The position numbers and the translations under genes are program-made. A stretch of 64,000 nt of DNA from Candidatus Woesearchaeota archaeon. GTDB taxonomy: Archaea; Nanobdellota; Nanobdellia; Woesearchaeales; ARS49. Shown here piece after piece: positions 1 to 64,000 of this stretch. How positions within the stretch are numbered: position 1 is the stretch's first letter; the number at the start of each line of letters is the position of its first letter. The stretch is from NCBI GenBank assembly GCA_016215315.1, contig JACRKG010000011.1, positions 537-64,536 of the forward strand, given 5' to 3'. The notes under the pieces were generated by a model. The model was not told where the DNA came from. It worked only from the letters and a program-made list of their open reading frames with translations, and did no database searches.

Positions 1-1
1 A

Positions 2-1015
2 TGGCATGCTAGAGGTATTGCAGACGATAAAGGACCAGTATTTGCGTTCATCAAAGCAGTAGAAACGTTGCAAAACACTAGCGGATTGAAATTAAACACG
101 AAATTTTTAATAGAAGGCGAAGAAGAAGGCAAAAGCAATTTAGGTGACTGCATCAAAGAAAATGCATCAAGATTAAAGTGTGATTGCGTGTTAGTCTGTG
201 ATACTGAATGGTTAAATGAAGAAACAATAGCAATACCTTGTGGCTTAAGAGGAATAGTTTATGCATACATTCGTGTTAATGGTCCAAATGTTGATTTACA
301 TTCTGGAACTTTTGGCGGGATGGTAAAAAATCCCCATTTAGAACTAGCAAGAATATTAGTAAACTTAAAAAATGAAAAAGAAAAAATCTTGATTCCTGGC
401 TTTTATGATAGCGTTAAAAAAATAAGTGCAAAAGAAAAAAAACTTCTAGAACTTGTTCCACTAAATATTCAACATTTAGAAAAAGAAGTTGGAACAAAAT
501 TAACAAGTCAGGATAAAGTTGAATTATTAATTAAAAGAAGTGTTTTGCCTACTTTTGAGATTCACGGAATAACCGGAGGATATTTAGGACCTGGAGGAAA
601 GACCATCATTCCTGCTTATGCAGAAGCAAAAGTAAGCATGAGACTGGTTCCCGATCAGAACCCCGAAAAGATTCGTGATTTATTTGTGAGTTATATTAAA
701 GAACTAAATCCAGAAGCAATAGTTGTGGTAGATGGATTGGCAGAACCATTTTTAGTAGATATAAACAACCCTTACATAGAAAAAGCAGCAAAAATACTAG
801 AACAAACTTTTGGAAAAAAAACAGTATTCTTAAGAGAAGGAGCAAGCATCCCTGCAGTAGTTGATTTAAACAAAGAACTAAAAGTTCCAGTAGTGTTATT
901 CGGAATAAACAATCACGACTGTGATATTCATTCACCAAGAGAAAACCTTAATGAACTAAACTTTTACAAAGGAATAGAAGCACTAGCCAAATACTTAGAA
1001 GAATTAGGCAAATGA
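2..1015 (+). CDS. M20 family metallopeptidase (ArgE/DapE/CPG2-like), 5' end truncated by window edge
   Basis: Open frame from base 2 without ATG. ARGIADDKGP motif typical of M20 peptidases, and GEEEG metal-binding region. ORF track 68..1015 is the ATG-limited part. Confidence 0.75.
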   Translation, partial: WHARGIADDKGPVFAFIKAVETLQNTSGLKLNTKFLIEGEEEGKSNLGDCIKENASRLKCDCVLVCDTEWLNEETIAIPCGLRGIVYAYIRVNGPNVDLHSGTFGGMVKNPHLELARILVNLKNEKEKILIPGFYDSVKKISAKEKKLLELVPLNIQHLEKEVGTKLTSQDKVELLIKRSVLPTFEIHGITGGYLGPGGKTIIPAYAEAKVSMRLVPDQNPEKIRDLFVSYIKELNPEAIVVVDGLAEPFLVDINNPYIEKAAKILEQTFGKKTVFLREGASIPAVVDLNKELKVPVVLFGINNHDCDIHSPRENLNELNFYKGIEALAKYLEELGK

Positions 1016-1668
1016 AAGATTTAACCATAATCATTCCAACACTTAACGAAGAAAAAAACATACCCCGCGTTTTGCAGGCGTGCAAAACATACACAAAAAA
1101 CATTCTTGTTGTTGATGATGACAGCACAGATAAAACAAGACAATTGGCTGAAAAAGCTGGCGCAAAAGTAATTCACAGAACAAAAAATAAAGGTTTAACC
1201 GCCAGTGTTTTGGACGGAGTCCAAAACACAAAAACAAAATATTTCATTGTGATGGATGGCGACGGACAACATGATATTACTAAGATTTCAAAAATACGAG
1301 AACTTCTTGAAAGCCACGATTTAGTTGTGGGTGTGCGGGAGTCTGTTCCGGGCTGGCCTTGGCATAGAAAATTAATGTCCAAAATAGCAGAAAATTTAGG
1401 AAAAATAAGACTAAAACTCACAGGAACTAACTGTGGCGATATCTTATCCGGTTTTTTCGGAGCTAGAACAGAGTATGTTCAAAAGTATTTAGAAAAATAT
1501 CCGCGTTGTTTTGTTTTAGAAGGATATAAAGTTTTATTTGATATTCTTAAAAATTCTAAAAACCTCAAGATAGAAGAAGTAAACTATGTATTTTTAGAAA
1601 GAAAAGAAGGAAAGTCAAAAATAGGAAAAAAACAAGTGATTGCTTTCCTAAAATCAGCAATTCTTTAG
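1012..1668 (+). CDS. family 2 glycosyltransferase (dolichyl-phosphate sugar transferase-like)
   Basis: IIIPTLNEE...VVDDDSTDKT...VMDGDGQHD motifs (GT-A fold, DxD). Start overlaps upstream stop (ATGA). Confidence 0.8.
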   Translation: MKDLTIIIPTLNEEKNIPRVLQACKTYTKNILVVDDDSTDKTRQLAEKAGAKVIHRTKNKGLTASVLDGVQNTKTKYFIVMDGDGQHDITKISKIRELLESHDLVVGVRESVPGWPWHRKLMSKIAENLGKIRLKLTGTNCGDILSGFFGARTEYVQKYLEKYPRCFVLEGYKVLFDILKNSKNLKIEEVNYVFLERKEGKSKIGKKQVIAFLKSAIL

Positions 1669-1752
1669 TGATTCAAAAAAATTTAACAAATATTTGCATG
1701 TTAAAAAATAGTTTAAGAAAAGTTTATAAATAAAAAACACGTAGTGTTTTTA

Positions 1753-2247
1753 ATGCGAGTTTTTATTCAAAAAAAAGGTGTGTCTCCGTTAATTGCTACT
1801 TTTCTATTAGTTTTATTATCTGTAGTTCTTGGTGCTGTTGTTATGACTTTTGGTGAAGCATACATTGGAGAAAATGCAGGCTTTGCTAAAGGAGAACCAG
1901 AAGTTGGTTTAGGCTGCGAAACAATCAAGTTTGATATTACAACAATCAGAGGAGTACCTCATGTTTGCATTAAAGAAAGAACTTTAGACATTAGTCTAGA
2001 CAATAGTCCTAATACTATTATTGATGATTTCCATGCAAGAATTCATGGAAGCGAAGGAGTTAGCAATGTGCAAAATCTTCTCGACAAACCTTTAGAAAGA
2101 AACGCAGGAGTTAGATTAAGAATTCCTTATGAGTACGTTGGTAAACCATTAAAAGTAGTAATTACACCAATCAAAAAGACTGGCGGAGCTCTAGCTTATT
2201 GTACTGAAAAAAGTATTCAAATAGAAAACTTACCCGATTGCGAGTAA
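1753..2247 (+). CDS. archaeal type IV pilin-like protein (class III signal peptide)
   Basis: N-terminus MRVFIQKKG|VSPLIATFLLVLLSVVLGAVV: basic stretch, KG cleavage site, then hydrophobic helix. ATG at 1753 preferred over the GTG at 1744. Confidence 0.55.
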   Translation: MRVFIQKKGVSPLIATFLLVLLSVVLGAVVMTFGEAYIGENAGFAKGEPEVGLGCETIKFDITTIRGVPHVCIKERTLDISLDNSPNTIIDDFHARIHGSEGVSNVQNLLDKPLERNAGVRLRIPYEYVGKPLKVVITPIKKTGGALAYCTEKSIQIENLPDCE

Positions 2248-2306
2248 AAAGAAAGTATTCCTAATTTTTCGTTAGGTTTAAATATTTTCAAGAGTTAATT
2301 GTTTTT

Positions 2307-3047
2307 ATGAGAAAAAGTCTTTACATAAAATCTGCACCTTATTATGATATAGTTGTGGATTCTAAAGTTATAGCTAAAAGTGCAAAATTCATATCGAAGT
2401 TGCTTTCCAGATTTAATGTTAAATCTGTTCTCGAATTAGGTTGTGGAACTGGTTTATACTTTATTCCACTAAAGAAAGATAAATTTGATATTGAAGGATT
2501 AGATCTAAGCCAAAGTATGCTTAAAGAAGCTAGAAAGAAGAGCAAAACTATAAAATTGTATAAAAAAGACATGTCAACTTTCAAAATCAATAAGAAATAC
2601 GATGCAATAATTTGTTTAAATTCTTCATTACTTGCTCTTCCAAACTTTCAGCTTATTAAGAAGACTATCAAAAACATAAGTAAACACCTAAAAGAAGAGG
2701 GCATAATGATTTTATGTCTCCCAAATCATTCCAAAGAAATAAAGGAATCAAACAATGAAAGATCAGAAGAAACACACAAAATCACAGGAGGTATTCTAAA
2801 ATCAATCTGTTTCTCTCATAAAAAAGGAAACAAATGGATTGAAGAATGGCACGGAACTGTTAAAAAAGGAAACAAATCATACAAGTTCAAAGACGTGTTT
2901 GAAGAATTTATATTTTCTCCAAAAGAACTAGAAACTTTCCTTAAAATAACTGGTTTCGAAATACTAAAAATCTACGGTTCAAGAACAGGCGGAAATTTCA
3001 ATAACAAAAATTCATATCGTAGAGTTTACTTATGTAAAAAACAATAA
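2307..3047 (+). CDS. class I SAM-dependent methyltransferase
   Basis: VLELGCGTGLYFIPL glycine-rich SAM-binding motif I followed by acidic-residue motif II. Confidence 0.75.
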   Translation: MRKSLYIKSAPYYDIVVDSKVIAKSAKFISKLLSRFNVKSVLELGCGTGLYFIPLKKDKFDIEGLDLSQSMLKEARKKSKTIKLYKKDMSTFKINKKYDAIICLNSSLLALPNFQLIKKTIKNISKHLKEEGIMILCLPNHSKEIKESNNERSEETHKITGGILKSICFSHKKGNKWIEEWHGTVKKGNKSYKFKDVFEEFIFSPKELETFLKITGFEILKIYGSRTGGNFNNKNSYRRVYLCKKQ

Positions 3048-3087
3048 CTCACAAATTATTTATGTAGTTTAAAATTAAGGAGTTATT

Positions 3088-3324
3088 ATGCACGATTTAA
3101 ACTCGATAGGCATACCGATAAATCCAAACAAACACCCTGCTAAAAAATCACTATTTAGTGAGTTTTTTGAAGGATTGTCATTAATTTTTATTGGCACTGG
3201 AGATATAATCGGAATTATATTTTCTTTAATTCACGCAGTTATTTTTATTCTTTACTGGACATTATTTCTAATAGAAAGATTTATTTTAAGATTAAACATA
3301 GACAAACCAAAGGTTAAAAAATAA
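3088..3324 (+). CDS. hypothetical small membrane protein
   Basis: 78-aa ORF with one hydrophobic segment. No recognisable motif. Confidence 0.25.
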   Translation: MHDLNSIGIPINPNKHPAKKSLFSEFFEGLSLIFIGTGDIIGIIFSLIHAVIFILYWTLFLIERFILRLNIDKPKVKK

Positions 3325-3334
3325 TATTTTATAC

Positions 3335-3363
3335 AACTTTAAATAATCAACCAAATAAATCTA
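3335..3363. repeat. left 29-bp direct repeat flanking the TA cassette (AACTTTAAATAATCAACCAAATAAATC)
   Basis: Near-identical copy at 4035..4063 (2 mismatches), exactly 700 bp away. Confidence 0.7.
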
Positions 3364-3380
3364 TTTTTAAAAACTACTTT

Positions 3381-3716
3381 TTACTCTATCTCTATCAACA
3401 ATTTGTTATCTCCCACTTTTGATATTAAAACTTCTTCAGTTCCTTTAAGTTTAAGTTCTCGTTCTATGTCCGAAGGTATTCTTAATACTGTTCCTCTGGC
3501 GCTCTTACTTAACTTCCGATGTAATTTTAGTTGTGTTCCCCAAACACCTAGTTTTCTTGCTTGTTGAATCATTCTGTTACCTTCTTCTTCTCCAATAAAT
3601 TCTTCACTGCAAAGACCACACCTTTTTCCTTTAGCTATAAATACCACTCCATCCAAACTATTAATGACATCGTTTACTTCCATTAGTTCTCCTTTTTCAC
3701 ATTTTGGACACTTCAT
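3381..3716 (-). CDS. putative antitoxin: YgiT/MqsA-type zinc ribbon fused to SpoVT/AbrB swapped-hairpin domain
   Basis: MKCPKCEKGELME...CGLCSEEF Cys4 ribbon resembling the MqsA N-terminus. C-terminus GTVLRIPSDIERELKLKGTEEVLISKVGDNKLLIEIE is AbrB/MazE-like. Start taken at the internal ATG overlapping the toxin stop (ATGA). Confidence 0.6.
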   Translation of the reverse strand: MKCPKCEKGELMEVNDVINSLDGVVFIAKGKRCGLCSEEFIGEEEGNRMIQQARKLGVWGTQLKLHRKLSKSARGTVLRIPSDIERELKLKGTEEVLISKVGDNKLLIEIE

Positions 3717-3976
3717 TTTCTTTTTCCTCCTTCCGAACCAGTTATGCAAAACAATATATCGTCCATGAAATAATACACAGAGACTACTTTTTTGAAACCT
3801 TGTTTTTGAACATAAATTTCATATTTGTTTTTTCCGACTTTTTCTATTTTATATGCATCTCTTACTGCTTCGCGTAATTCATGAAAGTCCCAATTCCACT
3901 TATTCATATATTTAAGTGCAAAGTGTTTGCTCACATCAATCTTAACTTGATAAATGTTCCAAGGAACTTTCACCAT
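3713..3976 (-). CDS. putative toxin, DUF4258-like (toxin-first arrangement as in mqsRA)
   Basis: 87 aa. KHFALKYMNKWNWDFHELREAV resembles the H-A-x-x-R-M-x-x-R core of DUF4258. C-terminal beta-rich end VVSVYYFMDDILFCITG resembles the MqsR/DUF4258 C-terminus. 4-nt overlap with the antitoxin. Confidence 0.5.
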   Translation of the reverse strand: MVKVPWNIYQVKIDVSKHFALKYMNKWNWDFHELREAVRDAYKIEKVGKNKYEIYVQKQGFKKVVSVYYFMDDILFCITGSEGGKRK

Positions 3977-4034
3977 ATTTTCACTATCTTTTCATCATAT
4001 TTAAATCTTTCGCAAAAAAGTAAAAATTCTGTAA

Positions 4035-4063
4035 AACTTTAAATAATCAACCGAATAAATCCT
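4035..4063. repeat. right 29-bp direct repeat flanking the TA cassette (AACTTTAAATAATCAACCGAATAAATC)
   Basis: Matches 3335..3363. Confidence 0.7.
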
Positions 4064-4068
4064 TTTTT

Positions 4069-4845
4069 ATGTTACTCGAATTCGACCTTAATAAGAACGT
4101 TGCTCAGAATGCTGAAGATTATTATGCTAGAAGTAAAAAGGTGAAGAAAAAAATTGAAGGTGTCGAAAATGCTATTGCTAAGTTTAAAAAAGAGTTAGAA
4201 CAAGAGATTAAGAAAGAAGTCAAGAAAGAAGCGCACAAAGAAGTTCAGAAAATCGAGTTAGTTAAGAAATGGTATCACAAATTTAGGTGGTTTTTTAGCA
4301 GTGAAGGATTTCTTTGCATTGGCGGAAGAGATGCAACAACAAATGATATTGTTATCAAAAAACATACTGATCCAACTGACATAGTTTTTCATACAGAATC
4401 ACCAGGAAGTCCTTTTTTTGTTATAAAAAGTGAAGGAAAAAAAATAGGTGAAGCAACAATTCAAGAAACGGCTATTGCTACTGGAAGTTTTTCTAGAGCC
4501 TGGAAACAAGGAGTTACTAATACAGAAGTTTTTCATGTTAATCCTGACCAAGTAAGCAAGGAAGCTAATACTGGAGAATTTTTAACTAAGGGAGCTTTTA
4601 TGATATATGGAAAAAAAAACAATATTCAAGTCAAGCTAGAATTAGCCATAGGACTAAAAGATAATGAATTAATGTGCGGTCCCATTGAAGCAGTAAAGAA
4701 ATATTGCACTACTTACTTAATAGTAAATCAAGGCAGTCAGAAACCCAGCGATGCTGCCAAAAAGATAAAACAATCCATAAATGCAGAGTTAGACGATATA
4801 ATCCGAGTTCTTCCAGCAGGAGACATGCACGTAGAAAAAAACTGA
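4069..4845 (+). CDS. NFACT-R (DUF814) RNA-binding protein, Rqc2/FbpA C-terminal homologue
   Basis: N-terminal K/E-rich coiled coil, then FLCIGGRDATTNDIVIKKHTDPTDIVFHTESPGSPFFVIK typical of the DUF814/NFACT-R domain. Confidence 0.6.
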   Translation: MLLEFDLNKNVAQNAEDYYARSKKVKKKIEGVENAIAKFKKELEQEIKKEVKKEAHKEVQKIELVKKWYHKFRWFFSSEGFLCIGGRDATTNDIVIKKHTDPTDIVFHTESPGSPFFVIKSEGKKIGEATIQETAIATGSFSRAWKQGVTNTEVFHVNPDQVSKEANTGEFLTKGAFMIYGKKNNIQVKLELAIGLKDNELMCGPIEAVKKYCTTYLIVNQGSQKPSDAAKKIKQSINAELDDIIRVLPAGDMHVEKN

Positions 4846-4978
4846 TACCTCTAGACACAAGAAATGTGTGGTATCCATGTTGTCTTCTGGCATCAAACAT
4901 TACGGTCGTCATAGAGTTTTGCGCGAGCAAAACTCTAGAATCGCAATTTTTATAAAAAAAGGCCACTTTCGGCCATTT

Positions 4979-5446
4979 ATGAAGCAAATTTTGGAAGTTA
5001 CCAGAATAAAGCAAGAAAAAGAGGAATACAGCGGCATTGCTGCACTGTGCATGGTTTTGAATTTTTATGGAACAAAAACAGATCAAGAGGATTTAGCGTC
5101 TAATTTCTTACTTAACGGAGCTTATGATAAAGAGTTATTAAAAAGTGCTACAAGTCAAGGATTTTTTGCTTATTCGCACAAAAATGCTTCACTAGATACA
5201 ATCGTTAGTTTATTAAAACAAGGAATTCCTGCAATCGCAAAAACAAAAGGCAGTTCAAAAAAACCATTGTATTGCGTAATAACTGGTTATGATTTAGATA
5301 CAAAAGAAGTTTACTTTAACGATCCTTCAGATTTAAGAAGAACAAAACTCAATTTTGAAAATTTCCAAAAAACTTGGACTTTAGAAGACAACAAAAGAGG
5401 ATACAAGAATTTCTTAGTTAGCGTTAAACCAAAGAAGAAGAAATAA
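4979..5446 (+). CDS. C39-like papain-fold peptidase domain protein
   Basis: EYSGIAALCMVLNFYG matches the Cys motif of C39/BtrH-like peptidases. Start placed at the internal Met (MKQILE); the upstream 37 codons of the ORF-track call look non-coding. Confidence 0.45.
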   Translation: MKQILEVTRIKQEKEEYSGIAALCMVLNFYGTKTDQEDLASNFLLNGAYDKELLKSATSQGFFAYSHKNASLDTIVSLLKQGIPAIAKTKGSSKKPLYCVITGYDLDTKEVYFNDPSDLRRTKLNFENFQKTWTLEDNKRGYKNFLVSVKPKKKK

Positions 5447-5448
5447 TT

Positions 5449-7758
5449 TTATTCTCCGTACTTCATAACTTTGTTAGTATTAACAACTAAAGGAACTGAA
5501 TAAACTAATCCATTTTTGTTAATGAATTCCAAATTATATCTTTCCATTGATTTAGGAAACAAACCTACTTTTGAAGGTCTTAAAGGTCTTTGTGCTGGAC
5601 CGTCAAAACTTATATCAAAATCATTTAGCAGTATTGCTTCTGGATTTTTTAAGTATTCTTTTACACCATGACCGGGTGGAACATAAATATCACCTAATAG
5701 TCCTGCAGTATTTAATTTATATTTTAGATTGCTTAATATAATTGAGCTGCCGCTTATTGATGCGCTAATCCTTACGTCGCCTTCTTGGTATTGATTATTA
5801 TTTGCATTTAATGCTCCTTTTGTAAAATCATTATCAGTTACATCATCATCTAAAAATGTGAATTTATTTGCTCCTAAAAAGAATTCTACTGAATTAAAAT
5901 TTGGACCAATGATGATATTTGATACTGCAACAAGTTCTCCTGAAGGAAGAGGTTCTACATCGCCGACTTTCATTTTTGGCAAGAGATAGCCATTAATTTC
6001 TAGTAAAACATCTTTGTTAGCTGAACTAATAACTTTAACTTCAACATCAAAAGTATTGCCGCCCAGTGCATATGTTTGTTTATCTCCTTCGTTTAATATG
6101 TCTCCAAGTAATCCTCCAACTAAAGTTAGCTTTAATGAATTTCCACTTATTGAAGCACTCAAAACTTTATAGCTCGACCAACCAATCCTTATCTCTTTAC
6201 CAATCCAGTCAGGAACGTTGTTGTTTACTACATTTCCATTAATTCCACCAACAAGATCTATTTGGTAAGTGAATATTTCTTCACCTTTTTTATAAAACAA
6301 GAAGTTTCCAACATTATCAAGTTGATCTTTTCCAAATATTATTTGTCCAGAAGTTTTTGGTAAATCCACATATTGTTCATATTGTGTAACTCCAGATTGC
6401 GTTGAAATAGTTCCCGCACCTAATCTAGGCAAGTCATACTGAGTAAACACAGGCCTTACATCCCCCAAATATTCATTAAGTTCTAAATTATTATTGGGTT
6501 CTTCAACTTTTACCGTGTCACCACTTAATTCTAAGAACGTTTCATAAAATAATTGATTAATTGGCACTTCCATTGTTAATTCTCCATTTCCAATTCTATT
6601 CATTGGTTTGAATAATTCCAGGAAATCACCATAAACATTTCTTTGTTGTGAAATTTCAGGAGTGGATGGTAAAGCTATCAAGCCCGGAATTATTTTTCCA
6701 AGATTTAAAACAGTGCCTGATTTCTCCACAGTTATTTTGGTTACTTCATTTGTATTCAAGCTTTCTATTTTTTTCTTAGGCGTTTCTATTGTCACATCAA
6801 AAGATTTTGAATTTTTTAAATCATTTGTATCGCCTAAATCAATTTCTTGTCCGGCATCAGTCATTAATCTTAATTCTGTTCCATCAATTTTACTATCACC
6901 GTTCATATCAATAGAGAGCAATCCCGTTGGATCGACAAAAACATCATGAGATACTCCGCCAGTTATTAATGATGCTTCGCCCATTATTCCTTGCTGTGAA
7001 GAAGGATGATAAACAATTTGTTTTGTTCCACTAGCCAAATCTGTAAATGTCAAAACAGTATTAACAGCAGCAATATCTTCATATTTCAAAATGTTTGTTT
7101 CGTATCCATTAACAACAAAGTAATCTTTTTCAGTTATTTTAAAATCAAGCTTATCTTGTGGTTCAAAATAATAAAGCATTTTGTAGCCTAAAGATCCTCT
7201 TGGTTGAGTTACTGGAGTAGGTAAAACTTGTGTTGGAGGATTAGGAATTTGAACGAGTGGAGTTGTTTTTAGATTAAATGTCAAAACCTCTGCTGCGCAA
7301 TCAAAAGGATAAAATGTCAAGTTAGGTTTTTGCCAGTTAACATTGCAAGTGTAAAATAATAAATGATAATCTTGCGGTTGCAAACCCGCAGTACTTATCA
7401 TATCACTGACCGCTGCGCCATTAAACCAGCCAGTATTTCCTAAAGGAATTCCTTTTTTGAAATCCCAAGAATTAATTGAAGTCAAAGGATTATCAGGATA
7501 CAAAGCAAAAGTACCCCAAATAAAATCTGCCTTAGCAGCAAGAGAAATTCTTTCACCAACAAAAGGATCCCTATTAACCAAGGCTCCAGAGTTATCAAAG
7601 ACTCCTAAAGCAATGTTTTTTGCATCAATAAACCCGAAAGGATCATTTGGAGGACCATAATACTTATCTAAGCCATGAAACTTAATCCAATCATCACTAG
7701 TCATGGCAAAAACACTAGGAACTAAAAGGAGCACTAACAAAATCACCAATTTTTTCAT
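5449..7758 (-). CDS. large secreted/surface protein (769 aa)
   Basis: Cleavable signal peptide MKKLVILLVLLLVPSVFA. Gly/Asn/Thr-rich beta-type composition. No catalytic motifs seen. Confidence 0.6.
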   Translation of the reverse strand: MKKLVILLVLLLVPSVFAMTSDDWIKFHGLDKYYGPPNDPFGFIDAKNIALGVFDNSGALVNRDPFVGERISLAAKADFIWGTFALYPDNPLTSINSWDFKKGIPLGNTGWFNGAAVSDMISTAGLQPQDYHLLFYTCNVNWQKPNLTFYPFDCAAEVLTFNLKTTPLVQIPNPPTQVLPTPVTQPRGSLGYKMLYYFEPQDKLDFKITEKDYFVVNGYETNILKYEDIAAVNTVLTFTDLASGTKQIVYHPSSQQGIMGEASLITGGVSHDVFVDPTGLLSIDMNGDSKIDGTELRLMTDAGQEIDLGDTNDLKNSKSFDVTIETPKKKIESLNTNEVTKITVEKSGTVLNLGKIIPGLIALPSTPEISQQRNVYGDFLELFKPMNRIGNGELTMEVPINQLFYETFLELSGDTVKVEEPNNNLELNEYLGDVRPVFTQYDLPRLGAGTISTQSGVTQYEQYVDLPKTSGQIIFGKDQLDNVGNFLFYKKGEEIFTYQIDLVGGINGNVVNNNVPDWIGKEIRIGWSSYKVLSASISGNSLKLTLVGGLLGDILNEGDKQTYALGGNTFDVEVKVISSANKDVLLEINGYLLPKMKVGDVEPLPSGELVAVSNIIIGPNFNSVEFFLGANKFTFLDDDVTDNDFTKGALNANNNQYQEGDVRISASISGSSIILSNLKYKLNTAGLLGDIYVPPGHGVKEYLKNPEAILLNDFDISFDGPAQRPLRPSKVGLFPKSMERYNLEFINKNGLVYSVPLVVNTNKVMKYGE

Positions 7759-7852
7759 AAAAATACTGCGTATTTTTTAATTTATAAATTTTTGCTTTCG
7801 CAAAAATTCGAACAAGAAAAACTCAAGATTTTTAAAGTCCAAACCACAATTT

Positions 7853-7931
7853 AGCTTATAGTTAATGGTTTGCAGCGATAAACTCATCTGCCATCCGACA
7901 CCTAGTAAAATTTACGGTACCGACCGATGCC
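7853..7931. repeat. intergenic repeat-family copy plus conserved 47-nt leader motif (CCATCCGACACCTAGTAAAATTTACGGTACCGACCGATGCC)
   Basis: AGCTTATAGTTAATGGTTTGCAG resembles the GTTTATAGTT..CAG family. The downstream motif is about 85% identical to 49097..49150. Confidence 0.5.
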
Positions 7932-9636
7932 AGAAGTGTTTTATCCGACTGCAAGAGTAAAAAAGAGGTATATAGTGGCTCAAATATTATTAGAAGTAGG
8001 AATTATTTTCTTAGTTGCAGGACTATTCGCCTTATTATCAAAAGTTCTAAAACAACCATTAATTATAGGATACTTAATTGCAGGTTTGCTTATTGGACCT
8101 TCTGGATTTGGATTAATAAAAGGCGAAGAAGTAATTAGTTCTTTATCAGAATTAGGAGTTGCATTCTTACTATTCATAGTGGGTATGCAGTTGGATTTTA
8201 GAAAACTAAAAAGTTTAGGAAAAATAGTATTAACTGCAGGTTCGGCACAAATAATTCTTACTTTTGCAATAACGTACTTGGTCTTGCTACAATTTTCTTT
8301 TCTTGCTAATTCAGCAATTTATTTAGCTTTTGCACTTACTTTAAGCAGCACAATTGTTGTTGCTAAATTATTAGAAGAAAAAGGAGGATTTAGCTCTCTT
8401 CATGGACGTATAATTTTAGGAATTTTATTAACTCAAGACATCGTTGCTCTTTGCGCACTAACACTCTTATCGGCAGGAGAATTCTCATTAAACACCGTTT
8501 TTTTTGCAATACTTAAACTAGCAATACTGATTTTTGCAGCAGTATTTTTTAATACAACTTTTTTACCTCAAGCATTCAAGTTTTTTGCTAAATCAAGAGA
8601 ATTATTATTTGTAACTTCAATAATGTGGTTTTTTACTGTAATGCTAGGAACAAACTTATTAGGTCTCTCACAATCAATCGGGGCTTTCCTTGCGGGAATA
8701 AGCTTAGCATCAATATCCTACAATTTAGAAATAGAAAGCAAAGCAGTTGCTCTTAGAGATTTTTTTAGTACAATTTTTTTCGTAACTGTCGGAATGCAGA
8801 TAACCTTGGCAAACTTTAATTTTTGGTTCATTCCAATAATTTTAGTATCACTTTTTGTATTGATAGGAAATCCAATAATTGTATTTTTCTCAACAATACT
8901 TTTTGGTTTTACAGCAAGAACTGCTCTTTTGAGCGGACTGGCATTAGGTCAAGTAAGTGAGTTCTCACTCGTTTTTATTTCACTAGCACATCAATTAAAC
9001 TTAGTACCAAAAGAAGTACTTAGCTTTACTGCCTTAGTTGCGCTGCTAACTTTCATAGGGTCAACATACTCCATATTATATGATAGAAAAATATGCAATT
9101 TACTCAAACCAGCATTAGACAAAGTAAATAAATGGATCAAGAAAAAAGAAAAAACTTCTTACGTTCCTAAAAAGTACAGCCCCGAAATTATTATTTGCGG
9201 TTATGGAAGAGTTGGGAAAAAAATAGGATTAACACTCAAGAAGAAAAAAATTTTAGTGATAGATTTCAACCCAGAAATCATCAATAAAGTAAAAAAGAAA
9301 AAACCCGCAATATACGGAGATATAGGTGATGAGGAAATACTAAACAGACTCCCACTATCAAAGACAGAAATGGTAGTTTCAACAATAGGAGACCTTAACG
9401 ATACAAAGAAAATAATTAATCATGTTAAAGCGTACAACAAAAAAATAAAAGTAATAGTAACTGCATCAGAAGCAAGTGATGCTTTACTGCTTTATGATCA
9501 AGGGGCAGATTATGTTCTCGTTCCTCACTTAATAGGCGGAGAATATGCAGCATTATTGATTAACAAAGGAAATGTAGGGGCTAAAAAATTAAAGAGAAAG
9601 AAAGAAATACATATCAAAAAATTAAGAAAACTTTAA
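7927..9636 (+). CDS. Kef-type monovalent cation:proton antiporter with C-terminal RCK/TrkA-N domain
   Basis: About 12 TM helices of the CPA2 type, then IIICGYGRVGKKIG Rossmann motif. True start probably downstream (GTG near 7976), because the leader motif overlaps the ATG at 7927. Confidence 0.8.
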   Translation: MPEVFYPTARVKKRYIVAQILLEVGIIFLVAGLFALLSKVLKQPLIIGYLIAGLLIGPSGFGLIKGEEVISSLSELGVAFLLFIVGMQLDFRKLKSLGKIVLTAGSAQIILTFAITYLVLLQFSFLANSAIYLAFALTLSSTIVVAKLLEEKGGFSSLHGRIILGILLTQDIVALCALTLLSAGEFSLNTVFFAILKLAILIFAAVFFNTTFLPQAFKFFAKSRELLFVTSIMWFFTVMLGTNLLGLSQSIGAFLAGISLASISYNLEIESKAVALRDFFSTIFFVTVGMQITLANFNFWFIPIILVSLFVLIGNPIIVFFSTILFGFTARTALLSGLALGQVSEFSLVFISLAHQLNLVPKEVLSFTALVALLTFIGSTYSILYDRKICNLLKPALDKVNKWIKKKEKTSYVPKKYSPEIIICGYGRVGKKIGLTLKKKKILVIDFNPEIINKVKKKKPAIYGDIGDEEILNRLPLSKTEMVVSTIGDLNDTKKIINHVKAYNKKIKVIVTASEASDALLLYDQGADYVLVPHLIGGEYAALLINKGNVGAKKLKRKKEIHIKKLRKL

Positions 9637-9666
9637 TAACACCAAATACATAATTGAACAAAAAAG

Positions 9667-11286
9667 ATGGAAATAGAACCAGAATTACTAATAGCGCATG
9701 GTTTTGTAAAAAAAGAAGCAAAAGACAAGTATAAAGGCAAAACTCCTGAAGAAATAAAAGAATTTATTGTCAAATTAAAAAAAGAGAAAGGAACAAAAGA
9801 AGTTCTCAAACAATTAGCTGAAGACGCTGAATCTGACATGATGGAATTAGCAAAAGACCAAATGGTCCAAGTATTTTATCCAAAACCACTAAACAAATAT
9901 CACTTAATTTATGAAAATTTTAATACAAGCCTTGAACCAATATATTTTTGGGCATTAAATCATTTACAAACTGACTTGGGTTTTCCTAACGTTTACAAAC
10001 TAACAGACATTTTCAGCGCATCAGAACATAGTAGTTTTTACGGAGCAGCAGGACAAAGACTAGCACTCGCTCAAGACAATGTACAAAAATATTTAGCACT
10101 AATAGGCCAATTTGTACGAAACGACTTATTCCAATTAGTTAGAGATATTAAATGGATAAAAGAAAGATTAAGATATCATGAAGATTCACAAAAAGGATTA
10201 GATGCAGCAGAAATGACATTAAAAGGAATCTGGGTTGACTTAATTGATGGAAAAGTACAAGGACAACCAGTAAGCGCAAACGTCTTCCAAATGGCTCAAC
10301 AATTACAATTCACCGCACTTCCAGATTTCTTTTTCGGAGTAAAACCAAAAAAAATAGAAGATCTCGACAAAGAAGTTGACAAATTAGGAATAAGCCTTCC
10401 AGTAAAAAACGTTCTAAAAAGAAAACTACACCAATACATGATTTGGAAAGAAGAAAACTTCAAAGAATTAAGACAAAGAGAACTATTCGAACTAAAATAC
10501 TTAAGACAACACTATAACATACTAAAAATGTACTTAGCATGGGTAAAACCATACTTACAACACGCAGAAAGACTAAGAGAAGACTTATCAAAAACATCAA
10601 GCGCAGACCTCATCGCATCATTTGAAGGAAGCCTAATAGATATAGAAATAATGGGCACAGCAATACCCGAAGGAAACAAAGAATACTACGCATGTATATT
10701 ACTCAGTTTTAATTACAGAACAAAACCAAGCATGGACTACTCAGACCCATCCAGATACCACCGAGGACCGGTACACGTAGGAGAAACAACAGTCACTTGG
10801 AGAGCATACGCTTGGAACGATGAAGATATTCAAAAATTCATGAATTACAAAGAAAAACAAGACTTAATGAGTCTAGCAGAAGTAGACAACACAGTAAAAG
10901 CAACAATTGATGCAATAGGAGAAGACTTATGGAAATACCTAGGTGAAGCAGAAGAAAAAATTCCTTACAGCGAACAAGAAATAAGCGACATAGCAGGAAA
11001 AACAGGACTCACAAGAGAAGAAGCAAAATTATTATTAGAAAGAAAAAAACCACAAGAAGCACCAAAAAAACAAGGATTCTTCGAACCATTCACGGCCATA
11101 GGAAAAGGCTTTGGAGAAATATTTAGTTTCAGCCTGCCAAAAGGAACAGGAAGCAGCGCAAAAGAAGCAGCAAAGAAAGCCGCAAAAAAAGATAAAGAAA
11201 AAAAAGCAGCAGAAGGCATGGCAAAAAAATTACTCTGGGTACACTACGAAAACTTCAAGAAAACACACGGAATGACGACTTGGTAA
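9667..11286 (+). CDS. hypothetical protein (539 aa) with Lys/Ala-rich C-terminal tail
   Basis: Long ORF with strong coding periodicity. No motif recognised. Confidence 0.5.
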   Translation: MEIEPELLIAHGFVKKEAKDKYKGKTPEEIKEFIVKLKKEKGTKEVLKQLAEDAESDMMELAKDQMVQVFYPKPLNKYHLIYENFNTSLEPIYFWALNHLQTDLGFPNVYKLTDIFSASEHSSFYGAAGQRLALAQDNVQKYLALIGQFVRNDLFQLVRDIKWIKERLRYHEDSQKGLDAAEMTLKGIWVDLIDGKVQGQPVSANVFQMAQQLQFTALPDFFFGVKPKKIEDLDKEVDKLGISLPVKNVLKRKLHQYMIWKEENFKELRQRELFELKYLRQHYNILKMYLAWVKPYLQHAERLREDLSKTSSADLIASFEGSLIDIEIMGTAIPEGNKEYYACILLSFNYRTKPSMDYSDPSRYHRGPVHVGETTVTWRAYAWNDEDIQKFMNYKEKQDLMSLAEVDNTVKATIDAIGEDLWKYLGEAEEKIPYSEQEISDIAGKTGLTREEAKLLLERKKPQEAPKKQGFFEPFTAIGKGFGEIFSFSLPKGTGSSAKEAAKKAAKKDKEKKAAEGMAKKLLWVHYENFKKTHGMTTW

Positions 11287-11288
11287 AA

Positions 11289-11325
11289 GGTTTGTAGTTT
11301 ATAGTTTACGGTTCATAGTAAACTA
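11289..11325. repeat. intergenic repeat-family copy (GGTTTGTAGTTTATAGTTTACGGTTCATAGTAAACTA) with small hairpin
   Basis: Abuts the stop of 9667..11286. Contains TAGTTTAC/GTAAACTA inverted repeat. Confidence 0.6.
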
Positions 11326-11331
11326 AAAAAA

Positions 11332-11673
11332 CTAGTTAATTTTAAGATCACTAAGCGCAGCAACAACATATTCTTCAACCAAACCTAAATTTATATTGGT
11401 ATATCCTCGCGATATTCTCAAATTTAACTCAATAAGTATCCTACCAACAACTTTTTTTCTTATTTCTTCAGAATACTTTTTCGGCAGGGGATCACTCACA
11501 GGATTTATTTTTTCTCTGTACTTTTTTGCAATTTCCCAACTATTCTTAACTTCTTTCACGTATTTATTCGAAATATTCTCGTCATCGATTGCTTTCTCCA
11601 AAATTTTATGAACTATTGCGTTTGATAAATTCCCCACAAATAAGTCTATCAATTTCTTTTTATTTTGAACCAT
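11332..11673 (-). CDS. hypothetical protein (113 aa), possible partner of the upstream nucleotidyltransferase
   Basis: Overlaps the upstream gene by 14 nt. Alpha-helical composition. Confidence 0.4.
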   Translation of the reverse strand: MVQNKKKLIDLFVGNLSNAIVHKILEKAIDDENISNKYVKEVKNSWEIAKKYREKINPVSDPLPKKYSEEIRKKVVGRILIELNLRISRGYTNINLGLVEEYVVAALSDLKIN

Positions 11674-12451
11674 TTTTTATGTTTTGCATTATTCTATCAA
11701 ATGTTTCATTGTAAATTTTATCGTATTTTTTGAGAAATTCTTTCTTCTCAACTAAATTATTCTTTAACAAATCAACGCTTTCCAAATTAAAAAGTTCTTT
11801 TATTCTGTTATCAACTTGTTCTTTGCTAATTTTTCCTTTTTCTAGAAATAAAAGGATAGATATTAAATTTCTAGTCAAATAATACTTTTCTTTACCGCTT
11901 AAAATTTCAAAATTATCAATTAAATTTTTGCTCTTTAATAAATTCAAATCAAGAATTTTGTAATTGATTAATGGCTTAAAATAATAGATTATTCTCTTTT
12001 TTGAAACACATTTACTTAACATCGATTGGTACAAAGGGTCTGATGATAATCCTCTGAGCAACGTTTTGTTATCTAGCACCATCAAATGAGGTTTTATTCC
12101 TGTCTTAGAACTAATCTCTTTTTTGATAATTAATTCATTGATTTGCTCTTCACTCACTACCAACACATCAACATCATCAAAATTAAATCCTTCATCAAGA
12201 AAAGAACCAGTGACTATCACATTATCATAGCTCTCAATCAATTCATCTATCACCTCGAAAATTTCTTCAATAATTTTAATTTTTATTGGCTCTAACTTTT
12301 TTATGCCATAAAAAAACGGTTTTTCAATAATTGTTTTTTGTTTTAGAGGTTTAATCACTACAAAACTTCCAACAGTTAAGCCAGATCTATTTTTAGGCAA
12401 ATAAACTTGATCCATAACACTGCCTTTACTTATCTTAGCAATTATCTCCAT
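11660..12451 (-). CDS. nucleotidyltransferase-fold (Pol-beta superfamily) domain protein
   Basis: VIVTGSFLDEGFNFDDVDVLVV resembles the hG[GS]...D.D motif of minimal nucleotidyltransferases. Start at the internal Met (MEIIAK). Confidence 0.45.
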   Translation of the reverse strand: MEIIAKISKGSVMDQVYLPKNRSGLTVGSFVVIKPLKQKTIIEKPFFYGIKKLEPIKIKIIEEIFEVIDELIESYDNVIVTGSFLDEGFNFDDVDVLVVSEEQINELIIKKEISSKTGIKPHLMVLDNKTLLRGLSSDPLYQSMLSKCVSKKRIIYYFKPLINYKILDLNLLKSKNLIDNFEILSGKEKYYLTRNLISILLFLEKGKISKEQVDNRIKELFNLESVDLLKNNLVEKKEFLKKYDKIYNETFDRIMQNIKNGSK

Positions 12452-12534
12452 ATTACGTAAAAATACGTAATGATATATAAATGTTTCGAGAAAATGGCTT
12501 CGCAATTTTCAAAAACAAAAAAAAGAAAAAAAAA

Positions 12535-13005
12535 TTATTCCTCAGTCACATGATTTTCTACACGGTATTTGTAAGCTCTCATATAACCTTCATATTTTCT
12601 TATTAGTTCGTATCTGTCGTCTTTAACAGTAACTGGAATCTCGCAAATAGTTTCTTCCGTATCAGATCCGCGTTTAATCTTCAAAACAGCAGGTCTGACT
12701 TCAAATTCGTACATCATAACTCGTCCAACCAATCCAGGCCTTTCTCGAGTCTTAAAACTCATTCTACGTGTTACTCCGCGAACTGAGTCATCATGCGGTA
12801 CATAATCTTCTGCAGGAATCAATCCTTTACCGCTCACAATCATTTCTCCGATTTTGTTTCCTTCTTTCCAAATAAATCTGTAATGGCTGTCTTTAAAATG
12901 CGAATGAGGCGGAATTCTAAACCATCCATCCTCTGCAACCCCATAAATTAATCCTTCAATCCCATCAATTGTTATTTGCTCACCTACAAACCTTCCAATT
13001 CTATC
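12535..13005 (-). CDS. hypothetical protein; locally higher GC than neighbours
   Basis: Clear ORF. No motif recognised. Composition visibly GC-richer than flanks. Confidence 0.5.
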   Translation of the reverse strand, partial: DRIGRFVGEQITIDGIEGLIYGVAEDGWFRIPPHSHFKDSHYRFIWKEGNKIGEMIVSGKGLIPAEDYVPHDDSVRGVTRRMSFKTRERPGLVGRVMMYEFEVRPAVLKIKRGSDTEETICEIPVTVKDDRYELIRKYEGYMRAYKYRVENHVTEE

Positions 13006-13103
13006 CATTTTGAACACCTCCATGTGTTAATTATGTATATTTTACAGTTTTAAAAAATATTTTGGTTAAATTTTAGTAAGATTTATAAAAATAGACAGTT
13101 TTA

Positions 13104-13595
13104 ATGTATGATATGCAGAAAAATAGCAAAAGTATCGTAAAACCAGTTGATAGGAAAATTTTGAAGCTAATCCAAGATAAAGGATTGTGCGTTCCAAGAA
13201 TAACAAAAATAGCTCATGAATTGAGTTTACCGACCTCAACAGTTCAAGCCAGAATAAACAAAATGCAAGAACTTGGCGTAATTAAAGAATTCAATGTTCT
13301 TGTAGATCCAGAAAAGCTTGAAAAAAATTTTGTTGCGTTTGTTTTTGGTCAAGCAAAACTTGGTAAAGAGCTAGACTTAGATAAATCAGCAAAAGAATTA
13401 GTAAAAATACCTCAAGTTCAAGAAGTATTTTTCATTACAGGAGACTATGACTATTTAGTTAAATTAAGAGTCAAAGACCAAGATGAGTACTATTCCATCG
13501 TTCAGAAAGTAGCTAAATGCTTTGATTTAAGAGGTAAAGGACTGGTAGCACCAAAGTGTTTTAAGGATAGTCCAAAGATAGTTATTGAGAGTTAA
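13104..13595 (+). CDS. Lrp/AsnC family transcriptional regulator
   Basis: N-terminal HTH (ITKIAHELSLPTSTVQARINKM) and C-terminal RAM domain (VFFITGDYDYLVKLRVKD). Confidence 0.8.
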   Translation: MYDMQKNSKSIVKPVDRKILKLIQDKGLCVPRITKIAHELSLPTSTVQARINKMQELGVIKEFNVLVDPEKLEKNFVAFVFGQAKLGKELDLDKSAKELVKIPQVQEVFFITGDYDYLVKLRVKDQDEYYSIVQKVAKCFDLRGKGLVAPKCFKDSPKIVIES

Positions 13596-14013
13596 TATGC
13601 CTGACAAACAAATCGACCAAACAAAAGTACTTCTAAAATTTAAAGGAAAATATTTACTGCTGAAAAAAGTCAAAGATGTTCATCCAGAACATATCGGTGG
13701 ATGGGAAGTCCCTGGTGGAAAAATAAAGAAAAAAGAAGACAAAATAAACGCAGCACTAAGGGAAGTAAAAGAAGAAACAAAACTTAACTGCAAAATAATT
13801 ACGGAATTGAAAACTTTAGAGCTAGAAAAAGACAACATTAAAACAAAAACTCACGTTTACTTAGCAGAAGCCGAAACTGATAAAGTTATTCTCTCAAAAG
13901 AGCATTCTGATTATATTTGGATTTTTTACAAACAAATTGATGAACTAGAAAATGTTATATATAAAGATCTTTTAAAGAACTATTTGAAAGAAGCGGAGAA
14001 AATCAGGAACTGA
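13585..14013 (+). CDS. NUDIX hydrolase
   Basis: Nudix box GGKIKKKEDKINAALREVKEETKL (GX5EX7REUXEEXGU). Confidence 0.75.
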   Translation: MRVNMPDKQIDQTKVLLKFKGKYLLLKKVKDVHPEHIGGWEVPGGKIKKKEDKINAALREVKEETKLNCKIITELKTLELEKDNIKTKTHVYLAEAETDKVILSKEHSDYIWIFYKQIDELENVIYKDLLKNYLKEAEKIRN

Positions 14014-14080
14014 TTTTCAAATCAAACAAAGAAAAAAATAAAAAAAACAATAGTCAAAAAATTTTTGCTTGCAAAAATTT

Positions 14081-14257
14081 TTATTTGAGCTTTTTAGCTT
14101 GTTCTGCGCCTAAAACTCTCCAGCATTCATGTGGACCACTTTGGGATTTTGCTACTGCAAAAAACCTTGTGCCTTTTTGCCTTACACTATACGTGTCTGT
14201 TTCAAACTTCTTCTTCGATTTAACGTCATAAAAACTTAGTTTTGGTTTAGCTGCCAT
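14081..14257 (-). CDS. small basic protein, possible nucleic-acid binding (58 aa)
   Basis: Lys-rich. No family assigned. Start at the internal Met (MAAKPK). Confidence 0.4.
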   Translation of the reverse strand: MAAKPKLSFYDVKSKKKFETDTYSVRQKGTRFFAVAKSQSGPHECWRVLGAEQAKKLK

Positions 14258-14292
14258 ATTATTCCCACCTCGCATTGTTTTTAACTGCTTTT

Positions 14293-15003
14293 TTAGTATA
14301 TTTTGCGCCTGAGTTTATTAAGTTTTCCAAAATCGAGCACTTTTTCATGGTCGATAACGTAAATTTCGAAGTCTAAAGGGTTTTTAAATAGGGGACTCAA
14401 GAACTGCTCTTTTATCACATCACTACCTTCAATCAAAGGGTTAAATGAAGGTTGAACAATCAAAGTTCTGCCTTTGTAGTCTCCTTTAAGAAAGCATTTG
14501 TACTTTTCCATCCTTCCTGCTTCCTTAAAGCCAATAGCAGGGTGCTCATGACCTATTATAACCGTTTTAACCTCTTTGTCTAATTCAGGCTCATAATCCC
14601 CATGAACAAGAAGAATGTCCTTTATTTTGTATTCTTTTACCAATTTTACATTCTTCTTATCAGTTATAGGGTAAAGAATAACATCATGATTTCCTTTAAC
14701 AACGATTACTTCGTAATCGTTCAAAAGATCGAATAATTTTGAAATATCTTTCCATTCCTGTGACAATATTTTGCCAAATTCATGTTTTACATCACCATTC
14801 AGAATTATTCGTTTAACTTTTACTTTTTTCAGAATTTGTTCTATCTTTTTTGCAATATCTTTTAGTTGAAATCTTGGAACTAAAACTCCCGTTTTTTCTA
14901 AGAATCCTTCATAACCTAAATGCAAGTCAGAGATTACTAAAGTTTCATGTTCTTTCAAGTATAACGATTCTTCAACAATGAATATCTCTTTAACTAATTC
15001 CAT
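14293..15003 (-). CDS. calcineurin-like metallophosphoesterase (SbcD/Mre11-related archaeal phosphoesterase)
   Basis: LVISDLHLG, ILNGDVKHEF, VKGNHD, IIGHEHP metallophosphoesterase motifs. Confidence 0.75.
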   Translation of the reverse strand: MELVKEIFIVEESLYLKEHETLVISDLHLGYEGFLEKTGVLVPRFQLKDIAKKIEQILKKVKVKRIILNGDVKHEFGKILSQEWKDISKLFDLLNDYEVIVVKGNHDVILYPITDKKNVKLVKEYKIKDILLVHGDYEPELDKEVKTVIIGHEHPAIGFKEAGRMEKYKCFLKGDYKGRTLIVQPSFNPLIEGSDVIKEQFLSPLFKNPLDFEIYVIDHEKVLDFGKLNKLRRKIY

Positions 15004-15166
15004 TTTATTGTTAATTTGTTGTTTTAATTTAAAATTTGTTCAAAACAAAACAGCAGTTTTGTCAAAATACTAACAAATATGCCAAATACCTCTTTTTTTG
15101 TACATTTCTGCCATTTGATATATAAATAAGTATTCAAAAAATAGTAGTGGGTCTAAGGAGCGTAAA

Positions 15167-15601
15167 ATGAAATTCATGTACGATTGGAAAGACACGAAAA
15201 AACTTTACTGGAAAGAAGATTTTCCATACTCGGGAAACTTAGCAACACTTGCTGAAACGTATTCAAAAAATTCTCTAAGACCAAAAATCAGTAAAAAGGC
15301 ATTACTCGAAAAAATGCTTGAACAAGACAAAGAATAATTCTTTTTTCTTAGTTCATCAATAATAGTTTATTTAAAGGTATTTTCTTTACAAGAGCTTTAT
15401 GCCTCATACAGAAAAGCTTTAGCAATTTATGCAGACACAAATTTTGATCGTGAAATAAGTGAAGAAGAAAAAAATGCATTTAACAAAAAAATGTATGCAG
15501 AAAACAACCTAACAATAATAGAAAAAAATAGTCCAAAACAACACTGGACTTGAAGTAACAATAGAAGACTTGTTAAAAATATTAGAAAAATACCAGAATT
15601 A
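15167..15601 (+). pseudogene. decayed tandem paralogue of the downstream gene 15607..16143 (in-frame TAA at 15335 plus a frameshift near 15525)
   Basis: 56-aa ORF, then a 71-codon open frame in the same phase after one stop. Contains [21 protein letters not shown], matching ADTNFDHNISEKEKNDFNQKM of the intact copy. C-terminal segment readable only after a frame change. Confidence 0.45.
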
Positions 15602-15606
15602 AAAAA

Positions 15607-16143
15607 ATGACATTCATACCAAAAGATCAAATCGAGGAATTTTTAACTAAACAGGAAAGTCAAGACGTAATTGAAAAAACAGAAGGTCCTAAAAATCAAC
15701 CTGAAGAAACTTCAATTTATCAAGGGAATAATAATCAAAGAAATAATCAAAGACCTGAACCTGATTTAACTGATTATACTGACAAACAAAGCGAAGACCT
15801 GCGGACATGTATGCCTGTAATTGCAGTACTTCTGGCATTCGCAGGATTTATTTACTGGGCAGAGGGGAGAAAAATAGAGAGGAATAAAAAAGAAGAAAAC
15901 AGTTTACAGGAGTACAAATATCTTTATATGAACGCTTCAAATTTACATGCGAAAGCTCTAGTATTACACGCAGACACTAACTTTGATCATAACATAAGTG
16001 AAAAAGAAAAAAACGATTTCAACCAAAAAATGTGCGGAAGAAATAACGTAACAATCATTGATGGAAAATTTATTCAAAACAGCACAGGTCTTGAATTAAC
16101 AATAGAAGAACAAATAAAAATATTAGAACAGTACCAAAACTAA
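15607..16143 (+). CDS. hypothetical single-pass membrane protein (intact copy of the duplicated family)
   Basis: Central TM helix VIAVLLAFAGFIYW. C-terminal domain homologous to the upstream relic. Confidence 0.5.
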   Translation: MTFIPKDQIEEFLTKQESQDVIEKTEGPKNQPEETSIYQGNNNQRNNQRPEPDLTDYTDKQSEDLRTCMPVIAVLLAFAGFIYWAEGRKIERNKKEENSLQEYKYLYMNASNLHAKALVLHADTNFDHNISEKEKNDFNQKMCGRNNVTIIDGKFIQNSTGLELTIEEQIKILEQYQN

Positions 16144-16944
16144 TCACTTCTTAACTTCTCTTATCGGAACATAAATTTCTCCACTGAGCTTTATTTGTCC
16201 TGGTGGAATTATGAAAAAATCTGTGGTGCCGGATTCTATTTCTTGCTGCATTTTTTGTTTAGTTTTGTAATCATCTGCCTTTAATAAAAAAGAATGTTTT
16301 TTTGAAGCAGCAGGGTAGTTTAAAATCTCTTCTAACTTATCCTGATCTATTTCATGTCGATATACAAAAGTCATTTCTGGAATGCTGTGCGCAAAAGTTA
16401 GTGCAGAAATTATTTTCAAATCACTAATCTTTGCATGAATCTTTACAGAATGGTTATCATATTGGGCAATACCTATAAGTTCTTTTGCCCCAAATATCTT
16501 AATCCCTAATAACTTTGTTAGCAGACCTAATCCTTTGCCTTGCTCTGCTGTTGCTAATGAATGACTTATCCACAATCCTTGTTTTGCGGAAGGAATTGCG
16601 CAATACATAGATACAGGAATAAGACAGTCATAATTTTCAGGGATTTCAAATTTTTTCTTTAATGATTTTTCAAGAGAACTATTTTTTTTAGCTAAACCTA
16701 CAAAAGCGCTAGGCAGCATTCCACAGTCTAATGCAACCCATTTTTCCATTCCCATTTTTTTATCTCCGTAACTAATGCCATCTAATTGTATTAGTAAGTC
16801 AACAAATTGTTTACTTGATGTTAGCAAAGGATTTATGTAATGCGCAGACATGCCAAAAGGATTCATGCAAAACCCTTTAATATTTTCTTGGCTGCCTAAA
16901 ACATACAAAACATAATTATCCTTAACATAGTCTATTAAGCTCAT
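16144..16944 (-). CDS. hypothetical protein with GNAT-like acyl-CoA binding motif
   Basis: AEQGKGLGLLTKLLG resembles GNAT motif A (Q/R-x-x-G-x-G/A). Confidence 0.35.
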   Translation of the reverse strand: MSLIDYVKDNYVLYVLGSQENIKGFCMNPFGMSAHYINPLLTSSKQFVDLLIQLDGISYGDKKMGMEKWVALDCGMLPSAFVGLAKKNSSLEKSLKKKFEIPENYDCLIPVSMYCAIPSAKQGLWISHSLATAEQGKGLGLLTKLLGIKIFGAKELIGIAQYDNHSVKIHAKISDLKIISALTFAHSIPEMTFVYRHEIDQDKLEEILNYPAASKKHSFLLKADDYKTKQKMQQEIESGTTDFFIIPPGQIKLSGEIYVPIREVKK

Positions 16945-17065
16945 CTTTGCATGATTTTAGCATTGATTTTTATATTTAGTGACTAGCACAAAACACATTA
17001 TACAAATTTGTTCTAAATAGAACAAAATAGTAAAATTTAAATATAACCGCACCCAACAATCTATT

Positions 17066-17701
17066 ATGACTACAACAACTGAACAAACTCAGGATTACAT
17101 CAAGGAACATCCAGATATAAAGAACTGCTTGAAAAAAGGTTTAATTAACTATTCTTCACTTGCAAGGTTTATAGGAAAGGAAATAAATATTGAGAAAAAA
17201 ACTTCTAAAGAAGCAATCTTGATAGCTGCAAGAAGATTTCGAGAAAAACTTAAGCAGGAAATAAATTATGAAGAAGAAATAAGAAAAGTACTTTCTCAAT
17301 CAGAATTAGACATCAAAAACAAAATAAGCGTATTCATAATAAATAAAAGCATAAATTTTGACTTCATGCAAGAATTACAAAAACAAATAAGACAAGAATA
17401 CGGCACATTTTATATCATAGAAGGATCTGACAATTACACAGTCATTACGCAAGACAAATACACAGTTCAACTCGAGAAGAAATTCAGTCAAAAAATAATT
17501 CACAAAAACAAAGATCTTGCATTAATTAATTTTAAGAGCCAAAAAGAAATAGAACAAGTAAGAGGAGTTATTGCGTATTTAACAGCACTGTTTAATGAAC
17601 ATGGAGTAAATATTGTTGAGTTATTATCTTGTTGGACGGACACGTTATTTGTTGTTTCTTCAAAAGATGTAAACAAAGCACTGATGTTTTTAAAATTCTA
17701 G
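17066..17701 (+). CDS. ACT domain-containing protein
   Basis: C-terminal beta-alpha-beta-beta-alpha-beta pattern typical of ACT regulatory domains. Confidence 0.4.
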   Translation: MTTTTEQTQDYIKEHPDIKNCLKKGLINYSSLARFIGKEINIEKKTSKEAILIAARRFREKLKQEINYEEEIRKVLSQSELDIKNKISVFIINKSINFDFMQELQKQIRQEYGTFYIIEGSDNYTVITQDKYTVQLEKKFSQKIIHKNKDLALINFKSQKEIEQVRGVIAYLTALFNEHGVNIVELLSCWTDTLFVVSSKDVNKALMFLKF

Positions 17702-18516
17702 TTTTGTTCTTTTGCTAATACAAAACACTCTTGTCCTAAGTCTTGTCTATCTCTTACAAATATTATGTTGTATTCTTTTTCTGCAAATACTTCTTTATCC
17801 CCGTCATGGCCAATCAACGTTTTTTCATTTAAGTATCCAAAGTCTGCAAAGTCGTTCACTTTTTTAAAAGGTCCATATTTATTTTTGTACAGACTTGTTA
17901 TTTTGAAAAATTTTTGATCTTTTGTTTCTTTAACTTTACCTTTTAGCAACTCTGCTTTTTTTAAAAAATTCAAAATTGCTGTTTCTGCTCTTTCTTGACC
18001 TTTAGGATCATTAACATACCCGCACTCAACACACAAACCTATTTTTCCTAAGTTATTCATGTAAGCATCAGTTGCTCCTTCCTCAAATTCATCCCAGTTA
18101 AAACTTACAATTTTAACGGGCATAACTTTTGCAAACTTCCAAGTAATTTCTTCACCAATCACAAAAGGAACTGAATCAACACTATTGCTCGCATGAATGT
18201 CTAATAGAATATCTGCGCTGTCAAGTATTTTCATTATTTGAACTGCAGTTTTCCCTTCTAAAGTATTTTTAACTTCATCAGGCTGTTTTTTTAGAAAGCA
18301 CCTATTAAGATTACATTCTACAAAACGCTTTTTCTGTTTTATCGCTTCAAGATTTGCATAAATAAAAATTGCTTTACCTTTATCTAGTTTAAGTTCTGGC
18401 AATAATTTCTCAAAAGCATTAATTCCGCAAATTTCATTGCCATGAACTCCTGCCATAATTACTACAGTTCTGCCAGTTTCTTTACCTGTTTTTTCCACTA
18501 TCCGGAAATTTTCCAT
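17698..18516 (-). CDS. succinylglutamate desuccinylase/aspartoacylase (AstE/AspA) family zinc hydrolase
   Basis: VVIMAGVHGNEICG zinc-binding motif and downstream HAS/E motifs of the M14-like AstE_AspA family. Confidence 0.7.
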   Translation of the reverse strand: MENFRIVEKTGKETGRTVVIMAGVHGNEICGINAFEKLLPELKLDKGKAIFIYANLEAIKQKKRFVECNLNRCFLKKQPDEVKNTLEGKTAVQIMKILDSADILLDIHASNSVDSVPFVIGEEITWKFAKVMPVKIVSFNWDEFEEGATDAYMNNLGKIGLCVECGYVNDPKGQERAETAILNFLKKAELLKGKVKETKDQKFFKITSLYKNKYGPFKKVNDFADFGYLNEKTLIGHDGDKEVFAEKEYNIIFVRDRQDLGQECFVLAKEQN

Positions 18517-18558
18517 TATTATCAAGAATCAGGTTAAGGACTATAAAGTTTTCCATTT

Positions 18559-18589
18559 AAGAGTTTCTTCAGCGCCCTAAAGAAACTCT
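18559..18589. promoter_or_regulatory. perfect 11-bp stem hairpin (AAGAGTTTCTT-N9-AAGAAACTCTT) in the divergent promoter region upstream of gltX
   Basis: Read directly. GC-rich loop CAGCGCCCT. Confidence 0.4.
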
Positions 18590-18630
18590 TTCACAACAAA
18601 ATTTAAAAATGAGTCAATTTTAACAAGATC

Positions 18631-20313
18631 ATGAAAGATTTAATCAGAAATTACGCATTACAGAACGCAGTAAAACATGAAGGTGTGGCTCAAGTTGGTA
18701 GTGTTATAGGACATCTTATTCAAGCCGATCCTTCGGTTAAAAGTAAACTCAAAGAGTTATCTGCAGAAATTAATAAAATAGTTACCGAAGTCAACAAGTT
18801 AAGTGTTGAAGAACAAAGAAAAGAATTAGAAAAATCTGCTCCCGAATTACTTGAGGAGAAGCCTAAGGAAACCAGAACAGGTCTAAAAGACTTACCTAAT
18901 GTTAAAGGAAATGTTGTTTTACGTTTCGCACCATCACCTTCAGGACCATTACACGTAGGTCATGCAATGGTATTAGGATTGAATTATTTGTACGCTAAAA
19001 AGTACAAGGGGAAATTATTTTTAAGAATTGAAGATACCAATTCAAAAAATATCGATAAGGATGCTTATGAATTAATACCAAGAGATTGTAATTGGTTAAC
19101 AAAAAACGGTGTTAATGAAGTTATTGTTCAATCAACAAGACTAAAAATTTATTACGATTACTGCGAAAGACTAATTGCTACAGGCAAAGCATATGTTTGC
19201 CAGTGCAGTTCTGAAAAATTTCATGACTTAAGTTTAGAAAAAAAAGCATGCCCTTGCCGCGAAGTACCTAAACAAAAACAATTAGTTTTATGGCAAAGAA
19301 TGTTCAGTGATTTGAAACCTGGCGATGCTGTTGTAAGAATAAAAACAGATCTTAACCATCCAAATCCTGCAATGCGTGACTGGCCTGCAATGAGAATAAA
19401 TGACAGTCCTCATCCAAAAGAAAAAGCTCGCGTATGGCCATTAATGAATTTTTCAGTAGCAATTGATGATCATGAAATGAAAGTCACTCACACCATAAGA
19501 GGAAAAGATCATGCAGACAACGCAAAAAGACAAAAATATTTATTAGATTATTTCCAGTGGGAAGAACCAACTCACTCATTTATTGGAAGAATAAACTTTG
19601 AAGGAATGGACTTAAGCACAACACAAACAAGAAAAAAAATAGAAGCAGGAGAATATGAAGGCTGGGAAGACATAAGACTGCCTTTTTTGGGCGCATTAAG
19701 AAGAAGAGGCTATCAGCCCGAAGCATTCCAAAGATTTGTGGAAGATATGGGAATTTCATTAAGCGACAAAACAGTAACAAGAGAAGATTTCTTTAAAGCA
19801 ATAAATCATCACAACAAAGAAATACTCGACCCAGCAAGTAATCGATACTTTTTCGTAAAAGAACCAGTAGAAATAACCGTAGAAAAAGCACCCGAACAAA
19901 CAGCAGAACTAGATTTGCATCCAGGTATGAAGGAAAAAGGCAAAAGAATATTCAAAACAAAAGACAAATTTTACATCACAAAAGAAGATCATGCAGAACT
20001 AAAAGCAAAAAAATTATACCGACTAATGGACTGCTTAAATTTTACAAAAAAAGGAAAAAAATTCGCATTTGACAGTTTAGAATATGAAAACTATAAAGAT
20101 AAAGGAGATAAAATAATCCATTGGCTGCCAGTAAGCGATGACTTAGTTAAAGTTGAAGTAAGATTGCCAGACAACACAAAAGTTTCAGGACTTGGAGAAA
20201 AAGATTTATCAAAACTCAAAGAAGGAGACATAGTACAATTAGAAAGATTTGGTTTCTGCAGACTTGATAAAAAAGAAAAAGATAAATTAGAATTCTGGTA
20301 CGGACACAACTAA
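18631..20313 (+). CDS. gltX: glutamyl-tRNA synthetase, archaeal type
   Basis: HIGH motif (PSGPLHVGHA), archaeal/eukaryal GluRS architecture, 560 aa. Confidence 0.9.
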   Translation: MKDLIRNYALQNAVKHEGVAQVGSVIGHLIQADPSVKSKLKELSAEINKIVTEVNKLSVEEQRKELEKSAPELLEEKPKETRTGLKDLPNVKGNVVLRFAPSPSGPLHVGHAMVLGLNYLYAKKYKGKLFLRIEDTNSKNIDKDAYELIPRDCNWLTKNGVNEVIVQSTRLKIYYDYCERLIATGKAYVCQCSSEKFHDLSLEKKACPCREVPKQKQLVLWQRMFSDLKPGDAVVRIKTDLNHPNPAMRDWPAMRINDSPHPKEKARVWPLMNFSVAIDDHEMKVTHTIRGKDHADNAKRQKYLLDYFQWEEPTHSFIGRINFEGMDLSTTQTRKKIEAGEYEGWEDIRLPFLGALRRRGYQPEAFQRFVEDMGISLSDKTVTREDFFKAINHHNKEILDPASNRYFFVKEPVEITVEKAPEQTAELDLHPGMKEKGKRIFKTKDKFYITKEDHAELKAKKLYRLMDCLNFTKKGKKFAFDSLEYENYKDKGDKIIHWLPVSDDLVKVEVRLPDNTKVSGLGEKDLSKLKEGDIVQLERFGFCRLDKKEKDKLEFWYGHN

Positions 20314-20871
20314 TCATTCCATGTACGGCCTGTAAGTATTCTCTCCAGCTTCAGGATCTCTTTGTAAAATTATTAGTTCTGCATCATGAATGTCTAATGT
20401 TACTTGAGTAAATTTACCCCAAATGTCAATTGTACAGGATGAAAAATTATTAGAATGAATAATGCCCTGACTGTTAAACGAATATTGAGCTCTCAACCCT
20501 ACAATCAGTTTAGTTTTATCCTCGCCAGATTGACTGCCAAAAGGAAAAAATAATCCAAATCGTTCATCACCCAAAGAATCGGTTTTTCTTCTAACAACAT
20601 ATTCGCTCACTATTTTTCTTGAATTATTGTCTGAATCAGTAACAGGAAGAAATTCTCCTTCATCAGATAACTCAAAATCGTATTCAGCATCTGAAGACCT
20701 TAAGTAAGGAGGAAGATTCTTTTGTTCTCCAGCCAAATAAATTGTTCTTTCTTCATCGCTCAATCCTAATTGATGAACCAAACCATACTTGTCAAGTTTT
20801 TTCTGAATTCCTTCACAAGAACCATCAGATTCAATCCATTTGCCTATGAAGATTATTTGTTCTAGAGCCAT
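20314..20871 (-). CDS. hypothetical protein (185 aa), co-oriented immediately downstream of the AAA+ ATPase
   Basis: Clear ORF, acidic. No motif. Confidence 0.45.
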   Translation of the reverse strand: MALEQIIFIGKWIESDGSCEGIQKKLDKYGLVHQLGLSDEERTIYLAGEQKNLPPYLRSSDAEYDFELSDEGEFLPVTDSDNNSRKIVSEYVVRRKTDSLGDERFGLFFPFGSQSGEDKTKLIVGLRAQYSFNSQGIIHSNNFSSCTIDIWGKFTQVTLDIHDAELIILQRDPEAGENTYRPYME

Positions 20872-20904
20872 AAAAAATAAGAAAATAAAATAAGCTTATA
20901 AAAA

Positions 20905-22719
20905 CTATTGTTGATTATCTCTTTCAAAATCCACAGTTGCGTCAAATCTTTTAAGAAGATTATTTGGAACTGCAAGACCGCTGTAGCTTGAAGCAATTTC
21001 AAAAAGTTTTACTGCTCTTCTATTAGCTGCTTTCCTGGCTGCTTTTTCCGGGTCTTCTTCTTCAGTTTTTTCTTCCGCGGGTGCTTCTTCGACAGGCAGA
21101 TCTAATGTTTTTACGTAATTTTCTACATTTCTCGGGTTTGGTTTTTGTATGTTTCTTCCAGATAAGTAATCTTGAAGTCCAGAATACATTTTATCTTCAT
21201 CAAATGTTTTAACACCTGATTTGTTCAAGTAGTGTTTTAAAACTTCTCTTTGATCACTTTCTTCGGTTAAGTATCCGAATTTAACTATTAATCCGAATCT
21301 ATCTTCTAGTGCTCTGCCTGCTTCATCATCATCTTCTTCATCAGATTTAAAGCCCATTTTTAGAGCTCCTTCATGATTTGATATTACATACATTTTTGCA
21401 TTTGATGGTAAGCCGCTAAAAGATCCTTCCATCATTGTTTTAAGTCCAGTATACAAGTCTTCATCTTCTCCTAGCTTAAATTCATCAATTAATATAATAA
21501 ATTTGTTATCAACCATTTGTTCTATTTGATTGAAAACTGCAGGTAATGCAGGAGCCATTCTTTTATCTACTTCAAGAATTCTCAATCCTTCTTTTGAGTA
21601 TTTTGTTAATAATGCATTTACCATTGAAGACTTTCCAGTTCCTGGAGGTCCCTTAATGAAAACGTTATTTGCTTCTTTTCCTTTAAGTAATTTTTCAGTA
21701 TTTGCCACTAATTCTTTTTTCTGTGATTCGTATCCAACTAAGTCAGAAAGTTTTACTGCTTTTCTTTTAGTTGTTGGAACTAACATTGGTCCAAACATAG
21801 GATGCATTCCTATAGTGTACGTTTCAGAATCTTGTAATTTTCTTGTTTCTTGGTAATAATTGGCAATTATTTCTCCAACATTACTCCAATCCTTTTCTTG
21901 AGAAATTAATCTTTTAAGTCCGCCCCTCTCCTCTCTTGCTTTTCTTATTCTTTCTTCAGTTGGATTTTTTGAATTTCTTTTTGCAGGTTTAAAATCTCCA
22001 AAAGAAGGTAATTTTCTAGTAAAAGGAACAGCCAATTTATAATCATCAGGAAATAAATTTCTTAATTCTTGAAGTAATCCAAAATACTCAGTCATCACTC
22101 CTTCAAAATCAAATTCATAAACTCTTTTCATATTAACTGCGTAATCTCTGAATTCTTCTTTAACACTATCGCCTATTTGATCAAAATCTTGTTCACGACA
22201 TTTTCTAATAAATGCACCATCTCTTTCAAGCATTAATTCTAATAAATAATCTTGGAATGGAGTACCAACAACATTAGTAGCACCAGTTTCATAAGTGCTC
22301 GATATTCTTGTAAATAATTGTTTGTACGCATCAAAAGAATCTCGCAATGGTTCAATCAATCTAGCTAAGAAATCTGAAAGCTTAGAATTATTTCCTTTTC
22401 CTAAAATGTCGGATAAATTTTCGAGTTCTGACTGCATCAAAGTTAAGTATTTCTGAAGTTCAGTATCAAAACTTTCGCGTCTCATATTTATCGACTCAAT
22501 TAAAGCAAATCTACCGCCCCCATTCATTTGCTCAGGAGGATTATATACATAATTATCCACTAAACATCTTTGTAAGAAAACTTGTTCTTTTAATTTATCT
22601 GCTCTTTTTTTGAAAGATCTCAATCTGAATCTATTCACAGGATTCAACACTAAATCCTTTAAAGATCCGCCTCCCAATATTCTGTCTAATGCCATTTTAG
22701 TAGTATTAATAGGTACCAA
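20905..22719 (-). CDS. AAA+ ATPase with about 300-aa N-terminal domain of unknown function (DUF815-like core)
   Basis: Walker A IKGPPGTGKSSMVNAL, Walker B FIILIDEF. C-terminus Glu/Lys-rich. Confidence 0.7.
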   Translation of the reverse strand: MVPINTTKMALDRILGGGSLKDLVLNPVNRFRLRSFKKRADKLKEQVFLQRCLVDNYVYNPPEQMNGGGRFALIESINMRRESFDTELQKYLTLMQSELENLSDILGKGNNSKLSDFLARLIEPLRDSFDAYKQLFTRISSTYETGATNVVGTPFQDYLLELMLERDGAFIRKCREQDFDQIGDSVKEEFRDYAVNMKRVYEFDFEGVMTEYFGLLQELRNLFPDDYKLAVPFTRKLPSFGDFKPAKRNSKNPTEERIRKAREERGGLKRLISQEKDWSNVGEIIANYYQETRKLQDSETYTIGMHPMFGPMLVPTTKRKAVKLSDLVGYESQKKELVANTEKLLKGKEANNVFIKGPPGTGKSSMVNALLTKYSKEGLRILEVDKRMAPALPAVFNQIEQMVDNKFIILIDEFKLGEDEDLYTGLKTMMEGSFSGLPSNAKMYVISNHEGALKMGFKSDEEDDDEAGRALEDRFGLIVKFGYLTEESDQREVLKHYLNKSGVKTFDEDKMYSGLQDYLSGRNIQKPNPRNVENYVKTLDLPVEEAPAEEKTEEEDPEKAARKAANRRAVKLFEIASSYSGLAVPNNLLKRFDATVDFERDNQQ

Positions 22720-22800
22720 TATATAAATGTTTCGTTTTTTAACTACCTCTTAGTGGTGAATTAAGAAAACATTATAAAGCGCGGATTGTTCACAAATGAA

Positions 22801-23345
22801 ATGAACCAAAAAAATAGCAAACTCTTGAGATTTGGCGGAATCGCTTTAGTTTTGGGTGTTGGTTTGTATGCTGGATTATCACTAAAACTAGAGAAACAGT
22901 ACTTTATGCTAAAGCTCTACAAAGCATAGAAGATGCTTTTCAAGATCTTTTTGATTTTGAAGTAAACTTAACCAACTACAAAAGATATAATCCGCAAAAC
23001 AAAATCAAGTATACTTTCTTAGCACAAGCAAAAGAAAACCTTTCAAATATTGGACAAAAAATCAATTTATTACAGCAAGAAACAATAAACAGCGGTTTAA
23101 GTGCTAATAGATTAGAGCAATCGTTATACCATATCAAAGTTGCTCAGCAACAATTAATGCACGACTACATATTTGAACTAGATAACGTATTTACCTCAGA
23201 AGGAATTGCAGATATTAATTTTGATGCTGAAAAGTTTGAAATAAATAATAATGAACACGCAAAATCACTGCAAAGAGAATTCAAGTCAATTTCAGATTAT
23301 TTAGGTAATCAATCAAGTACAGTTCGTTTAATAGAAAACAAGTAA
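22801..23345 (+). pseudogene. frameshifted gene: N-terminal membrane anchor (22801..22929) and a 176-codon ATG-less open frame (22818..23345) in a different phase
   Basis: The second frame is open for 176 codons in stop-rich AT DNA, with no ATG/GTG/TTG before codon 113. The first frame encodes MNQKNSKLLRFGGIALVLGVGLYAGLSL. The frames overlap 22818..22929. Confidence 0.4.
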
Positions 23346-23434
23346 AGAAAGATTCTATCAATTACCTGATTTGTGTTTCACCAACGCCACAATCTTTATA
23401 AAAACCAATTTTCTTGTTCTATAAAGGTGATATT

Positions 23435-23599
23435 ATGAGTTTAGTAATTAGAACAAAGCTTAAAGAAGTAGCTCAAGGATTTAATATTTCCAGTGATTTT
23501 GCTGACACATTAGATAAGAAAGCAGAAGAATTAGTTAAGTCTGCTTGTGAAAGAGCTAAAGCAAACGGAAGAAAAACAGTAATGTCCAAGGATTTGTAA
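23435..23599 (+). CDS. archaeal histone-fold protein, C-terminally truncated (54 aa; alpha1-L1-alpha2-L2 only)
   Basis: Aligns to HMfB: DTLDKKAEELVKSACERAKANGRKTVMSKDL vs ARITLAKILEEMGRDIASEAIKLARHAGRKTIKAEDI. Stops where alpha3 should begin. The stop lies at the junction with an intergenic repeat copy. Confidence 0.5.
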   Translation: MSLVIRTKLKEVAQGFNISSDFADTLDKKAEELVKSACERAKANGRKTVMSKDL

Positions 23600-23601
23600 A
23601 A

Positions 23602-23633
23602 GGGTTTGAAGTTCACAGTTTATAGTTTGTAGG
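23602..23633. repeat. intergenic repeat-family copy (GGGTTTGAAGTTCACAGTTTATAGTTTGTAGG)
   Basis: Same family as 28381, 36512, 11289, 49061. Confidence 0.6.
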
Positions 23634-23639
23634 ACCTGA

Positions 23640-23800
23640 AGCGGTCGGAACATTAACGCCGCTGCGCGGAAATTGATAACTGCTAAATTATTCGCGTGCA
23701 CTCGCAGAATTTTTTTATTTCTTCTGGATTCATGATGCTGCCGCCACCCACAGTAAAGAACTATGCAAGCACACAATTCTCGGCGGCCTGAGCTCAGAAA
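23640..23800. other. GC-rich structured island in intergenic DNA: candidate small ncRNA (possible C/D-box-like element 23731..23795)
   Basis: Local GC about 50% vs about 30% background. Complementary segments: GCGG/CCGC, GCTGCCGCC/GGCGGC. ATGATGC ... CTGAGC about 60 nt apart. Confidence 0.25.
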
Positions 23801-23855
23801 ATTTAAGTTAATCAAGAAAACAAGCAACATCCAGATAATTTTAGGTACAAATAAC

Positions 23856-24194
23856 TCATTTTTTGAACAATCTCTTTTTTGGTTTCATTGAAGGAATATT
23901 TATTTCTGGACCTTTTAAGTCTTCAAACATTTCTTCATGCTCTTCTTCTTTAGGTGAGCCATTTGTTGGACCTGCATCACGTAAATCCCTAACCATTTCT
24001 GAAAGGGCAACCACTCCATCAGCTATTTGAGAATTTTGTTCGAGAACTTCATTCATTTTTTCAGCCAAAGCACCAGTAGAAGAATCACCCGATCTTTCTA
24101 AAACTTTATCGAACCGCTCAATAGCTTTCTCAAACAAATCTAGCACTTTGTCTAGCTTTTCATGTAGTTCTTCTATTGATTCTTCAACACCCAT
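23856..24194 (-). CDS. hypothetical coiled-coil protein
   Basis: Heptad-rich, acidic. No motif. Confidence 0.45.
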   Translation of the reverse strand: MGVEESIEELHEKLDKVLDLFEKAIERFDKVLERSGDSSTGALAEKMNEVLEQNSQIADGVVALSEMVRDLRDAGPTNGSPKEEEHEEMFEDLKGPEINIPSMKPKKRLFKK

Positions 24195-24339
24195 AATATC
24201 TCCTCTTTTAGTAATATATTGGAAGCGTTATTTATAAATATTACTGTAAGTATTGATAAAAACTTTATTTGAGCAATCAACAGATATCAAAGGGGATCAA
24301 AATTTACGGTGTTTGAGGTCATTAAGTACTAAATATTTG

Positions 24340-24954
24340 TTAATTTTTTCCACCGTAAACTAGTATTAGCCCAACAATTGACAGAACAACACTAAATCCA
24401 ATTATGTGCAAGAAAAAGTATTGAAAGAACATTTGATTAAAAACTTGCACCATTACATAATTACCTGGAAACTGCCATTGATCAAATGCAAGCATTTCAT
24501 GAAATTTTGTGAACAAAAAATTAAAAGGCAGAATTGCTAATAACAAAATCATAACTAAATTAAGAATACTTCCATAAAAAATGATTACTCGATTTATCCT
24601 AAAAGTATAAACGAGTACCAAAATCAAAAACAAAACATTTAGCATAAACATTTTATCTCTTACCTCAAACATATGACTTACTTCTTCTTGCTGAAAGCCT
24701 TGAATGAAGTTAGTTTTGTACGTTAAGTAATCAAGTGTTTTTTGCCCATATTCTTGAGCTTGAGGATGAGCGTTGCTAAGTTCAAACAATAAATTATAAA
24801 ATTGAGCATTAAACGTCAAAAGAAACGCACTCAACAATAAAAGAAATAATGGAAAAACGATAATCAAAAATAAATCCTTCGTGCTTGCAAACTTTCGCCC
24901 CAAAACCATAAACCACAAACTACCAACATTTTTCTTACTTAATCTTTGCGCCAT
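24340..24954 (-). CDS. hypothetical integral membrane protein (5-6 TM)
   Basis: Hydrophobic helices. 20-nt overlap with metG stop. Confidence 0.5.
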   Translation of the reverse strand: MAQRLSKKNVGSLWFMVLGRKFASTKDLFLIIVFPLFLLLLSAFLLTFNAQFYNLLFELSNAHPQAQEYGQKTLDYLTYKTNFIQGFQQEEVSHMFEVRDKMFMLNVLFLILVLVYTFRINRVIIFYGSILNLVMILLLAILPFNFLFTKFHEMLAFDQWQFPGNYVMVQVFNQMFFQYFFLHIIGFSVVLSIVGLILVYGGKN

Positions 24955-27547
24955 CAGGCAGATCTATACTTACACCTTTTAATTCTTTTCCATCACAATA
25001 TGCTTTTTTGTTTTTTACTTCTAGTTTTAGTTTTGCAAAATCTTCAATAGTTATTTGGTTGTTATTAGGTGTTGTTCCTTCGATTTGTACTTGATCACCA
25101 GGGTTACCTTGCGGTTCTAAAACTTTCACAACTCCCTCTTTTTCTGCAGCTAAAAGCATTCCTTGACTTTCTATACCTCGTATATTCGCAGGCTTTAAGT
25201 TTGAAATTATTACTATTTTTTTACCAACCAATTCTTCTTTTTTGTAAGAATTCTTTATTCCACCAACTAATTGTCTTTTTTCCCCACCCAAATCAAGCTT
25301 CAAGAAATATAATTTGTCTGCGTTTGGATGATCTTCTACGGATTCAATTTGAGCAACTTTAAGATTTAACAAAGATAAGCTTTTAGAAGTATTTTGATTT
25401 GTATTTTGTTGAACCTCTTTGCCATTAAAGCCAATTATTAATTCTTTAGCTTCTTTGAGTGCATCTTGCATTTGGTTATCACTCATCTTATTATTACCGA
25501 ACAAGATCAAGAATACGTGCTTAGTTGTTATTTCTGTTTTTGTTTGATTGCATTGTTTTGAGAGTCTTCCTATTATTTTTTCCTCATCAGAATAAACTAG
25601 TTCTCCTGCTTTTAGAAGTTCTCTATTTCCTTCTAAAGAAATAAATTCCTCTCCTTCTTTTGATAATCTTACAGTTATTTTTCCAACTAGCCTATTAACG
25701 TCATGAGTTGCAATAGAAGTTAATGTTTTCACTGATACAATATTGTAAACGTCTACAACTGCATTTATTTGAGGCAAGTTATTTCCTTTGATTAATTTTA
25801 TCAGGCCAACTACTGAGTTGGGATTTTTTTCTTTGTCTAGGCCTGCTTTTTCTTGAATTTTGTTGTATTCTTCAAGAACTTCTTTATTTTCATATTTTTG
25901 AAGATTCTCTTTCAAATCTTTCTTCATTTTTTCTATTGTTTCACTCTTCTTTCTAATCTTTAAATCGTTTATTTGTGTTCCAACTACTTTGATTCCTAAA
26001 TTTTTAACTTCTGGAGAAATGACTAGTTCTATTTCTGGAATTTTTTCTTTTCTTTCAACAAATTCTACTTTTTTGAACAATATTTGTGGTTCTTCTGTTT
26101 TTCCTTTAGTTGTTTTCTTAAAAGTTGCATCTTTGAATGATTTTATTTTTTGTCCTATTTGTTTTGCTAATTTTTCAGAACTTTCAGGAATAAAAGAATA
26201 AGTCAATAATGAAGTAATTCTTAAACTTTCTACAAGCACGTAAAGTATTGTTCCTAATCTTTTTTTGTCTTGAACTTTCCAAGGTTCGGTTTTGTTTATG
26301 TAAGCATTGCATTCATGAATGAATTCCCAAATTATTTCTAACGCTTTACTCCATTCATAATTTTGCATTTGTTCATTGGCTCTAGTAAATAACGTGTTTG
26401 CTTTTTGTATTAATTCTTCATCATCTTTTTCAAACTTTCCAGGCTTGGGAATTTTTCCATCAAAATTTTTGAAGACTAATGTGTTAACTCTTTGTAATAA
26501 GTTTCCTAATGAATTCGCTAAGTCTGCGTTTGCTCTTTCAACTATTGATTTTTCAGAAACATCCCCATCTTGTCCTGCAGGAATATCTCTCATTAAGTAA
26601 TATCTTACTTGGTCAACACCATAAGTATCAATTAAATAAATTGGATCAATAACATTGCCTAATGATTTACTCATTTTTTGGCCTTCAAAAGTTAAGTAAC
26701 CGTGAACTAGCACTTTTTTAGGTTGTTCAATTCCTAAACTATACAACATTCCAGGCCAAATTACTGAATGAAACCAATTAATTCCTTTACCAATAAAGTG
26801 AACATTCGCAGGCCAAAATTTTTCTTTACTTTTTATTCTAGTTGCACTGTAATAGTTTCCAAGCGCGTCAAACCAAACATAAACAGTGTGATTTTGATCT
26901 ATTGGTGTTTTAATACCCCAAGTCTTTCCAACTCTACTAACACTAATATCTTTTAATTCTTCTTTCTCAAGTCTTGACTGTATTTCATTACTCCAAGTTT
27001 GAGGAGTTATCAGTCCTTTTTTTATTAATTCTAGAATTTTCTCTTTGAATTTTGATAATTTGAAAAAATAGCTCTCTTCTTTAATATGTTCTGGCTTTTT
27101 TTTATGTTCGGGACATTCTCCGTTAATCAAATCTTTTTCAGTGTAAAACGCTTCACATCCTTTGCAGTATAATCCTTCATAATGTCCTTTGTAAATATCT
27201 CCGTTATCAAATGCTTTTTTGAACAATTCTTGAACAACTTTTACGTGTCTTTTCTCAACAGTTCTTATGAAATCATCATTTGATAGATTTGCTTTTTTGC
27301 ATAATTCAATAAAAAATTGAGCGTTTTTGTCAACAAATTCTCTTACTGGAATTCCCGCTTTTTCAGCAGCTTCTTCATTCTTTGAAGCATTATCATCTGT
27401 TCCGGTTAAGAAGAAAACATCCTCACCAAGCAACCTGTGCCATCTTGCTATTGCATCAGCTATTGCTTTCTCATACAAATGGCCACAATGAGGTTTGGCA
27501 TTAACATAATCTATTGCAGTAGTAATGTAAAACGTTTTTTTAGCCAT
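24935..27547 (-). CDS. metG: methionyl-tRNA synthetase with C-terminal B3/4-like and EMAP/Trbp111-like tRNA-binding extensions
   Basis: Catalytic domain with KMSKS, CxxC zinc knuckles. B3/4-like DVYNIVSVKTLTSIATHDVNRL...ISLEG. EMAP-like OB fold VEDHPNADKLYFLKLDLGGEKRQLVGGI. Confidence 0.9.
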   Translation of the reverse strand: MAKKTFYITTAIDYVNAKPHCGHLYEKAIADAIARWHRLLGEDVFFLTGTDDNASKNEEAAEKAGIPVREFVDKNAQFFIELCKKANLSNDDFIRTVEKRHVKVVQELFKKAFDNGDIYKGHYEGLYCKGCEAFYTEKDLINGECPEHKKKPEHIKEESYFFKLSKFKEKILELIKKGLITPQTWSNEIQSRLEKEELKDISVSRVGKTWGIKTPIDQNHTVYVWFDALGNYYSATRIKSKEKFWPANVHFIGKGINWFHSVIWPGMLYSLGIEQPKKVLVHGYLTFEGQKMSKSLGNVIDPIYLIDTYGVDQVRYYLMRDIPAGQDGDVSEKSIVERANADLANSLGNLLQRVNTLVFKNFDGKIPKPGKFEKDDEELIQKANTLFTRANEQMQNYEWSKALEIIWEFIHECNAYINKTEPWKVQDKKRLGTILYVLVESLRITSLLTYSFIPESSEKLAKQIGQKIKSFKDATFKKTTKGKTEEPQILFKKVEFVERKEKIPEIELVISPEVKNLGIKVVGTQINDLKIRKKSETIEKMKKDLKENLQKYENKEVLEEYNKIQEKAGLDKEKNPNSVVGLIKLIKGNNLPQINAVVDVYNIVSVKTLTSIATHDVNRLVGKITVRLSKEGEEFISLEGNRELLKAGELVYSDEEKIIGRLSKQCNQTKTEITTKHVFLILFGNNKMSDNQMQDALKEAKELIIGFNGKEVQQNTNQNTSKSLSLLNLKVAQIESVEDHPNADKLYFLKLDLGGEKRQLVGGIKNSYKKEELVGKKIVIISNLKPANIRGIESQGMLLAAEKEGVVKVLEPQGNPGDQVQIEGTTPNNNQITIEDFAKLKLEVKNKKAYCDGKELKGVSIDLPDGAKIK

Positions 27548-27656
27548 TAAAATGATATATTCACGATTATTTTATAAAGTTTTTCACAAAAGTTATTCAT
27601 AACTCACTACGTTCGTCATGAATAACTTTTAAATAGATTAGGGGTGTTTTAATTCT

Positions 27657-28262
27657 GTGAAGCAATTAATTAGCAAAAATAACAATATTTGGGTATCTAG
27701 CTCTTTAGAAGAAGAGGTTTTACGAGAAAAAATCCTTAATTGTGACGCCGTTCTGAGTGATTTAGATGACACAGACACTAATCCTACCGCACCAATAATA
27801 ATTAGACAAGGAATTAAACGGTATTTTTACCGCCCTGAATTTATTACTTGGTGGATGAAATTAACAATCACAAACCAAATACTAAACCGAAGAGAACAAA
27901 GCGATGCATGGAAATTATACTCAAGCAAATTTATTGATGCAAAAGAAAGAAAAAGAATTAGAAAACAATTGACACCTCAAAGAGTGAATGACTTGTTATT
28001 TCCTGGAGTTAAAGAATTTTACTCTCTAATTACACCAGCATACAAAACTTATGTTACACGAAATCTTTACGAAGTTGGCGATGCTTTTGGATGCGTTCTG
28101 GGATTTGATGAAATTATTAGCGGTGCAAGAAATAAAGAAATCGCAGCAGCAGAATTTATTAATGCCCATCCTCAATTTAGAAAGTACTTAGTGAAAGGTG
28201 ATTCTCATCACGACGAAGGAATGATTGATGCGCTTAAATTCTACCAAAAAAAGGCAAAATAG
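27657..28262 (+). CDS. HAD-superfamily hydrolase-like protein
   Basis: DLDDT (motif I DxDxT) and GDSHHD (motif IV GDxxxD). Confidence 0.4.
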   Translation: MKQLISKNNNIWVSSSLEEEVLREKILNCDAVLSDLDDTDTNPTAPIIIRQGIKRYFYRPEFITWWMKLTITNQILNRREQSDAWKLYSSKFIDAKERKRIRKQLTPQRVNDLLFPGVKEFYSLITPAYKTYVTRNLYEVGDAFGCVLGFDEIISGARNKEIAAAEFINAHPQFRKYLVKGDSHHDEGMIDALKFYQKKAK

Positions 28263-28380
28263 ATTACGTTTTAGGAATATGGGTTTCTAAAACACCAACA
28301 GATAGAGCAAAATTCGACGTAAATATTGGACAAAATTATACTGGATTGGTTGAACTATTAAAGAAAAAAAGCCAGTAACT

Positions 28381-28446
28381 AGTTTATAGTTTGCAGTTTA
28401 TGGTTCACAGTCGTCCTATAAACTTCAAACTGTAAACTACAAACTT
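28381..28446. repeat. intergenic repeat-family copy forming a long imperfect hairpin
   Basis: AGTTTATAGTTTGCAGTTTATGGTTCACAG-N8-TATAAACTTCAAACTGTAAACTACAAACT. Arms are reverse complements with a few mismatches. Lies immediately 3' of tRNA-Pro. Confidence 0.7.
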
Positions 28447-28449
28447 AAA

Positions 28450-28524
28450 TGGGATCGGGGAGATTTGAACTCCCAATCTCACCCACCCCAAGGGTGAATC
28501 TTAACCAAGTTGGACTACGACCCC
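28450..28524 (-). tRNA. tRNA-Pro (anticodon GGG)
   Basis: Reverse complement GGGGTCGTAGTCC...CACCCTTGGGGTGGGTG...GGGAGTTCAAATCTCCCCGATCCCA: 7-bp acceptor, T-arm GGGAG/TTCAAAT/CTCCC, anticodon loop TTGGGGT. Confidence 0.85.
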
Positions 28525-28527
28525 AAA

Positions 28528-29679
28528 TTAAACAAAACTAACTTCCATTTCTAGTGCATCCCTTGTGGGATATTCTTCAACTACTGCCGGGATTAAGTTT
28601 TGTTTTTTTAAAAAACAAGCGTGTTTTTTTAGCAAACGTCTGTCTGTGATTAATCTTAATTTTACTTCGTCAACAAAAATTAAATCTTCAGATATTTTTA
28701 ATTGTGCTATTAATTTTTGTCTTAATTCTTCTAAAATTGGTAAGTACTTTTTTTTGTCTGCTTGTTCTAGTTTTTGTCTGTAGTTTAGTCCGGGGGTTAG
28801 TTCTGGTAAATAAATTGCTCCGCGGATTATTGTTCCTTCGTCAGTTACTTGGTCAAAACTTTTCTTAATGTTCTTTGCTCTTCGTTTTATTCTATTCTTT
28901 AATTGAACATTGTCTTTTAGTTTTGCAGTGCAGAAGTAAAGAGTCAATCCTGCATTTTTTGCTTCTTTCAATATTTCTAGTGCTAGTTCTGCGCTTCCTT
29001 TGACTGCGTAAGATAATTGGTTTTTTAGCATAAAACCTCTGCTTAAGTATTCACAATCATTTCTTTCTGACCATTCTAATTCATTCAAGTTTAGGAATTT
29101 TACTTTTTCTTTCATAAAATCTACCAGTTCTAGAATTTCTTTTTTCATTCCCGGAATACAAGGTATTTCTATGCCTACATCCCAATCATATTTTCTTGCC
29201 AATTCTATTTGCGGCCATAAAGTTTTGTCATATAGGTTTGCGTGAAATCTTATCTCATCAAGACCTGCTTCGTACAATTTTTTTAATCTTTCTTCATTGA
29301 CTAATCTGAAAGTAGTGTACAAGTGTGCATGAAATTTTTTGCCGAATTCTTTTTTTAAAAGCCTTAAGTACTCACAAACTCGGTCAACAACCACTAAAGG
29401 ATCTCCTCCAGTGATTCCTACTCCTTTTGCTTCAGTTAATCTTGCTTCTTCAAGAAGGTCTTCTGGTTTTTCTATCTTCCATTCATTTGCATAAATTACA
29501 TCTTTGTTTATTTTTTTATCACTTACAGGACAATAGAAGCATTTTAGTCCGCATAAACCCGTAATGAATAATACTAATTTTTGGCCTTTAATGCAATACT
29601 CGCATCCTTTGGCCATCCTTCCTTTAACTAAAGAAAAACATCCTGTATCGACAATGTTTTGAGCGGCTAATAATTCCAT
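28528..29679 (-). CDS. radical SAM domain protein (PflA-like activase fold) with long C-terminal extension
   Basis: CGLKCFYCP (CxxxCxxC) cluster motif, GGDP SAM-binding glycine motif. Confidence 0.75.
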   Translation of the reverse strand: MELLAAQNIVDTGCFSLVKGRMAKGCEYCIKGQKLVLFITGLCGLKCFYCPVSDKKINKDVIYANEWKIEKPEDLLEEARLTEAKGVGITGGDPLVVVDRVCEYLRLLKKEFGKKFHAHLYTTFRLVNEERLKKLYEAGLDEIRFHANLYDKTLWPQIELARKYDWDVGIEIPCIPGMKKEILELVDFMKEKVKFLNLNELEWSERNDCEYLSRGFMLKNQLSYAVKGSAELALEILKEAKNAGLTLYFCTAKLKDNVQLKNRIKRRAKNIKKSFDQVTDEGTIIRGAIYLPELTPGLNYRQKLEQADKKKYLPILEELRQKLIAQLKISEDLIFVDEVKLRLITDRRLLKKHACFLKKQNLIPAVVEEYPTRDALEMEVSFV

Positions 29680-29768
29680 AAGAATCAATATTTATTGCTT
29701 ATTTAAAAAAGTATTTACTGAACGCAAATAATCTAAAGTAGTTTATTTAAAGCTATCTTGCTTTCTAT

Positions 29769-30269
29769 TTGTTTATGGAAAATAAAAAATTCAAAAGACA
29801 AGATCTTAACAAATTAGAAGAAGTCGAATTACTAACATCAACAGTAGAACAAGAACCAACAGTTGAAGTATTTTCTCCAACAATAGAAAAAACACATTTG
29901 CAAAAAGTTTTGAAAGTTGTCAGAATGAGTTTGATGTACTTAAGTATTGGTGCTGCTTTTTATGGAGTTGTAGCTTACGCTCCTAAAGTTGCAGAAGTTG
30001 GAATTAGAAATGATCAAGTAAACAGTGAATTCAAGAGTGTTTATGACAACACAAGTTCAAAATACGCAGATACAAACAATGACGGAGTTGTTTCATCTCA
30101 AGAAATGGATTCTTTTGATAGCGCTTTCTTAACAAGCAATGGTTTTAAAGTTAGTGGAGAAGAAAGAATAAATCTAAAGTACGGCCCAATGCCTTACATG
30201 AAAGGAACTTTTGAAAGAGCACAGAAGGAAACTATCACTGAATTGTTAAAGAATTACCAGCCAAAATAA
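29769..30269 (+). CDS. hypothetical membrane-anchored protein
   Basis: One TM helix (MYLSIGAAFYGVVAY). Confidence 0.4.
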   Translation: MFMENKKFKRQDLNKLEEVELLTSTVEQEPTVEVFSPTIEKTHLQKVLKVVRMSLMYLSIGAAFYGVVAYAPKVAEVGIRNDQVNSEFKSVYDNTSSKYADTNNDGVVSSQEMDSFDSAFLTSNGFKVSGEERINLKYGPMPYMKGTFERAQKETITELLKNYQPK

Positions 30270-30307
30270 ATTATTAGAAAAATATCAGCCTCAATAAAAT
30301 CAAACTA

Positions 30308-31327
30308 TCAAGTCTTATTTAGTTTTTGTTCTGCTCCTTTTTTATAATCATCAAGAAATTTCATGTTATTAGAAACATATTCATATATAGTATTCACGAA
30401 AAAACCCATTGCTTGAGTTGCTTCTTCAAATTCTAGATCATTCATCATAATGCAATAAAATATTCTGCTAGCCTTAATATACATTATACCACAACTATGC
30501 AAGTATTTATTCTCTCCCTCATATTTTACTCCGAATTTTTGAGAAACTTTAACTTCAGGAGGTAAATTTGCAATTTTTTTTATGTCAAATACGGTGTTTG
30601 AAAGAAGGGATAAAATATACTCGGAATCTTGTGATTCAAGAATGGTAGATAAATAAATACTAGAAAAAACATTGTAGAATGATTTGGGTGTTGCAAGACC
30701 AGTGTCATAATCTTGGCCTGGTTTTGTTTTATTAATACTATCTTCAGTGTACATATCAAGATAACTAAAAATGAAATTTGCATCTTTAGGTTTTAGAATT
30801 TTGCTCAGCGCTCTAAAAGCAGTATCATCTGATTCTTGCAACATTTTTTCTAGAAGAACTTTCACGCTAAGTTCTTTATCAGTAGTTTTGTATAATGTTC
30901 CAAAATTAGCAGTTCTGTCTGAATCTTCTATTTTAATCAAATCATCAAGACCTATTTTACCTTCTTCTTTCATTTTCAGCACAAGTACCGCAGCTAAAAC
31001 TTTAACTAAGCTAGCAAAAGGATATCCTGTTCTTTCATTTATTCCTATGGAGGCACCATTTCTTAAGTTTTCAACATAAATTGAAGCAGTGAAGTTATTT
31101 TCTTGCATGAAAGACTCAAAAATCTTTTTCAAAGGAACATAATTAGTTATTAAAAAACTCTTAGGTTCTAACACTCCTGCAGCTATTCTGGGAGAAATAA
31201 AAGTAAAATCTTCTTTATTTGATTCAATAAAAGAATAATTATTGAAACAAATTATTGCAAGAAAAGACAAAAGCACTAGAATTAATATCAACTCAAAAAC
31301 TGCCACCCGTTTTAGATTAAATCTCAT
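30308..31327 (-). CDS. class A beta-lactamase-like serine hydrolase, membrane-anchored
   Basis: N-terminal TM. FASLVK contains S-x-x-K. Later SDN-like and KTG-like region. Confidence 0.55.
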   Translation of the reverse strand: MRFNLKRVAVFELILILVLLSFLAIICFNNYSFIESNKEDFTFISPRIAAGVLEPKSFLITNYVPLKKIFESFMQENNFTASIYVENLRNGASIGINERTGYPFASLVKVLAAVLVLKMKEEGKIGLDDLIKIEDSDRTANFGTLYKTTDKELSVKVLLEKMLQESDDTAFRALSKILKPKDANFIFSYLDMYTEDSINKTKPGQDYDTGLATPKSFYNVFSSIYLSTILESQDSEYILSLLSNTVFDIKKIANLPPEVKVSQKFGVKYEGENKYLHSCGIMYIKASRIFYCIMMNDLEFEEATQAMGFFVNTIYEYVSNNMKFLDDYKKGAEQKLNKT

Positions 31328-31410
31328 TCAACCCTGAAATAAAACACCCACATTTAAATCTTAGTTTTAGCTAAGAAACATTTTTAAATCTGGATTCGTT
31401 TTGGATTTTT

Positions 31411-32892
31411 ATGACTGACAAAAAAGGCTCTAAAGCAAATAAGCAGGACAATTTTAGTGAGTGGTATTCTCAGATTTGCGGTGAAACTGGAGCTAAGCTT
31501 GTTGATTTAAGGTATGATGTTCAAGGTTTTATTGTTCATCGCCCTTGGAGTATGCGAGTTTTAAGAAAGATTTATTCTTTTTTTGAAGAAGAAGTCGAGA
31601 AAGACAATCATGAACCAATGTTATTTCCAACAGTTATTCCTGAAGAACATTTATTAAAAGAAAAAGAACATGCAGGTTTTACTCCTGAAGTTTTCTGGGT
31701 CGAGTATGCGGGAGATAAAAAGTTAGAAAAACGATTAGCATTAAGACCTACTGGAGAAACACAAATTTATCCATTGTATTCTTTATGGATTAGAAGTTAT
31801 AATGATTTGCCTTTGAAAGGTTATCAATCTAGAATTACTACTTTTAGAAATGAAATGACTACGCGTCCTTTTTTGAGGGGCAGAGAATTTATGTTTTTTG
31901 AAACTCACGATGTCTTCGAAACCCACGACGAAGCCGTTTCTCAAATAAAAAAAGATTTAATCATGATGAAGAACACGATTCGTGATAAACTAAAAATTCC
32001 TTTTTTATTTTTCCAAAGACCTAAATGGGATGTATTTAAAGGAGCTGATGAAACTTTCACTTCAGACAGCATTCTTCCTGATGGTAAAAGAATTCAAGTT
32101 AGCAGCACTCATGATTTAGGGCATAATTTTGCTAAAGCATTTAATGTCCAATTTGTTGGAAAGGATGGAAAAAGAAGTTATGCTTTCCAGACTTGTTTTG
32201 GGCCTGGTATTTGGAGAATTTTTGGAACAATGATTGCAATTCACGGGGATGACCAAGGATTAATGCTTCCTTTCTGTGTTGCACCAGTGCAAGTTGTAAT
32301 TATTCCAATAACTTTTGTTAAAGATCCTGAAGCTAGTAAAAAAGTTCTTGAGCTTTCCAAAAAATTAGAAAGCGAACTAAAAAATTTAAATTATTCTGTG
32401 CTTGTTGATTTAACTAATAAAACTCCCGGTTTCAAATTTAATGAGTGGGAAATGAAGGGAGTTCCTATAAGAATAGAAATAGGTCCTAGAGATTTAGAAC
32501 AAAACCAAGTAACTGTTAGCGCTAGAACAAGTAAAGAAAAATTAGCAGTAAAAATTAATGAATTAAAAAATAAATTACCTGAACTTGCAGAACAAAACGA
32601 TAAAGTTTTAGAAGAAACCGCAATCAAATATTTCAAAGATAATATTAAAAATGCAAAAACTCTTGACGAAGTCAAGAGTATAATTAAAGACCATCGTGGT
32701 TTTGTAAGAATTCCTTTCTGCAGTGTTATGCTTGATGGCAAGAAGTGTGCCGAGAAATTAAAAACAGAAACTAACGGTGTTGACGTTTGCGGATTCTTAT
32801 TTGAAAAAGAAGAAAAATTAGCTAGTTCTGATACGTGCGCTGTTTGCGGAAAGAAAGCAACAAAGATAGTTTATGCTGCTAAGAGTGTTTGA
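31411..32892 (+). CDS. proS: prolyl-tRNA synthetase, archaeal/eukaryal type
   Basis: Class II motifs, C-terminal zinc-binding domain with CxxC...C. 493 aa. Confidence 0.9.
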   Translation: MTDKKGSKANKQDNFSEWYSQICGETGAKLVDLRYDVQGFIVHRPWSMRVLRKIYSFFEEEVEKDNHEPMLFPTVIPEEHLLKEKEHAGFTPEVFWVEYAGDKKLEKRLALRPTGETQIYPLYSLWIRSYNDLPLKGYQSRITTFRNEMTTRPFLRGREFMFFETHDVFETHDEAVSQIKKDLIMMKNTIRDKLKIPFLFFQRPKWDVFKGADETFTSDSILPDGKRIQVSSTHDLGHNFAKAFNVQFVGKDGKRSYAFQTCFGPGIWRIFGTMIAIHGDDQGLMLPFCVAPVQVVIIPITFVKDPEASKKVLELSKKLESELKNLNYSVLVDLTNKTPGFKFNEWEMKGVPIRIEIGPRDLEQNQVTVSARTSKEKLAVKINELKNKLPELAEQNDKVLEETAIKYFKDNIKNAKTLDEVKSIIKDHRGFVRIPFCSVMLDGKKCAEKLKTETNGVDVCGFLFEKEEKLASSDTCAVCGKKATKIVYAAKSV

Positions 32893-33021
32893 AACTTTGG
32901 AAAATCAACTCATTCTAAAAAAGGTCAAAAAATGCCTATTTTTGAAACAACACAAAAAAAACAGAAAAATATTTAAGCTTTAAAAGAAAGTAAATAGTTA
33001 AAAAGATAAAAGGGTGAAAGA

Positions 33022-34542
33022 ATGATAAAAAGAGTTAATATATATATATATATAATATTATTTTTGATTCTCGTTGCTGGTGTTTTAGCAGCACCGCTGC
33101 CAACTGTTAATGGAGATTCTGGTACTTGGGGCACAATACTTAATACATTTCTAGGTGTTTCTTTAGCAAGTGATGGAACTTTAAATTCTAATGTTGTTGG
33201 TACTGCTCAAATAACTGATGGAGTAATTACGACAAGTGATATTAGTGCTACAGCAGGCATAACAAGCGGACAAATCGCAGACGGAACAATCACTACAGAC
33301 GACATCGCCACAGACACTATTGCTGCAGCAGACATCGCAGCAGGAGCAGTTGGAACTTCAGAAATCGCAGACGGAGTCATCACAACAACAGACATTAGCT
33401 CCTCAGCAGGAATCACAAGCGCACAAATCGCCGATGCTACTATTGCCAATGCAGATATTAGCACTAGTGCTGCCATTGCTTTAAGTAAATTAGCTGCCGG
33501 AACTGACGGACAAATAATAGTTGTAGGTGTTTCTACGACCACAGTTCCTGCTTATGCAACAATGAGTGGCGATGCAACATTAAGCAACCTAGGAGCACTA
33601 GCAGTTTCAGATGACAGTCATGCGCATACTGCAAGCACAATTTCAGGACTTGGCACAGATGATATTTCTGGATTAAGTGCTGCCGATTTAAATGCTGACT
33701 TCGGCGACTTTACATGTACTGGAAGTGCAGCGGGTTGCACTGTGGATGCTAATGCTGTTGCTTTAGGTACTGATACTACTAATAACTATGTGGCTACTGT
33801 TGCGGATAGTGGTGCTGGAATATTTACTGTTTCAGGTAGTGGTTCTGAAAGTGCTACTGTAACTCTCGCCATCACTGCTGATATGATTGATGGTACTGAA
33901 TTGAAAGATTCATTGGCTCTTGATGCTGCTACAACGATTACTGGCACTACTGCTGGTGTTGGTTTAACTATAACATCAAACATTAACGCTGCTGCACTGA
34001 CTGTTACTAACGCCAATGTAGGGGGTTCTGTACTATCTCTCACTAGCTCTGGTGGTGGAACGTTACTATCTGCTCAAGGCGCTTGTTATGACGGCAATCT
34101 TGCAACTTGTGTTTTAAATGATTACGCAGAACTTTATCCAGCTAGTGAAAGTGTTGAACAAGGAAGTTTGGTATCAATTGATGATTCAAAAGAAGACTTA
34201 TTTGTTAAGACAACAAGAAAAAGTTATGATACTTCAGTTATAGGAATAGTGTCTACAAGTCCTGCCATAGTTATTGAAGGGGGCGCAATTAAATTAATGG
34301 GCGGAATTTATGCTCACAACCCTTTAAAACCTGCAATAGCTATGGCTGGAAGAGTTCCAGTAAAAGTAACTAATGAGAATGGACCCATAAAACCAGGAGA
34401 CTTGCTTGTTCCAAGCTCAACACCAGGTTATGCAATGAGATGTCCTGGAAGATTAGAGTGCATAGGAAGTGTTGTTGGAAAAGCATTAAGGCCGTTTAAA
34501 GAAAAAGAAGGCAAAGTTTTAGCATTAGTGATTAATAGCTAA
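33022..34542 (+). CDS. secreted surface protein with tandem about 20-aa tail-fibre-like repeats and a C-terminal beta domain
   Basis: Signal/anchor MIKRVNIYIYIILFLILVAGVLAAP. At least six repeats of the form ITTxDIxxxAGITSxQIADGxI. GC-rich codons (Ala/Thr/Gly). Confidence 0.6.
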   Translation: MIKRVNIYIYIILFLILVAGVLAAPLPTVNGDSGTWGTILNTFLGVSLASDGTLNSNVVGTAQITDGVITTSDISATAGITSGQIADGTITTDDIATDTIAAADIAAGAVGTSEIADGVITTTDISSSAGITSAQIADATIANADISTSAAIALSKLAAGTDGQIIVVGVSTTTVPAYATMSGDATLSNLGALAVSDDSHAHTASTISGLGTDDISGLSAADLNADFGDFTCTGSAAGCTVDANAVALGTDTTNNYVATVADSGAGIFTVSGSGSESATVTLAITADMIDGTELKDSLALDAATTITGTTAGVGLTITSNINAAALTVTNANVGGSVLSLTSSGGGTLLSAQGACYDGNLATCVLNDYAELYPASESVEQGSLVSIDDSKEDLFVKTTRKSYDTSVIGIVSTSPAIVIEGGAIKLMGGIYAHNPLKPAIAMAGRVPVKVTNENGPIKPGDLLVPSSTPGYAMRCPGRLECIGSVVGKALRPFKEKEGKVLALVINS

Positions 34543-34543
34543 A

Positions 34544-35470
34544 ATGAAAAAAATATTTTTTGTTTTATTAATTATCTTTTTGATTCCTGTAGTTTATGCG
34601 GGAGCATATGGTGCCGGTGCTTACGGTGCGGGAGATTATGGTGTTGGAGAGGCCGCTGCATCTCCTAGCACGACTAGTGAATCAAGAACAACAACAGAAA
34701 CAACTACGGAAGATACTGGAAGATTTGATCCTAAATCTTATCTTGGCTTTGTTGCAAATTTTATTGCTCCTGGAAGCATTGCAGAATTGAGTAAAACAAA
34801 TAAAATAACTAAGACAGTAACTGCAATTAAAGGCAGTTTAGATTCTGTTGTTTTATTCAGGTTAAATGCTCAAACACACACAGTTATGTTGGATAAAGTT
34901 GATGAGCAAACTAAAACTGTTTCGTTCATTTTAGCTTCGGAGCCTCAATTTTTTAGTTTGAAAGAGAATGAAAAAATGCAGTTTGATTTAGATGGAGATT
35001 TATTTGCTGAGACTGAAGTTTCTGCAGGCAACACTAATTATAGTAAATTAAGTACTGATGTGAGTATTTCTTGGGTAGAAAACCAGACAATGATAACGAC
35101 AGTTACAAAGCAAGAAAGCGAGACACCCTCCACTAAAAAAGAGATAACACCAGGCACAGAACTAAAAATTTCAGAAACAAAAAAAACAGAAACAATTACA
35201 GAACTAAAGAAGGAAGAATTAAAATTACAACCAAAAGATTTTGTATCTTTCAAAGAATTCTTTGAAAGTGCTAAAGAATCTCTCGAAAATGTTAAAACAC
35301 TTTTCGAGAAATTCACGAACAAGATTTTTGATGAAATAAAAAAACATCCAGAAGTAAATATGCTCATTCTAGAAATTGCTTCAGGAGTTGCCGTTTTTGT
35401 ATTAGTAATAACATTTGTATTGTTCAAAAGTCATCGCAAGAAGCGTAAAGAAAGAGTACAAGAAATATAA
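34544..35470 (+). CDS. surface-anchored protein: signal peptide, GAYGAG repeats, Thr-rich linker, C-terminal TM anchor
   Basis: Starts 2 nt after the previous stop. AGAYGAGAYGAGDYGVG repeats. C-terminal helix then KSHRKKRKER. Confidence 0.55.
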   Translation: MKKIFFVLLIIFLIPVVYAGAYGAGAYGAGDYGVGEAAASPSTTSESRTTTETTTEDTGRFDPKSYLGFVANFIAPGSIAELSKTNKITKTVTAIKGSLDSVVLFRLNAQTHTVMLDKVDEQTKTVSFILASEPQFFSLKENEKMQFDLDGDLFAETEVSAGNTNYSKLSTDVSISWVENQTMITTVTKQESETPSTKKEITPGTELKISETKKTETITELKKEELKLQPKDFVSFKEFFESAKESLENVKTLFEKFTNKIFDEIKKHPEVNMLILEIASGVAVFVLVITFVLFKSHRKKRKERVQEI

Positions 35471-35484
35471 ACCGTTAAGAACTA

Positions 35485-35874
35485 TCAATAATTTTGAACT
35501 TTTATTCCACGTATTCTTTTGAAATGTTCTTGATTTCTAGTTACAACTATATCCACGCCTTTACTCAGAGCAATTCCCGCAGTCAAACAATCACAATCCG
35601 AAATTTCTTTCCCGGATTTTATTAATTCTGCAGATATTTCAGCTGATTTTATGATTGAATTATTATCCAAAGAGAGCACTCTTAAATCTTCAAAAACTTC
35701 CATAACTTCTCTTAATTTAGGCAGAGACATTCCTCTCAAAAATAATCCTCTCATTAATTCATACATATTTATCTGAGTGGTAAGCAATGGACTTTTTGAC
35801 TCAATTAATTTAAGTGCATCTTCATTTCCTCTTGACAAATCAATTAAAAAAGTGGTGTCTAAAACTTTCATCAT
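35485..35874 (-). CDS. vapC: PIN-domain ribonuclease toxin VapC
   Basis: MKVLDTTFLIDL with conserved acidic residues of the PIN fold. 129 aa. Confidence 0.75.
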   Translation of the reverse strand: MMKVLDTTFLIDLSRGNEDALKLIESKSPLLTTQINMYELMRGLFLRGMSLPKLREVMEVFEDLRVLSLDNNSIIKSAEISAELIKSGKEISDCDCLTAGIALSKGVDIVVTRNQEHFKRIRGIKVQNY

Positions 35875-36101
35875 AACCTCGATCTAATCATTTTTATATT
35901 TTTGGATCTTATTTTTTTCAAATCTTCAAGCATCTTTTCTCCTTCTGTTTCGGATATTATTCCAAACAAATCTTTCCAAGTTTTTGCTTCTTTTTTAGAA
36001 AAAACTCGAACTATCTCCTCTGAAAAACTTTCATTTTCAAATTTATTATTAAAAAGCAAGCCATATGAATCTTCAGTGATTGTTATAGTTTTTGTTGTCA
36101 T
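35871..36101 (-). CDS. vapB: VapB-type antitoxin (76 aa)
   Basis: MTTKTITITEDSYGLL N-terminal DNA-binding beta-strand motif. 4-nt overlap with vapC. Start at the internal Met. Confidence 0.5.
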   Translation of the reverse strand: MTTKTITITEDSYGLLFNNKFENESFSEEIVRVFSKKEAKTWKDLFGIISETEGEKMLEDLKKIRSKNIKMIRSRL

Positions 36102-36206
36102 AAACATACGTGTATGTTTACTTGTATATAAACTTTTCGTGCCTTTAAAAACTATCTTCAATAAGCAAGAAAAGCTTAAATACCCATTTTTCTTTTTGTA
36201 TGTATT

Positions 36207-36509
36207 GTGAAAATAACCATCGATACTAAGTTGGATTCAAAAGAGGAGATAAGGAGAGCTGTTGAATTATTAAATAATTTAATGGGAACTAGGAATAGTT
36301 CTGAGCACAGAAATATTTTTGATGATAATACTTCTTCCAGTGTTAGCAATCCTCTCAACATGTTCGATACTAGTAATTCGAGTCCTCCACCAAGTAGTTC
36401 TAGTAGTTCATCAAATGCGTTTAATTCTATGTTTAATAATGAGCCTGAATTAAAAGAAGAAAAGAATGATGACAATGATGATTCAGTTCCTGAGATAGAA
36501 TTCTACTAA
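36207..36509 (+). CDS. hypothetical Ser-rich acidic protein
   Basis: Low-complexity (SSPPPSSSSSSS), acidic C-terminus. Confidence 0.35.
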   Translation: MKITIDTKLDSKEEIRRAVELLNNLMGTRNSSEHRNIFDDNTSSSVSNPLNMFDTSNSSPPPSSSSSSSNAFNSMFNNEPELKEEKNDDNDDSVPEIEFY

Positions 36510-36511
36510 AA

Positions 36512-36588
36512 TAGTTTATAGTTCACAGTTTATGGTTTATAGGTCAATAAGTTTTTTACTGTAAACTCCGAACTACAAACTATAAACT
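36512..36588. repeat. intergenic repeat-family copy forming a long hairpin between convergent genes; abuts both flanking stop codons
   Basis: AGTTTATAGTTCACAGTTTATGGTTTATAGG-N17-CTGTAAACTCCGAACTACAAACTATAAACT. Confidence 0.7.
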
Positions 36589-36589
36589 T

Positions 36590-36913
36590 TTATTCTAAAT
36601 CTAGAATGTATCCGTCGTATTTTTCGTTAAAGTATAAATCAATTAGTGCTTCTACTGCTTCTAATTGTCCGTGAAGTTCTTCTATGTTGCTTATTGCTTT
36701 GGATACTCTTCGCGAGGCAAGTGCGAATTTTTCTTTTTCGTTAATTGTAGGTGTTGCTGGTGCCACTATTTCACTCAAAGTTTTTCCTGAAGAATAATTT
36801 TTTTTCAGAACACTGTATTCTCTTAAAACAGTTGCTATGTATGCAATATCACTTTTTACTGGTTTTAGTGCTTTGACGATGCTCTTTTGGAGACCGTCAA
36901 GTTCATCAGCCAT
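36590..36913 (-). CDS. hypothetical alpha-helical protein at the distal end of the ribosomal/RNAP cluster
   Basis: 107 aa, no CxxC. Not RpoN/RpoK-like. Confidence 0.45.
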   Translation of the reverse strand: MADELDGLQKSIVKALKPVKSDIAYIATVLREYSVLKKNYSSGKTLSEIVAPATPTINEKEKFALASRRVSKAISNIEELHGQLEAVEALIDLYFNEKYDGYILDLE

Positions 36914-36914
36914 T

Positions 36915-37310
36915 TTATCTGTAGCTTTTTTGTCTTTTTGATCTTGCTTTACCGTGAGTGTTTGGCTTTCTACTTTCTCTTTGCCTTACATCCGGAACTA
37001 ACAAAGTTCTATCATAATCTAAGAATTGTTGGCGTAATTTTTTGTTGTGTTCTGCTAAAACTTTTGATACTGCAACTCTTATAGCATCAGATTGGGAGCT
37101 CATTCCTCCGCCAGAAACGCTTACTTGAATATTAACTTTACTTGCTGTTTCTCCTGCAATTTGTAGTGGTTCTTTTATTTTATCTTTATACATTTGAGTA
37201 GAATAATTTTCTAGTAATTGTGAATTAATTCTAACTATTCCTGTGCCTTCGCTTAGTGTTGCTCTTGCGATTGCTTTTTTTCTTGTTCCTACTTCATGAA
37301 TTACTTTCAT
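36915..37310 (-). CDS. rps9: 30S ribosomal protein S9 (uS9)
   Basis: Conserved uS9 core and basic C-terminal tail ...KARSKRQKSYR. Confidence 0.9.
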   Translation of the reverse strand: MKVIHEVGTRKKAIARATLSEGTGIVRINSQLLENYSTQMYKDKIKEPLQIAGETASKVNIQVSVSGGGMSSQSDAIRVAVSKVLAEHNKKLRQQFLDYDRTLLVPDVRQRESRKPNTHGKARSKRQKSYR

Positions 37311-37822
37311 CTTTTACCACCTATTGATTTAATGACATCAGCAATACTTGTGAATTTGACAACTCCTCTTTCTGTAACGTCTGCATTTTTTAGTGTTATT
37401 GCTTTTCCTTTAAATTCTTCAGGTACGCCTAAATAACACATTACTCTTTGAAAAGCTTCTCTACCTCTAGTTCTTTTGAATGGGAGCATTTTTTTTATTA
37501 TTCTTCTTAAAAATCGGTCGGGTAATCTTGATAAGAATGGTCCTTTGTTTTGTTTTCCTATTTCTCTTCTTTGGTATCTGTATTTTTCTGCAACTTGGTA
37601 TTTGTCGCCAGTTATTATTGCTTTTTCACTGTTAACAACTGCAACTTTGTTGCCTAGTAATGCTTGTTTTGCAACCCAGGATGCGAAACGTCCTACGATT
37701 AAGTTTGAAGCATCAAGTACTATTAAGTTTCTAGGAGTTGATTCTTGTTCTTTTGGTTCAGAATGTTCTTTTGGTTCATGAGTTTTTTCTTTCATGATTG
37801 GTTTTTTTTCTATTTTGTTCAT
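37307..37822 (-). CDS. rpl13: 50S ribosomal protein L13 (uL13) with N-terminal basic extension
   Basis: VIDASNLIVGRFASWVAKQALLGNKVAVVN core motif. Confidence 0.9.
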   Translation of the reverse strand: MNKIEKKPIMKEKTHEPKEHSEPKEQESTPRNLIVLDASNLIVGRFASWVAKQALLGNKVAVVNSEKAIITGDKYQVAEKYRYQRREIGKQNKGPFLSRLPDRFLRRIIKKMLPFKRTRGREAFQRVMCYLGVPEEFKGKAITLKNADVTERGVVKFTSIADVIKSIGGKR

Positions 37823-38178
37823 CCTAGTATCCTCACGTCTTTACCTTTTGGATTGTTTTTTAGTAATTCTTGAATTGTTAAACATTTTCCTTTTTGTTCA
37901 ATTTGGTTTTTTGCATCACTTGAAAATGATAGTGCTGCTACGTTTACTTTGTGATCAAGATTTCCACTGCCTAATACTTTTCCTGGGACTATAACTGTTT
38001 CATTGTCTTTTGTGAATCGGTTAATTCTTGAAACGTTAACAACTCTTCTTTTTCTTGTTGGTAATTCTAGATCGAGAGCTATTCTATTCCACAAGTCAGC
38101 TTTTTGTAATGCAGATTCTTTCTTTAACAAACTAATTAATTCTTGCAAATGTTCGTTTGTTGGCCCTGTACGTTTCAT
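37819..38178 (-). CDS. rpl18e: 50S ribosomal protein L18e (eL18)
   Basis: MKRTGPTNEHLQELISLLKK typical L18e N-terminus. Start at the internal Met, because the ORF-track start would overlap the tRNA. Confidence 0.8.
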   Translation of the reverse strand: MKRTGPTNEHLQELISLLKKESALQKADLWNRIALDLELPTRKRRVVNVSRINRFTKDNETVIVPGKVLGSGNLDHKVNVAALSFSSDAKNQIEQKGKCLTIQELLKNNPKGKDVRILG

Positions 38179-38227
38179 TTTGATTTGTTGTTTTACTTTT
38201 TTATGTTGATCGCATCGATTTAATGAT

Positions 38228-38312
38228 GCGGAGGAAGGGATTCGAACCCTCGCAGGCAATAAGCCACTAGACCCTCAATCTAGCACATTTGACCAGGCTC
38301 TGTCACCTCCGC
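38228..38312 (-). tRNA. tRNA-Leu (anticodon GAG), class II with long variable arm
   Basis: Reverse complement GCGGAGGTGACAGAGCCTGGTCAAATGTGCTAGATTGAGGGTCTAG-TGGCTTATTGCCTGCGA-GGGTTCGAATCCCTTCCTCCGCA. Anticodon loop TTGAGGG. Confidence 0.85.
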
Positions 38313-38314
38313 AT

Positions 38315-39097
38315 TTAGAGTTTCTCGTCCAACTCTTTAAGTTGGTTTTGGAGTATTTCTAAAGCGGCAGTAAGCATCTCTTTGGGAGATAACTGGCCCC
38401 ATGGCTCTATGAAAAATAAAAATTGGTCTTTTTCGTATTCTAATTTTACTACGTCATCACAGATTCCTTCTACGGTGTCTATTAAGTTTAGTTCTATGAT
38501 TAGGTCTTTGTCGATTTTTCCATTTTTGAAAATTTGTGGTGGATACTTGTCTTTGAATTCTTCAAACTTACTGCTACTATTGTTTATTGTTAGTTTTGGA
38601 TAATTAATGTACCAACAAAGTCCCGGACTCCATTTGACGTGCTCTTGCCCTCTTCCCAATATTGCTGTTCCAGTTAATTCTAGCTCTTGACCTTTCAATA
38701 ATTTAACTATCAGCAAGTCTGGTTGTGCAGGTTTTACTTTTGGATCTTTGCTTTTCAAGTCTTTTGCGTAAACATTACAAGGTCCTTTAGCTTTGAGAGT
38801 TAATTGTACGGAACTTTTTGCGCTTCTGTCTGCTCCAAAAGCATTTTTTTCTTCTTCTGAAGGTAAGTCATATCCTTTTAAGTCGGTTGTTAATGGAATT
38901 AGTCCTATTCTTAATCCTAGCATTTCATCATAGAGTGCTGAACTGTTTTGTGCGATTTCTAAATCTTCTATTGCCATTGTAGGAACGCTATCAATGATAA
39001 GTCTTCTTACTGCGTTAGCCATTGCTTCGTTTATTCCTTTAATGTGAAGAGCTACTTTTCCTGTGAGTTTGTCTTTGCTTAATTGTTTTATGTTCAT
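38315..39097 (-). CDS. rpoD: DNA-directed RNA polymerase subunit D (Rpo3)
   Basis: RpoD/RPB3 dimerisation motifs. Position between uS11 and L18e as in archaeal operons. Confidence 0.85.
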
Positions 39098-39615
39098 ACT
39101 CTTCTACCTCTTCTTCCTCCTTTCTTTCTGCATCCACCATGTGGTAAAGGAGTTACATCTTCAATAAAGCCTACTTTTATTCCCATTCTTGATAATGTTC
39201 TGATTACAGCTTGTGCTCCTGGTCCTGGAGTTGTTGGTCCATTGTGGCCTCCTGGAGCTCTTATTTTTACGTGAACTCCTTGAACTCCTTTGTCTCTTAA
39301 TTGGTCTCCAACAAGTTTTGCAGCCATCATTGCTGCTGTTGTTGAGCCTTCACTTCTATCACTCTTAACTACTACTCCACCACTGCTTTTTGCTAAAGTT
39401 TCGCTACCAGTAACATCTGTTACTGTTATTATAGTATCGTTATATGATGCAAAAATGTGACATACTCCCCAGATTTGATCATTTCTTTGTTGAACTCTTT
39501 CTCTTGATTGTCTAAAACCACCGCCGCCTCCAGCGCCACCTCTATCTTGACCTTTCTTACCTTTGCTTTTATTTTCTCTTCTCTGTTCTACTTTTGGACT
39601 ATTCCTTCTTGCCAT
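39094..39615 (-). CDS. rps11: 30S ribosomal protein S11 (uS11) with Gly/Arg-rich N-terminal extension
   Basis: [18 protein letters not shown]...PGPGAQ conserved core. Confidence 0.9.
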
Positions 39616-40198
39616 GTTGTTCCTTTTGTGTTTTTTCTTTTTTTACTTCTGGTTTTTTTACTTCTATTTTTTCTTTGCTTGGTTTTTTCTCAACTCTCAT
39701 TGGGTGATCTGCATTAGATAATTTTGATTTTGGAGTGAATGATATTCCTGCTTCTTCACCCTCACTCACTAAATATGCTGGTGAAGAAACTATTCTGTCT
39801 CCAATTTTAATGTGTTCATGGATTATGAATTGTCTTGCTTGTCTTACTGATCTTGCTAAGTTTTTTCTAAAAACTAAAGTTTGCAATCTTCTTTCTAAAA
39901 CATCTCGTAAGTTTAATGTTAAAACATCATCAAGACCTGCCTTGTCTGTCATTAAGTCTAGTTTTTGTAATTTTTGGAGCAATAATTGTTTTTCTTTGTT
40001 TGCTTGATCTGTTCTTAATGCAATTAATTTTTTAGCTTGACCCGTGAATTCTTTTAGGACACTGTTCATTTTCCAAATTTCTGTTTTATTCTTTAATCCA
40101 TACTCTAACAAAACTTTTTTTTCTTCTTCAATTCTTGCTCTTTCCCAAGGGTGTCTTGGTGTTGAGTATTTGTTTGTTATTTTTTTTATGTCTCCCAT
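39599..40198 (-). CDS. rps4: 30S ribosomal protein S4 (uS4) with Lys-rich C-terminal tail
   Basis: S4 domain ([29 protein letters not shown]). Confidence 0.9.
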
Positions 40199-40678
40199 TT
40201 ATGTTGTTCCACCCTTCTTCTTACCTGCAATAGAAACTCCAAGTTTTGCTTTCTTCTTATTCTTTCTGAAGTTACTTCTTGTTCTTTGTCCTCTGACGGG
40301 TAATCCTAATATGTGTCTTACTCCTTTGTAACACTTTATTTTCTTCATCATTTTTATGTCTTCTTGTAATCTTAAGAATAATTCAGTAACACTTAAGTGC
40401 ATGTCTTCACCAGTATCCGGATCTTTTCTTCTATTAAATAACCAAGAAGGAATTCCTAATTTTGTTGGTGACTTTATTGCGTCCTCTACTTTTTTTAATT
40501 GTTCTTTTGATAAACTTCCTAATTTTGTAGCAGGATCTATACCTAAAACAACTAGAATGGCATTAGCAAACATAGTACCTACTCCTTTAATCTTTCTTAA
40601 TGCAAATAAGATTTGTTTATTTCCATCTAAATCTGTATTAAGCAGACGTATTAAGTTTTGTAATGGTTGATCCGACAT
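40199..40678 (-). CDS. rps13: 30S ribosomal protein S13 (uS13)
   Basis: KGVRHILGLPVRGQRTRSN signature. Confidence 0.9.
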   Translation of the reverse strand: MSDQPLQNLIRLLNTDLDGNKQILFALRKIKGVGTMFANAILVVLGIDPATKLGSLSKEQLKKVEDAIKSPTKLGIPSWLFNRRKDPDTGEDMHLSVTELFLRLQEDIKMMKKIKCYKGVRHILGLPVRGQRTRSNFRKNKKKAKLGVSIAGKKKGGTT

Positions 40679-40850
40679 TATTTTTTACCCCTAATAACCC
40701 AAGAAAATATGACAACCCTAAAATCGCCATAAAGACTCGGGCAGAACTTAGAGGAATCTTAGTTTATTTATAAAGCTTTCTAGAATTTTTGAGAAAGTGA
40801 AAAATCCACGTAGCAAAATTTAATTATTAGCTGTCCTTAATTACACCAAC

Positions 40851-41918
40851 ATGATTTATTTGGACAATGCAGCAAGCACTAAGGTTGATGAGAAAGTTTT
40901 GAAAGAAATGATTCCTTATTTTAGTACTGATTACGCAAATCCTAGTAGTGAGCATAAATTTGGCAAAAAAATTAGTAATGTAGTTCTCGAATGTAAAGCG
41001 AGAATTGGCAAAATACTTGGTTGCAGACCTGATGAAATATTCTTTACTAGTTGCGGTACAGAAAGCAATAATTGGGTCATTAATAGTTTTGATAAAATTA
41101 TTACTTCAGAAGTTGAGCACAAATCAATAATTGAACCTGCAAAACAAAAAAATGCAGTATTTTTGAAGCCAGATAATTTTGGAAGAATAAGTATAAAACA
41201 AGTTGAAAAAGTTTTAACTGAAGAAACAGAATTAGTAAGCATAATTTATGGAAACAACGAAATTGGCACCGTTAATGATATCCGAGAGATCGCAGCGGCC
41301 GTTAAAAAAAAAGGAAAATTATTCCACGTCGATTCCTGCCAATGTGGAATGCTTGATTTAAATGTAAGACCTCACATTGACTTAATGACATTAAATGGAA
41401 GTAAAATCAATGGACCTAAAGGAATTGGAATTCTTTACGCAAGTCTTGAAGCACAAGACAGTTTGAAACCATTATTAATTGGTGGAGGACAGCAAGAAGG
41501 TTTTAGGAGTGGAACTCTTAATGTTCCTGGAATTGTTGGGTTTACTAAAGCATTAGAATTATCACAGAAGATTGACAAAGAAAAACTTTATTTTCTGCGC
41601 AAATTTTTTGTTGAGCAAACAAAAAATTTAGGTGGGCAAATTAATGGACACCCAACAGAAGTCTTACCTCACATTATTAGTGTTAGTTTTCCTGGAAAAG
41701 AAGCATTACACTTATTGCAAAAACTAGAAGAGAACAATATTATTGCTAGCGCAGGTAGTGCTTGCACGAGTAAAACAATAGAACCAAATCACGTGCTTAA
41801 AGCAATTGGTTTGAATAATTCTGCAAGCAAAGGAACAATAAGATTCAGTCTAGGAAAAAACACAACAAAAGAGGAATTAAGTAAAGTTGTTGAATTGTTG
41901 GGAAAAGTACTTTTGTGA
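40851..41918 (+). CDS. cysteine desulfurase-like class V aminotransferase (NifS/IscS-type, short form)
   Basis: PLP-Lys region LNGSKINGPKGIG, SGTLNVPGIVG, active-site Cys loop SAGSAC. Confidence 0.75.
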   Translation: MIYLDNAASTKVDEKVLKEMIPYFSTDYANPSSEHKFGKKISNVVLECKARIGKILGCRPDEIFFTSCGTESNNWVINSFDKIITSEVEHKSIIEPAKQKNAVFLKPDNFGRISIKQVEKVLTEETELVSIIYGNNEIGTVNDIREIAAAVKKKGKLFHVDSCQCGMLDLNVRPHIDLMTLNGSKINGPKGIGILYASLEAQDSLKPLLIGGGQQEGFRSGTLNVPGIVGFTKALELSQKIDKEKLYFLRKFFVEQTKNLGGQINGHPTEVLPHIISVSFPGKEALHLLQKLEENNIIASAGSACTSKTIEPNHVLKAIGLNNSASKGTIRFSLGKNTTKEELSKVVELLGKVLL

Positions 41919-41981
41919 CCTCTCAGATAGCAAAGGTTATAAGATTTGTTGCATTTCATTATTTTATTGGAGGTTTTTGTT

Positions 41982-42584
41982 ATGAAAAACAAACAAACCA
42001 GTTTAGGAAATCCATTTACGGATTTAGAAAATCTAGTTGATTATTTGACTATTACCACTTGGAATATGGGCGCAGGCATGCCTGATTTGCAAATTGAAGC
42101 AGCTCCGCTCAAAACATATCTTCTAGGTTTTTATGTAGGAGATAAAAATTTAGCAGCACAAGCTGCAGAAGAACTTTTGAAAAAAGACCCGTTCAAAGCA
42201 TATCAAGCAGGAAAGTGTTCTCAAAATCAAAACTTAGCAGAAAGAGCAGTTGTTGTATTAATAGAAAAAGATGCTGAAAAAGCATACAAAATTGCAAAAC
42301 ACCAAGCACAGGATAAACAATTTTATGAAAAAGCAGTTCAAGCACTTGTTCAGGAAAATCCATTGAAGGCTTGCGGAGTTGGTTTAAGAGAAGAAGATGA
42401 TTATTTGTTAAGAAATGCAGGCAGAGCTCTTCTTAAAGTTAATCCTAGAAAAGCACATTCCGTTGGGAGATATTATGAAGATAAAAAACTCATGACTGAT
42501 GCAGAACAATTAATCAAACAAAAAAGAAAACTTTCAAGAAATCCTGTGAGCCATTCAGATATGTTCGAACTCCTGGGAATATAA
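41982..42584 (+). CDS. hypothetical alpha-helical repeat protein
   Basis: Repeated ...P.KAYQ/KAYK/KACG/KAHS... helical-hairpin units. Confidence 0.4.
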   Translation: MKNKQTSLGNPFTDLENLVDYLTITTWNMGAGMPDLQIEAAPLKTYLLGFYVGDKNLAAQAAEELLKKDPFKAYQAGKCSQNQNLAERAVVVLIEKDAEKAYKIAKHQAQDKQFYEKAVQALVQENPLKACGVGLREEDDYLLRNAGRALLKVNPRKAHSVGRYYEDKKLMTDAEQLIKQKRKLSRNPVSHSDMFELLGI

Positions 42585-42706
42585 AACAGTCTTGAATTGT
42601 GTGAGATCATGCTAAAACTTTCTTTTGTTTTTTTATTTCTTTTTCAACTTCTTCAAAAATAACCTCTAAATAAAATTTTCTTAATGCTTTTCCATTAATG
42701 CTTTCT

Positions 42707-44059
42707 TTATCGTACTTGCCAGTATCCGCCTTTATCAGGACCTATCCTTTTGATTATTTTTTTATCTTTGAGTATTGCTAATTGTTTTTCTACAGCTCTT
42801 TGAGAAATTCCAATTATTCTGGCCATTTGTCTTGCATTAATGTGTTTGTTTTCTTTTATTAGAGCAATAATTTTCTCCGAACTTCTCTCCGAACCTTCTC
42901 CGAACTTTTCTTCAGCTCTTTCAGAAAAGTACTCTCTTTTGAATTTTATTTTAAAATTTCCTTGGTTTTCTTCAAAAGTTGGAAGGGATAATTTGTTTTC
43001 TTTGAGTAAATTTATAATGTTTATTGTTCCTTTGCCCCAAGTATCAATGTATCCAGTTAGAAAAAATATTTTCGCGATTAGTGGATTGCGTAATTCTGAA
43101 TCATGTTCTTTGTAGAGGTCTTTAATTTTTATTTCTGCAGGAAGTTTTCCCGGGTTTGAGATTGTTATTGATTCGTCATGTATTTTTAGGCATACAAAAC
43201 TATTTTTTCTGTAGTCTCTGTGTATTAATGCGTTAAGTACTGCTTCTCTTAATGCTTCAATTGGTATTTCCCAGCTTTCTTTTCTTCTGAATTCTTCAAT
43301 TCTAGCTCGCACGTGTAGATGATCTTTAAAGAAGGAAAGAGCCCCTTCGAGTAATTGAAATAAATTCCCGTTAAAATCTCTAATGTCCGCAAATTCTTCT
43401 GTTGTTCCTTTGAAACGCCCGCATTTCAAAGTAATGTTTGGAAAGAATCGGTCTGAATTTTTTCCAAAAACAACAACCGCGGCATTTGTCAAACCTTCAC
43501 TAAAAAATAAACCTAATTTTCTTAGAATTGTCTTTTTACTTGTATCTGTTATAATCATTCTTTTTGATTCTTTGGCTAATTTAACAAAAGAATTTACTGT
43601 TTCGTTATCAATGTCTTTTAATGAAGCTTCTTCGCAAATTTCATCATCCCATCTTAGCTTATCTTCATTCTTGTCAACAAACAAATTTTCTAATTCTTTA
43701 GCACTCAACTGTCTGTCCTCGTCGCCAACTCTTGTGTACGCGCGTCCATAAGAAAAATAAGGTTTTTCTGAGCCTTCAAAATCCACAATAACATAATTCT
43801 TACCATTCAAGTCAATTCTGTTGATTTTTGGATAAATCTTTGGTTCTACGTGGTCGCTAATGGCTTTAGAGATTTCTCTTAAAGTATTTTCTGTGACGTT
43901 TTGTCCAACAACCTCACCATCATTTTTTACACCAAAATATAATTGCCCTTTGCCGTGTTTATTTAAAATAGCAACTATTGAGATAATTGCTTCTTTAAGC
44001 TCGGAAGTAGATTTTTTTAGTTCTACTGTTTCGTTTTCCTTTAATTTGTCTTTCGTCAT
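42707..44059 (-). CDS. AlbA_2 (Schlafen-like) domain ATP-binding protein with C-terminal winged-HTH
   Basis: N-terminus VELKKSTSELKEAIISIVAILNKHGKGQLYFGVKNDGEVVG (AlbA_2), HATPase-like middle, C-terminal HTH (INARQMARIIGISQRAVEKQLAILK). Confidence 0.65.
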   Translation of the reverse strand: MTKDKLKENETVELKKSTSELKEAIISIVAILNKHGKGQLYFGVKNDGEVVGQNVTENTLREISKAISDHVEPKIYPKINRIDLNGKNYVIVDFEGSEKPYFSYGRAYTRVGDEDRQLSAKELENLFVDKNEDKLRWDDEICEEASLKDIDNETVNSFVKLAKESKRMIITDTSKKTILRKLGLFFSEGLTNAAVVVFGKNSDRFFPNITLKCGRFKGTTEEFADIRDFNGNLFQLLEGALSFFKDHLHVRARIEEFRRKESWEIPIEALREAVLNALIHRDYRKNSFVCLKIHDESITISNPGKLPAEIKIKDLYKEHDSELRNPLIAKIFFLTGYIDTWGKGTINIINLLKENKLSLPTFEENQGNFKIKFKREYFSERAEEKFGEGSERSSEKIIALIKENKHINARQMARIIGISQRAVEKQLAILKDKKIIKRIGPDKGGYWQVR

Positions 44060-44206
44060 TTTTTTATTAAAGGAAAGTTTTAATTAACAATAACAAAATA
44101 AATATTTCCATCAAAAAGATCAAAATCATCATTGAGTCTATGTGATGTTTGTTGCAAAATGTTTGTACTCGTCGATAAACTTGAATCATACCACACATTT
44201 AGCACT

Positions 44207-44325
44207 AATTCTTTATATGTTTTTCTAGAAAGATTTCTCAGAAAAGTGAGAAATTTTTCCAAAAAAATGAGAAAATTTCTCAAAAAATGGAAATATTTTC
44301 CAAAAAATTAGAAAAAATTTACTGA
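44207..44325. repeat. about 110-nt repeat element copy 1: TTCTTTATATG-TTTCTAGAAA plus 4-5 units of 21-nt period built on palindrome GAGAAATTTCTC
   Basis: Near-identical copy at 51671..51770 in direct orientation. Confidence 0.7.
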
Positions 44326-44344
44326 ATTGAATTAGACTTATTTT

Positions 44345-44581
44345 TTAACTACAATAACGATCGTATCCTCCATCATAGTCACGACCACAATTTCTTCTTT
44401 GTTTTCGCTCTTCTGCGTCCATAGCTACTGCTCGATCTTCAGCATCGCCAAATAAATCAGTAACATTTACAACAGTTCTTCCTGTTTTTTTCAGTTGAGC
44501 ATCAATTTGTCTTTTCAATTCTGCAGCTTTTTGCTGATCTTCAGGTGTTAATTTATCAGATATTTCTTTTTTTTCAGACAT
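44345..44581 (-). CDS. hypothetical small charged protein
   Basis: 78-aa ORF with coding periodicity. Confidence 0.4.
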   Translation of the reverse strand: MSEKKEISDKLTPEDQQKAAELKRQIDAQLKKTGRTVVNVTDLFGDAEDRAVAMDAEERKQRRNCGRDYDGGYDRYCS

Positions 44582-44726
44582 TTATTTTCCTCCTATTTTT
44601 ATTCATATTAAATACTCCTAGTATTTAAATGTTTCGAAATATTTACTACCATTTAGTGGCAAAAGTAGAAAGATTTAAAAGATCGGCAGAAATACCAGGT
44701 TAAAGAAGATTTTAGGGGGTATCAAA

Positions 44727-45728
44727 ATGGCAAACTTACACGAACTTTTCAGAAAATATGTTCAAGAAAGACAACAAGTTAGTTCTTTAGGACAACAATT
44801 AACACAACAAAGAGTAGAACTTACTGATTTAGAAAAAGCTTTAGATGGTGGCCAAGTTAAAGATGCTTTAACAAAAGAAATACAAACAAGAGAAGGACAA
44901 GTAGCCGAAGCAAAAAAAGCTTTAGAAGCAGGACAATTAGAACAAGGGTACAATGCTTTATTTCCTCAAGAAGCAAAAGTTTGTGTAGCACCAGTAAAAA
45001 AAGATATTCTTGCAGGATTGGATATTGAATTAAGATCAGATAAATTTACCTCATTTTCAGAAAATTTAGAAAGATTAAGACTTGCAGGATATGACCGACA
45101 TATAAGACCTGCCGAACTTATAGAAGTTCTATCAAGATACTTTGAAGGAGATAGAAATTATGAACAAACAGCCGAACTCTTCAATAATTCCAAGATGGTT
45201 TATGGAAACATCGCTTGGGTTGGTTTGGCTGCAAGATTAAAAAAAGGCAGCCAAGAAATCGAGTTCGCTTTAGATCCTGAATTCAACACGCCTTACAAAG
45301 CATACTTACTTGAAATAGATCCATTAAAAGCAAGTAAAAAAATAACACTAAATTCTTTATTATTCAACGGAATAAAAATCTACCAACAATACGATTTTGG
45401 AACCGTTATAGAAACAAAAGTAAACGAATTACCTGAAGAATTAGTTGAACTTCTTTGTGGCAGAAGTTCTGAAGATTTACCTGAAAAATTAAACGACTTG
45501 ATGTTATCATTGCGTCTAAATGAGCGGGAATGGTCCGTTCTAGCATTCGGAAGAGCATCTTGTGGAAACTTTTATTTCACAAATGCACCAACACAATTTG
45601 TACCTGCCCAATCTATAGGCGTAAAAAATCACACATCAGTACAGGAAGAAGATAAAGTTCCTACAAAATTAGAATATAACGGAGGTAAAAAAAATGAAAG
45701 AAGCATTAAACAAGTATACTCAAGCTAA
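44727..45728 (+). CDS. hypothetical protein: N-terminal coiled coil, paralogous to next gene, no MIDAS motif
   Basis: N-terminus KYVQERQQVSSLGQQLTQQRVELTDLEKAL parallels KYTQAKVEVDSRRQEVAGLEATLAGQ of the next gene. ALFPQEAKV vs LLFPDQVV. Confidence 0.5.
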   Translation: MANLHELFRKYVQERQQVSSLGQQLTQQRVELTDLEKALDGGQVKDALTKEIQTREGQVAEAKKALEAGQLEQGYNALFPQEAKVCVAPVKKDILAGLDIELRSDKFTSFSENLERLRLAGYDRHIRPAELIEVLSRYFEGDRNYEQTAELFNNSKMVYGNIAWVGLAARLKKGSQEIEFALDPEFNTPYKAYLLEIDPLKASKKITLNSLLFNGIKIYQQYDFGTVIETKVNELPEELVELLCGRSSEDLPEKLNDLMLSLRLNEREWSVLAFGRASCGNFYFTNAPTQFVPAQSIGVKNHTSVQEEDKVPTKLEYNGGKKNERSIKQVYSS

Positions 45729-46488
45729 AGTTGAAGTTGATTCAAGAAGACAAGAAGTTGCAGGTTTAGAAGCAACATTAGCAGGACAAAATCAATCTTT
45801 TGCAGCAACAGAACAAGAATTAAAAGCTGCAATCCAACAAGAAATAGACGCAAGATTTGCATCATTAACAGAAGCAGATAAAGCACTATTACAAAACGAC
45901 CCAGTCAAAGCATACCAATTATTATTTCCGGACCAAGTAGTTAGTCCAGGAAAATACAGAGGATTTGCAGTATTATTAGATAGTTCTGGATCAATGGAAG
46001 ACTTCGGCGCATTTAAAGAAGCATCTCAAGGAGCTCAAGAAGCATTTAATTTTTGTACTGGTGACGGAGCAGTAATAAATTTCAGTCTTGAAACTTTATT
46101 TTCCGGTTGGACTTATTTACTAGATGCTTATGGAAAAAACGGTTATAGAACAAGAAATGTTTGCGCTATGAGCTTTCTTAGTGATTACTTGAGAACTTTT
46201 CAAAGAGGCGGAACTCAATTAAGCAACAAAGAATTAATGCAATTAATAAATCAAGCAAAAGAACCTTTTTACGCACTAATGGTGACCGATGGACAAATCG
46301 AGAATTTCAACAAAATACAAGACACTCTAAAAAGCTTAAAAGAAAAGGGCAATGAACTAGAAATAATTTACCTAGGTTCTGACGCTAAGTGTCTTAAAGA
46401 CTTGACAGCTTTAGCAAAAGTTCAATCAGTCAAACCAAACCAAGTAAAAGCAAAAATACTAGAGTGCGCTAGAGCTAAACTTGAATGA
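45694..46488 (+). CDS. von Willebrand factor A (vWA) domain protein with N-terminal coiled coil
   Basis: MIDAS residues: VLLDSSGSM (DxSxS), GGTQLS (Thr), VTDGQ (Asp). Overlaps previous gene by 35 nt. Confidence 0.6.
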   Translation: MKEALNKYTQAKVEVDSRRQEVAGLEATLAGQNQSFAATEQELKAAIQQEIDARFASLTEADKALLQNDPVKAYQLLFPDQVVSPGKYRGFAVLLDSSGSMEDFGAFKEASQGAQEAFNFCTGDGAVINFSLETLFSGWTYLLDAYGKNGYRTRNVCAMSFLSDYLRTFQRGGTQLSNKELMQLINQAKEPFYALMVTDGQIENFNKIQDTLKSLKEKGNELEIIYLGSDAKCLKDLTALAKVQSVKPNQVKAKILECARAKLE

Positions 46489-46939
46489 AATGAATCTTAA
46501 ACAAATCGTTCAAGATCTTTTTCAGAATTACAAAGCAAATAAGCAAACCATTCAAGAAAGAGAAGTTCTGGAAGAAGAACTTCTTTCATTCTCAGGAATT
46601 GAAAGAAATGATTCTTATTTTTTTGTTTTGATACCTGTTGACTCTCCCGACCTTCAACATTTTGGTTCTGCTTGCGGTGAATTTGGAAACAAAATGTTCT
46701 CTAGCAAATCATTAGCAACATTTCTTAAAAACAAAGATGTAAAAAACATTTTAGGGATTGTTTACCAACCACACTCAGATTTTACTTATTCAAATAATAC
46801 TGTAGCTTTAAGCGCCATTGCATTACCAATTGTTGGAAAAGATGGGCACGTATTTCAATTTTTAGCAGAAAAAAACAAAGGCAGCTTCAGATATGAAAGA
46901 TCAAGAGTTAAAGTATGGAGCGTTTACGAATCGGAATAA
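46481..46939 (+). CDS. hypothetical protein (152 aa), third gene of the cassette
   Basis: Overlaps the vWA gene stop by 8 nt. Confidence 0.45.
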   Translation: MNEMNLKQIVQDLFQNYKANKQTIQEREVLEEELLSFSGIERNDSYFFVLIPVDSPDLQHFGSACGEFGNKMFSSKSLATFLKNKDVKNILGIVYQPHSDFTYSNNTVALSAIALPIVGKDGHVFQFLAEKNKGSFRYERSRVKVWSVYESE

Positions 46940-46945
46940 AAAGAT

Positions 46946-47479
46946 TCAAAACTTATCACTGATATCTTCAGTCCTAAAACCTTTAACAAGAGCCACTCCA
47001 TCTATTGTGGAATGATTGTAAGTCTCTACATCTACCATTCTAAGTATTTGATGAACTTTAACTATTGGAGGCCATAGTTGAATCCAGGTACCTTTGGGAG
47101 TTATTTCGTCATTTACATTCTCTATCTGATTGCGACATTCTGGATAACACATAATAAGCAACAAACTTTCACCACCATAATCTTTTGCAAGAATATGAGA
47201 ATACCATGAGCTATCATTCAGTCCAGTTTCTAAAGTTGGCACACCATCAATAATTGCACATTCATCTTTCTCATAAACAATTCTCCTACCATCTCTAACC
47301 AAATATTGATAAATTGCATCATCAAGTTTGGCAGTGCTCATACACCCCCTATTCGCCATAGTAGTTTTTCTTTTATCAAATACTTTTCTTACTGAATCAT
47401 AGCCTTGCAAAAAGGTCGTAGAATTAATTCCAGATACTATATAACCTTTATAACCTAAATTTTTTGACATTTTTATCAC
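46946..47479 (-). CDS. hypothetical protein (177 aa) with conserved-looking Cys/His residues
   Basis: Clear ORF. No family assigned. Confidence 0.45.
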   Translation of the reverse strand: MIKMSKNLGYKGYIVSGINSTTFLQGYDSVRKVFDKRKTTMANRGCMSTAKLDDAIYQYLVRDGRRIVYEKDECAIIDGVPTLETGLNDSSWYSHILAKDYGGESLLLIMCYPECRNQIENVNDEITPKGTWIQLWPPIVKVHQILRMVDVETYNHSTIDGVALVKGFRTEDISDKF

Positions 47480-47597
47480 CTGTCTTAAAATACATCATTA
47501 TAAGAATATGCACCCTATTTAAATCTTTCTATTTTAACCACTTACGAGTGATTACAAAACAAAACATTTATAAAGAGCTGCGTTTCTTACTCAATTC

Positions 47598-48080
47598 ATG
47601 ACATTTTACATCATAATTAGAGGACCTTTGGGGGTTGGCAAATCTACGATTAGTAAAAGTATTGCTAAAGAATTGAATGCAGAGTATATTTCAATAGACA
47701 AAGTATTATCTGAAAATGGTTTAGATAAAGTAGAGAATGACATTCCTGAAAAGAATTTTATTAAAGCTAATGAAATAATACTTCCTAAAGCTCAAGAAAT
47801 TTTAAGCAGAGGAAAACCAATAGTTTTTGATGGTAATTTTTACTTTCATGCACAAATCAGCCACCTAATTGAAAATTTAGAAGGTCAACATTATATTTTT
47901 ACTTTAGACGCTAGCATAGGAACTTGCATTAGGAGAGATGCTCAGAGAGAAAAACCTTGCGGTGAAGACGCTGCAAAAGCAGTTTACAGTTTAGCATCTA
48001 GAGTTATTTACGGACAAAAGATTAGCACTGAAAACAAAAGCATAGAACAAGTTATTGAGGAAATAAAAAAACAATTATGA
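47598..48080 (+). CDS. P-loop kinase (AAA_33 / zeta-toxin / CPT-like fold)
   Basis: Walker A IIIRGPLGVGKST at extreme N-terminus. Walker B-like IVFDGNFYF. Confidence 0.65.
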   Translation: MTFYIIIRGPLGVGKSTISKSIAKELNAEYISIDKVLSENGLDKVENDIPEKNFIKANEIILPKAQEILSRGKPIVFDGNFYFHAQISHLIENLEGQHYIFTLDASIGTCIRRDAQREKPCGEDAAKAVYSLASRVIYGQKISTENKSIEQVIEEIKKQL

Positions 48081-48316
48081 GATCAATAGAATTTGTCGCG
48101 GTAATAAAATACCTAAACATGAATGAAGACGCAGTTAGATTAATTTTTGAGAGACTGTGTCCTGGAGAATATTATTGTAGACACTTTGAAAATTTAAGAA
48201 GAAAGGACATTATAGGAATAGTAGATATTACAGATTACGATCAAGTGTTTAACAGAGGAGTACCTTCAGATTTAGGCAGATTCATTGAAAGAATAGCAAT
48301 AATCGATGAGCACTAA
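48077..48316 (+). CDS. hypothetical small protein translationally coupled (ATGA overlap) to the P-loop kinase
   Basis: 79-aa ORF. Confidence 0.4.
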   Translation: MRSIEFVAVIKYLNMNEDAVRLIFERLCPGEYYCRHFENLRRKDIIGIVDITDYDQVFNRGVPSDLGRFIERIAIIDEH

Positions 48317-48370
48317 CGACAAAAACTTTAAAAACAAACAAATTAAACACAATCTTTTGGAGGAAATAAT

Positions 48371-49060
48371 ATGGAAACACAAACAAAAACACACGAACAT
48401 AATCATGAAAAGCATAATCATAGTTGCAACAACACTCATTCGACGCCAAGCGACCCTCTGACACCCAGTAACATTTCGACACCTAATGATACCAAGGACA
48501 ACGATTTTGGAGTAGTCAAAATCACTAAAAGTATGACTATTGGTGAGCTTGTGCAAACGTATCCTTCTTGCGCTGAAGTTTTAATGGAGGCTGGAGTTCA
48601 TTGCGTAGGTTGCGGTGCAGCTTTTTGGGAAACAATAGAACAAGGACTTAAAGGCCACGGAATGAGTGATGAAGACGTCGATGAAGTGGTTAAACAATTA
48701 AATGATGCAATTCCTAAAGATGCAGGCGGAAGCAATGATACTGTTGTCGTTACTGAAAAAGCGGCAGAAAAATTAAAAGACATTCTTAAGGAACAAAAAA
48801 AAGAAGGCTACGGATTAAGAATTGAAGTTCTTCCAGGAGGATGTTCTGGATTCCAGTATGCTTTTGATTTCGAAAATGAAAAGAAAGAAAATGATACAGT
48901 AATAGAAGTTAGCGGAGTTAATTTTTTTGTCGATAATGAAAGCATAAAAATGCTTAGAGGAGCAAGAATTGATTACGTTGACAGCTTGCAAGGTGCTGGA
49001 TTCAAAATAAGCAATCCTAATGCAAAAAGCACTTGCGGTTGCGGACAGTCGTTTAGTTAG
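48371..49060 (+). CDS. fusion protein: His-rich N-terminus + DUF1858 (hybrid-cluster-associated redox disulfide domain) + HesB/IscA-type Fe-S cluster insertion domain
   Basis: HEHNHEKHNHSCNNTH. TIGELVQTYPSCAEVLMEAGVHCVGCG (DUF1858). C-terminal IscA signature CSGF...CGCGQSF. Confidence 0.65.
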   Translation: METQTKTHEHNHEKHNHSCNNTHSTPSDPLTPSNISTPNDTKDNDFGVVKITKSMTIGELVQTYPSCAEVLMEAGVHCVGCGAAFWETIEQGLKGHGMSDEDVDEVVKQLNDAIPKDAGGSNDTVVVTEKAAEKLKDILKEQKKEGYGLRIEVLPGGCSGFQYAFDFENEKKENDTVIEVSGVNFFVDNESIKMLRGARIDYVDSLQGAGFKISNPNAKSTCGCGQSFS

Positions 49061-49150
49061 AAATTTACGGTTTGTAGTTCACAGTGAAAAACTCAGCGGC
49101 CATTCGACACCAAGTAATATTTTGATACCGAAATGATGTCTCGGACGGCA
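49061..49150. repeat. intergenic repeat-family copy (AAATTTACGGTTTGTAGTTCACAG) plus conserved 47-nt leader motif
   Basis: CCATTCGACACCAAGTAATATTTTGATACCGAAATGATGTC matches 7891..7931. Imperfect stem GCCATTCGA / TCGGACGGC. Confidence 0.55.
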
Positions 49151-49176
49151 TAAATAAAATATGACAGGAGAAAAAA

Positions 49177-49779
49177 ATGAAAGTACTAGCGTTTAGCGAT
49201 GTTCACGGCGATCATTCTTTAATTAGAAAGCACGTTGAAACTGCAAAAAAAGAAAACGTTGACTTGGTTATTATTGCAGGAGACTTTTCAGTGTTAGACC
49301 AAGCACCGCAAAACTTAATAGGTCCGTTTAAAGCTATTGGAAAAAAAGTTTTAGTTGTTCACGGAAATCATGAAAGCGAAACAACGCTTGAATTTTTGTC
49401 TGAAAGTTATAAAGTTGGAAATCTTAACAAGTATGCTGTAGAGTATGATGGCGTAGGATTTTTTGGTGCTGGTGGAGCAAGTATTGGTCCTTTTATGACT
49501 CCGGAAAAAGTAATTTTTGAAAGAATAAAAAACGGACACAAGTATGTTAGCAAAGCAAAGAAAAAAATCATGGTAACTCATTCTCACCCAAGTGGTTCTT
49601 TGATGGAACAGTTTTCTAATATTGTTCCAGGTAGCGAAAGTGTTAGAAGAGCAATAGAACAATTTCATCCAGATATTGTGGTTTGCGGTCACGTTCATGA
49701 AGCTCAAGGAATCGAAGAAAAAATAGGAAATACTAGAGTAATTAATGTTTCTAAAGTTGGAAAAATATTTGACATATGA
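49177..49779 (+). CDS. calcineurin-like metallophosphoesterase
   Basis: LAFSDVHGD, IIAGDFS, VHGNHE, GHVHEAQG motifs. Confidence 0.7.
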   Translation: MKVLAFSDVHGDHSLIRKHVETAKKENVDLVIIAGDFSVLDQAPQNLIGPFKAIGKKVLVVHGNHESETTLEFLSESYKVGNLNKYAVEYDGVGFFGAGGASIGPFMTPEKVIFERIKNGHKYVSKAKKKIMVTHSHPSGSLMEQFSNIVPGSESVRRAIEQFHPDIVVCGHVHEAQGIEEKIGNTRVINVSKVGKIFDI

Positions 49780-49889
49780 TTCTAGAATCAAGCTTGCTTC
49801 GCGATTAATGATTCCATAATAATTTGACTTCCAAAGTTTTAACAACAAGAGTGGGCGTGTTATTTTTAATTAATTTTCTCCTTTTAAAT

Positions 49890-50040
49890 TTTTGTCTCAG
49901 CCCGTCCGCGAATTGATAAAAATTTAATTGTGGCGGACGGTCTTCGAGAATTATAGTTAAAGATCATTCCGAAGATTGGCGGGCCAAAGTTCATATCAAT
50001 TTGCCCGCCAATCTTCGTGTAAATGTCCGCAGGACTGGAA
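49890..50040. other. GC-rich cluster of hairpins in intergenic DNA (candidate structured RNA or terminator cluster)
   Basis: CCGTCCGC-N23-GCGGACGG. Perfect 14-bp inverted repeat CGAAGATTGGCGGG-N20-CCCGCCAATCTTCG (49970..50017). GTCCGC recurs. Confidence 0.35.
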
Positions 50041-50097
50041 ACTGAGAATTTTCATCATAAAAATAAAAACCAATTAAACCACCCGAACATAACCTTT

Positions 50098-50115
50098 TTG
50101 TGTACTAGTACACAA
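50098..50115. promoter_or_regulatory. perfect 18-nt palindrome TTGTGTACTAGTACACAA about 55 nt upstream of the 50174 start: candidate operator
   Basis: Read directly. Self-complementary. Confidence 0.4.
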
Positions 50116-50173
50116 TTAGGTTTTTAAATCTTGATTGGTTTCTCTGAGTTATTCGAGTGGAGGAAAAAATAAA

Positions 50174-51127
50174 ATGGAAAGAACAATTGTTGTTGATGAT
50201 TTAACTTATTTTAGAGCTTTAGATTATAGTGTTAGAGAAGCCATGAAAGCTTTTGAGACTTCTTTGGTCGAAGCTGCTGAACAAACAGTTAGTGATATTG
50301 AAGCGAAAGTTGGAAGTTATCCTGTTGAAGGGTACTATCATGAAACAGAAAACTTAACGAGATACTTTAATGCAATAAGAACTTTACAAGATCCAGTAAA
50401 TTTTTCAGAAAAAGTAACTGATAACATAAAATTGTTTAACAAAATTTACACACATCCAGTTTTTGGGTTAAAACAAGCAATGCCTACAGCATTAAATAAA
50501 GATGCTTACTGGAAAGATCATGAACCCGTTGTTGTTTCTCCAGTTATTGATCCAGTGACTATTGCAACACAAAAAACTTATCCTAGTTGGACTTTTGATA
50601 CAATCATGACTGCTATTGAAGGACAAGAATTAGGAACTTGCCTTGTTGGTTTGGCAGCTCTCGTTGACCAGAATAATAAAGTTGACGGAAAATACAATCC
50701 TGTAGCTACAACTTGGGCTAGAGAAACTACTGTTTTGTCAGCTGCAAAATTTGTAGCAAGAAGCTGCATGCCTTCAAAACCAACAATTGATTGGCAAGTG
50801 AGCAAAGAAGTAGAAGAATACGGCACTAAAGTACTTGCAGGATATGCTGACTTAATAGAGAATAATTCTCTCACAAGAAATGTAAGAAGACCTTATGAGG
50901 TTAATGAGAAAACAATTAGCGCATTATTGAGCAATTCAGAAAACCCACGAAGATGTGTTCATTTATGCACTGACGACAAAAAAAATCACTATCATTGGGC
51001 TGTTGCAGTTGATAACAACGGTAAGTACAGAGTAGTTGACTTTTATGCAAAAAAAATAGTGACAACAAAAGAATACCAAAAAGATCCAAGCGCAGTATTA
51101 CAGCTTGAATTTTTTGATAGAAACTAA
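50174..51127 (+). CDS. hypothetical protein (317 aa), possible Cys/His hydrolase
   Basis: Start at MERTIVV. C-terminus CVHLCTDDKKNHYHWAVAVD. Confidence 0.45.
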   Translation: MERTIVVDDLTYFRALDYSVREAMKAFETSLVEAAEQTVSDIEAKVGSYPVEGYYHETENLTRYFNAIRTLQDPVNFSEKVTDNIKLFNKIYTHPVFGLKQAMPTALNKDAYWKDHEPVVVSPVIDPVTIATQKTYPSWTFDTIMTAIEGQELGTCLVGLAALVDQNNKVDGKYNPVATTWARETTVLSAAKFVARSCMPSKPTIDWQVSKEVEEYGTKVLAGYADLIENNSLTRNVRRPYEVNEKTISALLSNSENPRRCVHLCTDDKKNHYHWAVAVDNNGKYRVVDFYAKKIVTTKEYQKDPSAVLQLEFFDRN

Positions 51128-51183
51128 TAAATTAAGTTTACATCAGAAGATCAAAACGCCCGAGTGATTACGCTCAGAATTTT

Positions 51184-51504
51184 TTAACTAAATAATTTAG
51201 TTTTAATAATAGTCAGATCTTTATTTATTTTTTCAAATTTTGAAGAAGTTTCTTTTTTAAATTCTTTCAGATCAAGTTTAAGTTCTTTGATGTCTTCTTG
51301 AATGTGTTCAATGGAAGAGGAAAATTTCCCAGTAGTATAGAATATATTAATAACCATAATTCCTATTCCTACAGACAAAGCAACAGTTATTTCATCTAAA
51401 GTAGGACTGTGCCCAGTTAATTTTAGTAAAATCATATATATTACCACTAAGAAACAAACTATAGATAGTATCGATACCACTAAATTAATCAAATCTTTTA
51501 TCAT
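51184..51504 (-). CDS. hypothetical small membrane protein with C-terminal coiled coil
   Basis: Two TM helices then a KELKLDLKEFKKE heptad region. Confidence 0.4.
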   Translation of the reverse strand: MIKDLINLVVSILSIVCFLVVIYMILLKLTGHSPTLDEITVALSVGIGIMVINIFYTTGKFSSSIEHIQEDIKELKLDLKEFKKETSSKFEKINKDLTIIKTKLFS

Positions 51505-51670
51505 TTCACACCTTTCAAAAGCATTAGCACAGCTAAAAACAAAGTCAACGCCAAAATCCAAGGCATAATTGCGTAATACAACTTGTTAAATTTAGCATAA
51601 AAAATGTCAAATTTGCTTTCTGTTGAGTTTATCGTCAATCGATTCATTTTACAAATCATATTAAACAATT

Positions 51671-51770
51671 ATTCTTTATATGTCTTTCTAGAAAAATTTC
51701 TCAGAAAAATGAGAAATTTTTCCAAAAAATGAGAAGATTTCTCAAAAAGTTGAAAATCTTTCAATGGTTG
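51671..51770. repeat. about 110-nt repeat element copy 2 (GAGAAATTTCTC-type palindrome array)
   Basis: ATTCTTTATATGTCTTTCTAGAAAAATTTCTCAGAAAAATGAGAAATTTTTCCAAAAAATGAGAAGATTTCTCAAAAAG matches 44207..44300 at about 90%. Confidence 0.7.
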
Positions 51771-51811
51771 GAGAATTCTTCAAGTACAGAGAATTTTGCG
51801 AAGCAAAATTC

Positions 51812-52228
51812 TCACTTCATCTTTTTTGTTACTGCAATTCTTTCTTTGCATTTGCTGCAATTAAATACTACTGCATCTGCAGTTACATCTTTTTGTTTTG
51901 CTTCGTCAAATATTTTTACTTTTTTTCTTGCAAAAGGAATTTGTGTTTCTCCTTCATTTTTGCATTTGCCGCAAGTGTATTGTATGTTTGCAGTTAGTGT
52001 ATCTTCGTAAGCTTCTTTTTCAACAGTGTGACCACATTCAGGACAAGTATATTCGTTTGCTCTAATCTTTGGCTTTCCAGTTTTAGGATCTTTTGGTTTA
52101 CCCATTGTTCCTTTTTTGCATTGAGGACAAGTTTCTTTGAACACCCAAGTAACTATTTTTTGATCACCAACTAATCTTCTAGTGAAATAAGCACAATCGT
52201 CCATACTATCCGGATATTTTAATGCCAT
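51812..52228 (-). CDS. zinc-ribbon protein with four CxxC pairs
   Basis: CPQC...CPEC...CGKC...CSKC spaced as two Cys4 ribbons. Confidence 0.6.
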   Translation of the reverse strand: MALKYPDSMDDCAYFTRRLVGDQKIVTWVFKETCPQCKKGTMGKPKDPKTGKPKIRANEYTCPECGHTVEKEAYEDTLTANIQYTCGKCKNEGETQIPFARKKVKIFDEAKQKDVTADAVVFNCSKCKERIAVTKKMK

Positions 52229-52335
52229 GAATGGAATAGAAACTAAGATGTATTTAAATTTAACTGGGAAAAGGTTGTTAAAATATTCTTACTACAGTCA
52301 AAAAGCTTAAATAACACTTCAATAAATTTAAACTC

Positions 52336-54144
52336 GTGACTCAAATAAACATCACACATACAACGTGGAATTTTAGTCAGTTGTTTAATTCGGATAATGA
52401 TCCTAAAATAGAAGAAGAGAAGAAAATATTATTAAAAAAGAGTGAAGAATTTGTTAATAAGTGGAAGAATAGAACAGACTATTTAGAATCGCCAGAAGTT
52501 CTTAAAGAAGCGTTAGATGATTATGAAGCATGGCATAAAGATCATGGTAGTGACGGAAATCAAGGTTATTATTTTGGTTTAAGAATGTCCCAAGAATCTG
52601 ATAGTTCCGAATTAAAAGCTAAATTTAACAAATTAAAAGATGTTGCACTAAAAATAGGGAATGAAATGCAATTCTTTACTCACCGAATTGCCAGAATTCC
52701 TGAATATCAACAAAGAAAGTTTTTGGACTTTCAAGAATTGAAAGTCTACAAACATTTTCTTGAGCGTTTATTTGTTGAAGCAAAGCATTTATTGAGTGAA
52801 GATGAAGAAAAAATAATGACTTTAAAATATTCTACTTCTCATGCTAATTGGGCTAGAATGACTGATGAATTTCTTTCAAAAGAAGAATGTTCAATCATTG
52901 ATGAAGATGGAACTAAGAAATCTAAGAATTTTAATGAAGTAATTAGTTTAACTTCAAGCAAAAATAAACCAACCAGAGATTCGGCAGCTAAAGCAATCAA
53001 TAAAGTTTTTGAAAAATACATCGAAATCGGAGAAGCGGAAATGAATTCCATTTTTGAAAACAAAAAAGTAGATGATGAATTACGCAAATTTCAACGGCCT
53101 GAAAGCGATAGACATCTGAGTGATGATATTGATACCGAAGTTGTAGATGCTCTTTCAAAAGCGGTTTCTAAAAGATTTGATTTATCCCAAAAATATTACG
53201 AATTAAAAGCAAAACTATTTGGCGTAAAAAAATTAGAATATCATGAAAGAAATGTTCCTTATGGAGATCTTGACAAAAAATACTCCTATGACGAAGCAGT
53301 CGATTTGTGTTATGATGTTTTCAAGAATTTAGATTCCGAATTTGCAGCTATTTTCAAAAAATTAATTGAAGAAGGTCACGTCGACGTCTTTCCTAAAAAG
53401 GGAAAAACTGGTGGTGCTTTTTGTGCTTGTGATGGAACAAAGAAACCAACATATATTCTTCTTAATTTTACTGGAAAACTAAGGGATGCTGCAACAATAG
53501 CTCACGAAATGGGTCATGCAATTAATGATGAATTGATGAAAACAAAACAAAACGAATTAAGTTTTGGTGTTCCACTCTGCATTGCAGAAGTTTCTAGTAC
53601 TTTCATGGAAGATTTTGTTTTTGAAGAATTATTAAAAGAAGCAAATGAAGAATTAAGGCTTGCATTAATGTTTGAAAAATTAGGTGAAGAAATTTCTACA
53701 ATACCAAGACAAATTGCGTGTTATACTTTTGAGCAAGAAATGCATAAAACATTCAGAGAAAAAGGATACTTAAATAATAAAGAAATTGGCGAAATATTCC
53801 AAAAAAACATGAAATCATACATGGGCCCTTTTGTCAAGCAAAGTAAAGGTTCACAAAATTGGTGGTTGTATTGGAATCATATTAGAAGATTTTTTTACGT
53901 TTATTCATATGCATCAGGATTATTAATTTCAAAATCAATGCAGCATAAGTTAAGAAAAGATAAAAATTTTATTTTTAAAATTAAAGAATTCTTAAGTGCG
54001 GGAACTTCAGATTCTCCAAAAAACATTTTTTTAAGAATGGGCATAGATATTACTAATCAAGAATTCTGGAATGAAGGACTACTAGAAATAGAAACTTTAC
54101 TAAAAGAAACTGAAGAGTTAGCTAAAAAAATGGGAAAGATTTAA
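52336..54144 (+). CDS. pepF: oligoendopeptidase F (M3B family)
   Basis: HEMGH zinc motif (IAHEMGHAIND) and downstream Glu ligand region. 602 aa. Confidence 0.85.
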   Translation: MTQINITHTTWNFSQLFNSDNDPKIEEEKKILLKKSEEFVNKWKNRTDYLESPEVLKEALDDYEAWHKDHGSDGNQGYYFGLRMSQESDSSELKAKFNKLKDVALKIGNEMQFFTHRIARIPEYQQRKFLDFQELKVYKHFLERLFVEAKHLLSEDEEKIMTLKYSTSHANWARMTDEFLSKEECSIIDEDGTKKSKNFNEVISLTSSKNKPTRDSAAKAINKVFEKYIEIGEAEMNSIFENKKVDDELRKFQRPESDRHLSDDIDTEVVDALSKAVSKRFDLSQKYYELKAKLFGVKKLEYHERNVPYGDLDKKYSYDEAVDLCYDVFKNLDSEFAAIFKKLIEEGHVDVFPKKGKTGGAFCACDGTKKPTYILLNFTGKLRDAATIAHEMGHAINDELMKTKQNELSFGVPLCIAEVSSTFMEDFVFEELLKEANEELRLALMFEKLGEEISTIPRQIACYTFEQEMHKTFREKGYLNNKEIGEIFQKNMKSYMGPFVKQSKGSQNWWLYWNHIRRFFYVYSYASGLLISKSMQHKLRKDKNFIFKIKEFLSAGTSDSPKNIFLRMGIDITNQEFWNEGLLEIETLLKETEELAKKMGKI

Positions 54145-54431
54145 TTTTGTACAACTTCTAATTGCCCAAACTTTCCGGTGCTTAATTGTTTTTCGCCTTG
54201 ATATTCGCCAACCCAGCCTTTAGTTATTTTAACTTTATCTCCAACCTTAACTTGACCAACTTGCTCGTTCCATAAAGTTAATTTAACTTCGCCAGTTTCA
54301 TCTTTAGCTTTGCAATTGCACAATTGTCCTTCTTTACCAAACTTATTAAAAGTTTTAGGCTCTTGTTTTTCAACTATTTCCAAAACAATATCTACATTGC
54401 CTTTGTTTGCTTCTAAGTCTTTAACTTGCAT
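54141..54431 (-). CDS. single OB-fold nucleic-acid-binding protein (RPA/SSB-like)
   Basis: Beta-barrel pattern NVDIVLEIV...GEVKLTLWNEQ...KVKITKGWV typical of short archaeal OB-fold proteins. Confidence 0.55.
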   Translation of the reverse strand: MQVKDLEANKGNVDIVLEIVEKQEPKTFNKFGKEGQLCNCKAKDETGEVKLTLWNEQVGQVKVGDKVKITKGWVGEYQGEKQLSTGKFGQLEVVQN

Positions 54432-54477
54432 AATTCGAAAAAAGAAGTAAGTGTTTTTAAAGCTTTCCTAGATATTT

Positions 54478-55290
54478 TCATCCTCGTATCCCGTAAATCA
54501 TTCCTAGCATTGTGTTTATTTTTCTTGTTATTAGGTCGTTGAAGTATTCTGTTTTGGCGTATCTTTGTGCTCCGATTAGTTTTTGTACTTCATCAAATTT
54601 TTGTGGAGTAAAACTGTAGTATAAGTCATAGCATTTTTCTAAGTATTCTTGAATCTTTTTGTTTGGTGTTTTATTGAATAAAAGCATGTAATTAATGTCA
54701 TCTCCAATGTTTTCTAGTAAACTGCAAAGTTTTGAATAAAGAGTTACTAATTCATAATCTTTGTGTCCTTGTTTTATTAGTAATCTTAAGCAATAAGCAT
54801 GCAATTTGTTAAGGTTTTGATCGTATTTTTTTATTAATTCTTTATCTTGTTCTCTAGACATTTCTATTATTAACAAAAAACATCTTCTTAGTAATGTTTC
54901 AAAGTTTTCTGAAGCTTCCTTGGCTATGTCTTTTATTATCAAGTATTCTTTTTTGTGTTCGATTATTTCATAACCTATGCAACGATTACTAATAACATCA
55001 TAAACTTCACTTGTTTGTTTTGTATCTGCATTAATTATTTTTATTTCATCTACTCCTTTTTTGTACAGTATTTGTAAAACGCGAGTTAGTGAATGCCTTA
55101 ATATTTTAGCATCCACTGTCGCTTTTGTTTTCTCAATTCCCTCTGGTTTTATTACTAACGCCGACCCCGTAATAGACAAATCAACTTGCCTAGATTTTTC
55201 TAAACCGTACTTTTTTACCCATTCTATTGGCAAAGTAATTGTGTAAGAACTTCGTTCTTTAGGTCCTTGTGTGGTGAGTTTCCTTTGCAT
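54478..55290 (-). CDS. PhoU-family phosphate uptake regulator with N-terminal AbrB/SpoVT domain
   Basis: ITLPIEWVKKYGLEKSRQVDLSITGSALVIKP (swapped hairpin) then two PhoU-like three-helix repeats. Confidence 0.7.
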   Translation of the reverse strand: MQRKLTTQGPKERSSYTITLPIEWVKKYGLEKSRQVDLSITGSALVIKPEGIEKTKATVDAKILRHSLTRVLQILYKKGVDEIKIINADTKQTSEVYDVISNRCIGYEIIEHKKEYLIIKDIAKEASENFETLLRRCFLLIIEMSREQDKELIKKYDQNLNKLHAYCLRLLIKQGHKDYELVTLYSKLCSLLENIGDDINYMLLFNKTPNKKIQEYLEKCYDLYYSFTPQKFDEVQKLIGAQRYAKTEYFNDLITRKINTMLGMIYGIRG

Positions 55291-55405
55291 AGAAAATGCT
55301 TGCGCATTTTCTATATATAAATATTTCGCAATATTACTATATATTTGTAATAGGGTTAAATATAAATAGCTTACAAACTTATTTTATTTACCGGAGGTAA
55401 ATAAA

Positions 55406-55933
55406 ATGAAAACAAATTACGAACAAAAAGCGAAGCTTTTTGCGTACAAAGCGCATGATGGAGTGTTAAGAAAGGATGGAGTTACACCTTACATAGAGCA
55501 TCCTAAGGCAGTTGTTGGAATACTCAGATCGGTAGGAATACAAGACGATGTAATATTATCTGCAGCTTGGCTTCACGATGTTGTTGAAGATTGCGATGTT
55601 AGTTTAGAGACTGTTAGAAAAGAATTCGGAGATAGTGTTGCTAACTTAGTTGATGGAATGACTCAGAGAAATGACAAAAACGAAAGCGATGAAGAATACC
55701 ACAACAGAATAATAAGCAATAACAATGATGTGAGAACTATCAAGTTAGCGGATGTACTGCACAACATGAGAAGCATTACAAGCATACCCAAGAAAGAATG
55801 CAGAGTTAAAGTATACAACAGTATGAGAAACTCTTGGACTGATTACAAAGTGTTTGCGCATGAAGTCTGCTCAGACTTATCAGAAATGATTGAAGAAGCT
55901 TACCAAAAAGCCAGTAAGCAATTGGAGGTATAA
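55406..55933 (+). CDS. HD-domain phosphohydrolase, (p)ppGpp-hydrolase-like
   Basis: HPKAV...AWLHDVVED HD motif, like the RelA/SpoT hydrolase domain. Confidence 0.65.
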   Translation: MKTNYEQKAKLFAYKAHDGVLRKDGVTPYIEHPKAVVGILRSVGIQDDVILSAAWLHDVVEDCDVSLETVRKEFGDSVANLVDGMTQRNDKNESDEEYHNRIISNNNDVRTIKLADVLHNMRSITSIPKKECRVKVYNSMRNSWTDYKVFAHEVCSDLSEMIEEAYQKASKQLEV

Positions 55934-56047
55934 ATATGAAAAACAAAACAGTTGTCTGCCAAGATTGGTTGGAGAGTGAAGCGAGTAGAATAAGAAATGA
56001 AGGTAAATAAAGTATATTCCTGCGAAAGTATTAAATAATTATTACTT

Positions 56048-56506
56048 TTGATTATTTTGATGAGTATTGAAACTGAATTGCATAATCAGCTTCCAAGTCT
56101 TGAAGGTATTCTTGATGTTGTTCAAAAGATTCCAATAGATCATTGGTCTGTTAAGAAAATACATGTTAAAGGATTAGAACCTTCACTTAGTGATCACTAC
56201 TTGTTCGTTGCTAGATATGGACAAATGGTTCAATTAGATAAAAGAGGAATATATAGAATAGAAATTAAAGCGCCAGTTCCTACTGCTCCAAGAAATTTGA
56301 GTGATTTGGCAAAAAGAAGTCCAAAAGATATCATAATGCCTTTGGGTGAGTATACTTTAACTTTTTCTAAAGGCGAAGAAAACCACGCCGAAATAAGCAC
56401 AGTATTTAATGGGAGTATAATCTGGGGAGATCAAATTAATACCGCAATAAATCGAGAATACAAAAGACTACTAGTAGCATATGCAAAATACAAAACTAGC
56501 AAATAA
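56048..56506 (+). CDS. hypothetical protein
   Basis: 152-aa ORF, no motif. Confidence 0.4.
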   Translation: MIILMSIETELHNQLPSLEGILDVVQKIPIDHWSVKKIHVKGLEPSLSDHYLFVARYGQMVQLDKRGIYRIEIKAPVPTAPRNLSDLAKRSPKDIIMPLGEYTLTFSKGEENHAEISTVFNGSIIWGDQINTAINREYKRLLVAYAKYKTSK

Positions 56507-56519
56507 GATCAAATTATTC

Positions 56520-57422
56520 TCAGCCCATGTGCGCATGCTTATGACTTAATACTTCGTAGAATGAGTCAAATATTGGTTTATCCGAGGAGAAGCTGTAGAA
56601 TTCTGCTCCTGCTTCGTCGCATGCTTTTAGTATTTCATTTTTGTGTTTTGCTAGGTTTAGTAAGTATTGCTTTCTTAAGTATGGGTTAACATAAGTTCTT
56701 AGTTGTTCTTTGCTTTCTAAATCTCTTAATTTAAAGTCTCCATCTAAATTTAAGTCTGCTTCTACTGGATCTAAGACTTGTATTAGTTTTACTTCGTTAT
56801 GTTTTAGTTTTAGTAATGTTGTTCTTATTTGGTCTATATCATATAAGAAGTCAGAAATCAGTATTATTAGTGATTTGGTATTGATTACTTTTTTGTAAGA
56901 GGATAATGATTCTTGTAAGTTTGATAGTCCTTGAGGTTTTTCATTGTTTAAGTGGTCTAATAGTACCATTAATTGTTGTCTTCCTCTTTTTGGTCTGAAT
57001 ATTGTTAGTTTGTCAGCAAATGTTGATAGAACAAATTTTTCGTTGTTTTTCATTGCCATAAATGCAAAGCCTATTCCTAGCATTGATGCATATTCAGATT
57101 TTTTTAGCTTGGCACTTTTGAAGTCCATGCTTGCGCTGAAATCTACAATTACGTGAATGGTTAAGTTTCTTTCTTCTTCGAATCTTTTAATGAATAATTT
57201 GTCTGTTCTTCCAAATACTTTCCAGTCTATTGCTCTGAAGTTTTCTCCAGGACTATAGATGGTGTAATCTTTGAATACTAATCCTTCTCCAGTATGCTTA
57301 CTTACTCTTTCTCCAGTGTAGTTTGAAGTAATTCGTTTGTTAATTATTAAACTCATCCTATCAAGGTGATCCAAGAACTCTATGTCAATCATAGTAAAAC
57401 CTCTTGGTTTTACCGACATCAA
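56520..57422 (-). CDS. DUF58 (vWA-like) protein, MoxR-associated
   Basis: HVIVDFSASMDF (D-x-S-x-S-like) and position downstream of MoxR. Confidence 0.65.
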   Translation of the reverse strand: MMSVKPRGFTMIDIEFLDHLDRMSLIINKRITSNYTGERVSKHTGEGLVFKDYTIYSPGENFRAIDWKVFGRTDKLFIKRFEEERNLTIHVIVDFSASMDFKSAKLKKSEYASMLGIGFAFMAMKNNEKFVLSTFADKLTIFRPKRGRQQLMVLLDHLNNEKPQGLSNLQESLSSYKKVINTKSLIILISDFLYDIDQIRTTLLKLKHNEVKLIQVLDPVEADLNLDGDFKLRDLESKEQLRTYVNPYLRKQYLLNLAKHKNEILKACDEAGAEFYSFSSDKPIFDSFYEVLSHKHAHMG

Positions 57423-57502
57423 CGGTGTCTAATGGAGTCATAAATATTTGTAGGTGTCGGGGAAGGTCGCGGGAGTCAAAAACATTTTCTAGACTTTTCA
57501 TT

Positions 57503-58438
57503 TTAAAGGATTTTTTTAATTACATCATCTACTTTTAGATTGCTTTTTTCTGCTTCAAACGTAGGTATTATTCTGTGTCTTAGTATTGGTAGTGCCATGT
57601 TTTTTACGTCATCTTTGCTTACGTATTTTCTTCCGTTTAGTAATGCTCTTGCTTTTGCTGAAATTACTAGTCCTAGTGATGCTCTTGGTGATGCTCCGTA
57701 TTCTATTAGTTGTGGGCTATTTCTTGTTTTTGTTACTATGTCGACTGCGTATTTTTTTATGTCGTTTGCTATTGGTATGCTTTTTGATAGTTGTTGTAGT
57801 TGCAATAATTCTGCTTTTTTTAGTACAACTCTTACTTTTGCTTCTTCTGCTTGTTCTGCATACCTGTTTACTATTTCTAGTTCTTCTTGAAATGTGGGGT
57901 ATGAAACATTGATTTTTAGCAAGAATCTGTCGCTTTGCGCTTCTGGTAATGGATAGGTTCCTTCTTGTTCGATTGGGTTTTGTGTTGCTAGTACAAAGAA
58001 TGGTTTGTCTAATTGGTATGTTGTGTTTCCTACTGTTACTTGTCTTTCTTGCATCGCTTCTAAGAGTGCTGATTGTGTTTTTGGTGTTGCTCTGTTGATT
58101 TCGTCTGCTAAAACCAGATTTGCGAATACTGGTCCTGGTTGGAATTTGAAGTTTCTTTTTCCTCCAGTTGTTTCTTCTATTAAGTATGTTCCTGTGATGT
58201 CTGATGGCATTAAGTCTGGAGTGTTTTGTATTCTTGAGAATTTTAGTTCCATCATTTCTGCCATGGTTTTTACTACTAGTGTTTTTGCTAGTCCGGGATA
58301 TCCTTCTAGTAGTGCGTGTGCGTTGCATAGTAATGCTATCATTACTTCTCCAACCATTTCTTCTTGCCCTACTATTACTCTTCCCACTTCCGAGAATGAT
58401 TTATCAATTAATTTTTTTGCGTCAGCAACTTTCATCAT
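57503..58438 (-). CDS. MoxR-family AAA+ ATPase
   Basis: LLEGYPGLAKT Walker A, LADEINRA Walker B, MoxR-specific NPIEQEGTYPLPEAQSDRF. Confidence 0.85.
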   Translation of the reverse strand: MMKVADAKKLIDKSFSEVGRVIVGQEEMVGEVMIALLCNAHALLEGYPGLAKTLVVKTMAEMMELKFSRIQNTPDLMPSDITGTYLIEETTGGKRNFKFQPGPVFANLVLADEINRATPKTQSALLEAMQERQVTVGNTTYQLDKPFFVLATQNPIEQEGTYPLPEAQSDRFLLKINVSYPTFQEELEIVNRYAEQAEEAKVRVVLKKAELLQLQQLSKSIPIANDIKKYAVDIVTKTRNSPQLIEYGASPRASLGLVISAKARALLNGRKYVSKDDVKNMALPILRHRIIPTFEAEKSNLKVDDVIKKIL

Positions 58439-58560
58439 ATTTTTTCCTCCGGAAAAAATCTATTATTCCTCACTTCGTTCGGAACATAAATATTTTCCTA
58501 TACTACTTCTTTTTTTGTTTTTTGTTGAGAATTTTAAAAACGAAGCTTCGTTTTTAAATT

Positions 58561-59343
58561 CTACTTGCTTATTCTGCTAAAATAATCTTTAACTATTAAA
58601 TGATAATCTTCAGGTATGTTCTCTTGATAGCTTACGTCTGATGTTGCTTTTATTTCTTTTGGTTTATAATTGCTTTCAAAAGTGTTTTTTTCGGGATCTT
58701 TAATTTTGCTTATATCAATATCGGTTTGTACTGGGCTTAATACTAGTTGTAGTTCTTGGTAGCCTAGTTCTGCTATTGATTTGTTTCCGTAAATATCCTC
58801 TAATTTTTGTGATTCATTTAAGTAAAGTGTTTCGTCTTGAACATTATATGCAGGTAATTGGGCTATTTTTTCTTTTAAGTTGGACAATAAATCTGCAAAG
58901 TTTAGTAGTGAGATGTTTGCTGCTGCAATAAATATAATCAAAAAGGACAATATTACTAATAGAGTTATTCTTCCAGTTATTTGGCCAAATTTTAGGAATA
59001 CTGCGTTGTTTATCATTCCCATCTTTTTGAGTACTTCTTCATTAAGTTCATTGATCACAGAATCGTCTTTGTGTAAATTGTCTGCAACTGTTCTTAGTTG
59101 TTCTCTTAAGAAGGGAACTCTTCTTTCTATGTATTCAAAATGAGCTGATTTGATTACATACCAAGTGTGAAGCAGTAAGTATAAAACAAAGGGAATAAAT
59201 GTGTAATAGAAAGGTATTTGTATTAATAAAAACACTAAGAAGAATATAGAAAAAACAACCAAACTATCTATTAAACTATTTGTGGCTGCCATTATTACTA
59301 CATTAAATTTCAATTCCCTCAGTGCTTTCTCAATTGTTTTCAT
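58561..59343 (-). CDS. hypothetical membrane protein (4 TM)
   Basis: Part of the Bat-like operon. Confidence 0.5.
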   Translation of the reverse strand: MKTIEKALRELKFNVVIMAATNSLIDSLVVFSIFFLVFLLIQIPFYYTFIPFVLYLLLHTWYVIKSAHFEYIERRVPFLREQLRTVADNLHKDDSVINELNEEVLKKMGMINNAVFLKFGQITGRITLLVILSFLIIFIAAANISLLNFADLLSNLKEKIAQLPAYNVQDETLYLNESQKLEDIYGNKSIAELGYQELQLVLSPVQTDIDISKIKDPEKNTFESNYKPKEIKATSDVSYQENIPEDYHLIVKDYFSRISK

Positions 59344-59344
59344 C

Positions 59345-59875
59345 TTATGAATTTTGGCAAGCAGCTAGACTGCTTTTGCAAGATGCTAATGAGTTGCTCA
59401 AACTATTAACGTTATCTTTGTAAGAATTACTTAATGCTATTAGTTCATTCACTTTTTCTTGTAATTGGTTGTTTGAGGCTTCAAGGTTGGCGTAATCGAA
59501 TTCTAATTTTTGATTTCTTGTTTTTAAATTATTATTCAGAATTTCTAAGTCGTCAGATTTTAACTTAAACTGGTCTTTTTCTTTGGCCACTTTGTCTTTT
59601 TCTGTTTTTACTTCTTGATATTTTTGGCTGAATTCTTCTTCACGTTCTGATTTAGTTGATAATTCTGTTTCTATTTTTTTAAGTAGTGCTTGTTTTTGTT
59701 CTAACTCTTGTTTTATTCCTGTTAGATCAGTATTTAGTCCGGAATATTCTGAATTTATTTTTTTAAATGTATAATTAAAATAAACTGTTGCTGATACTAG
59801 CCCTAATGAAGCTAGAAGTATCAGGAACAAAAGGAACAAGTTTGCATTTTTTGTTATGAAAGCCATACTATTCAC
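59345..59875 (-). CDS. membrane-anchored coiled-coil protein
   Basis: N-terminal TM, then heptad repeats rich in K/E/Q/L. Confidence 0.5.
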   Translation of the reverse strand: MNSMAFITKNANLFLLFLILLASLGLVSATVYFNYTFKKINSEYSGLNTDLTGIKQELEQKQALLKKIETELSTKSEREEEFSQKYQEVKTEKDKVAKEKDQFKLKSDDLEILNNNLKTRNQKLEFDYANLEASNNQLQEKVNELIALSNSYKDNVNSLSNSLASCKSSLAACQNS

Positions 59876-62297
59876 TTCGGAAATAACGCCTTATAAATAT
59901 TTCTATTAAAAACAAAATCATTGCAGCCAATAAGAATGGCCACCTGAGTGTTTCTTTTGAAGTTACCACTCTTTTTGATCTCGTTTTTGCGTATTCATAA
60001 ATGCCATTTATATCACTTGGTTCAAACATTAGTCCACCTGTTGAGCTGACAAAATTTCTTAGTTCTTGATTAAGTCCTAAGTTTTGGTATTCTAAAGGAT
60101 AATTGCTTGCAAAAGTCGAGGATAATACTTCTTGGAAGCCTATTTTTTCTGGAACTACTGTTGTTTGATATGTGTTTTCGTCTGTTTTGTAAAAAGTATG
60201 TTCTGGACTTTTTGGTTGTTGTTTTGATTTTATTGTTAAAATTGCAGGTTCTCCCACTCTTGTATCTTTTACATTGATTCCTTCCTCTAGTTTTCTGTCG
60301 GGTTCTCCTATTGCCCAGTTTAGTGATCTTACTAGTATTTTTGAATTTTTACCGCTCATTAATTCTGCAGCCCACACACTTCCATCATCTATTGCATATG
60401 CTCCAACTCTTCCTAGACCTACTCTCCACACTGCAAATATTGGGTCTCCTTTGTTTGTTGTTAATAGTAATCTTGCAGATGTTTTTGGTACTACGTCATT
60501 AAATCCATAAATTGAAGCACTTATGTTTGCTAAGTCGTTTGTTATGAAATGGTTGCTGTTTAGTACTGTGAGTGTTGGTGTTTTTGTTTTATCTTCGTCT
60601 AGATCTCCAAATAATATTTTTATTTTTGATACTTCATCTGCTTTGAAGAATACTCCATTTGTTAGTTCTGCTATTCTCATCATTGCTAAATCATCAGTTT
60701 TTTCTCCAACTCCAACTGTGTATATTCTTGCTCCTATGTTTGCTGCTTTTTTTGCCGCTTCATAAGCCACATTTATTGTTTCTGCAGTGTCTTTTCCATC
60801 GCTAATTAGGATTATGTTTTTGCTTCCAGGAACTGTTTCTAATAATTGTTCTGCTTTTAATATTCCTTGACTTATTGCTGTACTGCTGAAGTGTTTTAGT
60901 TTGGATATTCTTTCCTCAACATCTCCTTTTGAGAATAATATTTCCATTGGAGATACTAGGTATGCTTGGAAGTTGAATGCTACTACTGCCAACCGTACAT
61001 TAGGTCGGATGTTTTTTAGTACATCTAGAGCTAATGCTTTTTCTACGTCTACAGATAATACTCCTTCTGCAAGTTGTGCTCCTTGACTTCCCGAAATATC
61101 AACAACTATCACTATGTTCATGTCGCTTTCTTTTCTTCCTGCTTTTCCTACTTGTACTGGCATGATTAGTGTTTCAAAAGGAGAAGCTCTGTATAAACCG
61201 TCGTTGTAACTGTTGTATCCTCCAAATACTAGCATTCCGTTACCATCTCTTAAATATTCTAATAATGTATCCACATGAGGATTTAGATCGTTTGAGTGTA
61301 CATCATTTACCATTACTGCGTATGCGTCTTTTAATAACTCTTTAAGTTGCGACTCTTCAGGCATATAAGGCAGTTCTTTTACTTTTACTACTTGTTCAAG
61401 AAGTGTTTTGATTGGTGATTTTGGATTTTTTGAGATTAATAATACTTGGGGTTGTGGAACTACTTGTACTGATTTGTAGAATGCATTATTTTCTTGAATA
61501 TCATCATTAACTGAGATTTCTGCGCTTACTTTATGGAAGCCTGTTGCGAATTTTTGTGATACAGTTACTATTTTTTCAGTAGTTACTTGTTCGTAAACGA
61601 TTTTTCCATCAATTGTTACTTTTAATGGTACACTACTTATTTTTCCTACTTTGTTTATCATTATGTTAAATGTATTTTCTACGTCTTCTGTTGATTTGTC
61701 CGGTCCTTGTATTGAAACGCTTGCTTCATCTTTTACTTGAGCTAATTGTACTCCATTAATTGTACTGTTAAGGTTGCTTGCATACAATACTACATCCCCT
61801 AAGGAAGTTCCTTTTGTTACTTGTCCATCGCTCACTAGTAATATGTTATCATTTTTGCTTAATTGACTTAGTACTTCATCACCTAACTCGCTTTCTTCTC
61901 TTCTTCCTATTGTCATTACTTGGACATCTATTTTATCTCTTAATGCATCAATGCTAGATTGAGGAAATGAGTCTAGAACAGACATACTGCTTGAATTGTC
62001 TATTAATATTTTGAGGAAAAGATCTCCTTGAATTTCTTTTTCAACTTCAACATAATATCCCGTTAATGCAAGAAGTAATAAGAAAAAGATTATTGTTCTG
62101 CTTATCAAAACCATCTTTTGAACTAATAAACGTTTTTGTTTCACATGTTCTTCTTCTTGTAATTTTAAGTATTCTCCTTTAATAAAATACCAAAGTATGA
62201 AGAATATAGGAATTATTAATAACAATAACCACGCTTTTTCCATGCTTAAAGATATGTTAAAAAAATACAGTAGTTTTTCTATTGTTTCAATCATCAT
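59868..62297 (-). CDS. vWA domain membrane protein (BatB-like, two vWA modules)
   Basis: N-terminal TM pair. ILIDNSSSMS and IVIVVDISGSQG MIDAS motifs. C-terminal TM. Confidence 0.7.
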   Translation of the reverse strand: MMIETIEKLLYFFNISLSMEKAWLLLLIIPIFFILWYFIKGEYLKLQEEEHVKQKRLLVQKMVLISRTIIFFLLLLALTGYYVEVEKEIQGDLFLKILIDNSSSMSVLDSFPQSSIDALRDKIDVQVMTIGRREESELGDEVLSQLSKNDNILLVSDGQVTKGTSLGDVVLYASNLNSTINGVQLAQVKDEASVSIQGPDKSTEDVENTFNIMINKVGKISSVPLKVTIDGKIVYEQVTTEKIVTVSQKFATGFHKVSAEISVNDDIQENNAFYKSVQVVPQPQVLLISKNPKSPIKTLLEQVVKVKELPYMPEESQLKELLKDAYAVMVNDVHSNDLNPHVDTLLEYLRDGNGMLVFGGYNSYNDGLYRASPFETLIMPVQVGKAGRKESDMNIVIVVDISGSQGAQLAEGVLSVDVEKALALDVLKNIRPNVRLAVVAFNFQAYLVSPMEILFSKGDVEERISKLKHFSSTAISQGILKAEQLLETVPGSKNIILISDGKDTAETINVAYEAAKKAANIGARIYTVGVGEKTDDLAMMRIAELTNGVFFKADEVSKIKILFGDLDEDKTKTPTLTVLNSNHFITNDLANISASIYGFNDVVPKTSARLLLTTNKGDPIFAVWRVGLGRVGAYAIDDGSVWAAELMSGKNSKILVRSLNWAIGEPDRKLEEGINVKDTRVGEPAILTIKSKQQPKSPEHTFYKTDENTYQTTVVPEKIGFQEVLSSTFASNYPLEYQNLGLNQELRNFVSSTGGLMFEPSDINGIYEYAKTRSKRVVTSKETLRWPFLLAAMILFLIEIFIRRYFRSE

Positions 62298-63991
62298 TAG
62301 AGCATTCCTCTAAATTTTAGGTAGACTAATTCTCCTGAAATTGCAAGTATTGCCAAGAGTATTATTATTGGACTTATATCAAATGTTCTTTTTTCTTTTA
62401 TTGCCTGTACTTGATATGCTTCGGCACTTTTTTCTGTTACACTTTTTACTGCAGTTATGCTGCTTTCTCGTTCATCTAATAAGTTTGATGCAATTTTTTG
62501 TCCTGGAAGTTTGTAAATTCCTGCATCTTCAAGTAATACGGTTTGAGTTACAACTCTTCTTCCTGAGGGCAGTTCTACTTCTTGAGGTTGTGATGTGCTT
62601 AAAAAATCTTTAGTTAAATGATTTAGTTGATTAAGATCTTGTTTTTCTAGCAAAAATTTTATTAGTTCTGTCCAAAATATTGGGTAACTTGGAGAAAATT
62701 TGAAGTCACTTGCTCCCTCCATTATTCCGTAATAAATTATTTTTCCTCTACCTTTTTGCTGCATTCCTATTATTGTTTGGTTTTCTGCAGTTACAAAAGG
62801 AGTTAATGGATTATCACTGCCTAAAGTCCAGTGATATTCTACTTTTCCAAAATCTGCATTTCTCGTGAACTTATTTACTTGTTGAACTATTAAGTCTGCA
62901 CCGCTTCTTATTTTTTCAAGTACGGGCAAATTAAATAGCGGGTTTAAATTTATTTTATCCATATTTTCTTGAGTATTAATTACAAGGCTTGCTCCTGCTT
63001 CAACTCGTGCATTTAAGTCTTCAAAAGTTCCAGTTAAGATTTCGTTTGGATCAATATTTTGTAAAAAATAAATATCATAGTCTCCTCCCGGAATGATTGG
63101 GGGGTTAGTAACTTCTACATCTAAAAGTTTTGTTGCTTTTAGTGCATTTGTCAAGAATATTGAGTCGTTATTTGTTATTATTAATGCTTTAGATTTTAAC
63201 TGATCTGGAGCACTTATGTAAGCATAATTATCTAAGTCCAAGTCATCTTTAGGACTTATTTCTAGCTTTGTTATTCCTCCAACTGTTTGAAATGAGAATG
63301 GTTCTACTTGTCCTGGTTCTAAAGTAATTTCTTTTGTTAAGTCATTCGCTGTTAAGGTTACTTTTTTTGGTTCATTATTGAAATTTTTAATGTATGCTAC
63401 ACTTGCTTGATCATCAACAACCAATTTTACGAAACCAACATTATCTTTTTCTTGATCATTTGCAATATTAACAAAATCAACTATCATTCCTTTAGATTCT
63501 AGTATTGATTTTGCTGTTGATGGGTCTTGCCCTTCAGTATTTATGAAATCACTTATTACAATTATTCTTCCTTCTCTGTTTTTGTCTGCTTGTTCAAGAA
63601 TGCTTCCTGCAGCAAGTATTGCATCGCCTAATCTTGTTGAAGATTCTGAAGGTCTTAAGCTATTTATGAAATCTACCGTTTCGCTTTTTCCTTTATCTTT
63701 GAGAGCTATTTTAGTATAATATTTTGCCAAAACAACTGTGTTTCTCGAACCAGCCACTTCTTTTGCTTTTTGCATCATTTTTTGAAATCTTGTTGTTCCA
63801 TCTTCTTTTGTTTGCATACTTGCACTCACATCAAGAACTAAAACTGTGTGAGCCGCACTTATGTCATGGAAGTATTCCATTATTGGTGCTAAAACTGCAA
63901 GAGTTATCAATAGAAGAACTAATAATTGAATAAGAAATAACCAGTCTTTTGTTAATTGTTTCAAGAAAGAAGTAATTTTGTTTGTCCCCAT
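62297..63991 (-). CDS. vWA domain membrane protein (BatA-like)
   Basis: N-terminal TM. TVLVLDVSASMQ MIDAS motif. C-terminal TM. Confidence 0.7.
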   Translation of the reverse strand: MGTNKITSFLKQLTKDWLFLIQLLVLLLITLAVLAPIMEYFHDISAAHTVLVLDVSASMQTKEDGTTRFQKMMQKAKEVAGSRNTVVLAKYYTKIALKDKGKSETVDFINSLRPSESSTRLGDAILAAGSILEQADKNREGRIIVISDFINTEGQDPSTAKSILESKGMIVDFVNIANDQEKDNVGFVKLVVDDQASVAYIKNFNNEPKKVTLTANDLTKEITLEPGQVEPFSFQTVGGITKLEISPKDDLDLDNYAYISAPDQLKSKALIITNNDSIFLTNALKATKLLDVEVTNPPIIPGGDYDIYFLQNIDPNEILTGTFEDLNARVEAGASLVINTQENMDKINLNPLFNLPVLEKIRSGADLIVQQVNKFTRNADFGKVEYHWTLGSDNPLTPFVTAENQTIIGMQQKGRGKIIYYGIMEGASDFKFSPSYPIFWTELIKFLLEKQDLNQLNHLTKDFLSTSQPQEVELPSGRRVVTQTVLLEDAGIYKLPGQKIASNLLDERESSITAVKSVTEKSAEAYQVQAIKEKRTFDISPIIILLAILAISGELVYLKFRGML

Positions 63992-64000
63992 TGATTTAAG

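Follow-up and report, generated by a model that had tools for sequence, protein, structure and literature searches.

A duplicated promoter-linked array of palindromes on predicted curved DNA in a woesearchaeote: a candidate Lrp-type operator module

Two copies of a repeat with palindromic arrays

The DNA analysed here (the window) is a stretch of 64,000 nucleotides from a Woesearchaeota (DPANN) archaeon. It carries two paralogous copies of a repeat with 86–89 per cent identity, copy A at 44158–44335 and copy B at 51622–51783. Positions 44194–44266 and 51657–51729 match without gaps at 89 per cent, local alignment gives 86 per cent over 110 nt, and weaker homology reaches left to 44158 and 51622 (MAFFT, nhmmer). 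The two direct repeats of the original prediction are thereby confirmed, and its count of eleven genes between them is roughly right. Its label of a 'vWA cassette' for some of these genes has no Pfam support, although a 264-aa protein does hold a DSSGS motif.

Each copy consists of a TATA/BRE head followed by four to five imperfect 15-bp palindromes at a pitch of 20–21 bp; in both, TTCTTTATATGT(T/C)TTTCTAGAAA precedes five units. In array A (44226–44323), units u1–u5 (44226–44240, 44247–44261, 44268–44282, 44288–44302, and 44309–44323) are separated by A5–7 spacers, with centre-to-centre distances of 21, 21, 20, and 21 nt. In array B (51689–51783), the units lie at 51689–51703, 51710–51724, 51730–51744, 51750–51764, and 51769–51783, their centres are 21, 20, 20, and 19 nt apart, and u4 contains TGAAAATCTTTCA (51751–51763), a box of the FL11 type discussed below. 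The originally described four to five units and period of about 21 nt hold, whereas the proposed 12-mer unit GAGAAATTTCTC never occurs exactly (three matches at ≤1 mismatch): the true unit is the 15-mer TGAGAAA-N-TTTCTCA, perfect only at 44268–44282. Just distal to array B, an 11-bp perfect hairpin (51789–51813) overlaps the stop codon of a Zn-ribbon gene; it lies outside the homology between the copies and is partly kept in L044, one of the related loci described below.

Chance does not account for the repeat. Exact matches to the 20-nt head number two, where 0.19 would be expected, and A and B are the sole places in the 64 kb with chains of at least three boxes spaced by 19–22 nt; none of 30 Markov-random sequences contained such a chain. 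The chain result shows uniqueness and gives no independent P-value, since the weight matrix was trained on the units of both arrays. A partial relative, copy C (40764–40800, minus strand), aligns to A and B at 74 per cent over 46 nt. It is the promoter of the S13 operon (TTCTAGAAAGC-TTTATAAA), preceded by roughly a single unit (TTTCTCAAAAA), and its weight-matrix score of 13.6 bits on the minus strand ranks tenth among 127,966 positions.

Core promoter and neighbouring genes

In copy A, the TATA box reads CATATAAA on the minus strand (44212–44219); the identical box is present in copy B (51675–51682) and in the related loci L044, L045, and L049. The adjoining BRE regions (44220–44231 and 51683–51694, minus strand) include the palindrome TTTCTAGAAA (44222–44231 and 51685–51694), and TAGAAAnn abuts the TATA box upstream at three further window promoters (44666, 47531, and 40782). 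The promoter consensus of the host genome is RAAA-nn-TTTAWAWA followed by 21–24 nt to the start codon, a leaderless spacing measured on 18 training promoters. An ATG lies 22 nt downstream of the TATA box in copy A and at +15 and +27 in copy B; in all six copies, a minus-strand ATG is found at +22 or +27, and in L045, L049, and L051, the ATG behind the head is the start of a called gene (81, 79, and 49 aa, respectively). Promoter scores of the heads are moderate, at 5.2–5.7 bits on the minus strand versus 2.9–4.4 on the plus strand (5.7 and 4.4 in copy A), and in L049 the plus strand scores higher, so that the minus-strand direction rests mainly on the ATG spacing. From this geometry, we infer that the head (BRE TAGAAA(A/G)AC, then TATA) would fire leftward and give leaderless or near-leaderless transcription into a small ORF and the gene downstream of it.

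Behind copy A, the target gene would be that of an AlbA_2/HATPase_c_4/wHTH protein (42707–44059, minus strand; Pfam, PADLOC), whose C-terminal wHTH also matches HTH_24. The small ORF between them (44067–44189, minus strand; 40 aa, or 43 aa from 44198) is possibly leaderless, encodes a hydrophobic C-terminus, and ends 7 nt ahead of the AlbA_2 start codon. It has no protein-level homology to its counterpart at copy B, only its first ~45 nt (44158–44205) are homologous to copy B as DNA, with frame-breaking indels, and it may be no gene at all, its coding status being uncertain. Behind copy B, the targets would be a 48-aa membrane peptide and then a 106-aa membrane/coiled-coil protein. The peptide (51501–51647, minus strand) is opened by the +27 ATG, has a C-terminal transmembrane helix, and is 44 per cent identical to the called 49-aa gene at the same position in L051 (E = 9e-13). 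Its stop codon overlaps the start of the next gene (ATGA), to which it is translationally coupled. That second gene of the operon (51184–51504, minus strand) encodes the 106-aa protein, which is homologous to a 101-aa protein of L051 (E = 3e-23) and weakly SLATT-like (PADLOC RTasSLATT, E = 1e-4; a longer ORF matches Pfam SLATT_5, E = 0.0013). Thus, the AlbA_2 and membrane-protein genes do lie downstream of the repeats, as originally described, but the 95–150 nt in between are not empty, since the two small ORFs occupy them.

Conservation and synteny in relatives

Four related genomes carry homologous copies, and every one of these occupies the same slot, with a metallophosphoesterase gene on one side and a Zn-ribbon gene on the other. 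The matches are L044 (E = 1e-34), L045, L049, and L051–53, with nhmmer E-values from 1e-22 to 1e-38 for a profile of six copies. Between copy B and its L044 orthologue, 29 of 29 positions are identical in the head, 60 of 70 in the array, and 29 of 50 in the distal part, whereas 4-fold degenerate sites of the flanking genes are 52 per cent (PepF) and 74 per cent (Zn-ribbon) identical. The degree of conservation in the head and array far exceeds that of neutral sites.

Gene content behind the head varies among the genomes. The array of L045 and L049 takes up the interval between the minus-strand promoter and a second TATA box, that of a plus-strand gene of 179–189 aa, and in L051, too, the gene upstream of the array is divergent. 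Relatives with ~70 per cent PepF identity carry the kinase, Fe-S fusion, and phosphoesterase genes in the same order, between the aminotransferase and Zn-ribbon/PepF genes, and have a single copy of the element, at the position of copy B, and no copy A. In our reading, copy B is ancestral and orthologous to the relatives' copies, and copy A is a lineage-specific duplicate that would now drive a different gene. The variable DNA comprises two separate slots, each adjoining one copy, and not the whole 7.4-kb block. The suggestion that the repeats mark the ends of an acquired island is refuted by this synteny, because the block genes are kept where only one copy exists; the copies are probably regulatory modules in variable gene slots, and the other earlier suggestion, of a regulatory signature shared by two promoters, is still plausible.

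Curvature and the candidate operator

Array A has the highest AA/TT Fourier power at 10.5 bp among 12,779 windows. In a wedge model, no other 120-nt segment of the 64 kb is as curved, and array B is the next locus; the Fourier measure is parameter-free, and the curvature ranks of the wedge model are indicative. By one measure or both, the relatives' copies come first or second in their respective loci, and L044, L045, L049, and L051, although only ~70 per cent identical in sequence, retain high phasing or curvature. With centres two helical turns apart, all boxes fall on one face of the helix.

Our best reading, which we favour with slightly better than even confidence, is a promoter with a wrapped, Lrp-type operator cluster. 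Each copy would be a cis-regulatory DNA module of ~150–190 bp in two parts: the leftward core promoter and, abutting the BRE upstream, ~100 bp of intrinsically curved DNA in which four to five imperfect palindromes follow the pattern abcde-WWW-edcba. A winged-helix regulator would bind these boxes cooperatively as dimers, which would join into a higher oligomer with the pre-bent array wrapped around it. Since the first box both adjoins and overlaps the BRE, such a complex would control access of TFB and TBP to the head, whether by repression or activation, and in the relatives it would also govern the divergent promoter beyond the opposite end of the array. A dimeric-regulator operator array with two helical turns per unit, as originally proposed, is thus now the best, though predicted, explanation.

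The most likely candidate for the regulator, judged by sequence, is the product of an Lrp/AsnC-family (FFRP) gene at 13104–13595 (plus strand; Pfam HTH_24 and AsnC_trans_reg). Its best solved relative is FL11 (PH1519; E = 2e-21), whose base-contacting Ser36 and Thr37, which touch G/A(b) and T(a), it keeps; it differs at residues 24, 34, 35, and 39. The general FFRP box is abcdeWWWedcba, and FL11 was crystallized with TGAAA[AAT/ATT]TTTCA and assayed with CTGAAA[AAT/ATT]TTTCAG (PMC2715240). The L045 and L049 boxes read CTGAAA-AGT/ATA/ATC/GAT/ACT-TTTCA(G/A/T), and those of the window include TGAAA-ATC-TTTCA, GGAAA-TAT-TTTCC, and GAGAA-AAT-TTCTC. Most window units have a 1–2-nt centre when read as nGAAA/TTTCn half-sites and fit the 13-bp form only through the GAGAA-WWW-TTCTC reading. 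FL11-type boxes are not enriched in the window as a whole (41 observed versus 58 expected), and none was seen by eye upstream of the Lrp gene. Alternative regulators could be the adjacent wHTH proteins: the AlbA_2-wHTH protein in the window and a Csa3-like wHTH pair in the relatives, where the 116-aa protein of L045 matches the Csa3 wHTH.

One feature fits a protein-binding site less readily. The 13-bp inverted repeat formed by u1 and u2 is perfect in both copy B and L044 despite two double substitutions, a pattern more typical of a hairpin constraint or of template-switch correction of a quasi-palindrome than of a protein half-site; it is not significant among the three sequences (61 of 500 shuffles).

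Alternative explanations

Phased A-tracts might by themselves produce a static bend of ~100 bp that needs no dedicated regulator, the bend positioning a chromatin protein (histone or Alba) or stimulating or insulating the promoter, and the palindromes being a by-product of GAAA/TTTC phasing. The rank of the two arrays as the most curved and most AA/TT-phased loci of the window, and the retention of these properties in the relatives, are what this explanation expects. Curvature, however, needs no dyad symmetry, yet every lineage has kept palindromes that are perfect or nearly so, and their half-sites change in concert (TGAGAAA in the window lineage versus CTGAAA in L045 and L049). Moreover, a scan of window ORFs (small ORFs in part) turned up neither a histone nor an Alba gene. 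We regard a purely architectural element as unlikely.

Hairpin-capable inverted repeats could also form a recombination or cassette-exchange site (cf. attC, dif, or the ends of single-stranded-DNA transposons) that anchors the exchange of adjoining operons or, in a narrower form, the att ends of an island. The element is the sole conserved non-coding piece in a hypervariable slot, and the same head precedes unrelated operons (type I in copy B and L051, type II in L045 and L049). L049 and L051 share derived head features and diverge directly past ATATAAAGAA, and the window gene order resembles a circular permutation of the L051 order with its break at the distal end of the array. Further hints are the compensatory changes in u1/u2, a box-like remnant at 50041–50057, the end of the L044 contig within the element, and the position of AlbA_2 homologues (73 and 64 per cent identity, without an array) next to tyrosine-recombinase genes. 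However, the scanned window ORFs include no integrase or transposase, and none lies beside the element in any relative; the 64 kb contain two copies only, and neither terminal inverted repeats nor target-site duplications were observed. The same patterns would arise from homologous recombination at any conserved sequence or from plain gene turnover, and the synteny of the genes between the copies contradicts the island form. We consider such a site quite improbable.

Iterated RNA hairpins or sRNAs, also raised in the original prediction, fare still less well, and we judge them very improbable. A plus-strand TATA box (TTTATATG) would drive an RNA of ~100 nt ending at the T-run at 44341–44346 or at the hairpin and T-run at 51789–51830. 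T-runs do lie downstream of both window copies, the plus-strand promoter score is non-trivial (and the higher one in L049), and the lone unpaired position of u1/u2 in copy A would pair as G-U on the plus strand. Folding of either strand is better than that of shuffled controls (z from -2 to -5.5), but any palindromic array folds well on both strands, and these scores do not discriminate. At a TATA-to-start spacing of 22 nt, the plus-strand start would fall between u1 and u2 and cut the best-conserved inverted repeat. In L045, L049, and L051, the array directly precedes another promoter or gene and not a terminator, sitting, where two core promoters diverge, between them. An Rfam search of the element found no family match even at E < 5, and the array can hold no conserved ORF because its 20/21-nt period breaks the reading frame.

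Least probable of all is a terminator or insulator that blocks read-through from the minus-strand gene upstream: both window copies do start 20–30 nt past such a gene's stop codon (a 78-aa gene and the Zn-ribbon gene), and the minus strand offers four to five T6–T7 runs, each preceded by a small hairpin, that match the oligo-T termination signal of archaea, but L045, L049, and L051 have a divergent plus-strand gene there instead, so termination cannot be the conserved function, though in the window it is possibly a secondary advantage.

Comparison with known systems

Bacterial promoters are known with upstream curved DNA made of phased A-tracts. The arrays resemble these elements in having A/T tracts every ~10.5 bp, abutting the core promoter, and a strong predicted bend; they differ in serving an archaeal TBP/TFB system and in arranging the tracts as dyad-symmetric boxes, which curvature does not need. 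Integron platforms combine a resident promoter and attI with promoterless cassettes that carry attC hairpins. Like them, the element is a conserved, promoter-bearing non-coding piece followed by exchangeable, apparently promoterless (leaderless) gene sets, and its imperfect inverted repeats are hairpin-capable, with pairing kept by double changes. Unlike in integrons, there is no integrase nearby, each element has one operon and no cassette array, the repeats lie upstream of the promoter and not at cassette 3' ends, and no excision junctions are known. Plasmid iterons share the four to five repeats, the period of about two helical turns, and the two sets bracketing genes, but the units here are palindromic and not directional, no Rep-like gene is present, and the two sets enclose chromosomal, syntenic genes.

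The closest parallels to the preferred reading, a wrapped Lrp-type operator cluster, come from archaeal Lrp proteins, whose sites are clusters of imperfect boxes two or three helical turns apart, with ~100 bp wrapped (PMC2995911); the arrays likewise spread a number of imperfect boxes over ~100 bp, at intervals of two turns and facing the same side of the helix. In Pyrococcus, FL11 clusters at the fl11 and lysine-biosynthesis promoters also consist of 13-bp abcdeWWWedcba boxes with A/T centres, in arrays that adjoin or cover the BRE/TATA; the half-sites of the FL11 co-crystal DNA (TGAAA...TTTCA) are identical to array half-sites, and the array's genome has an FL11-like gene. In contrast to FL11 operators, many boxes of the window lineage are GAGAA-type or short-centred, and binding is here a prediction from the DNA. 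The Lrp gene lies 30 kb away without such boxes upstream, four of six contact residues differ, and the genes behind the arrays do not belong to amino-acid metabolism but encode an AlbA_2 regulator, a SLATT-like protein, and small membrane proteins. In the control region of Ss-LrpB in Sulfolobus solfataricus, three dimers wrap three boxes set at regular intervals, and in the Ss-LrpB and Ptr2 systems, cooperative binding bends or wraps the DNA, with dual activator/repressor outcomes (PMC2995911). The sites of Ss-LrpB and of Ptr2 (Methanocaldococcus jannaschii), like the arrays, are spaced palindromic boxes upstream of or overlapping the core promoter; the arrays are set apart by their four to five boxes, by very strong predicted intrinsic curvature, and by being part of a module that has been duplicated and sits in a slot whose operons are swapped among genomes.

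Structure of the repeated element

The two homologous stretches lie where the original prediction had placed them, as a repeat search and an alignment both confirmed. Copy A (44158–44335) and copy B (51622–51783) are 89 per cent identical over 73 ungapped nt (44194–44266 versus 51657–51729) and 86 per cent identical across 110 nt, and weaker similarity continues leftwards as far as 44158 and 51622. Both carry a head, TTCTTTATATGT(T/C)TTTCTAGAAA, which is followed by an array of five imperfect 15-bp palindromes (u1–u5, with u1 nearest to the head). The palindromic units, 4–5 per copy, are separated by A5–7 tracts, and their centers are 19–21 nt apart. The 12-mer originally quoted as the unit has zero exact occurrences in the window; the actual unit is TGAGAAA-N-TTTCTCA, which is perfect at 44268–44282 only. 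The head was observed twice (0.19 occurrences expected), and, across the 64 kb, chains of at least three boxes at 19–22-nt spacing are confined to copies A and B; random sequences contained none. A partial third relative, copy C, is located at 40764–40800.

We rejected the possibility that the array is coding: its 20/21-nt period, together with the indels that separate the copies, disrupts every frame. We also set aside the resemblance of the units to a CodY box (TTTTCAGAAAAT) as coincidental; CodY proteins form a bacterial family.

Distribution of the element in relatives

Exact 21–24-nt patterns spanning the head-to-u1 and u1–u2 junctions had zero matches in reference genomes or viral contigs, and the seven matches among JGI metagenome contigs were all due to chance, in coding DNA of unrelated organisms. 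Species-representative genomes were not useful, since even the nearest are too distant: the closest reached through the aminotransferase was 44 per cent identical, with neither synteny nor the element. Relatives were located via the PepF and Zn-ribbon proteins, whose genes flank copy B, and then searched for the element with nhmmer. Homologous elements were found in contig L044 (PepF 82 per cent identical; E-value 1e-34), L045/L046 (PepF 70 per cent), L049 (72 per cent; from the same MAG as L048), and L051–L053 (70 per cent). With a profile of six copies, all homologous elements were recovered with E-values of 1e-22 to 1e-39.

Every relative's copy sits in the slot flanked by the metallophosphoesterase and Zn-ribbon genes. 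In L047 (71 per cent identity), these two genes are 27 nt apart and the element is absent; it is also absent from L055–L058 (Zn-ribbon relatives, 67 per cent identity), which have a different synteny. The Logan contig of the closest relative, L044, stops inside the element (positions 1–60), within the start of the small open reading frame (ORF), as would be expected if the element were repeated there and broke the assembly.

The element does not resemble a MITE or other small mobile repeat, with many dispersed copies, terminal inverted repeats, and target-site duplications; it has two copies in 64 kb, and its genomic position is kept across relatives. An iteron-type replication origin was likewise rejected, because the units are dyad-symmetric rather than directional and the neighboring genes have no Rep-like Pfam match.

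Gene content between and around the copies

The suggestion that the two copies mark the ends of an acquired island is refuted by synteny. In L045, L049, and L051, the genes follow the same order as in the window (aminotransferase, then P-loop kinase, DUF1858/Fe-S fusion, and metallophosphoesterase, then Zn-ribbon and PepF), with no second copy of the element between the aminotransferase and the kinase. Because this order is kept in relatives that lack a second copy, the genes between copies A and B are largely ancestral. The direct repeats are only 86–89 per cent identical, and no integrase or recombinase was found among the window ORFs scanned. Copy B is the ortholog of the relatives' copies, and copy A is a duplicate specific to the window lineage.

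Two intervals of the window are variable. The first (42.6–47.5 kb) holds the AlbA_2 gene, copy A, and genes for proteins of 78, 333, 264, and 152 aa; the second (49.8–51.8 kb) holds a 330-aa gene, 106-aa and 48-aa genes, and copy B. The genes at 44345–46939 (78 aa on the minus strand; 333, 264, and 152 aa on the plus strand) had been labeled a 'vWA cassette'. That label found no significant Pfam or PADLOC match; what can be retained of it is a DSSGS motif in the 264-aa protein, reminiscent of a vWA MIDAS. The 333-aa and 264-aa proteins share an N-terminal coiled-coil-like region (E-value 5e-6), and the four-gene set is absent from the relatives examined.

The gene that comes behind copy A encodes an AlbA_2-HATPase_c_4-HTH_24 protein, and behind the head in L045 and L049 is a Csa3-like wHTH protein of 116–124 aa; no direct similarity was found between the AlbA_2 wHTH and the 116-aa wHTH of L045. 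Pfam, PADLOC, and PDB sequence searches with the slot proteins gave weak hints only (Csa3-like wHTH, SLATT-like protein). The closest AlbA_2-wHTH homologs (L002, 5006–6925, 73 per cent identical; L003, 9187–11362, 64 per cent) have no array. Each directly follows a small tyrosine-recombinase (Phage_integrase) gene, and their contexts are unrelated, which suggests that the AlbA_2-wHTH gene moves between genomes. Since such homologs occur elsewhere without the array, the element is not tied to the AlbA_2 gene.

The metallophosphoesterase and 330-aa genes are separated by 355 nt of intergenic DNA, which contains, at 49888–50035, two long perfect GC-rich hairpins, CCGTCCGC...GCGGACGG and CGAAGATTGGCGGGC...GCCCGCCAATCTTCG (RNA-folding z-scores of −6.7 on the plus and −5.8 on the minus strand). 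They have no Rfam match and, among the fetched loci, occur in the same-strain contig L001 only.

The head as a predicted core promoter

The regions upstream of window genes yielded the promoter consensus RAAA-nn-TTTAWAWA. In 18 window genes the start codon lies 21–24 nt past the TATA, a spacing from which many mRNAs of this organism appear to be leaderless. On the minus strand, the head reads TAGAAA(A/G)AC-CATATAAA, and all six copies have a minus-strand ATG after the TATA, at +22 (copy A, L045, and L049) or +27 (copy B, L044, and L051). These ATGs open independently called genes in L045 (81 aa), L049 (79 aa), and L051 (49 aa). The 48-aa ORF behind copy B is 44 per cent identical to the 49-aa gene of L051, and its stop overlaps the start of the 106-aa gene (ATGA), whose product is homologous to a 101-aa protein of L051. 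The small ORF behind copy A was rejected as a homolog of that behind copy B, as the proteins have no similarity and the DNA homology includes frame-breaking indels. Promoter weight-matrix scores for the head are moderate and favor the minus strand only slightly, so that the direction of the promoter rests mainly on the ATG geometry. By its sequence, the head is a predicted minus-strand core promoter, and u1 overlaps its predicted BRE. Copy C is among the top ten window promoters, on the minus strand, and faces the S13 ribosomal-protein operon; what copies A, B, and C have in common is TTCTAGAAAnn-TATA plus about one upstream unit.

Probable Lrp-type boxes, predicted curvature, and a candidate regulator

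The idea that the array is an operator for a dimeric regulator holds up, and can be sharpened to a predicted Lrp-type, wrapped, promoter-proximal cluster. FL11, of the archaeal Lrp family, was crystallized on TGAAA[AAT/ATT]TTTCA and binds CTGAAA[AAT/ATT]TTTCAG; the general FFRP box is abcdeWWWedcba, in which the A/T center is required for bending (Yokoyama et al., PMC2715240). Units in L045 and L049 read CTGAAA-NNN-TTTCAG, with the centers AGT, ATA, ATC, GAT, and ACT: CTGAAA-AGT-TTTCAG, CTGAAA-ATC-TTTCAA, and CTGAAA-GAT-TTTCAT in L045, and CTGAAA-ATA-TTTCAG and CTGAAA-ACT-TTTCAT in L049. In the window, GAGAA-AAT-TTCTC (44269–81), GGAAA-TAT-TTTCC (44289–301), and TGAAA-ATC-TTTCA (51751–63) have the 13-bp form with an A/T-rich 3-bp center (PMC2715240), which the remaining units fit imperfectly. 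Archaeal Lrp sites are imperfect and clustered; they share a helical face, their centers lie two or three turns apart, and about 100 bp of DNA is wrapped at such clusters (PMC2995911). The window copies, with 4–5 units and centers 19–21 bp apart, conform to this clustering (PMC2995911). In L049, and between the last two boxes of L045, the centers are 20 bp apart.

An Lrp/AsnC protein (HTH_24 and AsnC_trans_reg domains) is encoded at 13104–13595, and its best relative of solved structure in PDB is FL11 (E-value 2e-21). It retains Ser36 and Thr37, which read G/A(b) and T(a), and differs from FL11 at residues 24, 34, 35, and 39 (Ile, Pro, Thr, and Gln).

The array is under constraint: between copy B and its L044 ortholog, 29 of 29 sites are identical in the head, 60 of 70 in the array, and 29 of 50 in the distal part; four-fold degenerate sites of the flanking genes are 52 per cent (PepF) and 74 per cent (Zn-ribbon) identical. 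The 10.5-bp phasing of AA/TT, a Fourier measure, is the strongest in the window at array A (rank 1 of 12,779). A wedge model gives an indicative ranking in which array A is the most curved 120-nt window and array B the next locus; the Fourier result does not depend on the wedge angles. In the relatives, each copy is first or second in its own locus by phasing, by curvature, or by both, although sequence identity is only about 70 per cent. Purely architectural or chromatin-positioning DNA would agree with this curvature; we consider this explanation unlikely, as it does not fit the persistent dyad symmetry of the units.

We instead favor an operator that is both bound and bent. Dimers of a wHTH regulator, with the FL11-like Lrp as first candidate and the wHTH proteins encoded at the locus as alternatives, would bind cooperatively to the phased boxes, wrapping the pre-bent array. 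Because u1 overlaps the predicted BRE, the complex would gate the access of TFB/TBP to the head. In L045 and L049, the array exactly spans the gap between the minus-strand promoter and the second TATA, that of a divergent 179–189-aa gene, and lies outside both predicted transcripts; in relatives the complex would control this divergent promoter as well. We infer that a protein binds, in which sense it regulates, and any effector.

Alternative explanations for the array

The element persists while neighboring operons are exchanged, and it could be a resident promoter–operator docking platform at which promoterless, leaderless operons swap. Unrelated operons stand behind the same head in different genomes, and L049 and L051 have common derived head features, yet their similarity breaks right after the TATA (ATATAAAGAA). 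Compared with L051, the window genes appear to be circularly permuted, with the break at the array's distal end. These three observations would be footprints of such exchange. In L051, the homolog of the 330-aa protein adjoins the array on its plus side (8990–9076) and is 5'-truncated, lacking about 30–45 N-terminal residues, and upstream of the window 330-aa gene is a box-like remnant (50041–50057; TGAGAATTTTCATCA then TAAAAATAAAAAC) similar to the final box and spacer of the array in L045. Finally, the 13-bp u1/u2 inverted repeat is still perfect after two double substitutions. However, this covariation is not significant (three sequences), template-switch correction of quasi-palindromes could yield the u1/u2 pairing without selection, and no recombinase was found nearby among the window ORFs scanned. 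We regard a docking platform as quite improbable, and give as little credence to its extension into an integron-like arrangement in DPANN archaea without a recognizable integrase, in which the hairpin-capable inverted repeats, with pairing preserved by double substitutions, would be the recombination site.

In the window, the array may possibly terminate the upstream minus-strand genes, but relatives have no such upstream gene, and termination therefore cannot be the conserved function. A reading as RNA hairpins or a plus-strand sRNA has little support: both strands fold with equal z-scores, no Rfam family comes near any gathering score, transcription from the plus strand is predicted to start between u1 and u2 and would cut the conserved inverted repeat, and L045, L049, and L051 have no terminator behind the array.

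Other repeats and ORFs in the window

A second repeat family, with the 7-nt-periodic unit (A/G)GTT(T/C)A(T/C)(A/G), occurs at 11283–11319, 23597–23633, 28377–28410, and 36507–36543. The copies at 28377 and 36507 are each followed by an inverted copy, forming large hairpins; that at 28377 adjoins tRNA-Pro, and that at 11283 lies between two convergent gene ends. Both copies of a 79-nt direct repeat of 78 per cent identity (15524–15602 and 16065–16143) finish in a stop codon. The second copy is the 3' end of ORF 15607–16143, and the two seem to be 3' ends of paralogous ORFs in tandem. The methionyl-tRNA synthetase ORF at 24935–27547 (870 aa) is an unusual fusion, with an internal B3_4 domain and a C-terminal tRNA_bind domain.

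Significance and relation to known systems

Setting aside the 7.4-kb block as an island removes a false lead and flags the slot between the metallophosphoesterase and Zn-ribbon genes as a turnover hot spot for operons, with a conserved non-coding element as its anchor. For this Woesearchaeota lineage, the element provides a concrete putative promoter–operator module, in which a predicted leaderless core promoter is joined to 100 bp of pre-bent DNA with predicted Lrp-type boxes, and for which a candidate FL11-like regulator is encoded on the same contig. Its putative target genes, for a SLATT-like membrane protein and an AlbA_2/Schlafen-type regulator, resemble genes of conflict or defense and not those of amino-acid metabolism. 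Should the link to Lrp be true, an obligate symbiont would have such genes tied to a feast/famine sensor. The genomes of DPANN archaea are tiny and encode few regulators, and, to our knowledge, almost none of their cis-regulatory DNA has been described experimentally. The element represents a known kind of regulatory architecture, none of which, as far as we know, had been described before in this lineage.

Follow-up and report, generated by a model that had tools for sequence, protein, structure and literature searches.

A rare archaeal operon family whose neighbouring gene products carry the same N-terminal coiled-coil domain: a candidate vWA-based accessory complex

In the bacterial vWA systems analysed by Kaur, Burroughs, Iyer and Aravind (2020, PMC7159879), one and the same small domain, an effector-associated domain (EAD), occurs both in the core protein and in the products of neighbouring genes, and TPR, beta-propeller and coiled-coil modules are the commonest partners. 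According to the same study, MoxR ATPases usually partner vWA proteins. In Archaea, the archaellum-regulatory complex of Sulfolobus, ArnA-ArnB (PDB 8s05), is also encoded by adjacent genes, one of them for a vWA protein, and is a known heteromer (PMC6509490, PMC12852372).

The DNA analysed here, called the window, is a stretch of 64,000 nucleotides from an uncultured Woesearchaeota archaeon. DPANN archaea have tiny genomes with many unannotated genes, and to our knowledge little has been established about their dealings with viruses and hosts. An earlier note, made from the window alone, had singled out three genes (g1, g2 and g3) as an unannotatable cassette of two paralogous coiled-coil proteins and a small partner. 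We find that g1 and g2, both on the + strand and overlapping by 35 nt in the ORF list, have homologous N-terminal heptad-repeat domains of ~80 residues, named CC-N here, and these two genes are indeed tightly coupled. The features of the locus, whose syntenic closest relative is L001, are as follows.

44674-44679 and 44714-44720, + strand: TTTAAA (TATA-like) and AGGGGGT (Shine-Dalgarno-like), putative signals for the expression of g1, read from the sequence, with their role predicted.
44727..45728, + strand: g1, 333 aa; CC-N (residues 1-80, nt 44727-44966), then an orphan C-terminal domain (residues ~85-320).
45694..46488, + strand: g2, 264 aa; CC-N (residues 1-79), then a vWA domain (residues ~88-264) with the MIDAS motif DSSGS at nt 45979-45993.
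46490..46939, + strand: g3, 149 aa, function unassigned; start as in the NCBI annotation and the L001 orthologue.
46946..47470, - strand: g4, 174 aa, an orphan, convergent, 6 nt from the end of g3.

Shine-Dalgarno-like motifs lie upstream of both g1 (AGGGGGT) and g2 (GGAGGT). The description of g1-g3 as unannotatable is borne out, as sequence searches of Pfam, NCBIfam, PADLOC, PHROGs and PDB gave no significant match. Among the PADLOC-DB 2.0 defence models, g1, g3 and g4 have zero matches, and the sole match of g2 is PDC-S01 (E 0.0085, 12.9 bits); neither an effector enzyme nor an NTPase is encoded in the cassette, which also lacks any known defence component. Its GC content had been thought higher than that of the flanks, but the excess is negligible (33.9% vs. 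32.4% for the window, 85th percentile, <1 SD), and its GC3 resembles that of the adjacent genes. Recent horizontal transfer inferred from composition is ruled out, the composition of the cassette being native to the genome.

The N-termini of g1 and g2 are 29% identical over 119 residues in BLASTP (E 8e-6), and hhalign comparison of the g1 family with the g2 family gives a probability of 97.2% and an E of 3e-11, over residues 4-80 only. In other words, the two proteins are paralogous in their first ~80 residues, as the earlier note had it for the whole, and their C-terminal domains are unrelated. Both copies of CC-N begin with KY.Q and end with LFP, the hinge that had already been noticed, and the hydrophobic columns conserved in the domain are spaced in 3-4-7 heptads, with a period-3.5 power greater than that of 99.8% of shuffles, which supports the proposed coiled coils. 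CC-N is common to g1, g2 and 18 further sequences, and is carried by two to four neighbouring gene products in eight operons. Pfam, NCBIfam and PADLOC contain no model that matches it, and in six-frame translations of the window and a first set of related loci, its HMM matches family members only (next best E 0.15). CC-N is a previously undescribed N-terminal coiled-coil domain and, as far as the libraries can show, is not among the described EADs. SNARE-like and prefoldin-like readings had nothing in their favour.

The length of CC-N between its two anchors is equal or nearly equal among the partners of one operon and varies across operons (64/66, 73/73 and 80/80). With 73 residues as the reference, the 80/80 class is a full heptad away, and the members of the 64/66 pair depart from it by -9 and -7 residues; these last two changes, in the lineage of the window, are unequal and lie at different positions. 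Because the two CC-N copies in the 80/80 class are 46% identical, their match could stem from a recent duplication within the operon.

The C-terminal region of g2 is, judging from its AF2 model, a true vWA fold with a MIDAS of the metal-binding type, and metal binding is predicted. The MIDAS is complete, as the earlier reading had claimed: it consists of D96, S98 and S100 (DSSGS, residues 96-100), T173 and D199. D96, S98, S100 and D199 are invariant in five g2 homologues, and T173 is kept in four of the five. In the model (pLDDT 75), a helix at residues 2-66 is followed by an alpha/beta fold of alternating strands and helices, in which D96 comes at the end of predicted strand 90-95 (core strand 1) and D199 at that of predicted strand 192-198 (core strand 4). 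Foldseek searches of PDB and BFVD matched the model to vWA domains only, with a probability of 1.0 and target-normalised TM-scores of 0.5-0.64, and the NCBI product name is "VWA domain-containing protein". At the sequence level, g2 has no match to the Pfam VWA models up to E = 1, let alone at the gathering threshold; its homologue P0010 scores 25.4 bits vs. a VWA_2 cut-off of 27, and the g2-family profile retrieves canonical VWA proteins weakly. The g2 family is therefore a divergent vWA subfamily. Its closest remote relatives are the C-terminal domains of proteins of 500-700 aa that carry an HExxH motif.

The C-terminal domain of g1 has four members in all: profiles from Pfam, NCBIfam, PHROGs, PADLOC and PDB gave no match, and searches of 5.8 billion clusters returned nothing beyond these four. 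The AF2 model of g1 is poor (pLDDT 40), and the head cannot be classified from it. We also considered whether g1 could be a degenerate vWA paralogue. The alignment with g2 is confined to residues 4-80 and the HMM of the g1 C-terminal domain matches nothing else; because the C-terminal domains of the two proteins are unrelated, g1 is not a degenerate vWA protein.

Gene-neighbourhood comparison, suggested at the outset as a check, finds the g1+g2 pair co-conserved in four independent loci, with two of these cassettes in one genome, and the arrangement is kept in L001, L002 and L004. The family is very sparse. Among 5.8 billion clusters, g2 has about five close homologues, each of them from an archaeal MAG or a metagenome, and a degenerate DNA pattern for AVINFSxxTxxSGW was found at two loci in 185,579 species-representative genomes and at five in metagenomes, L024 alone among these loci having CC-N. 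In the related operons, two to four CC-N proteins are encoded side by side; one is always a vWA protein, and the others bear PQQ beta-propellers (as separate polypeptides), TPR-like repeats or the g1 domain. The architectures that differ from that of the window are as follows.

L010: the vWA gene, then CC-N+TPR-like, then CC-N+PQQ-like.
L015: CC-N+TPR-like, CC-N+vWA, a second CC-N+vWA, and CC-N+PQQ-like.
L016: CC-N+beta-rich, vWA, and CC-N+PQQ propeller.
L006 and L024: CC-N+vWA, then CC-N+PQQ.

Split or frameshifted family genes occur in L006, L024 and L015. The surroundings of the cassettes vary, with Schlafen/AlbA_2 in the window, integrase/AbiEii/Bro-N in L001, PIN, MazE and AAA_14-DUF4143 in L004, and an integrase in L016; mobile or defence-type neighbours were seen, as a raw count, at only four of the seven long loci. 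A Methanosarcinales MAG (L014) also has a related vWA gene, set among small ORFs in a virus-like run. Viral origin of the family was considered and rejected: PHROGs gave no match, tblastn against 50,697 phage records gave none either, and IMG/VR yielded no relative.

The third gene behaves differently from the pair. Its most likely start is ATG 46490, one base past the g2 stop, on which the NCBI annotation and the L001 orthologue agree; this gives 149 aa and translational coupling to g2 via UGAAAUG, and the gene of 152 aa overlapping the g2 stop that had been described would need a start at TTG 46481. g3 is present in the window and L001 only, unrelated genes holding its place in the other cassettes, and no library (Pfam, NCBIfam, PADLOC, PHROGs, PDB) gave a match. 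The two copies are 89% identical with a housekeeping-like dN/dS of 0.067, vs. 0.39-0.47 for g1 and g2 in the same comparison. g3 is thus probably not part of the conserved unit, and the cassette of three genes in the earlier note shrinks to two. The convergent g4 is conserved with L001 alone and its membership is doubtful. We rejected both genes as parts of the system, as neither has homologues among the related loci outside L001 nor a match in the libraries. The suggested connection with the nearby P-loop kinase and metallophosphoesterases also falls away. In the window, the kinase and one metallophosphoesterase are found no more than 3 kb from the cassette; both were checked, and neither is co-conserved with the pair: in L001 an island of ~5.7 kb (integrase, AbiEii, Bro-N) sits between the cassette and the kinase, and no kinase or phosphoesterase is near the cassettes in L002, L004, L006, L015 and L016. 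In sum, we do not count g3, g4, the kinase or the phosphoesterases among the members of the g1+g2 unit.

Both g1 and g2 evolve quickly. Between the window and L001, dN/dS is 0.465 for g1 and 0.385 for g2, vs. 0.06-0.10 for the flanks at similar dS, meaning that the pair evolves 4-8 times faster. Comparison of L006 with L024 repeats the pattern (0.27-0.38 for the family genes, 0.04-0.07 for the others). All values of dN/dS are below 1, and relaxed constraint accounts for the rates of g1 and g2 as well as diversifying selection does.

Because CC-N is found on both g1 and g2, a vWA domain on one and an orphan domain on the other, the pair probably encodes a fast-evolving accessory complex. Our preferred reading, held tentatively and at a little less than an even chance, is that g1 and g2 form the two-gene core of the CC-N operons, a rare family confined to archaea, and that these encode an accessory binding, adaptor or scaffold complex with variable heads joined by a coiled coil. 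The CC-N helices of adjacent gene products would associate, parallel and in register, into a hetero-oligomeric coiled coil and thereby join a MIDAS-competent vWA head to a second binding head, namely the orphan g1 domain in the window and a PQQ beta-propeller or TPR-like repeat in the relatives. Via a divalent cation, the vWA head would engage an acidic residue in a ligand peptide. The complex would be accessory rather than housekeeping, a non-enzymatic module that binds or serves as an adaptor or scaffold, and its heads may diversify quickly, as expected in virus-host or symbiont-host interactions. Hetero-oligomerisation is suggested by the architecture and by the covariation of CC-N length across its three length classes only. 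The lack of an effector enzyme, an NTPase or a known defence component, the dN/dS values below 1 and the count of only four long loci in seven with mobile or defence-type neighbours weigh against the reading. A role in conflict or interaction is compatible with the fast evolution, the swapping of C-terminal heads and the partly island-like neighbourhoods. We can go one step further and speculate that the CC-N operons correspond, in archaea and independently of MoxR, to the vWA conflict systems of bacteria, that in them a length-matched coiled coil docks interchangeable, fast-evolving sensor heads on a MIDAS vWA protein, and that they recognise viral or host proteins in DPANN archaea; this extension we consider somewhat unlikely.

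Alternatively, the same proteins could form a structural or scaffold complex of an episymbiotic DPANN cell (cytoskeletal, envelope-associated or for attachment to the host), in which a coiled-coil stalk bears vWA, propeller or TPR adhesive ends and conflict plays no role. CC-N is a long heptad-repeat helix and every head is a protein-binding module, with no enzyme among them; pilin-like membrane proteins are encoded in a cluster ~1.7 kb upstream of the operons in L006 and L024; and the window cassette is surrounded by housekeeping genes, its site being orthologous in two genomes. However, a signal peptide and a transmembrane segment are absent from every subunit examined, the family is as sparse as described above, and the disrupted genes in relatives and the high dN/dS are both unusual for a core structure. 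We regard this explanation as unlikely.

An ArnA-ArnB-like regulatory pair, that is, a switchable vWA complex controlling expression or surface structures, possibly via phosphorylation by the nearby kinases and phosphatases, is quite improbable in our judgement. The archaeal precedent, the presence of ArnB (8s05_B) among the Foldseek matches of the g2 model, and the kinase and metallophosphoesterase less than 3 kb away speak for it. On the other hand, g1 has no FHA or zinc-ribbon domain, ArnB ranks 35th in the Foldseek results, no better than generic vWA domains, and the kinase nearby belongs to the AAA_33 nucleotide-kinase-like P-loop proteins and is no protein kinase; like the phosphoesterase, it is not co-conserved with g1 and g2.

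It is equally doubtful that g2 is a client or adaptor of a MoxR AAA+ ATPase, with the cassette as a dispersed member of a MoxR-vWA chaperone system. Such an ATPase is encoded ~10 kb downstream (57503-58438, AAA_3 9e-64), MoxR proteins habitually work with vWA partners, and the vWA domains nearest to that of g2 belong to the HExxH proteins. But this MoxR gene, the only one in the window, already has vWA and DUF58 partners in its own operon, and searches around the cassettes, over 3 kb in the window and over 8-10 kb in L001, L002, L004, L006, L015 and L016, found neither an AAA_3 nor an AAA_5 gene. At the two HExxH-vWA loci examined, MoxR is also absent, and their context is otherwise uninformative.

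We likewise give little credence to the view that the genes are what is left of a mobile element or virus, in decay and serving no function in the cell today. The raised dN/dS, the split genes in relatives, the integrases and Abi or toxin-antitoxin genes near some loci and the virus-like setting of the L014 gene would fit it. Against it, g1 and g2 are intact in four loci, all four keeping their overlap or close abutment; the ribosome-binding sites of both are kept in the window; dN/dS stays well below 1; the MIDAS and CC-N motifs are invariant; and the native composition and the lack of matches in PHROGs, phage records and viral contigs also tell against such an origin. An FtsZl1-vWA operon (PMC2875224) is ruled out, as the cassette has no FtsZ-like 1 gene.

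This analysis newly defines a putative docking domain (CC-N), an orphan head domain at the C-terminus of g1 and a divergent vWA subfamily. The modular operons in which these parts recur have exchanged heads, coiled coils of matching length and elevated rates of evolution, and provide a clean, testable case for the co-adaptation of coiled-coil lengths between partners. If the complex is not real, the gain in annotation remains, namely the domain boundaries, the start of g3 and the removal of the kinase and phosphoesterase from the unit.

How, then, does the accessory complex that we favour compare with the known systems? The Bat-like MoxR-DUF58-vWA operon in the same window (56520-63991) resembles g2 in encoding a vWA protein with a MIDAS; its proteins match Pfam VWA and DUF58 and adjoin MoxR, whereas g2 falls below the Pfam VWA threshold and has no adjacent ATPase. 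Unlike ArnA-ArnB, the cassette has neither an FHA or zinc-ribbon domain in g1 and g3 nor a linked protein kinase or PP2A; ArnA and ArnB, for their part, are not known to have a common N-terminal domain, and g2 is structurally no closer to ArnB than to any vWA domain. The MoxR-vWA ternary conflict systems offer the closest parallel. Like them, the CC-N operons have a central vWA protein with an intact MIDAS, TPR, beta-propeller and coiled-coil partners, and heads that differ among related operons, with several versions possible in one genome; a conventional effector is absent, as in the beta-propeller subtype. The same small non-enzymatic domain, here CC-N, is found on the core protein and on the products of adjacent genes, as in the EAD systems, which suggests docking between like domains. 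The differences are that the cassette has no adjacent MoxR ATPase, VMAP, iSTAND or FtsH, and no third signature component (g1 and g3 match nothing in Pfam or PADLOC); that the vWA domain of the CC-N operons is not fused to a propeller; and that CC-N, unlike the EADs, is a long coiled coil of heptads placed N-terminally in each subunit. The hosts also differ, being multicellular bacteria for the MoxR-vWA systems and small-genome archaea (Woesearchaeota and related MAGs) for the CC-N operons. If the complex is real, the combination of a vWA core, adaptors with the same domain and repeat-domain heads would extend to minimal archaea, without the MoxR chaperone.

The three open reading frames described in the earlier note are all present in the sequence. 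They lie on a contig with 32% GC, part of a metagenome-assembled genome (MAG) of Candidatus Woesearchaeota (NCBI locus tags with the prefix HZA97_), with archaeal ribosomal-protein genes immediately upstream, and are followed by a fourth gene:

44727-45728, plus strand: g1, ORF of 333 aa
45694-46488, plus strand: g2, ORF of 264 aa, overlapping g1 by 35 nt, with a GGAGGT motif ahead of its start
46490-46939, plus strand: g3, 149 aa, starting at ATG 46490 as in the NCBI annotation and in the orthologue at the related locus L001
46946-47470, minus strand: g4, an orphan gene convergent on g3 across a 6-nt gap

Because ATG 46490 lies one base past the g2 stop (UGAAAUG), g3 overlaps that stop, as had been claimed, only if the alternative start TTG 46481 is used. 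The cassette had also been described as GC-richer than its flanks; it is in fact compositionally not distinct, since its GC content of 33.9%, where the window as a whole has 32.4%, falls at the 85th percentile of sliding windows and its GC3 is similar to that of the neighbouring genes.

The N-terminal heptad-repeat domain common to g1 and g2, which we call CC-N, is real. BLASTP aligned the two proteins across their first ~110 residues (E 8e-6), and profile-profile alignment of the two families gave 97.2% probability (E 3e-11) over residues 4-80 only. Against six-frame translations covering the window and a set of related loci, a CC-N HMM recovered all family members at E < 1e-27 and no other sequence better than E 0.15, despite the presence of other coiled-coil proteins. 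Conserved hydrophobic positions follow a 3-4-7-3-4-7 spacing, the power at period 3.5 exceeds that of 99.8% of shuffles, and the AF2 model of the g2 domain is a single long helix (residues 2-66) followed by a short one (70-77). The genes had been called paralogous; this is true of CC-N and stops there, because their C-terminal domains ("heads") are unrelated.

The g1 head is an orphan domain: neither the libraries nor PDB profiles gave a match, the full-length and the C-terminal alignment, each run against 5.8 billion clusters, both returned the same family only, and the AF2 model of g1 has a pLDDT of 40. For g2 there was likewise no significant Pfam, NCBIfam or PDB-sequence match. Its AF2 model (pLDDT 75), however, matched at Foldseek probability 1.0 vWA domains only, including TFIIH p44, TRAP, vWF A1, ANTXR, NorD, ArnB and many viral vWA proteins. 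The homologue alignment shows no variation at D96, S98, S100 or D199 and hardly any at T173, and D96 and D199 stand at the ends of predicted strands 90-95 and 192-198, where the canonical MIDAS aspartates are located (PMC7159879). g2 is a divergent yet genuine vWA protein.

Close homologues of g2 number five, all in archaeal MAGs. An exhaustive HMMER search from the g2 family against 1.84 billion representatives found 276 proteins at E <= 1e-3; most of the best 150 align to the vWA domain alone, many of these being 500-700 aa long, and only a handful of matches carry CC-N. The vWA-only matches examined have an HExxH motif and no Pfam match. Among remote relatives, those nearest to the g2 vWA domain (P0021, P0026, P0030 and P0146) form the C-terminal domain in proteins of 500-700 aa; an N-terminal, zincin-like HExxHW..CP.D motif occurs in P0021, P0026 and P0146, and P0021, P0026 and P0030 have no Pfam match. 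This group looks like an uncharacterised peptidase-vWA family, and the two HExxH-vWA loci examined (L025, L026) have no adjoining MoxR. A 262-aa vWA protein of the g2 subfamily (AVINFS..T..SGW) is also encoded in a Methanosarcinales MAG (L014 6234-7022), inside a series of small ORFs on one strand, virus- or integrated-element-like in appearance.

The g1+g2 pair recurs in three further loci, namely the locus L001, syntenic to that of the window, and L002 and L004, two cassettes of one genome (GCA_053533315). g3 and g4 recur in L001 only. The unit is a two-gene core rather than the three-gene cassette proposed earlier. In other operons the heads behind CC-N are exchanged (arrows give the gene order):

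L006 and L024: CC-N+vWA → CC-N+PQQ propeller
L010: vWA → CC-N+TPR-like → CC-N+PQQ-like
L015: CC-N+TPR-like → CC-N+vWA → another CC-N+vWA, which is split → CC-N+PQQ-like
L016: CC-N+beta-rich → vWA → CC-N+PQQ propeller

In L006 (2699-6338) and L024 (262-2999), RPA and YdjM genes precede the operon, and upstream of these is a cluster of fast-evolving membrane proteins (59-72% identity when L006 and L024 are compared), all of which resemble type IV pilins in having a single hydrophobic segment at the N-terminus.

Measured between two conserved aromatic anchors, CC-N falls into three length classes. Partners in L004, L006 and L015 measure 73/73 residues; L010 (73/71) and the PQQ subunit of L015 (72) belong to this class as well. 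In L016 the two CC-N proteins measure 80/80, one heptad more in each. The g1/g2 pairs in the window, L001 and L002 measure 64/66, having lost 9 and 7 residues at sites that do not coincide. Agreement in length inside an operon, combined with differences from one operon to the next, is what one would expect if the domains form a hetero-oligomeric coiled coil in register, an inference drawn from few independent events. Since the two L016 copies are 46% identical, their match could alternatively reflect recent duplication within the operon. If the coiled-coil reading is right, the CC-N helices of operon partners would pair in register, tethering a vWA head, whose MIDAS would bind an acidic ligand residue, to a second binding head of variable type.

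Between the window and L001, the flanking S13, S4, aminotransferase and kinase genes show 88-95% amino acid identity (dN/dS 0.06-0.10), g3 89% (0.067) and g4 86% (0.21), as against ~62% for both g1 (0.465) and g2 (0.385), whose dS values are comparable (0.5-0.6) and whose divergence is concentrated in the heads. The same contrast is seen between L006 and L024 (dN/dS 0.27-0.38 versus 0.04-0.07), and L006, L024 and L015 contain split or frameshifted members of the family. These high ratios and broken genes suggest that CC-N family genes are accessory, either weakly constrained or diversifying; positive selection is not shown, because dN/dS exceeds 1 in none of the windows compared. It should be added that the first ~40 codons of g1 and g2 (44727-44850 and 45694-45820) have a dS of ~0.11 against L001, versus 0.4-0.9 elsewhere, and that dS of the whole CC-N operon between L006 and L024 (0.13-0.28) is below that of the flanks (~0.6). 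Nucleotide-level constraint, gene conversion and recent exchange are possible explanations.

A P-loop (AAA_33) kinase, a DUF1858/Fe-S protein and a metallophosphoesterase (49177-49779, the one checked of the two in the earlier note) form a conserved flank of the window cassette. The proposed functional link to kinase and phosphoesterase is not supported, as in L001 a ~5.7 kb island (9962-15333: integrase, AbiEii, Bro-N and a DUF6398-TPR gene) intervenes between g4 and the kinase, and all three flanking genes are missing from the other related loci examined. The cassette sits between two indel-prone sites. Other genes of the surrounding region are as follows:

41946-42584, plus strand: 212-aa ORF in which a helical motif recurs (DPFKAYQ, DAEKAYK, ENPLKAC, VNPRKAH) resembling the "NDPVKAYQLL" end of CC-N; no CC-N HMM match and no L001 counterpart
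42707-44059, minus strand: 450-aa gene, Schlafen/AlbA_2 + HATPase_c_4 + HTH, missing at the syntenic L001 site
50135-51127, plus strand: 330-aa orphan protein, no library match
54478-55290, minus strand: 270-aa protein, MazE/AbrB-like domain at its N-terminus

About 10 kb from the cassette (56520-63991, minus strand) is a self-contained, classical MoxR-DUF58-vWA (Bat-like) operon, with no equivalent beside related cassettes:

56520-57422, minus strand: DUF58
57503-58438, minus strand: MoxR (AAA_3 at 9e-64; also bpMoxR)
58561-59343, minus strand: DUF7502
between the DUF7502 and 809-aa vWA genes, minus strand: 176-aa ORF
59868-62297, minus strand: vWA protein, 809 aa
starting 9 nt from the window end, minus strand: 564-aa protein, VWA_2 + DUF7407 + DUF7408

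PADLOC models gave no significant match to the cassette proteins and no viral relatives were found; a defence role of g1 and g2 remains hypothetical. In sum, the earlier observations were mostly right and their interpretation partly so. The nearest published concept comes from Kaur et al., who described conflict systems centred on vWA proteins, in which effector-associated domains are duplicated on the core protein and adjacent proteins, the commonest vWA partners are TPR, beta-propeller and coiled-coil modules, and a beta-propeller subtype is without conventional effector (PMC7159879). Membership of the CC-N operons fails on the defining features, because they lack a neighbouring MoxR, any VMAP, iSTAND or FtsH component, and a vWA-propeller fusion. 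The closest experimentally studied archaeal vWA pair, ArnA-ArnB, has no shared domain, unlike g1/g2, and g1 in turn lacks an FHA or zinc-ribbon domain. The CC-N operons count among the vWA-centred modular assemblies, a kind already known; new in them are CC-N as a docking domain, the orphan head of g1, and the existence of a rare, modular family of operons confined to archaea.
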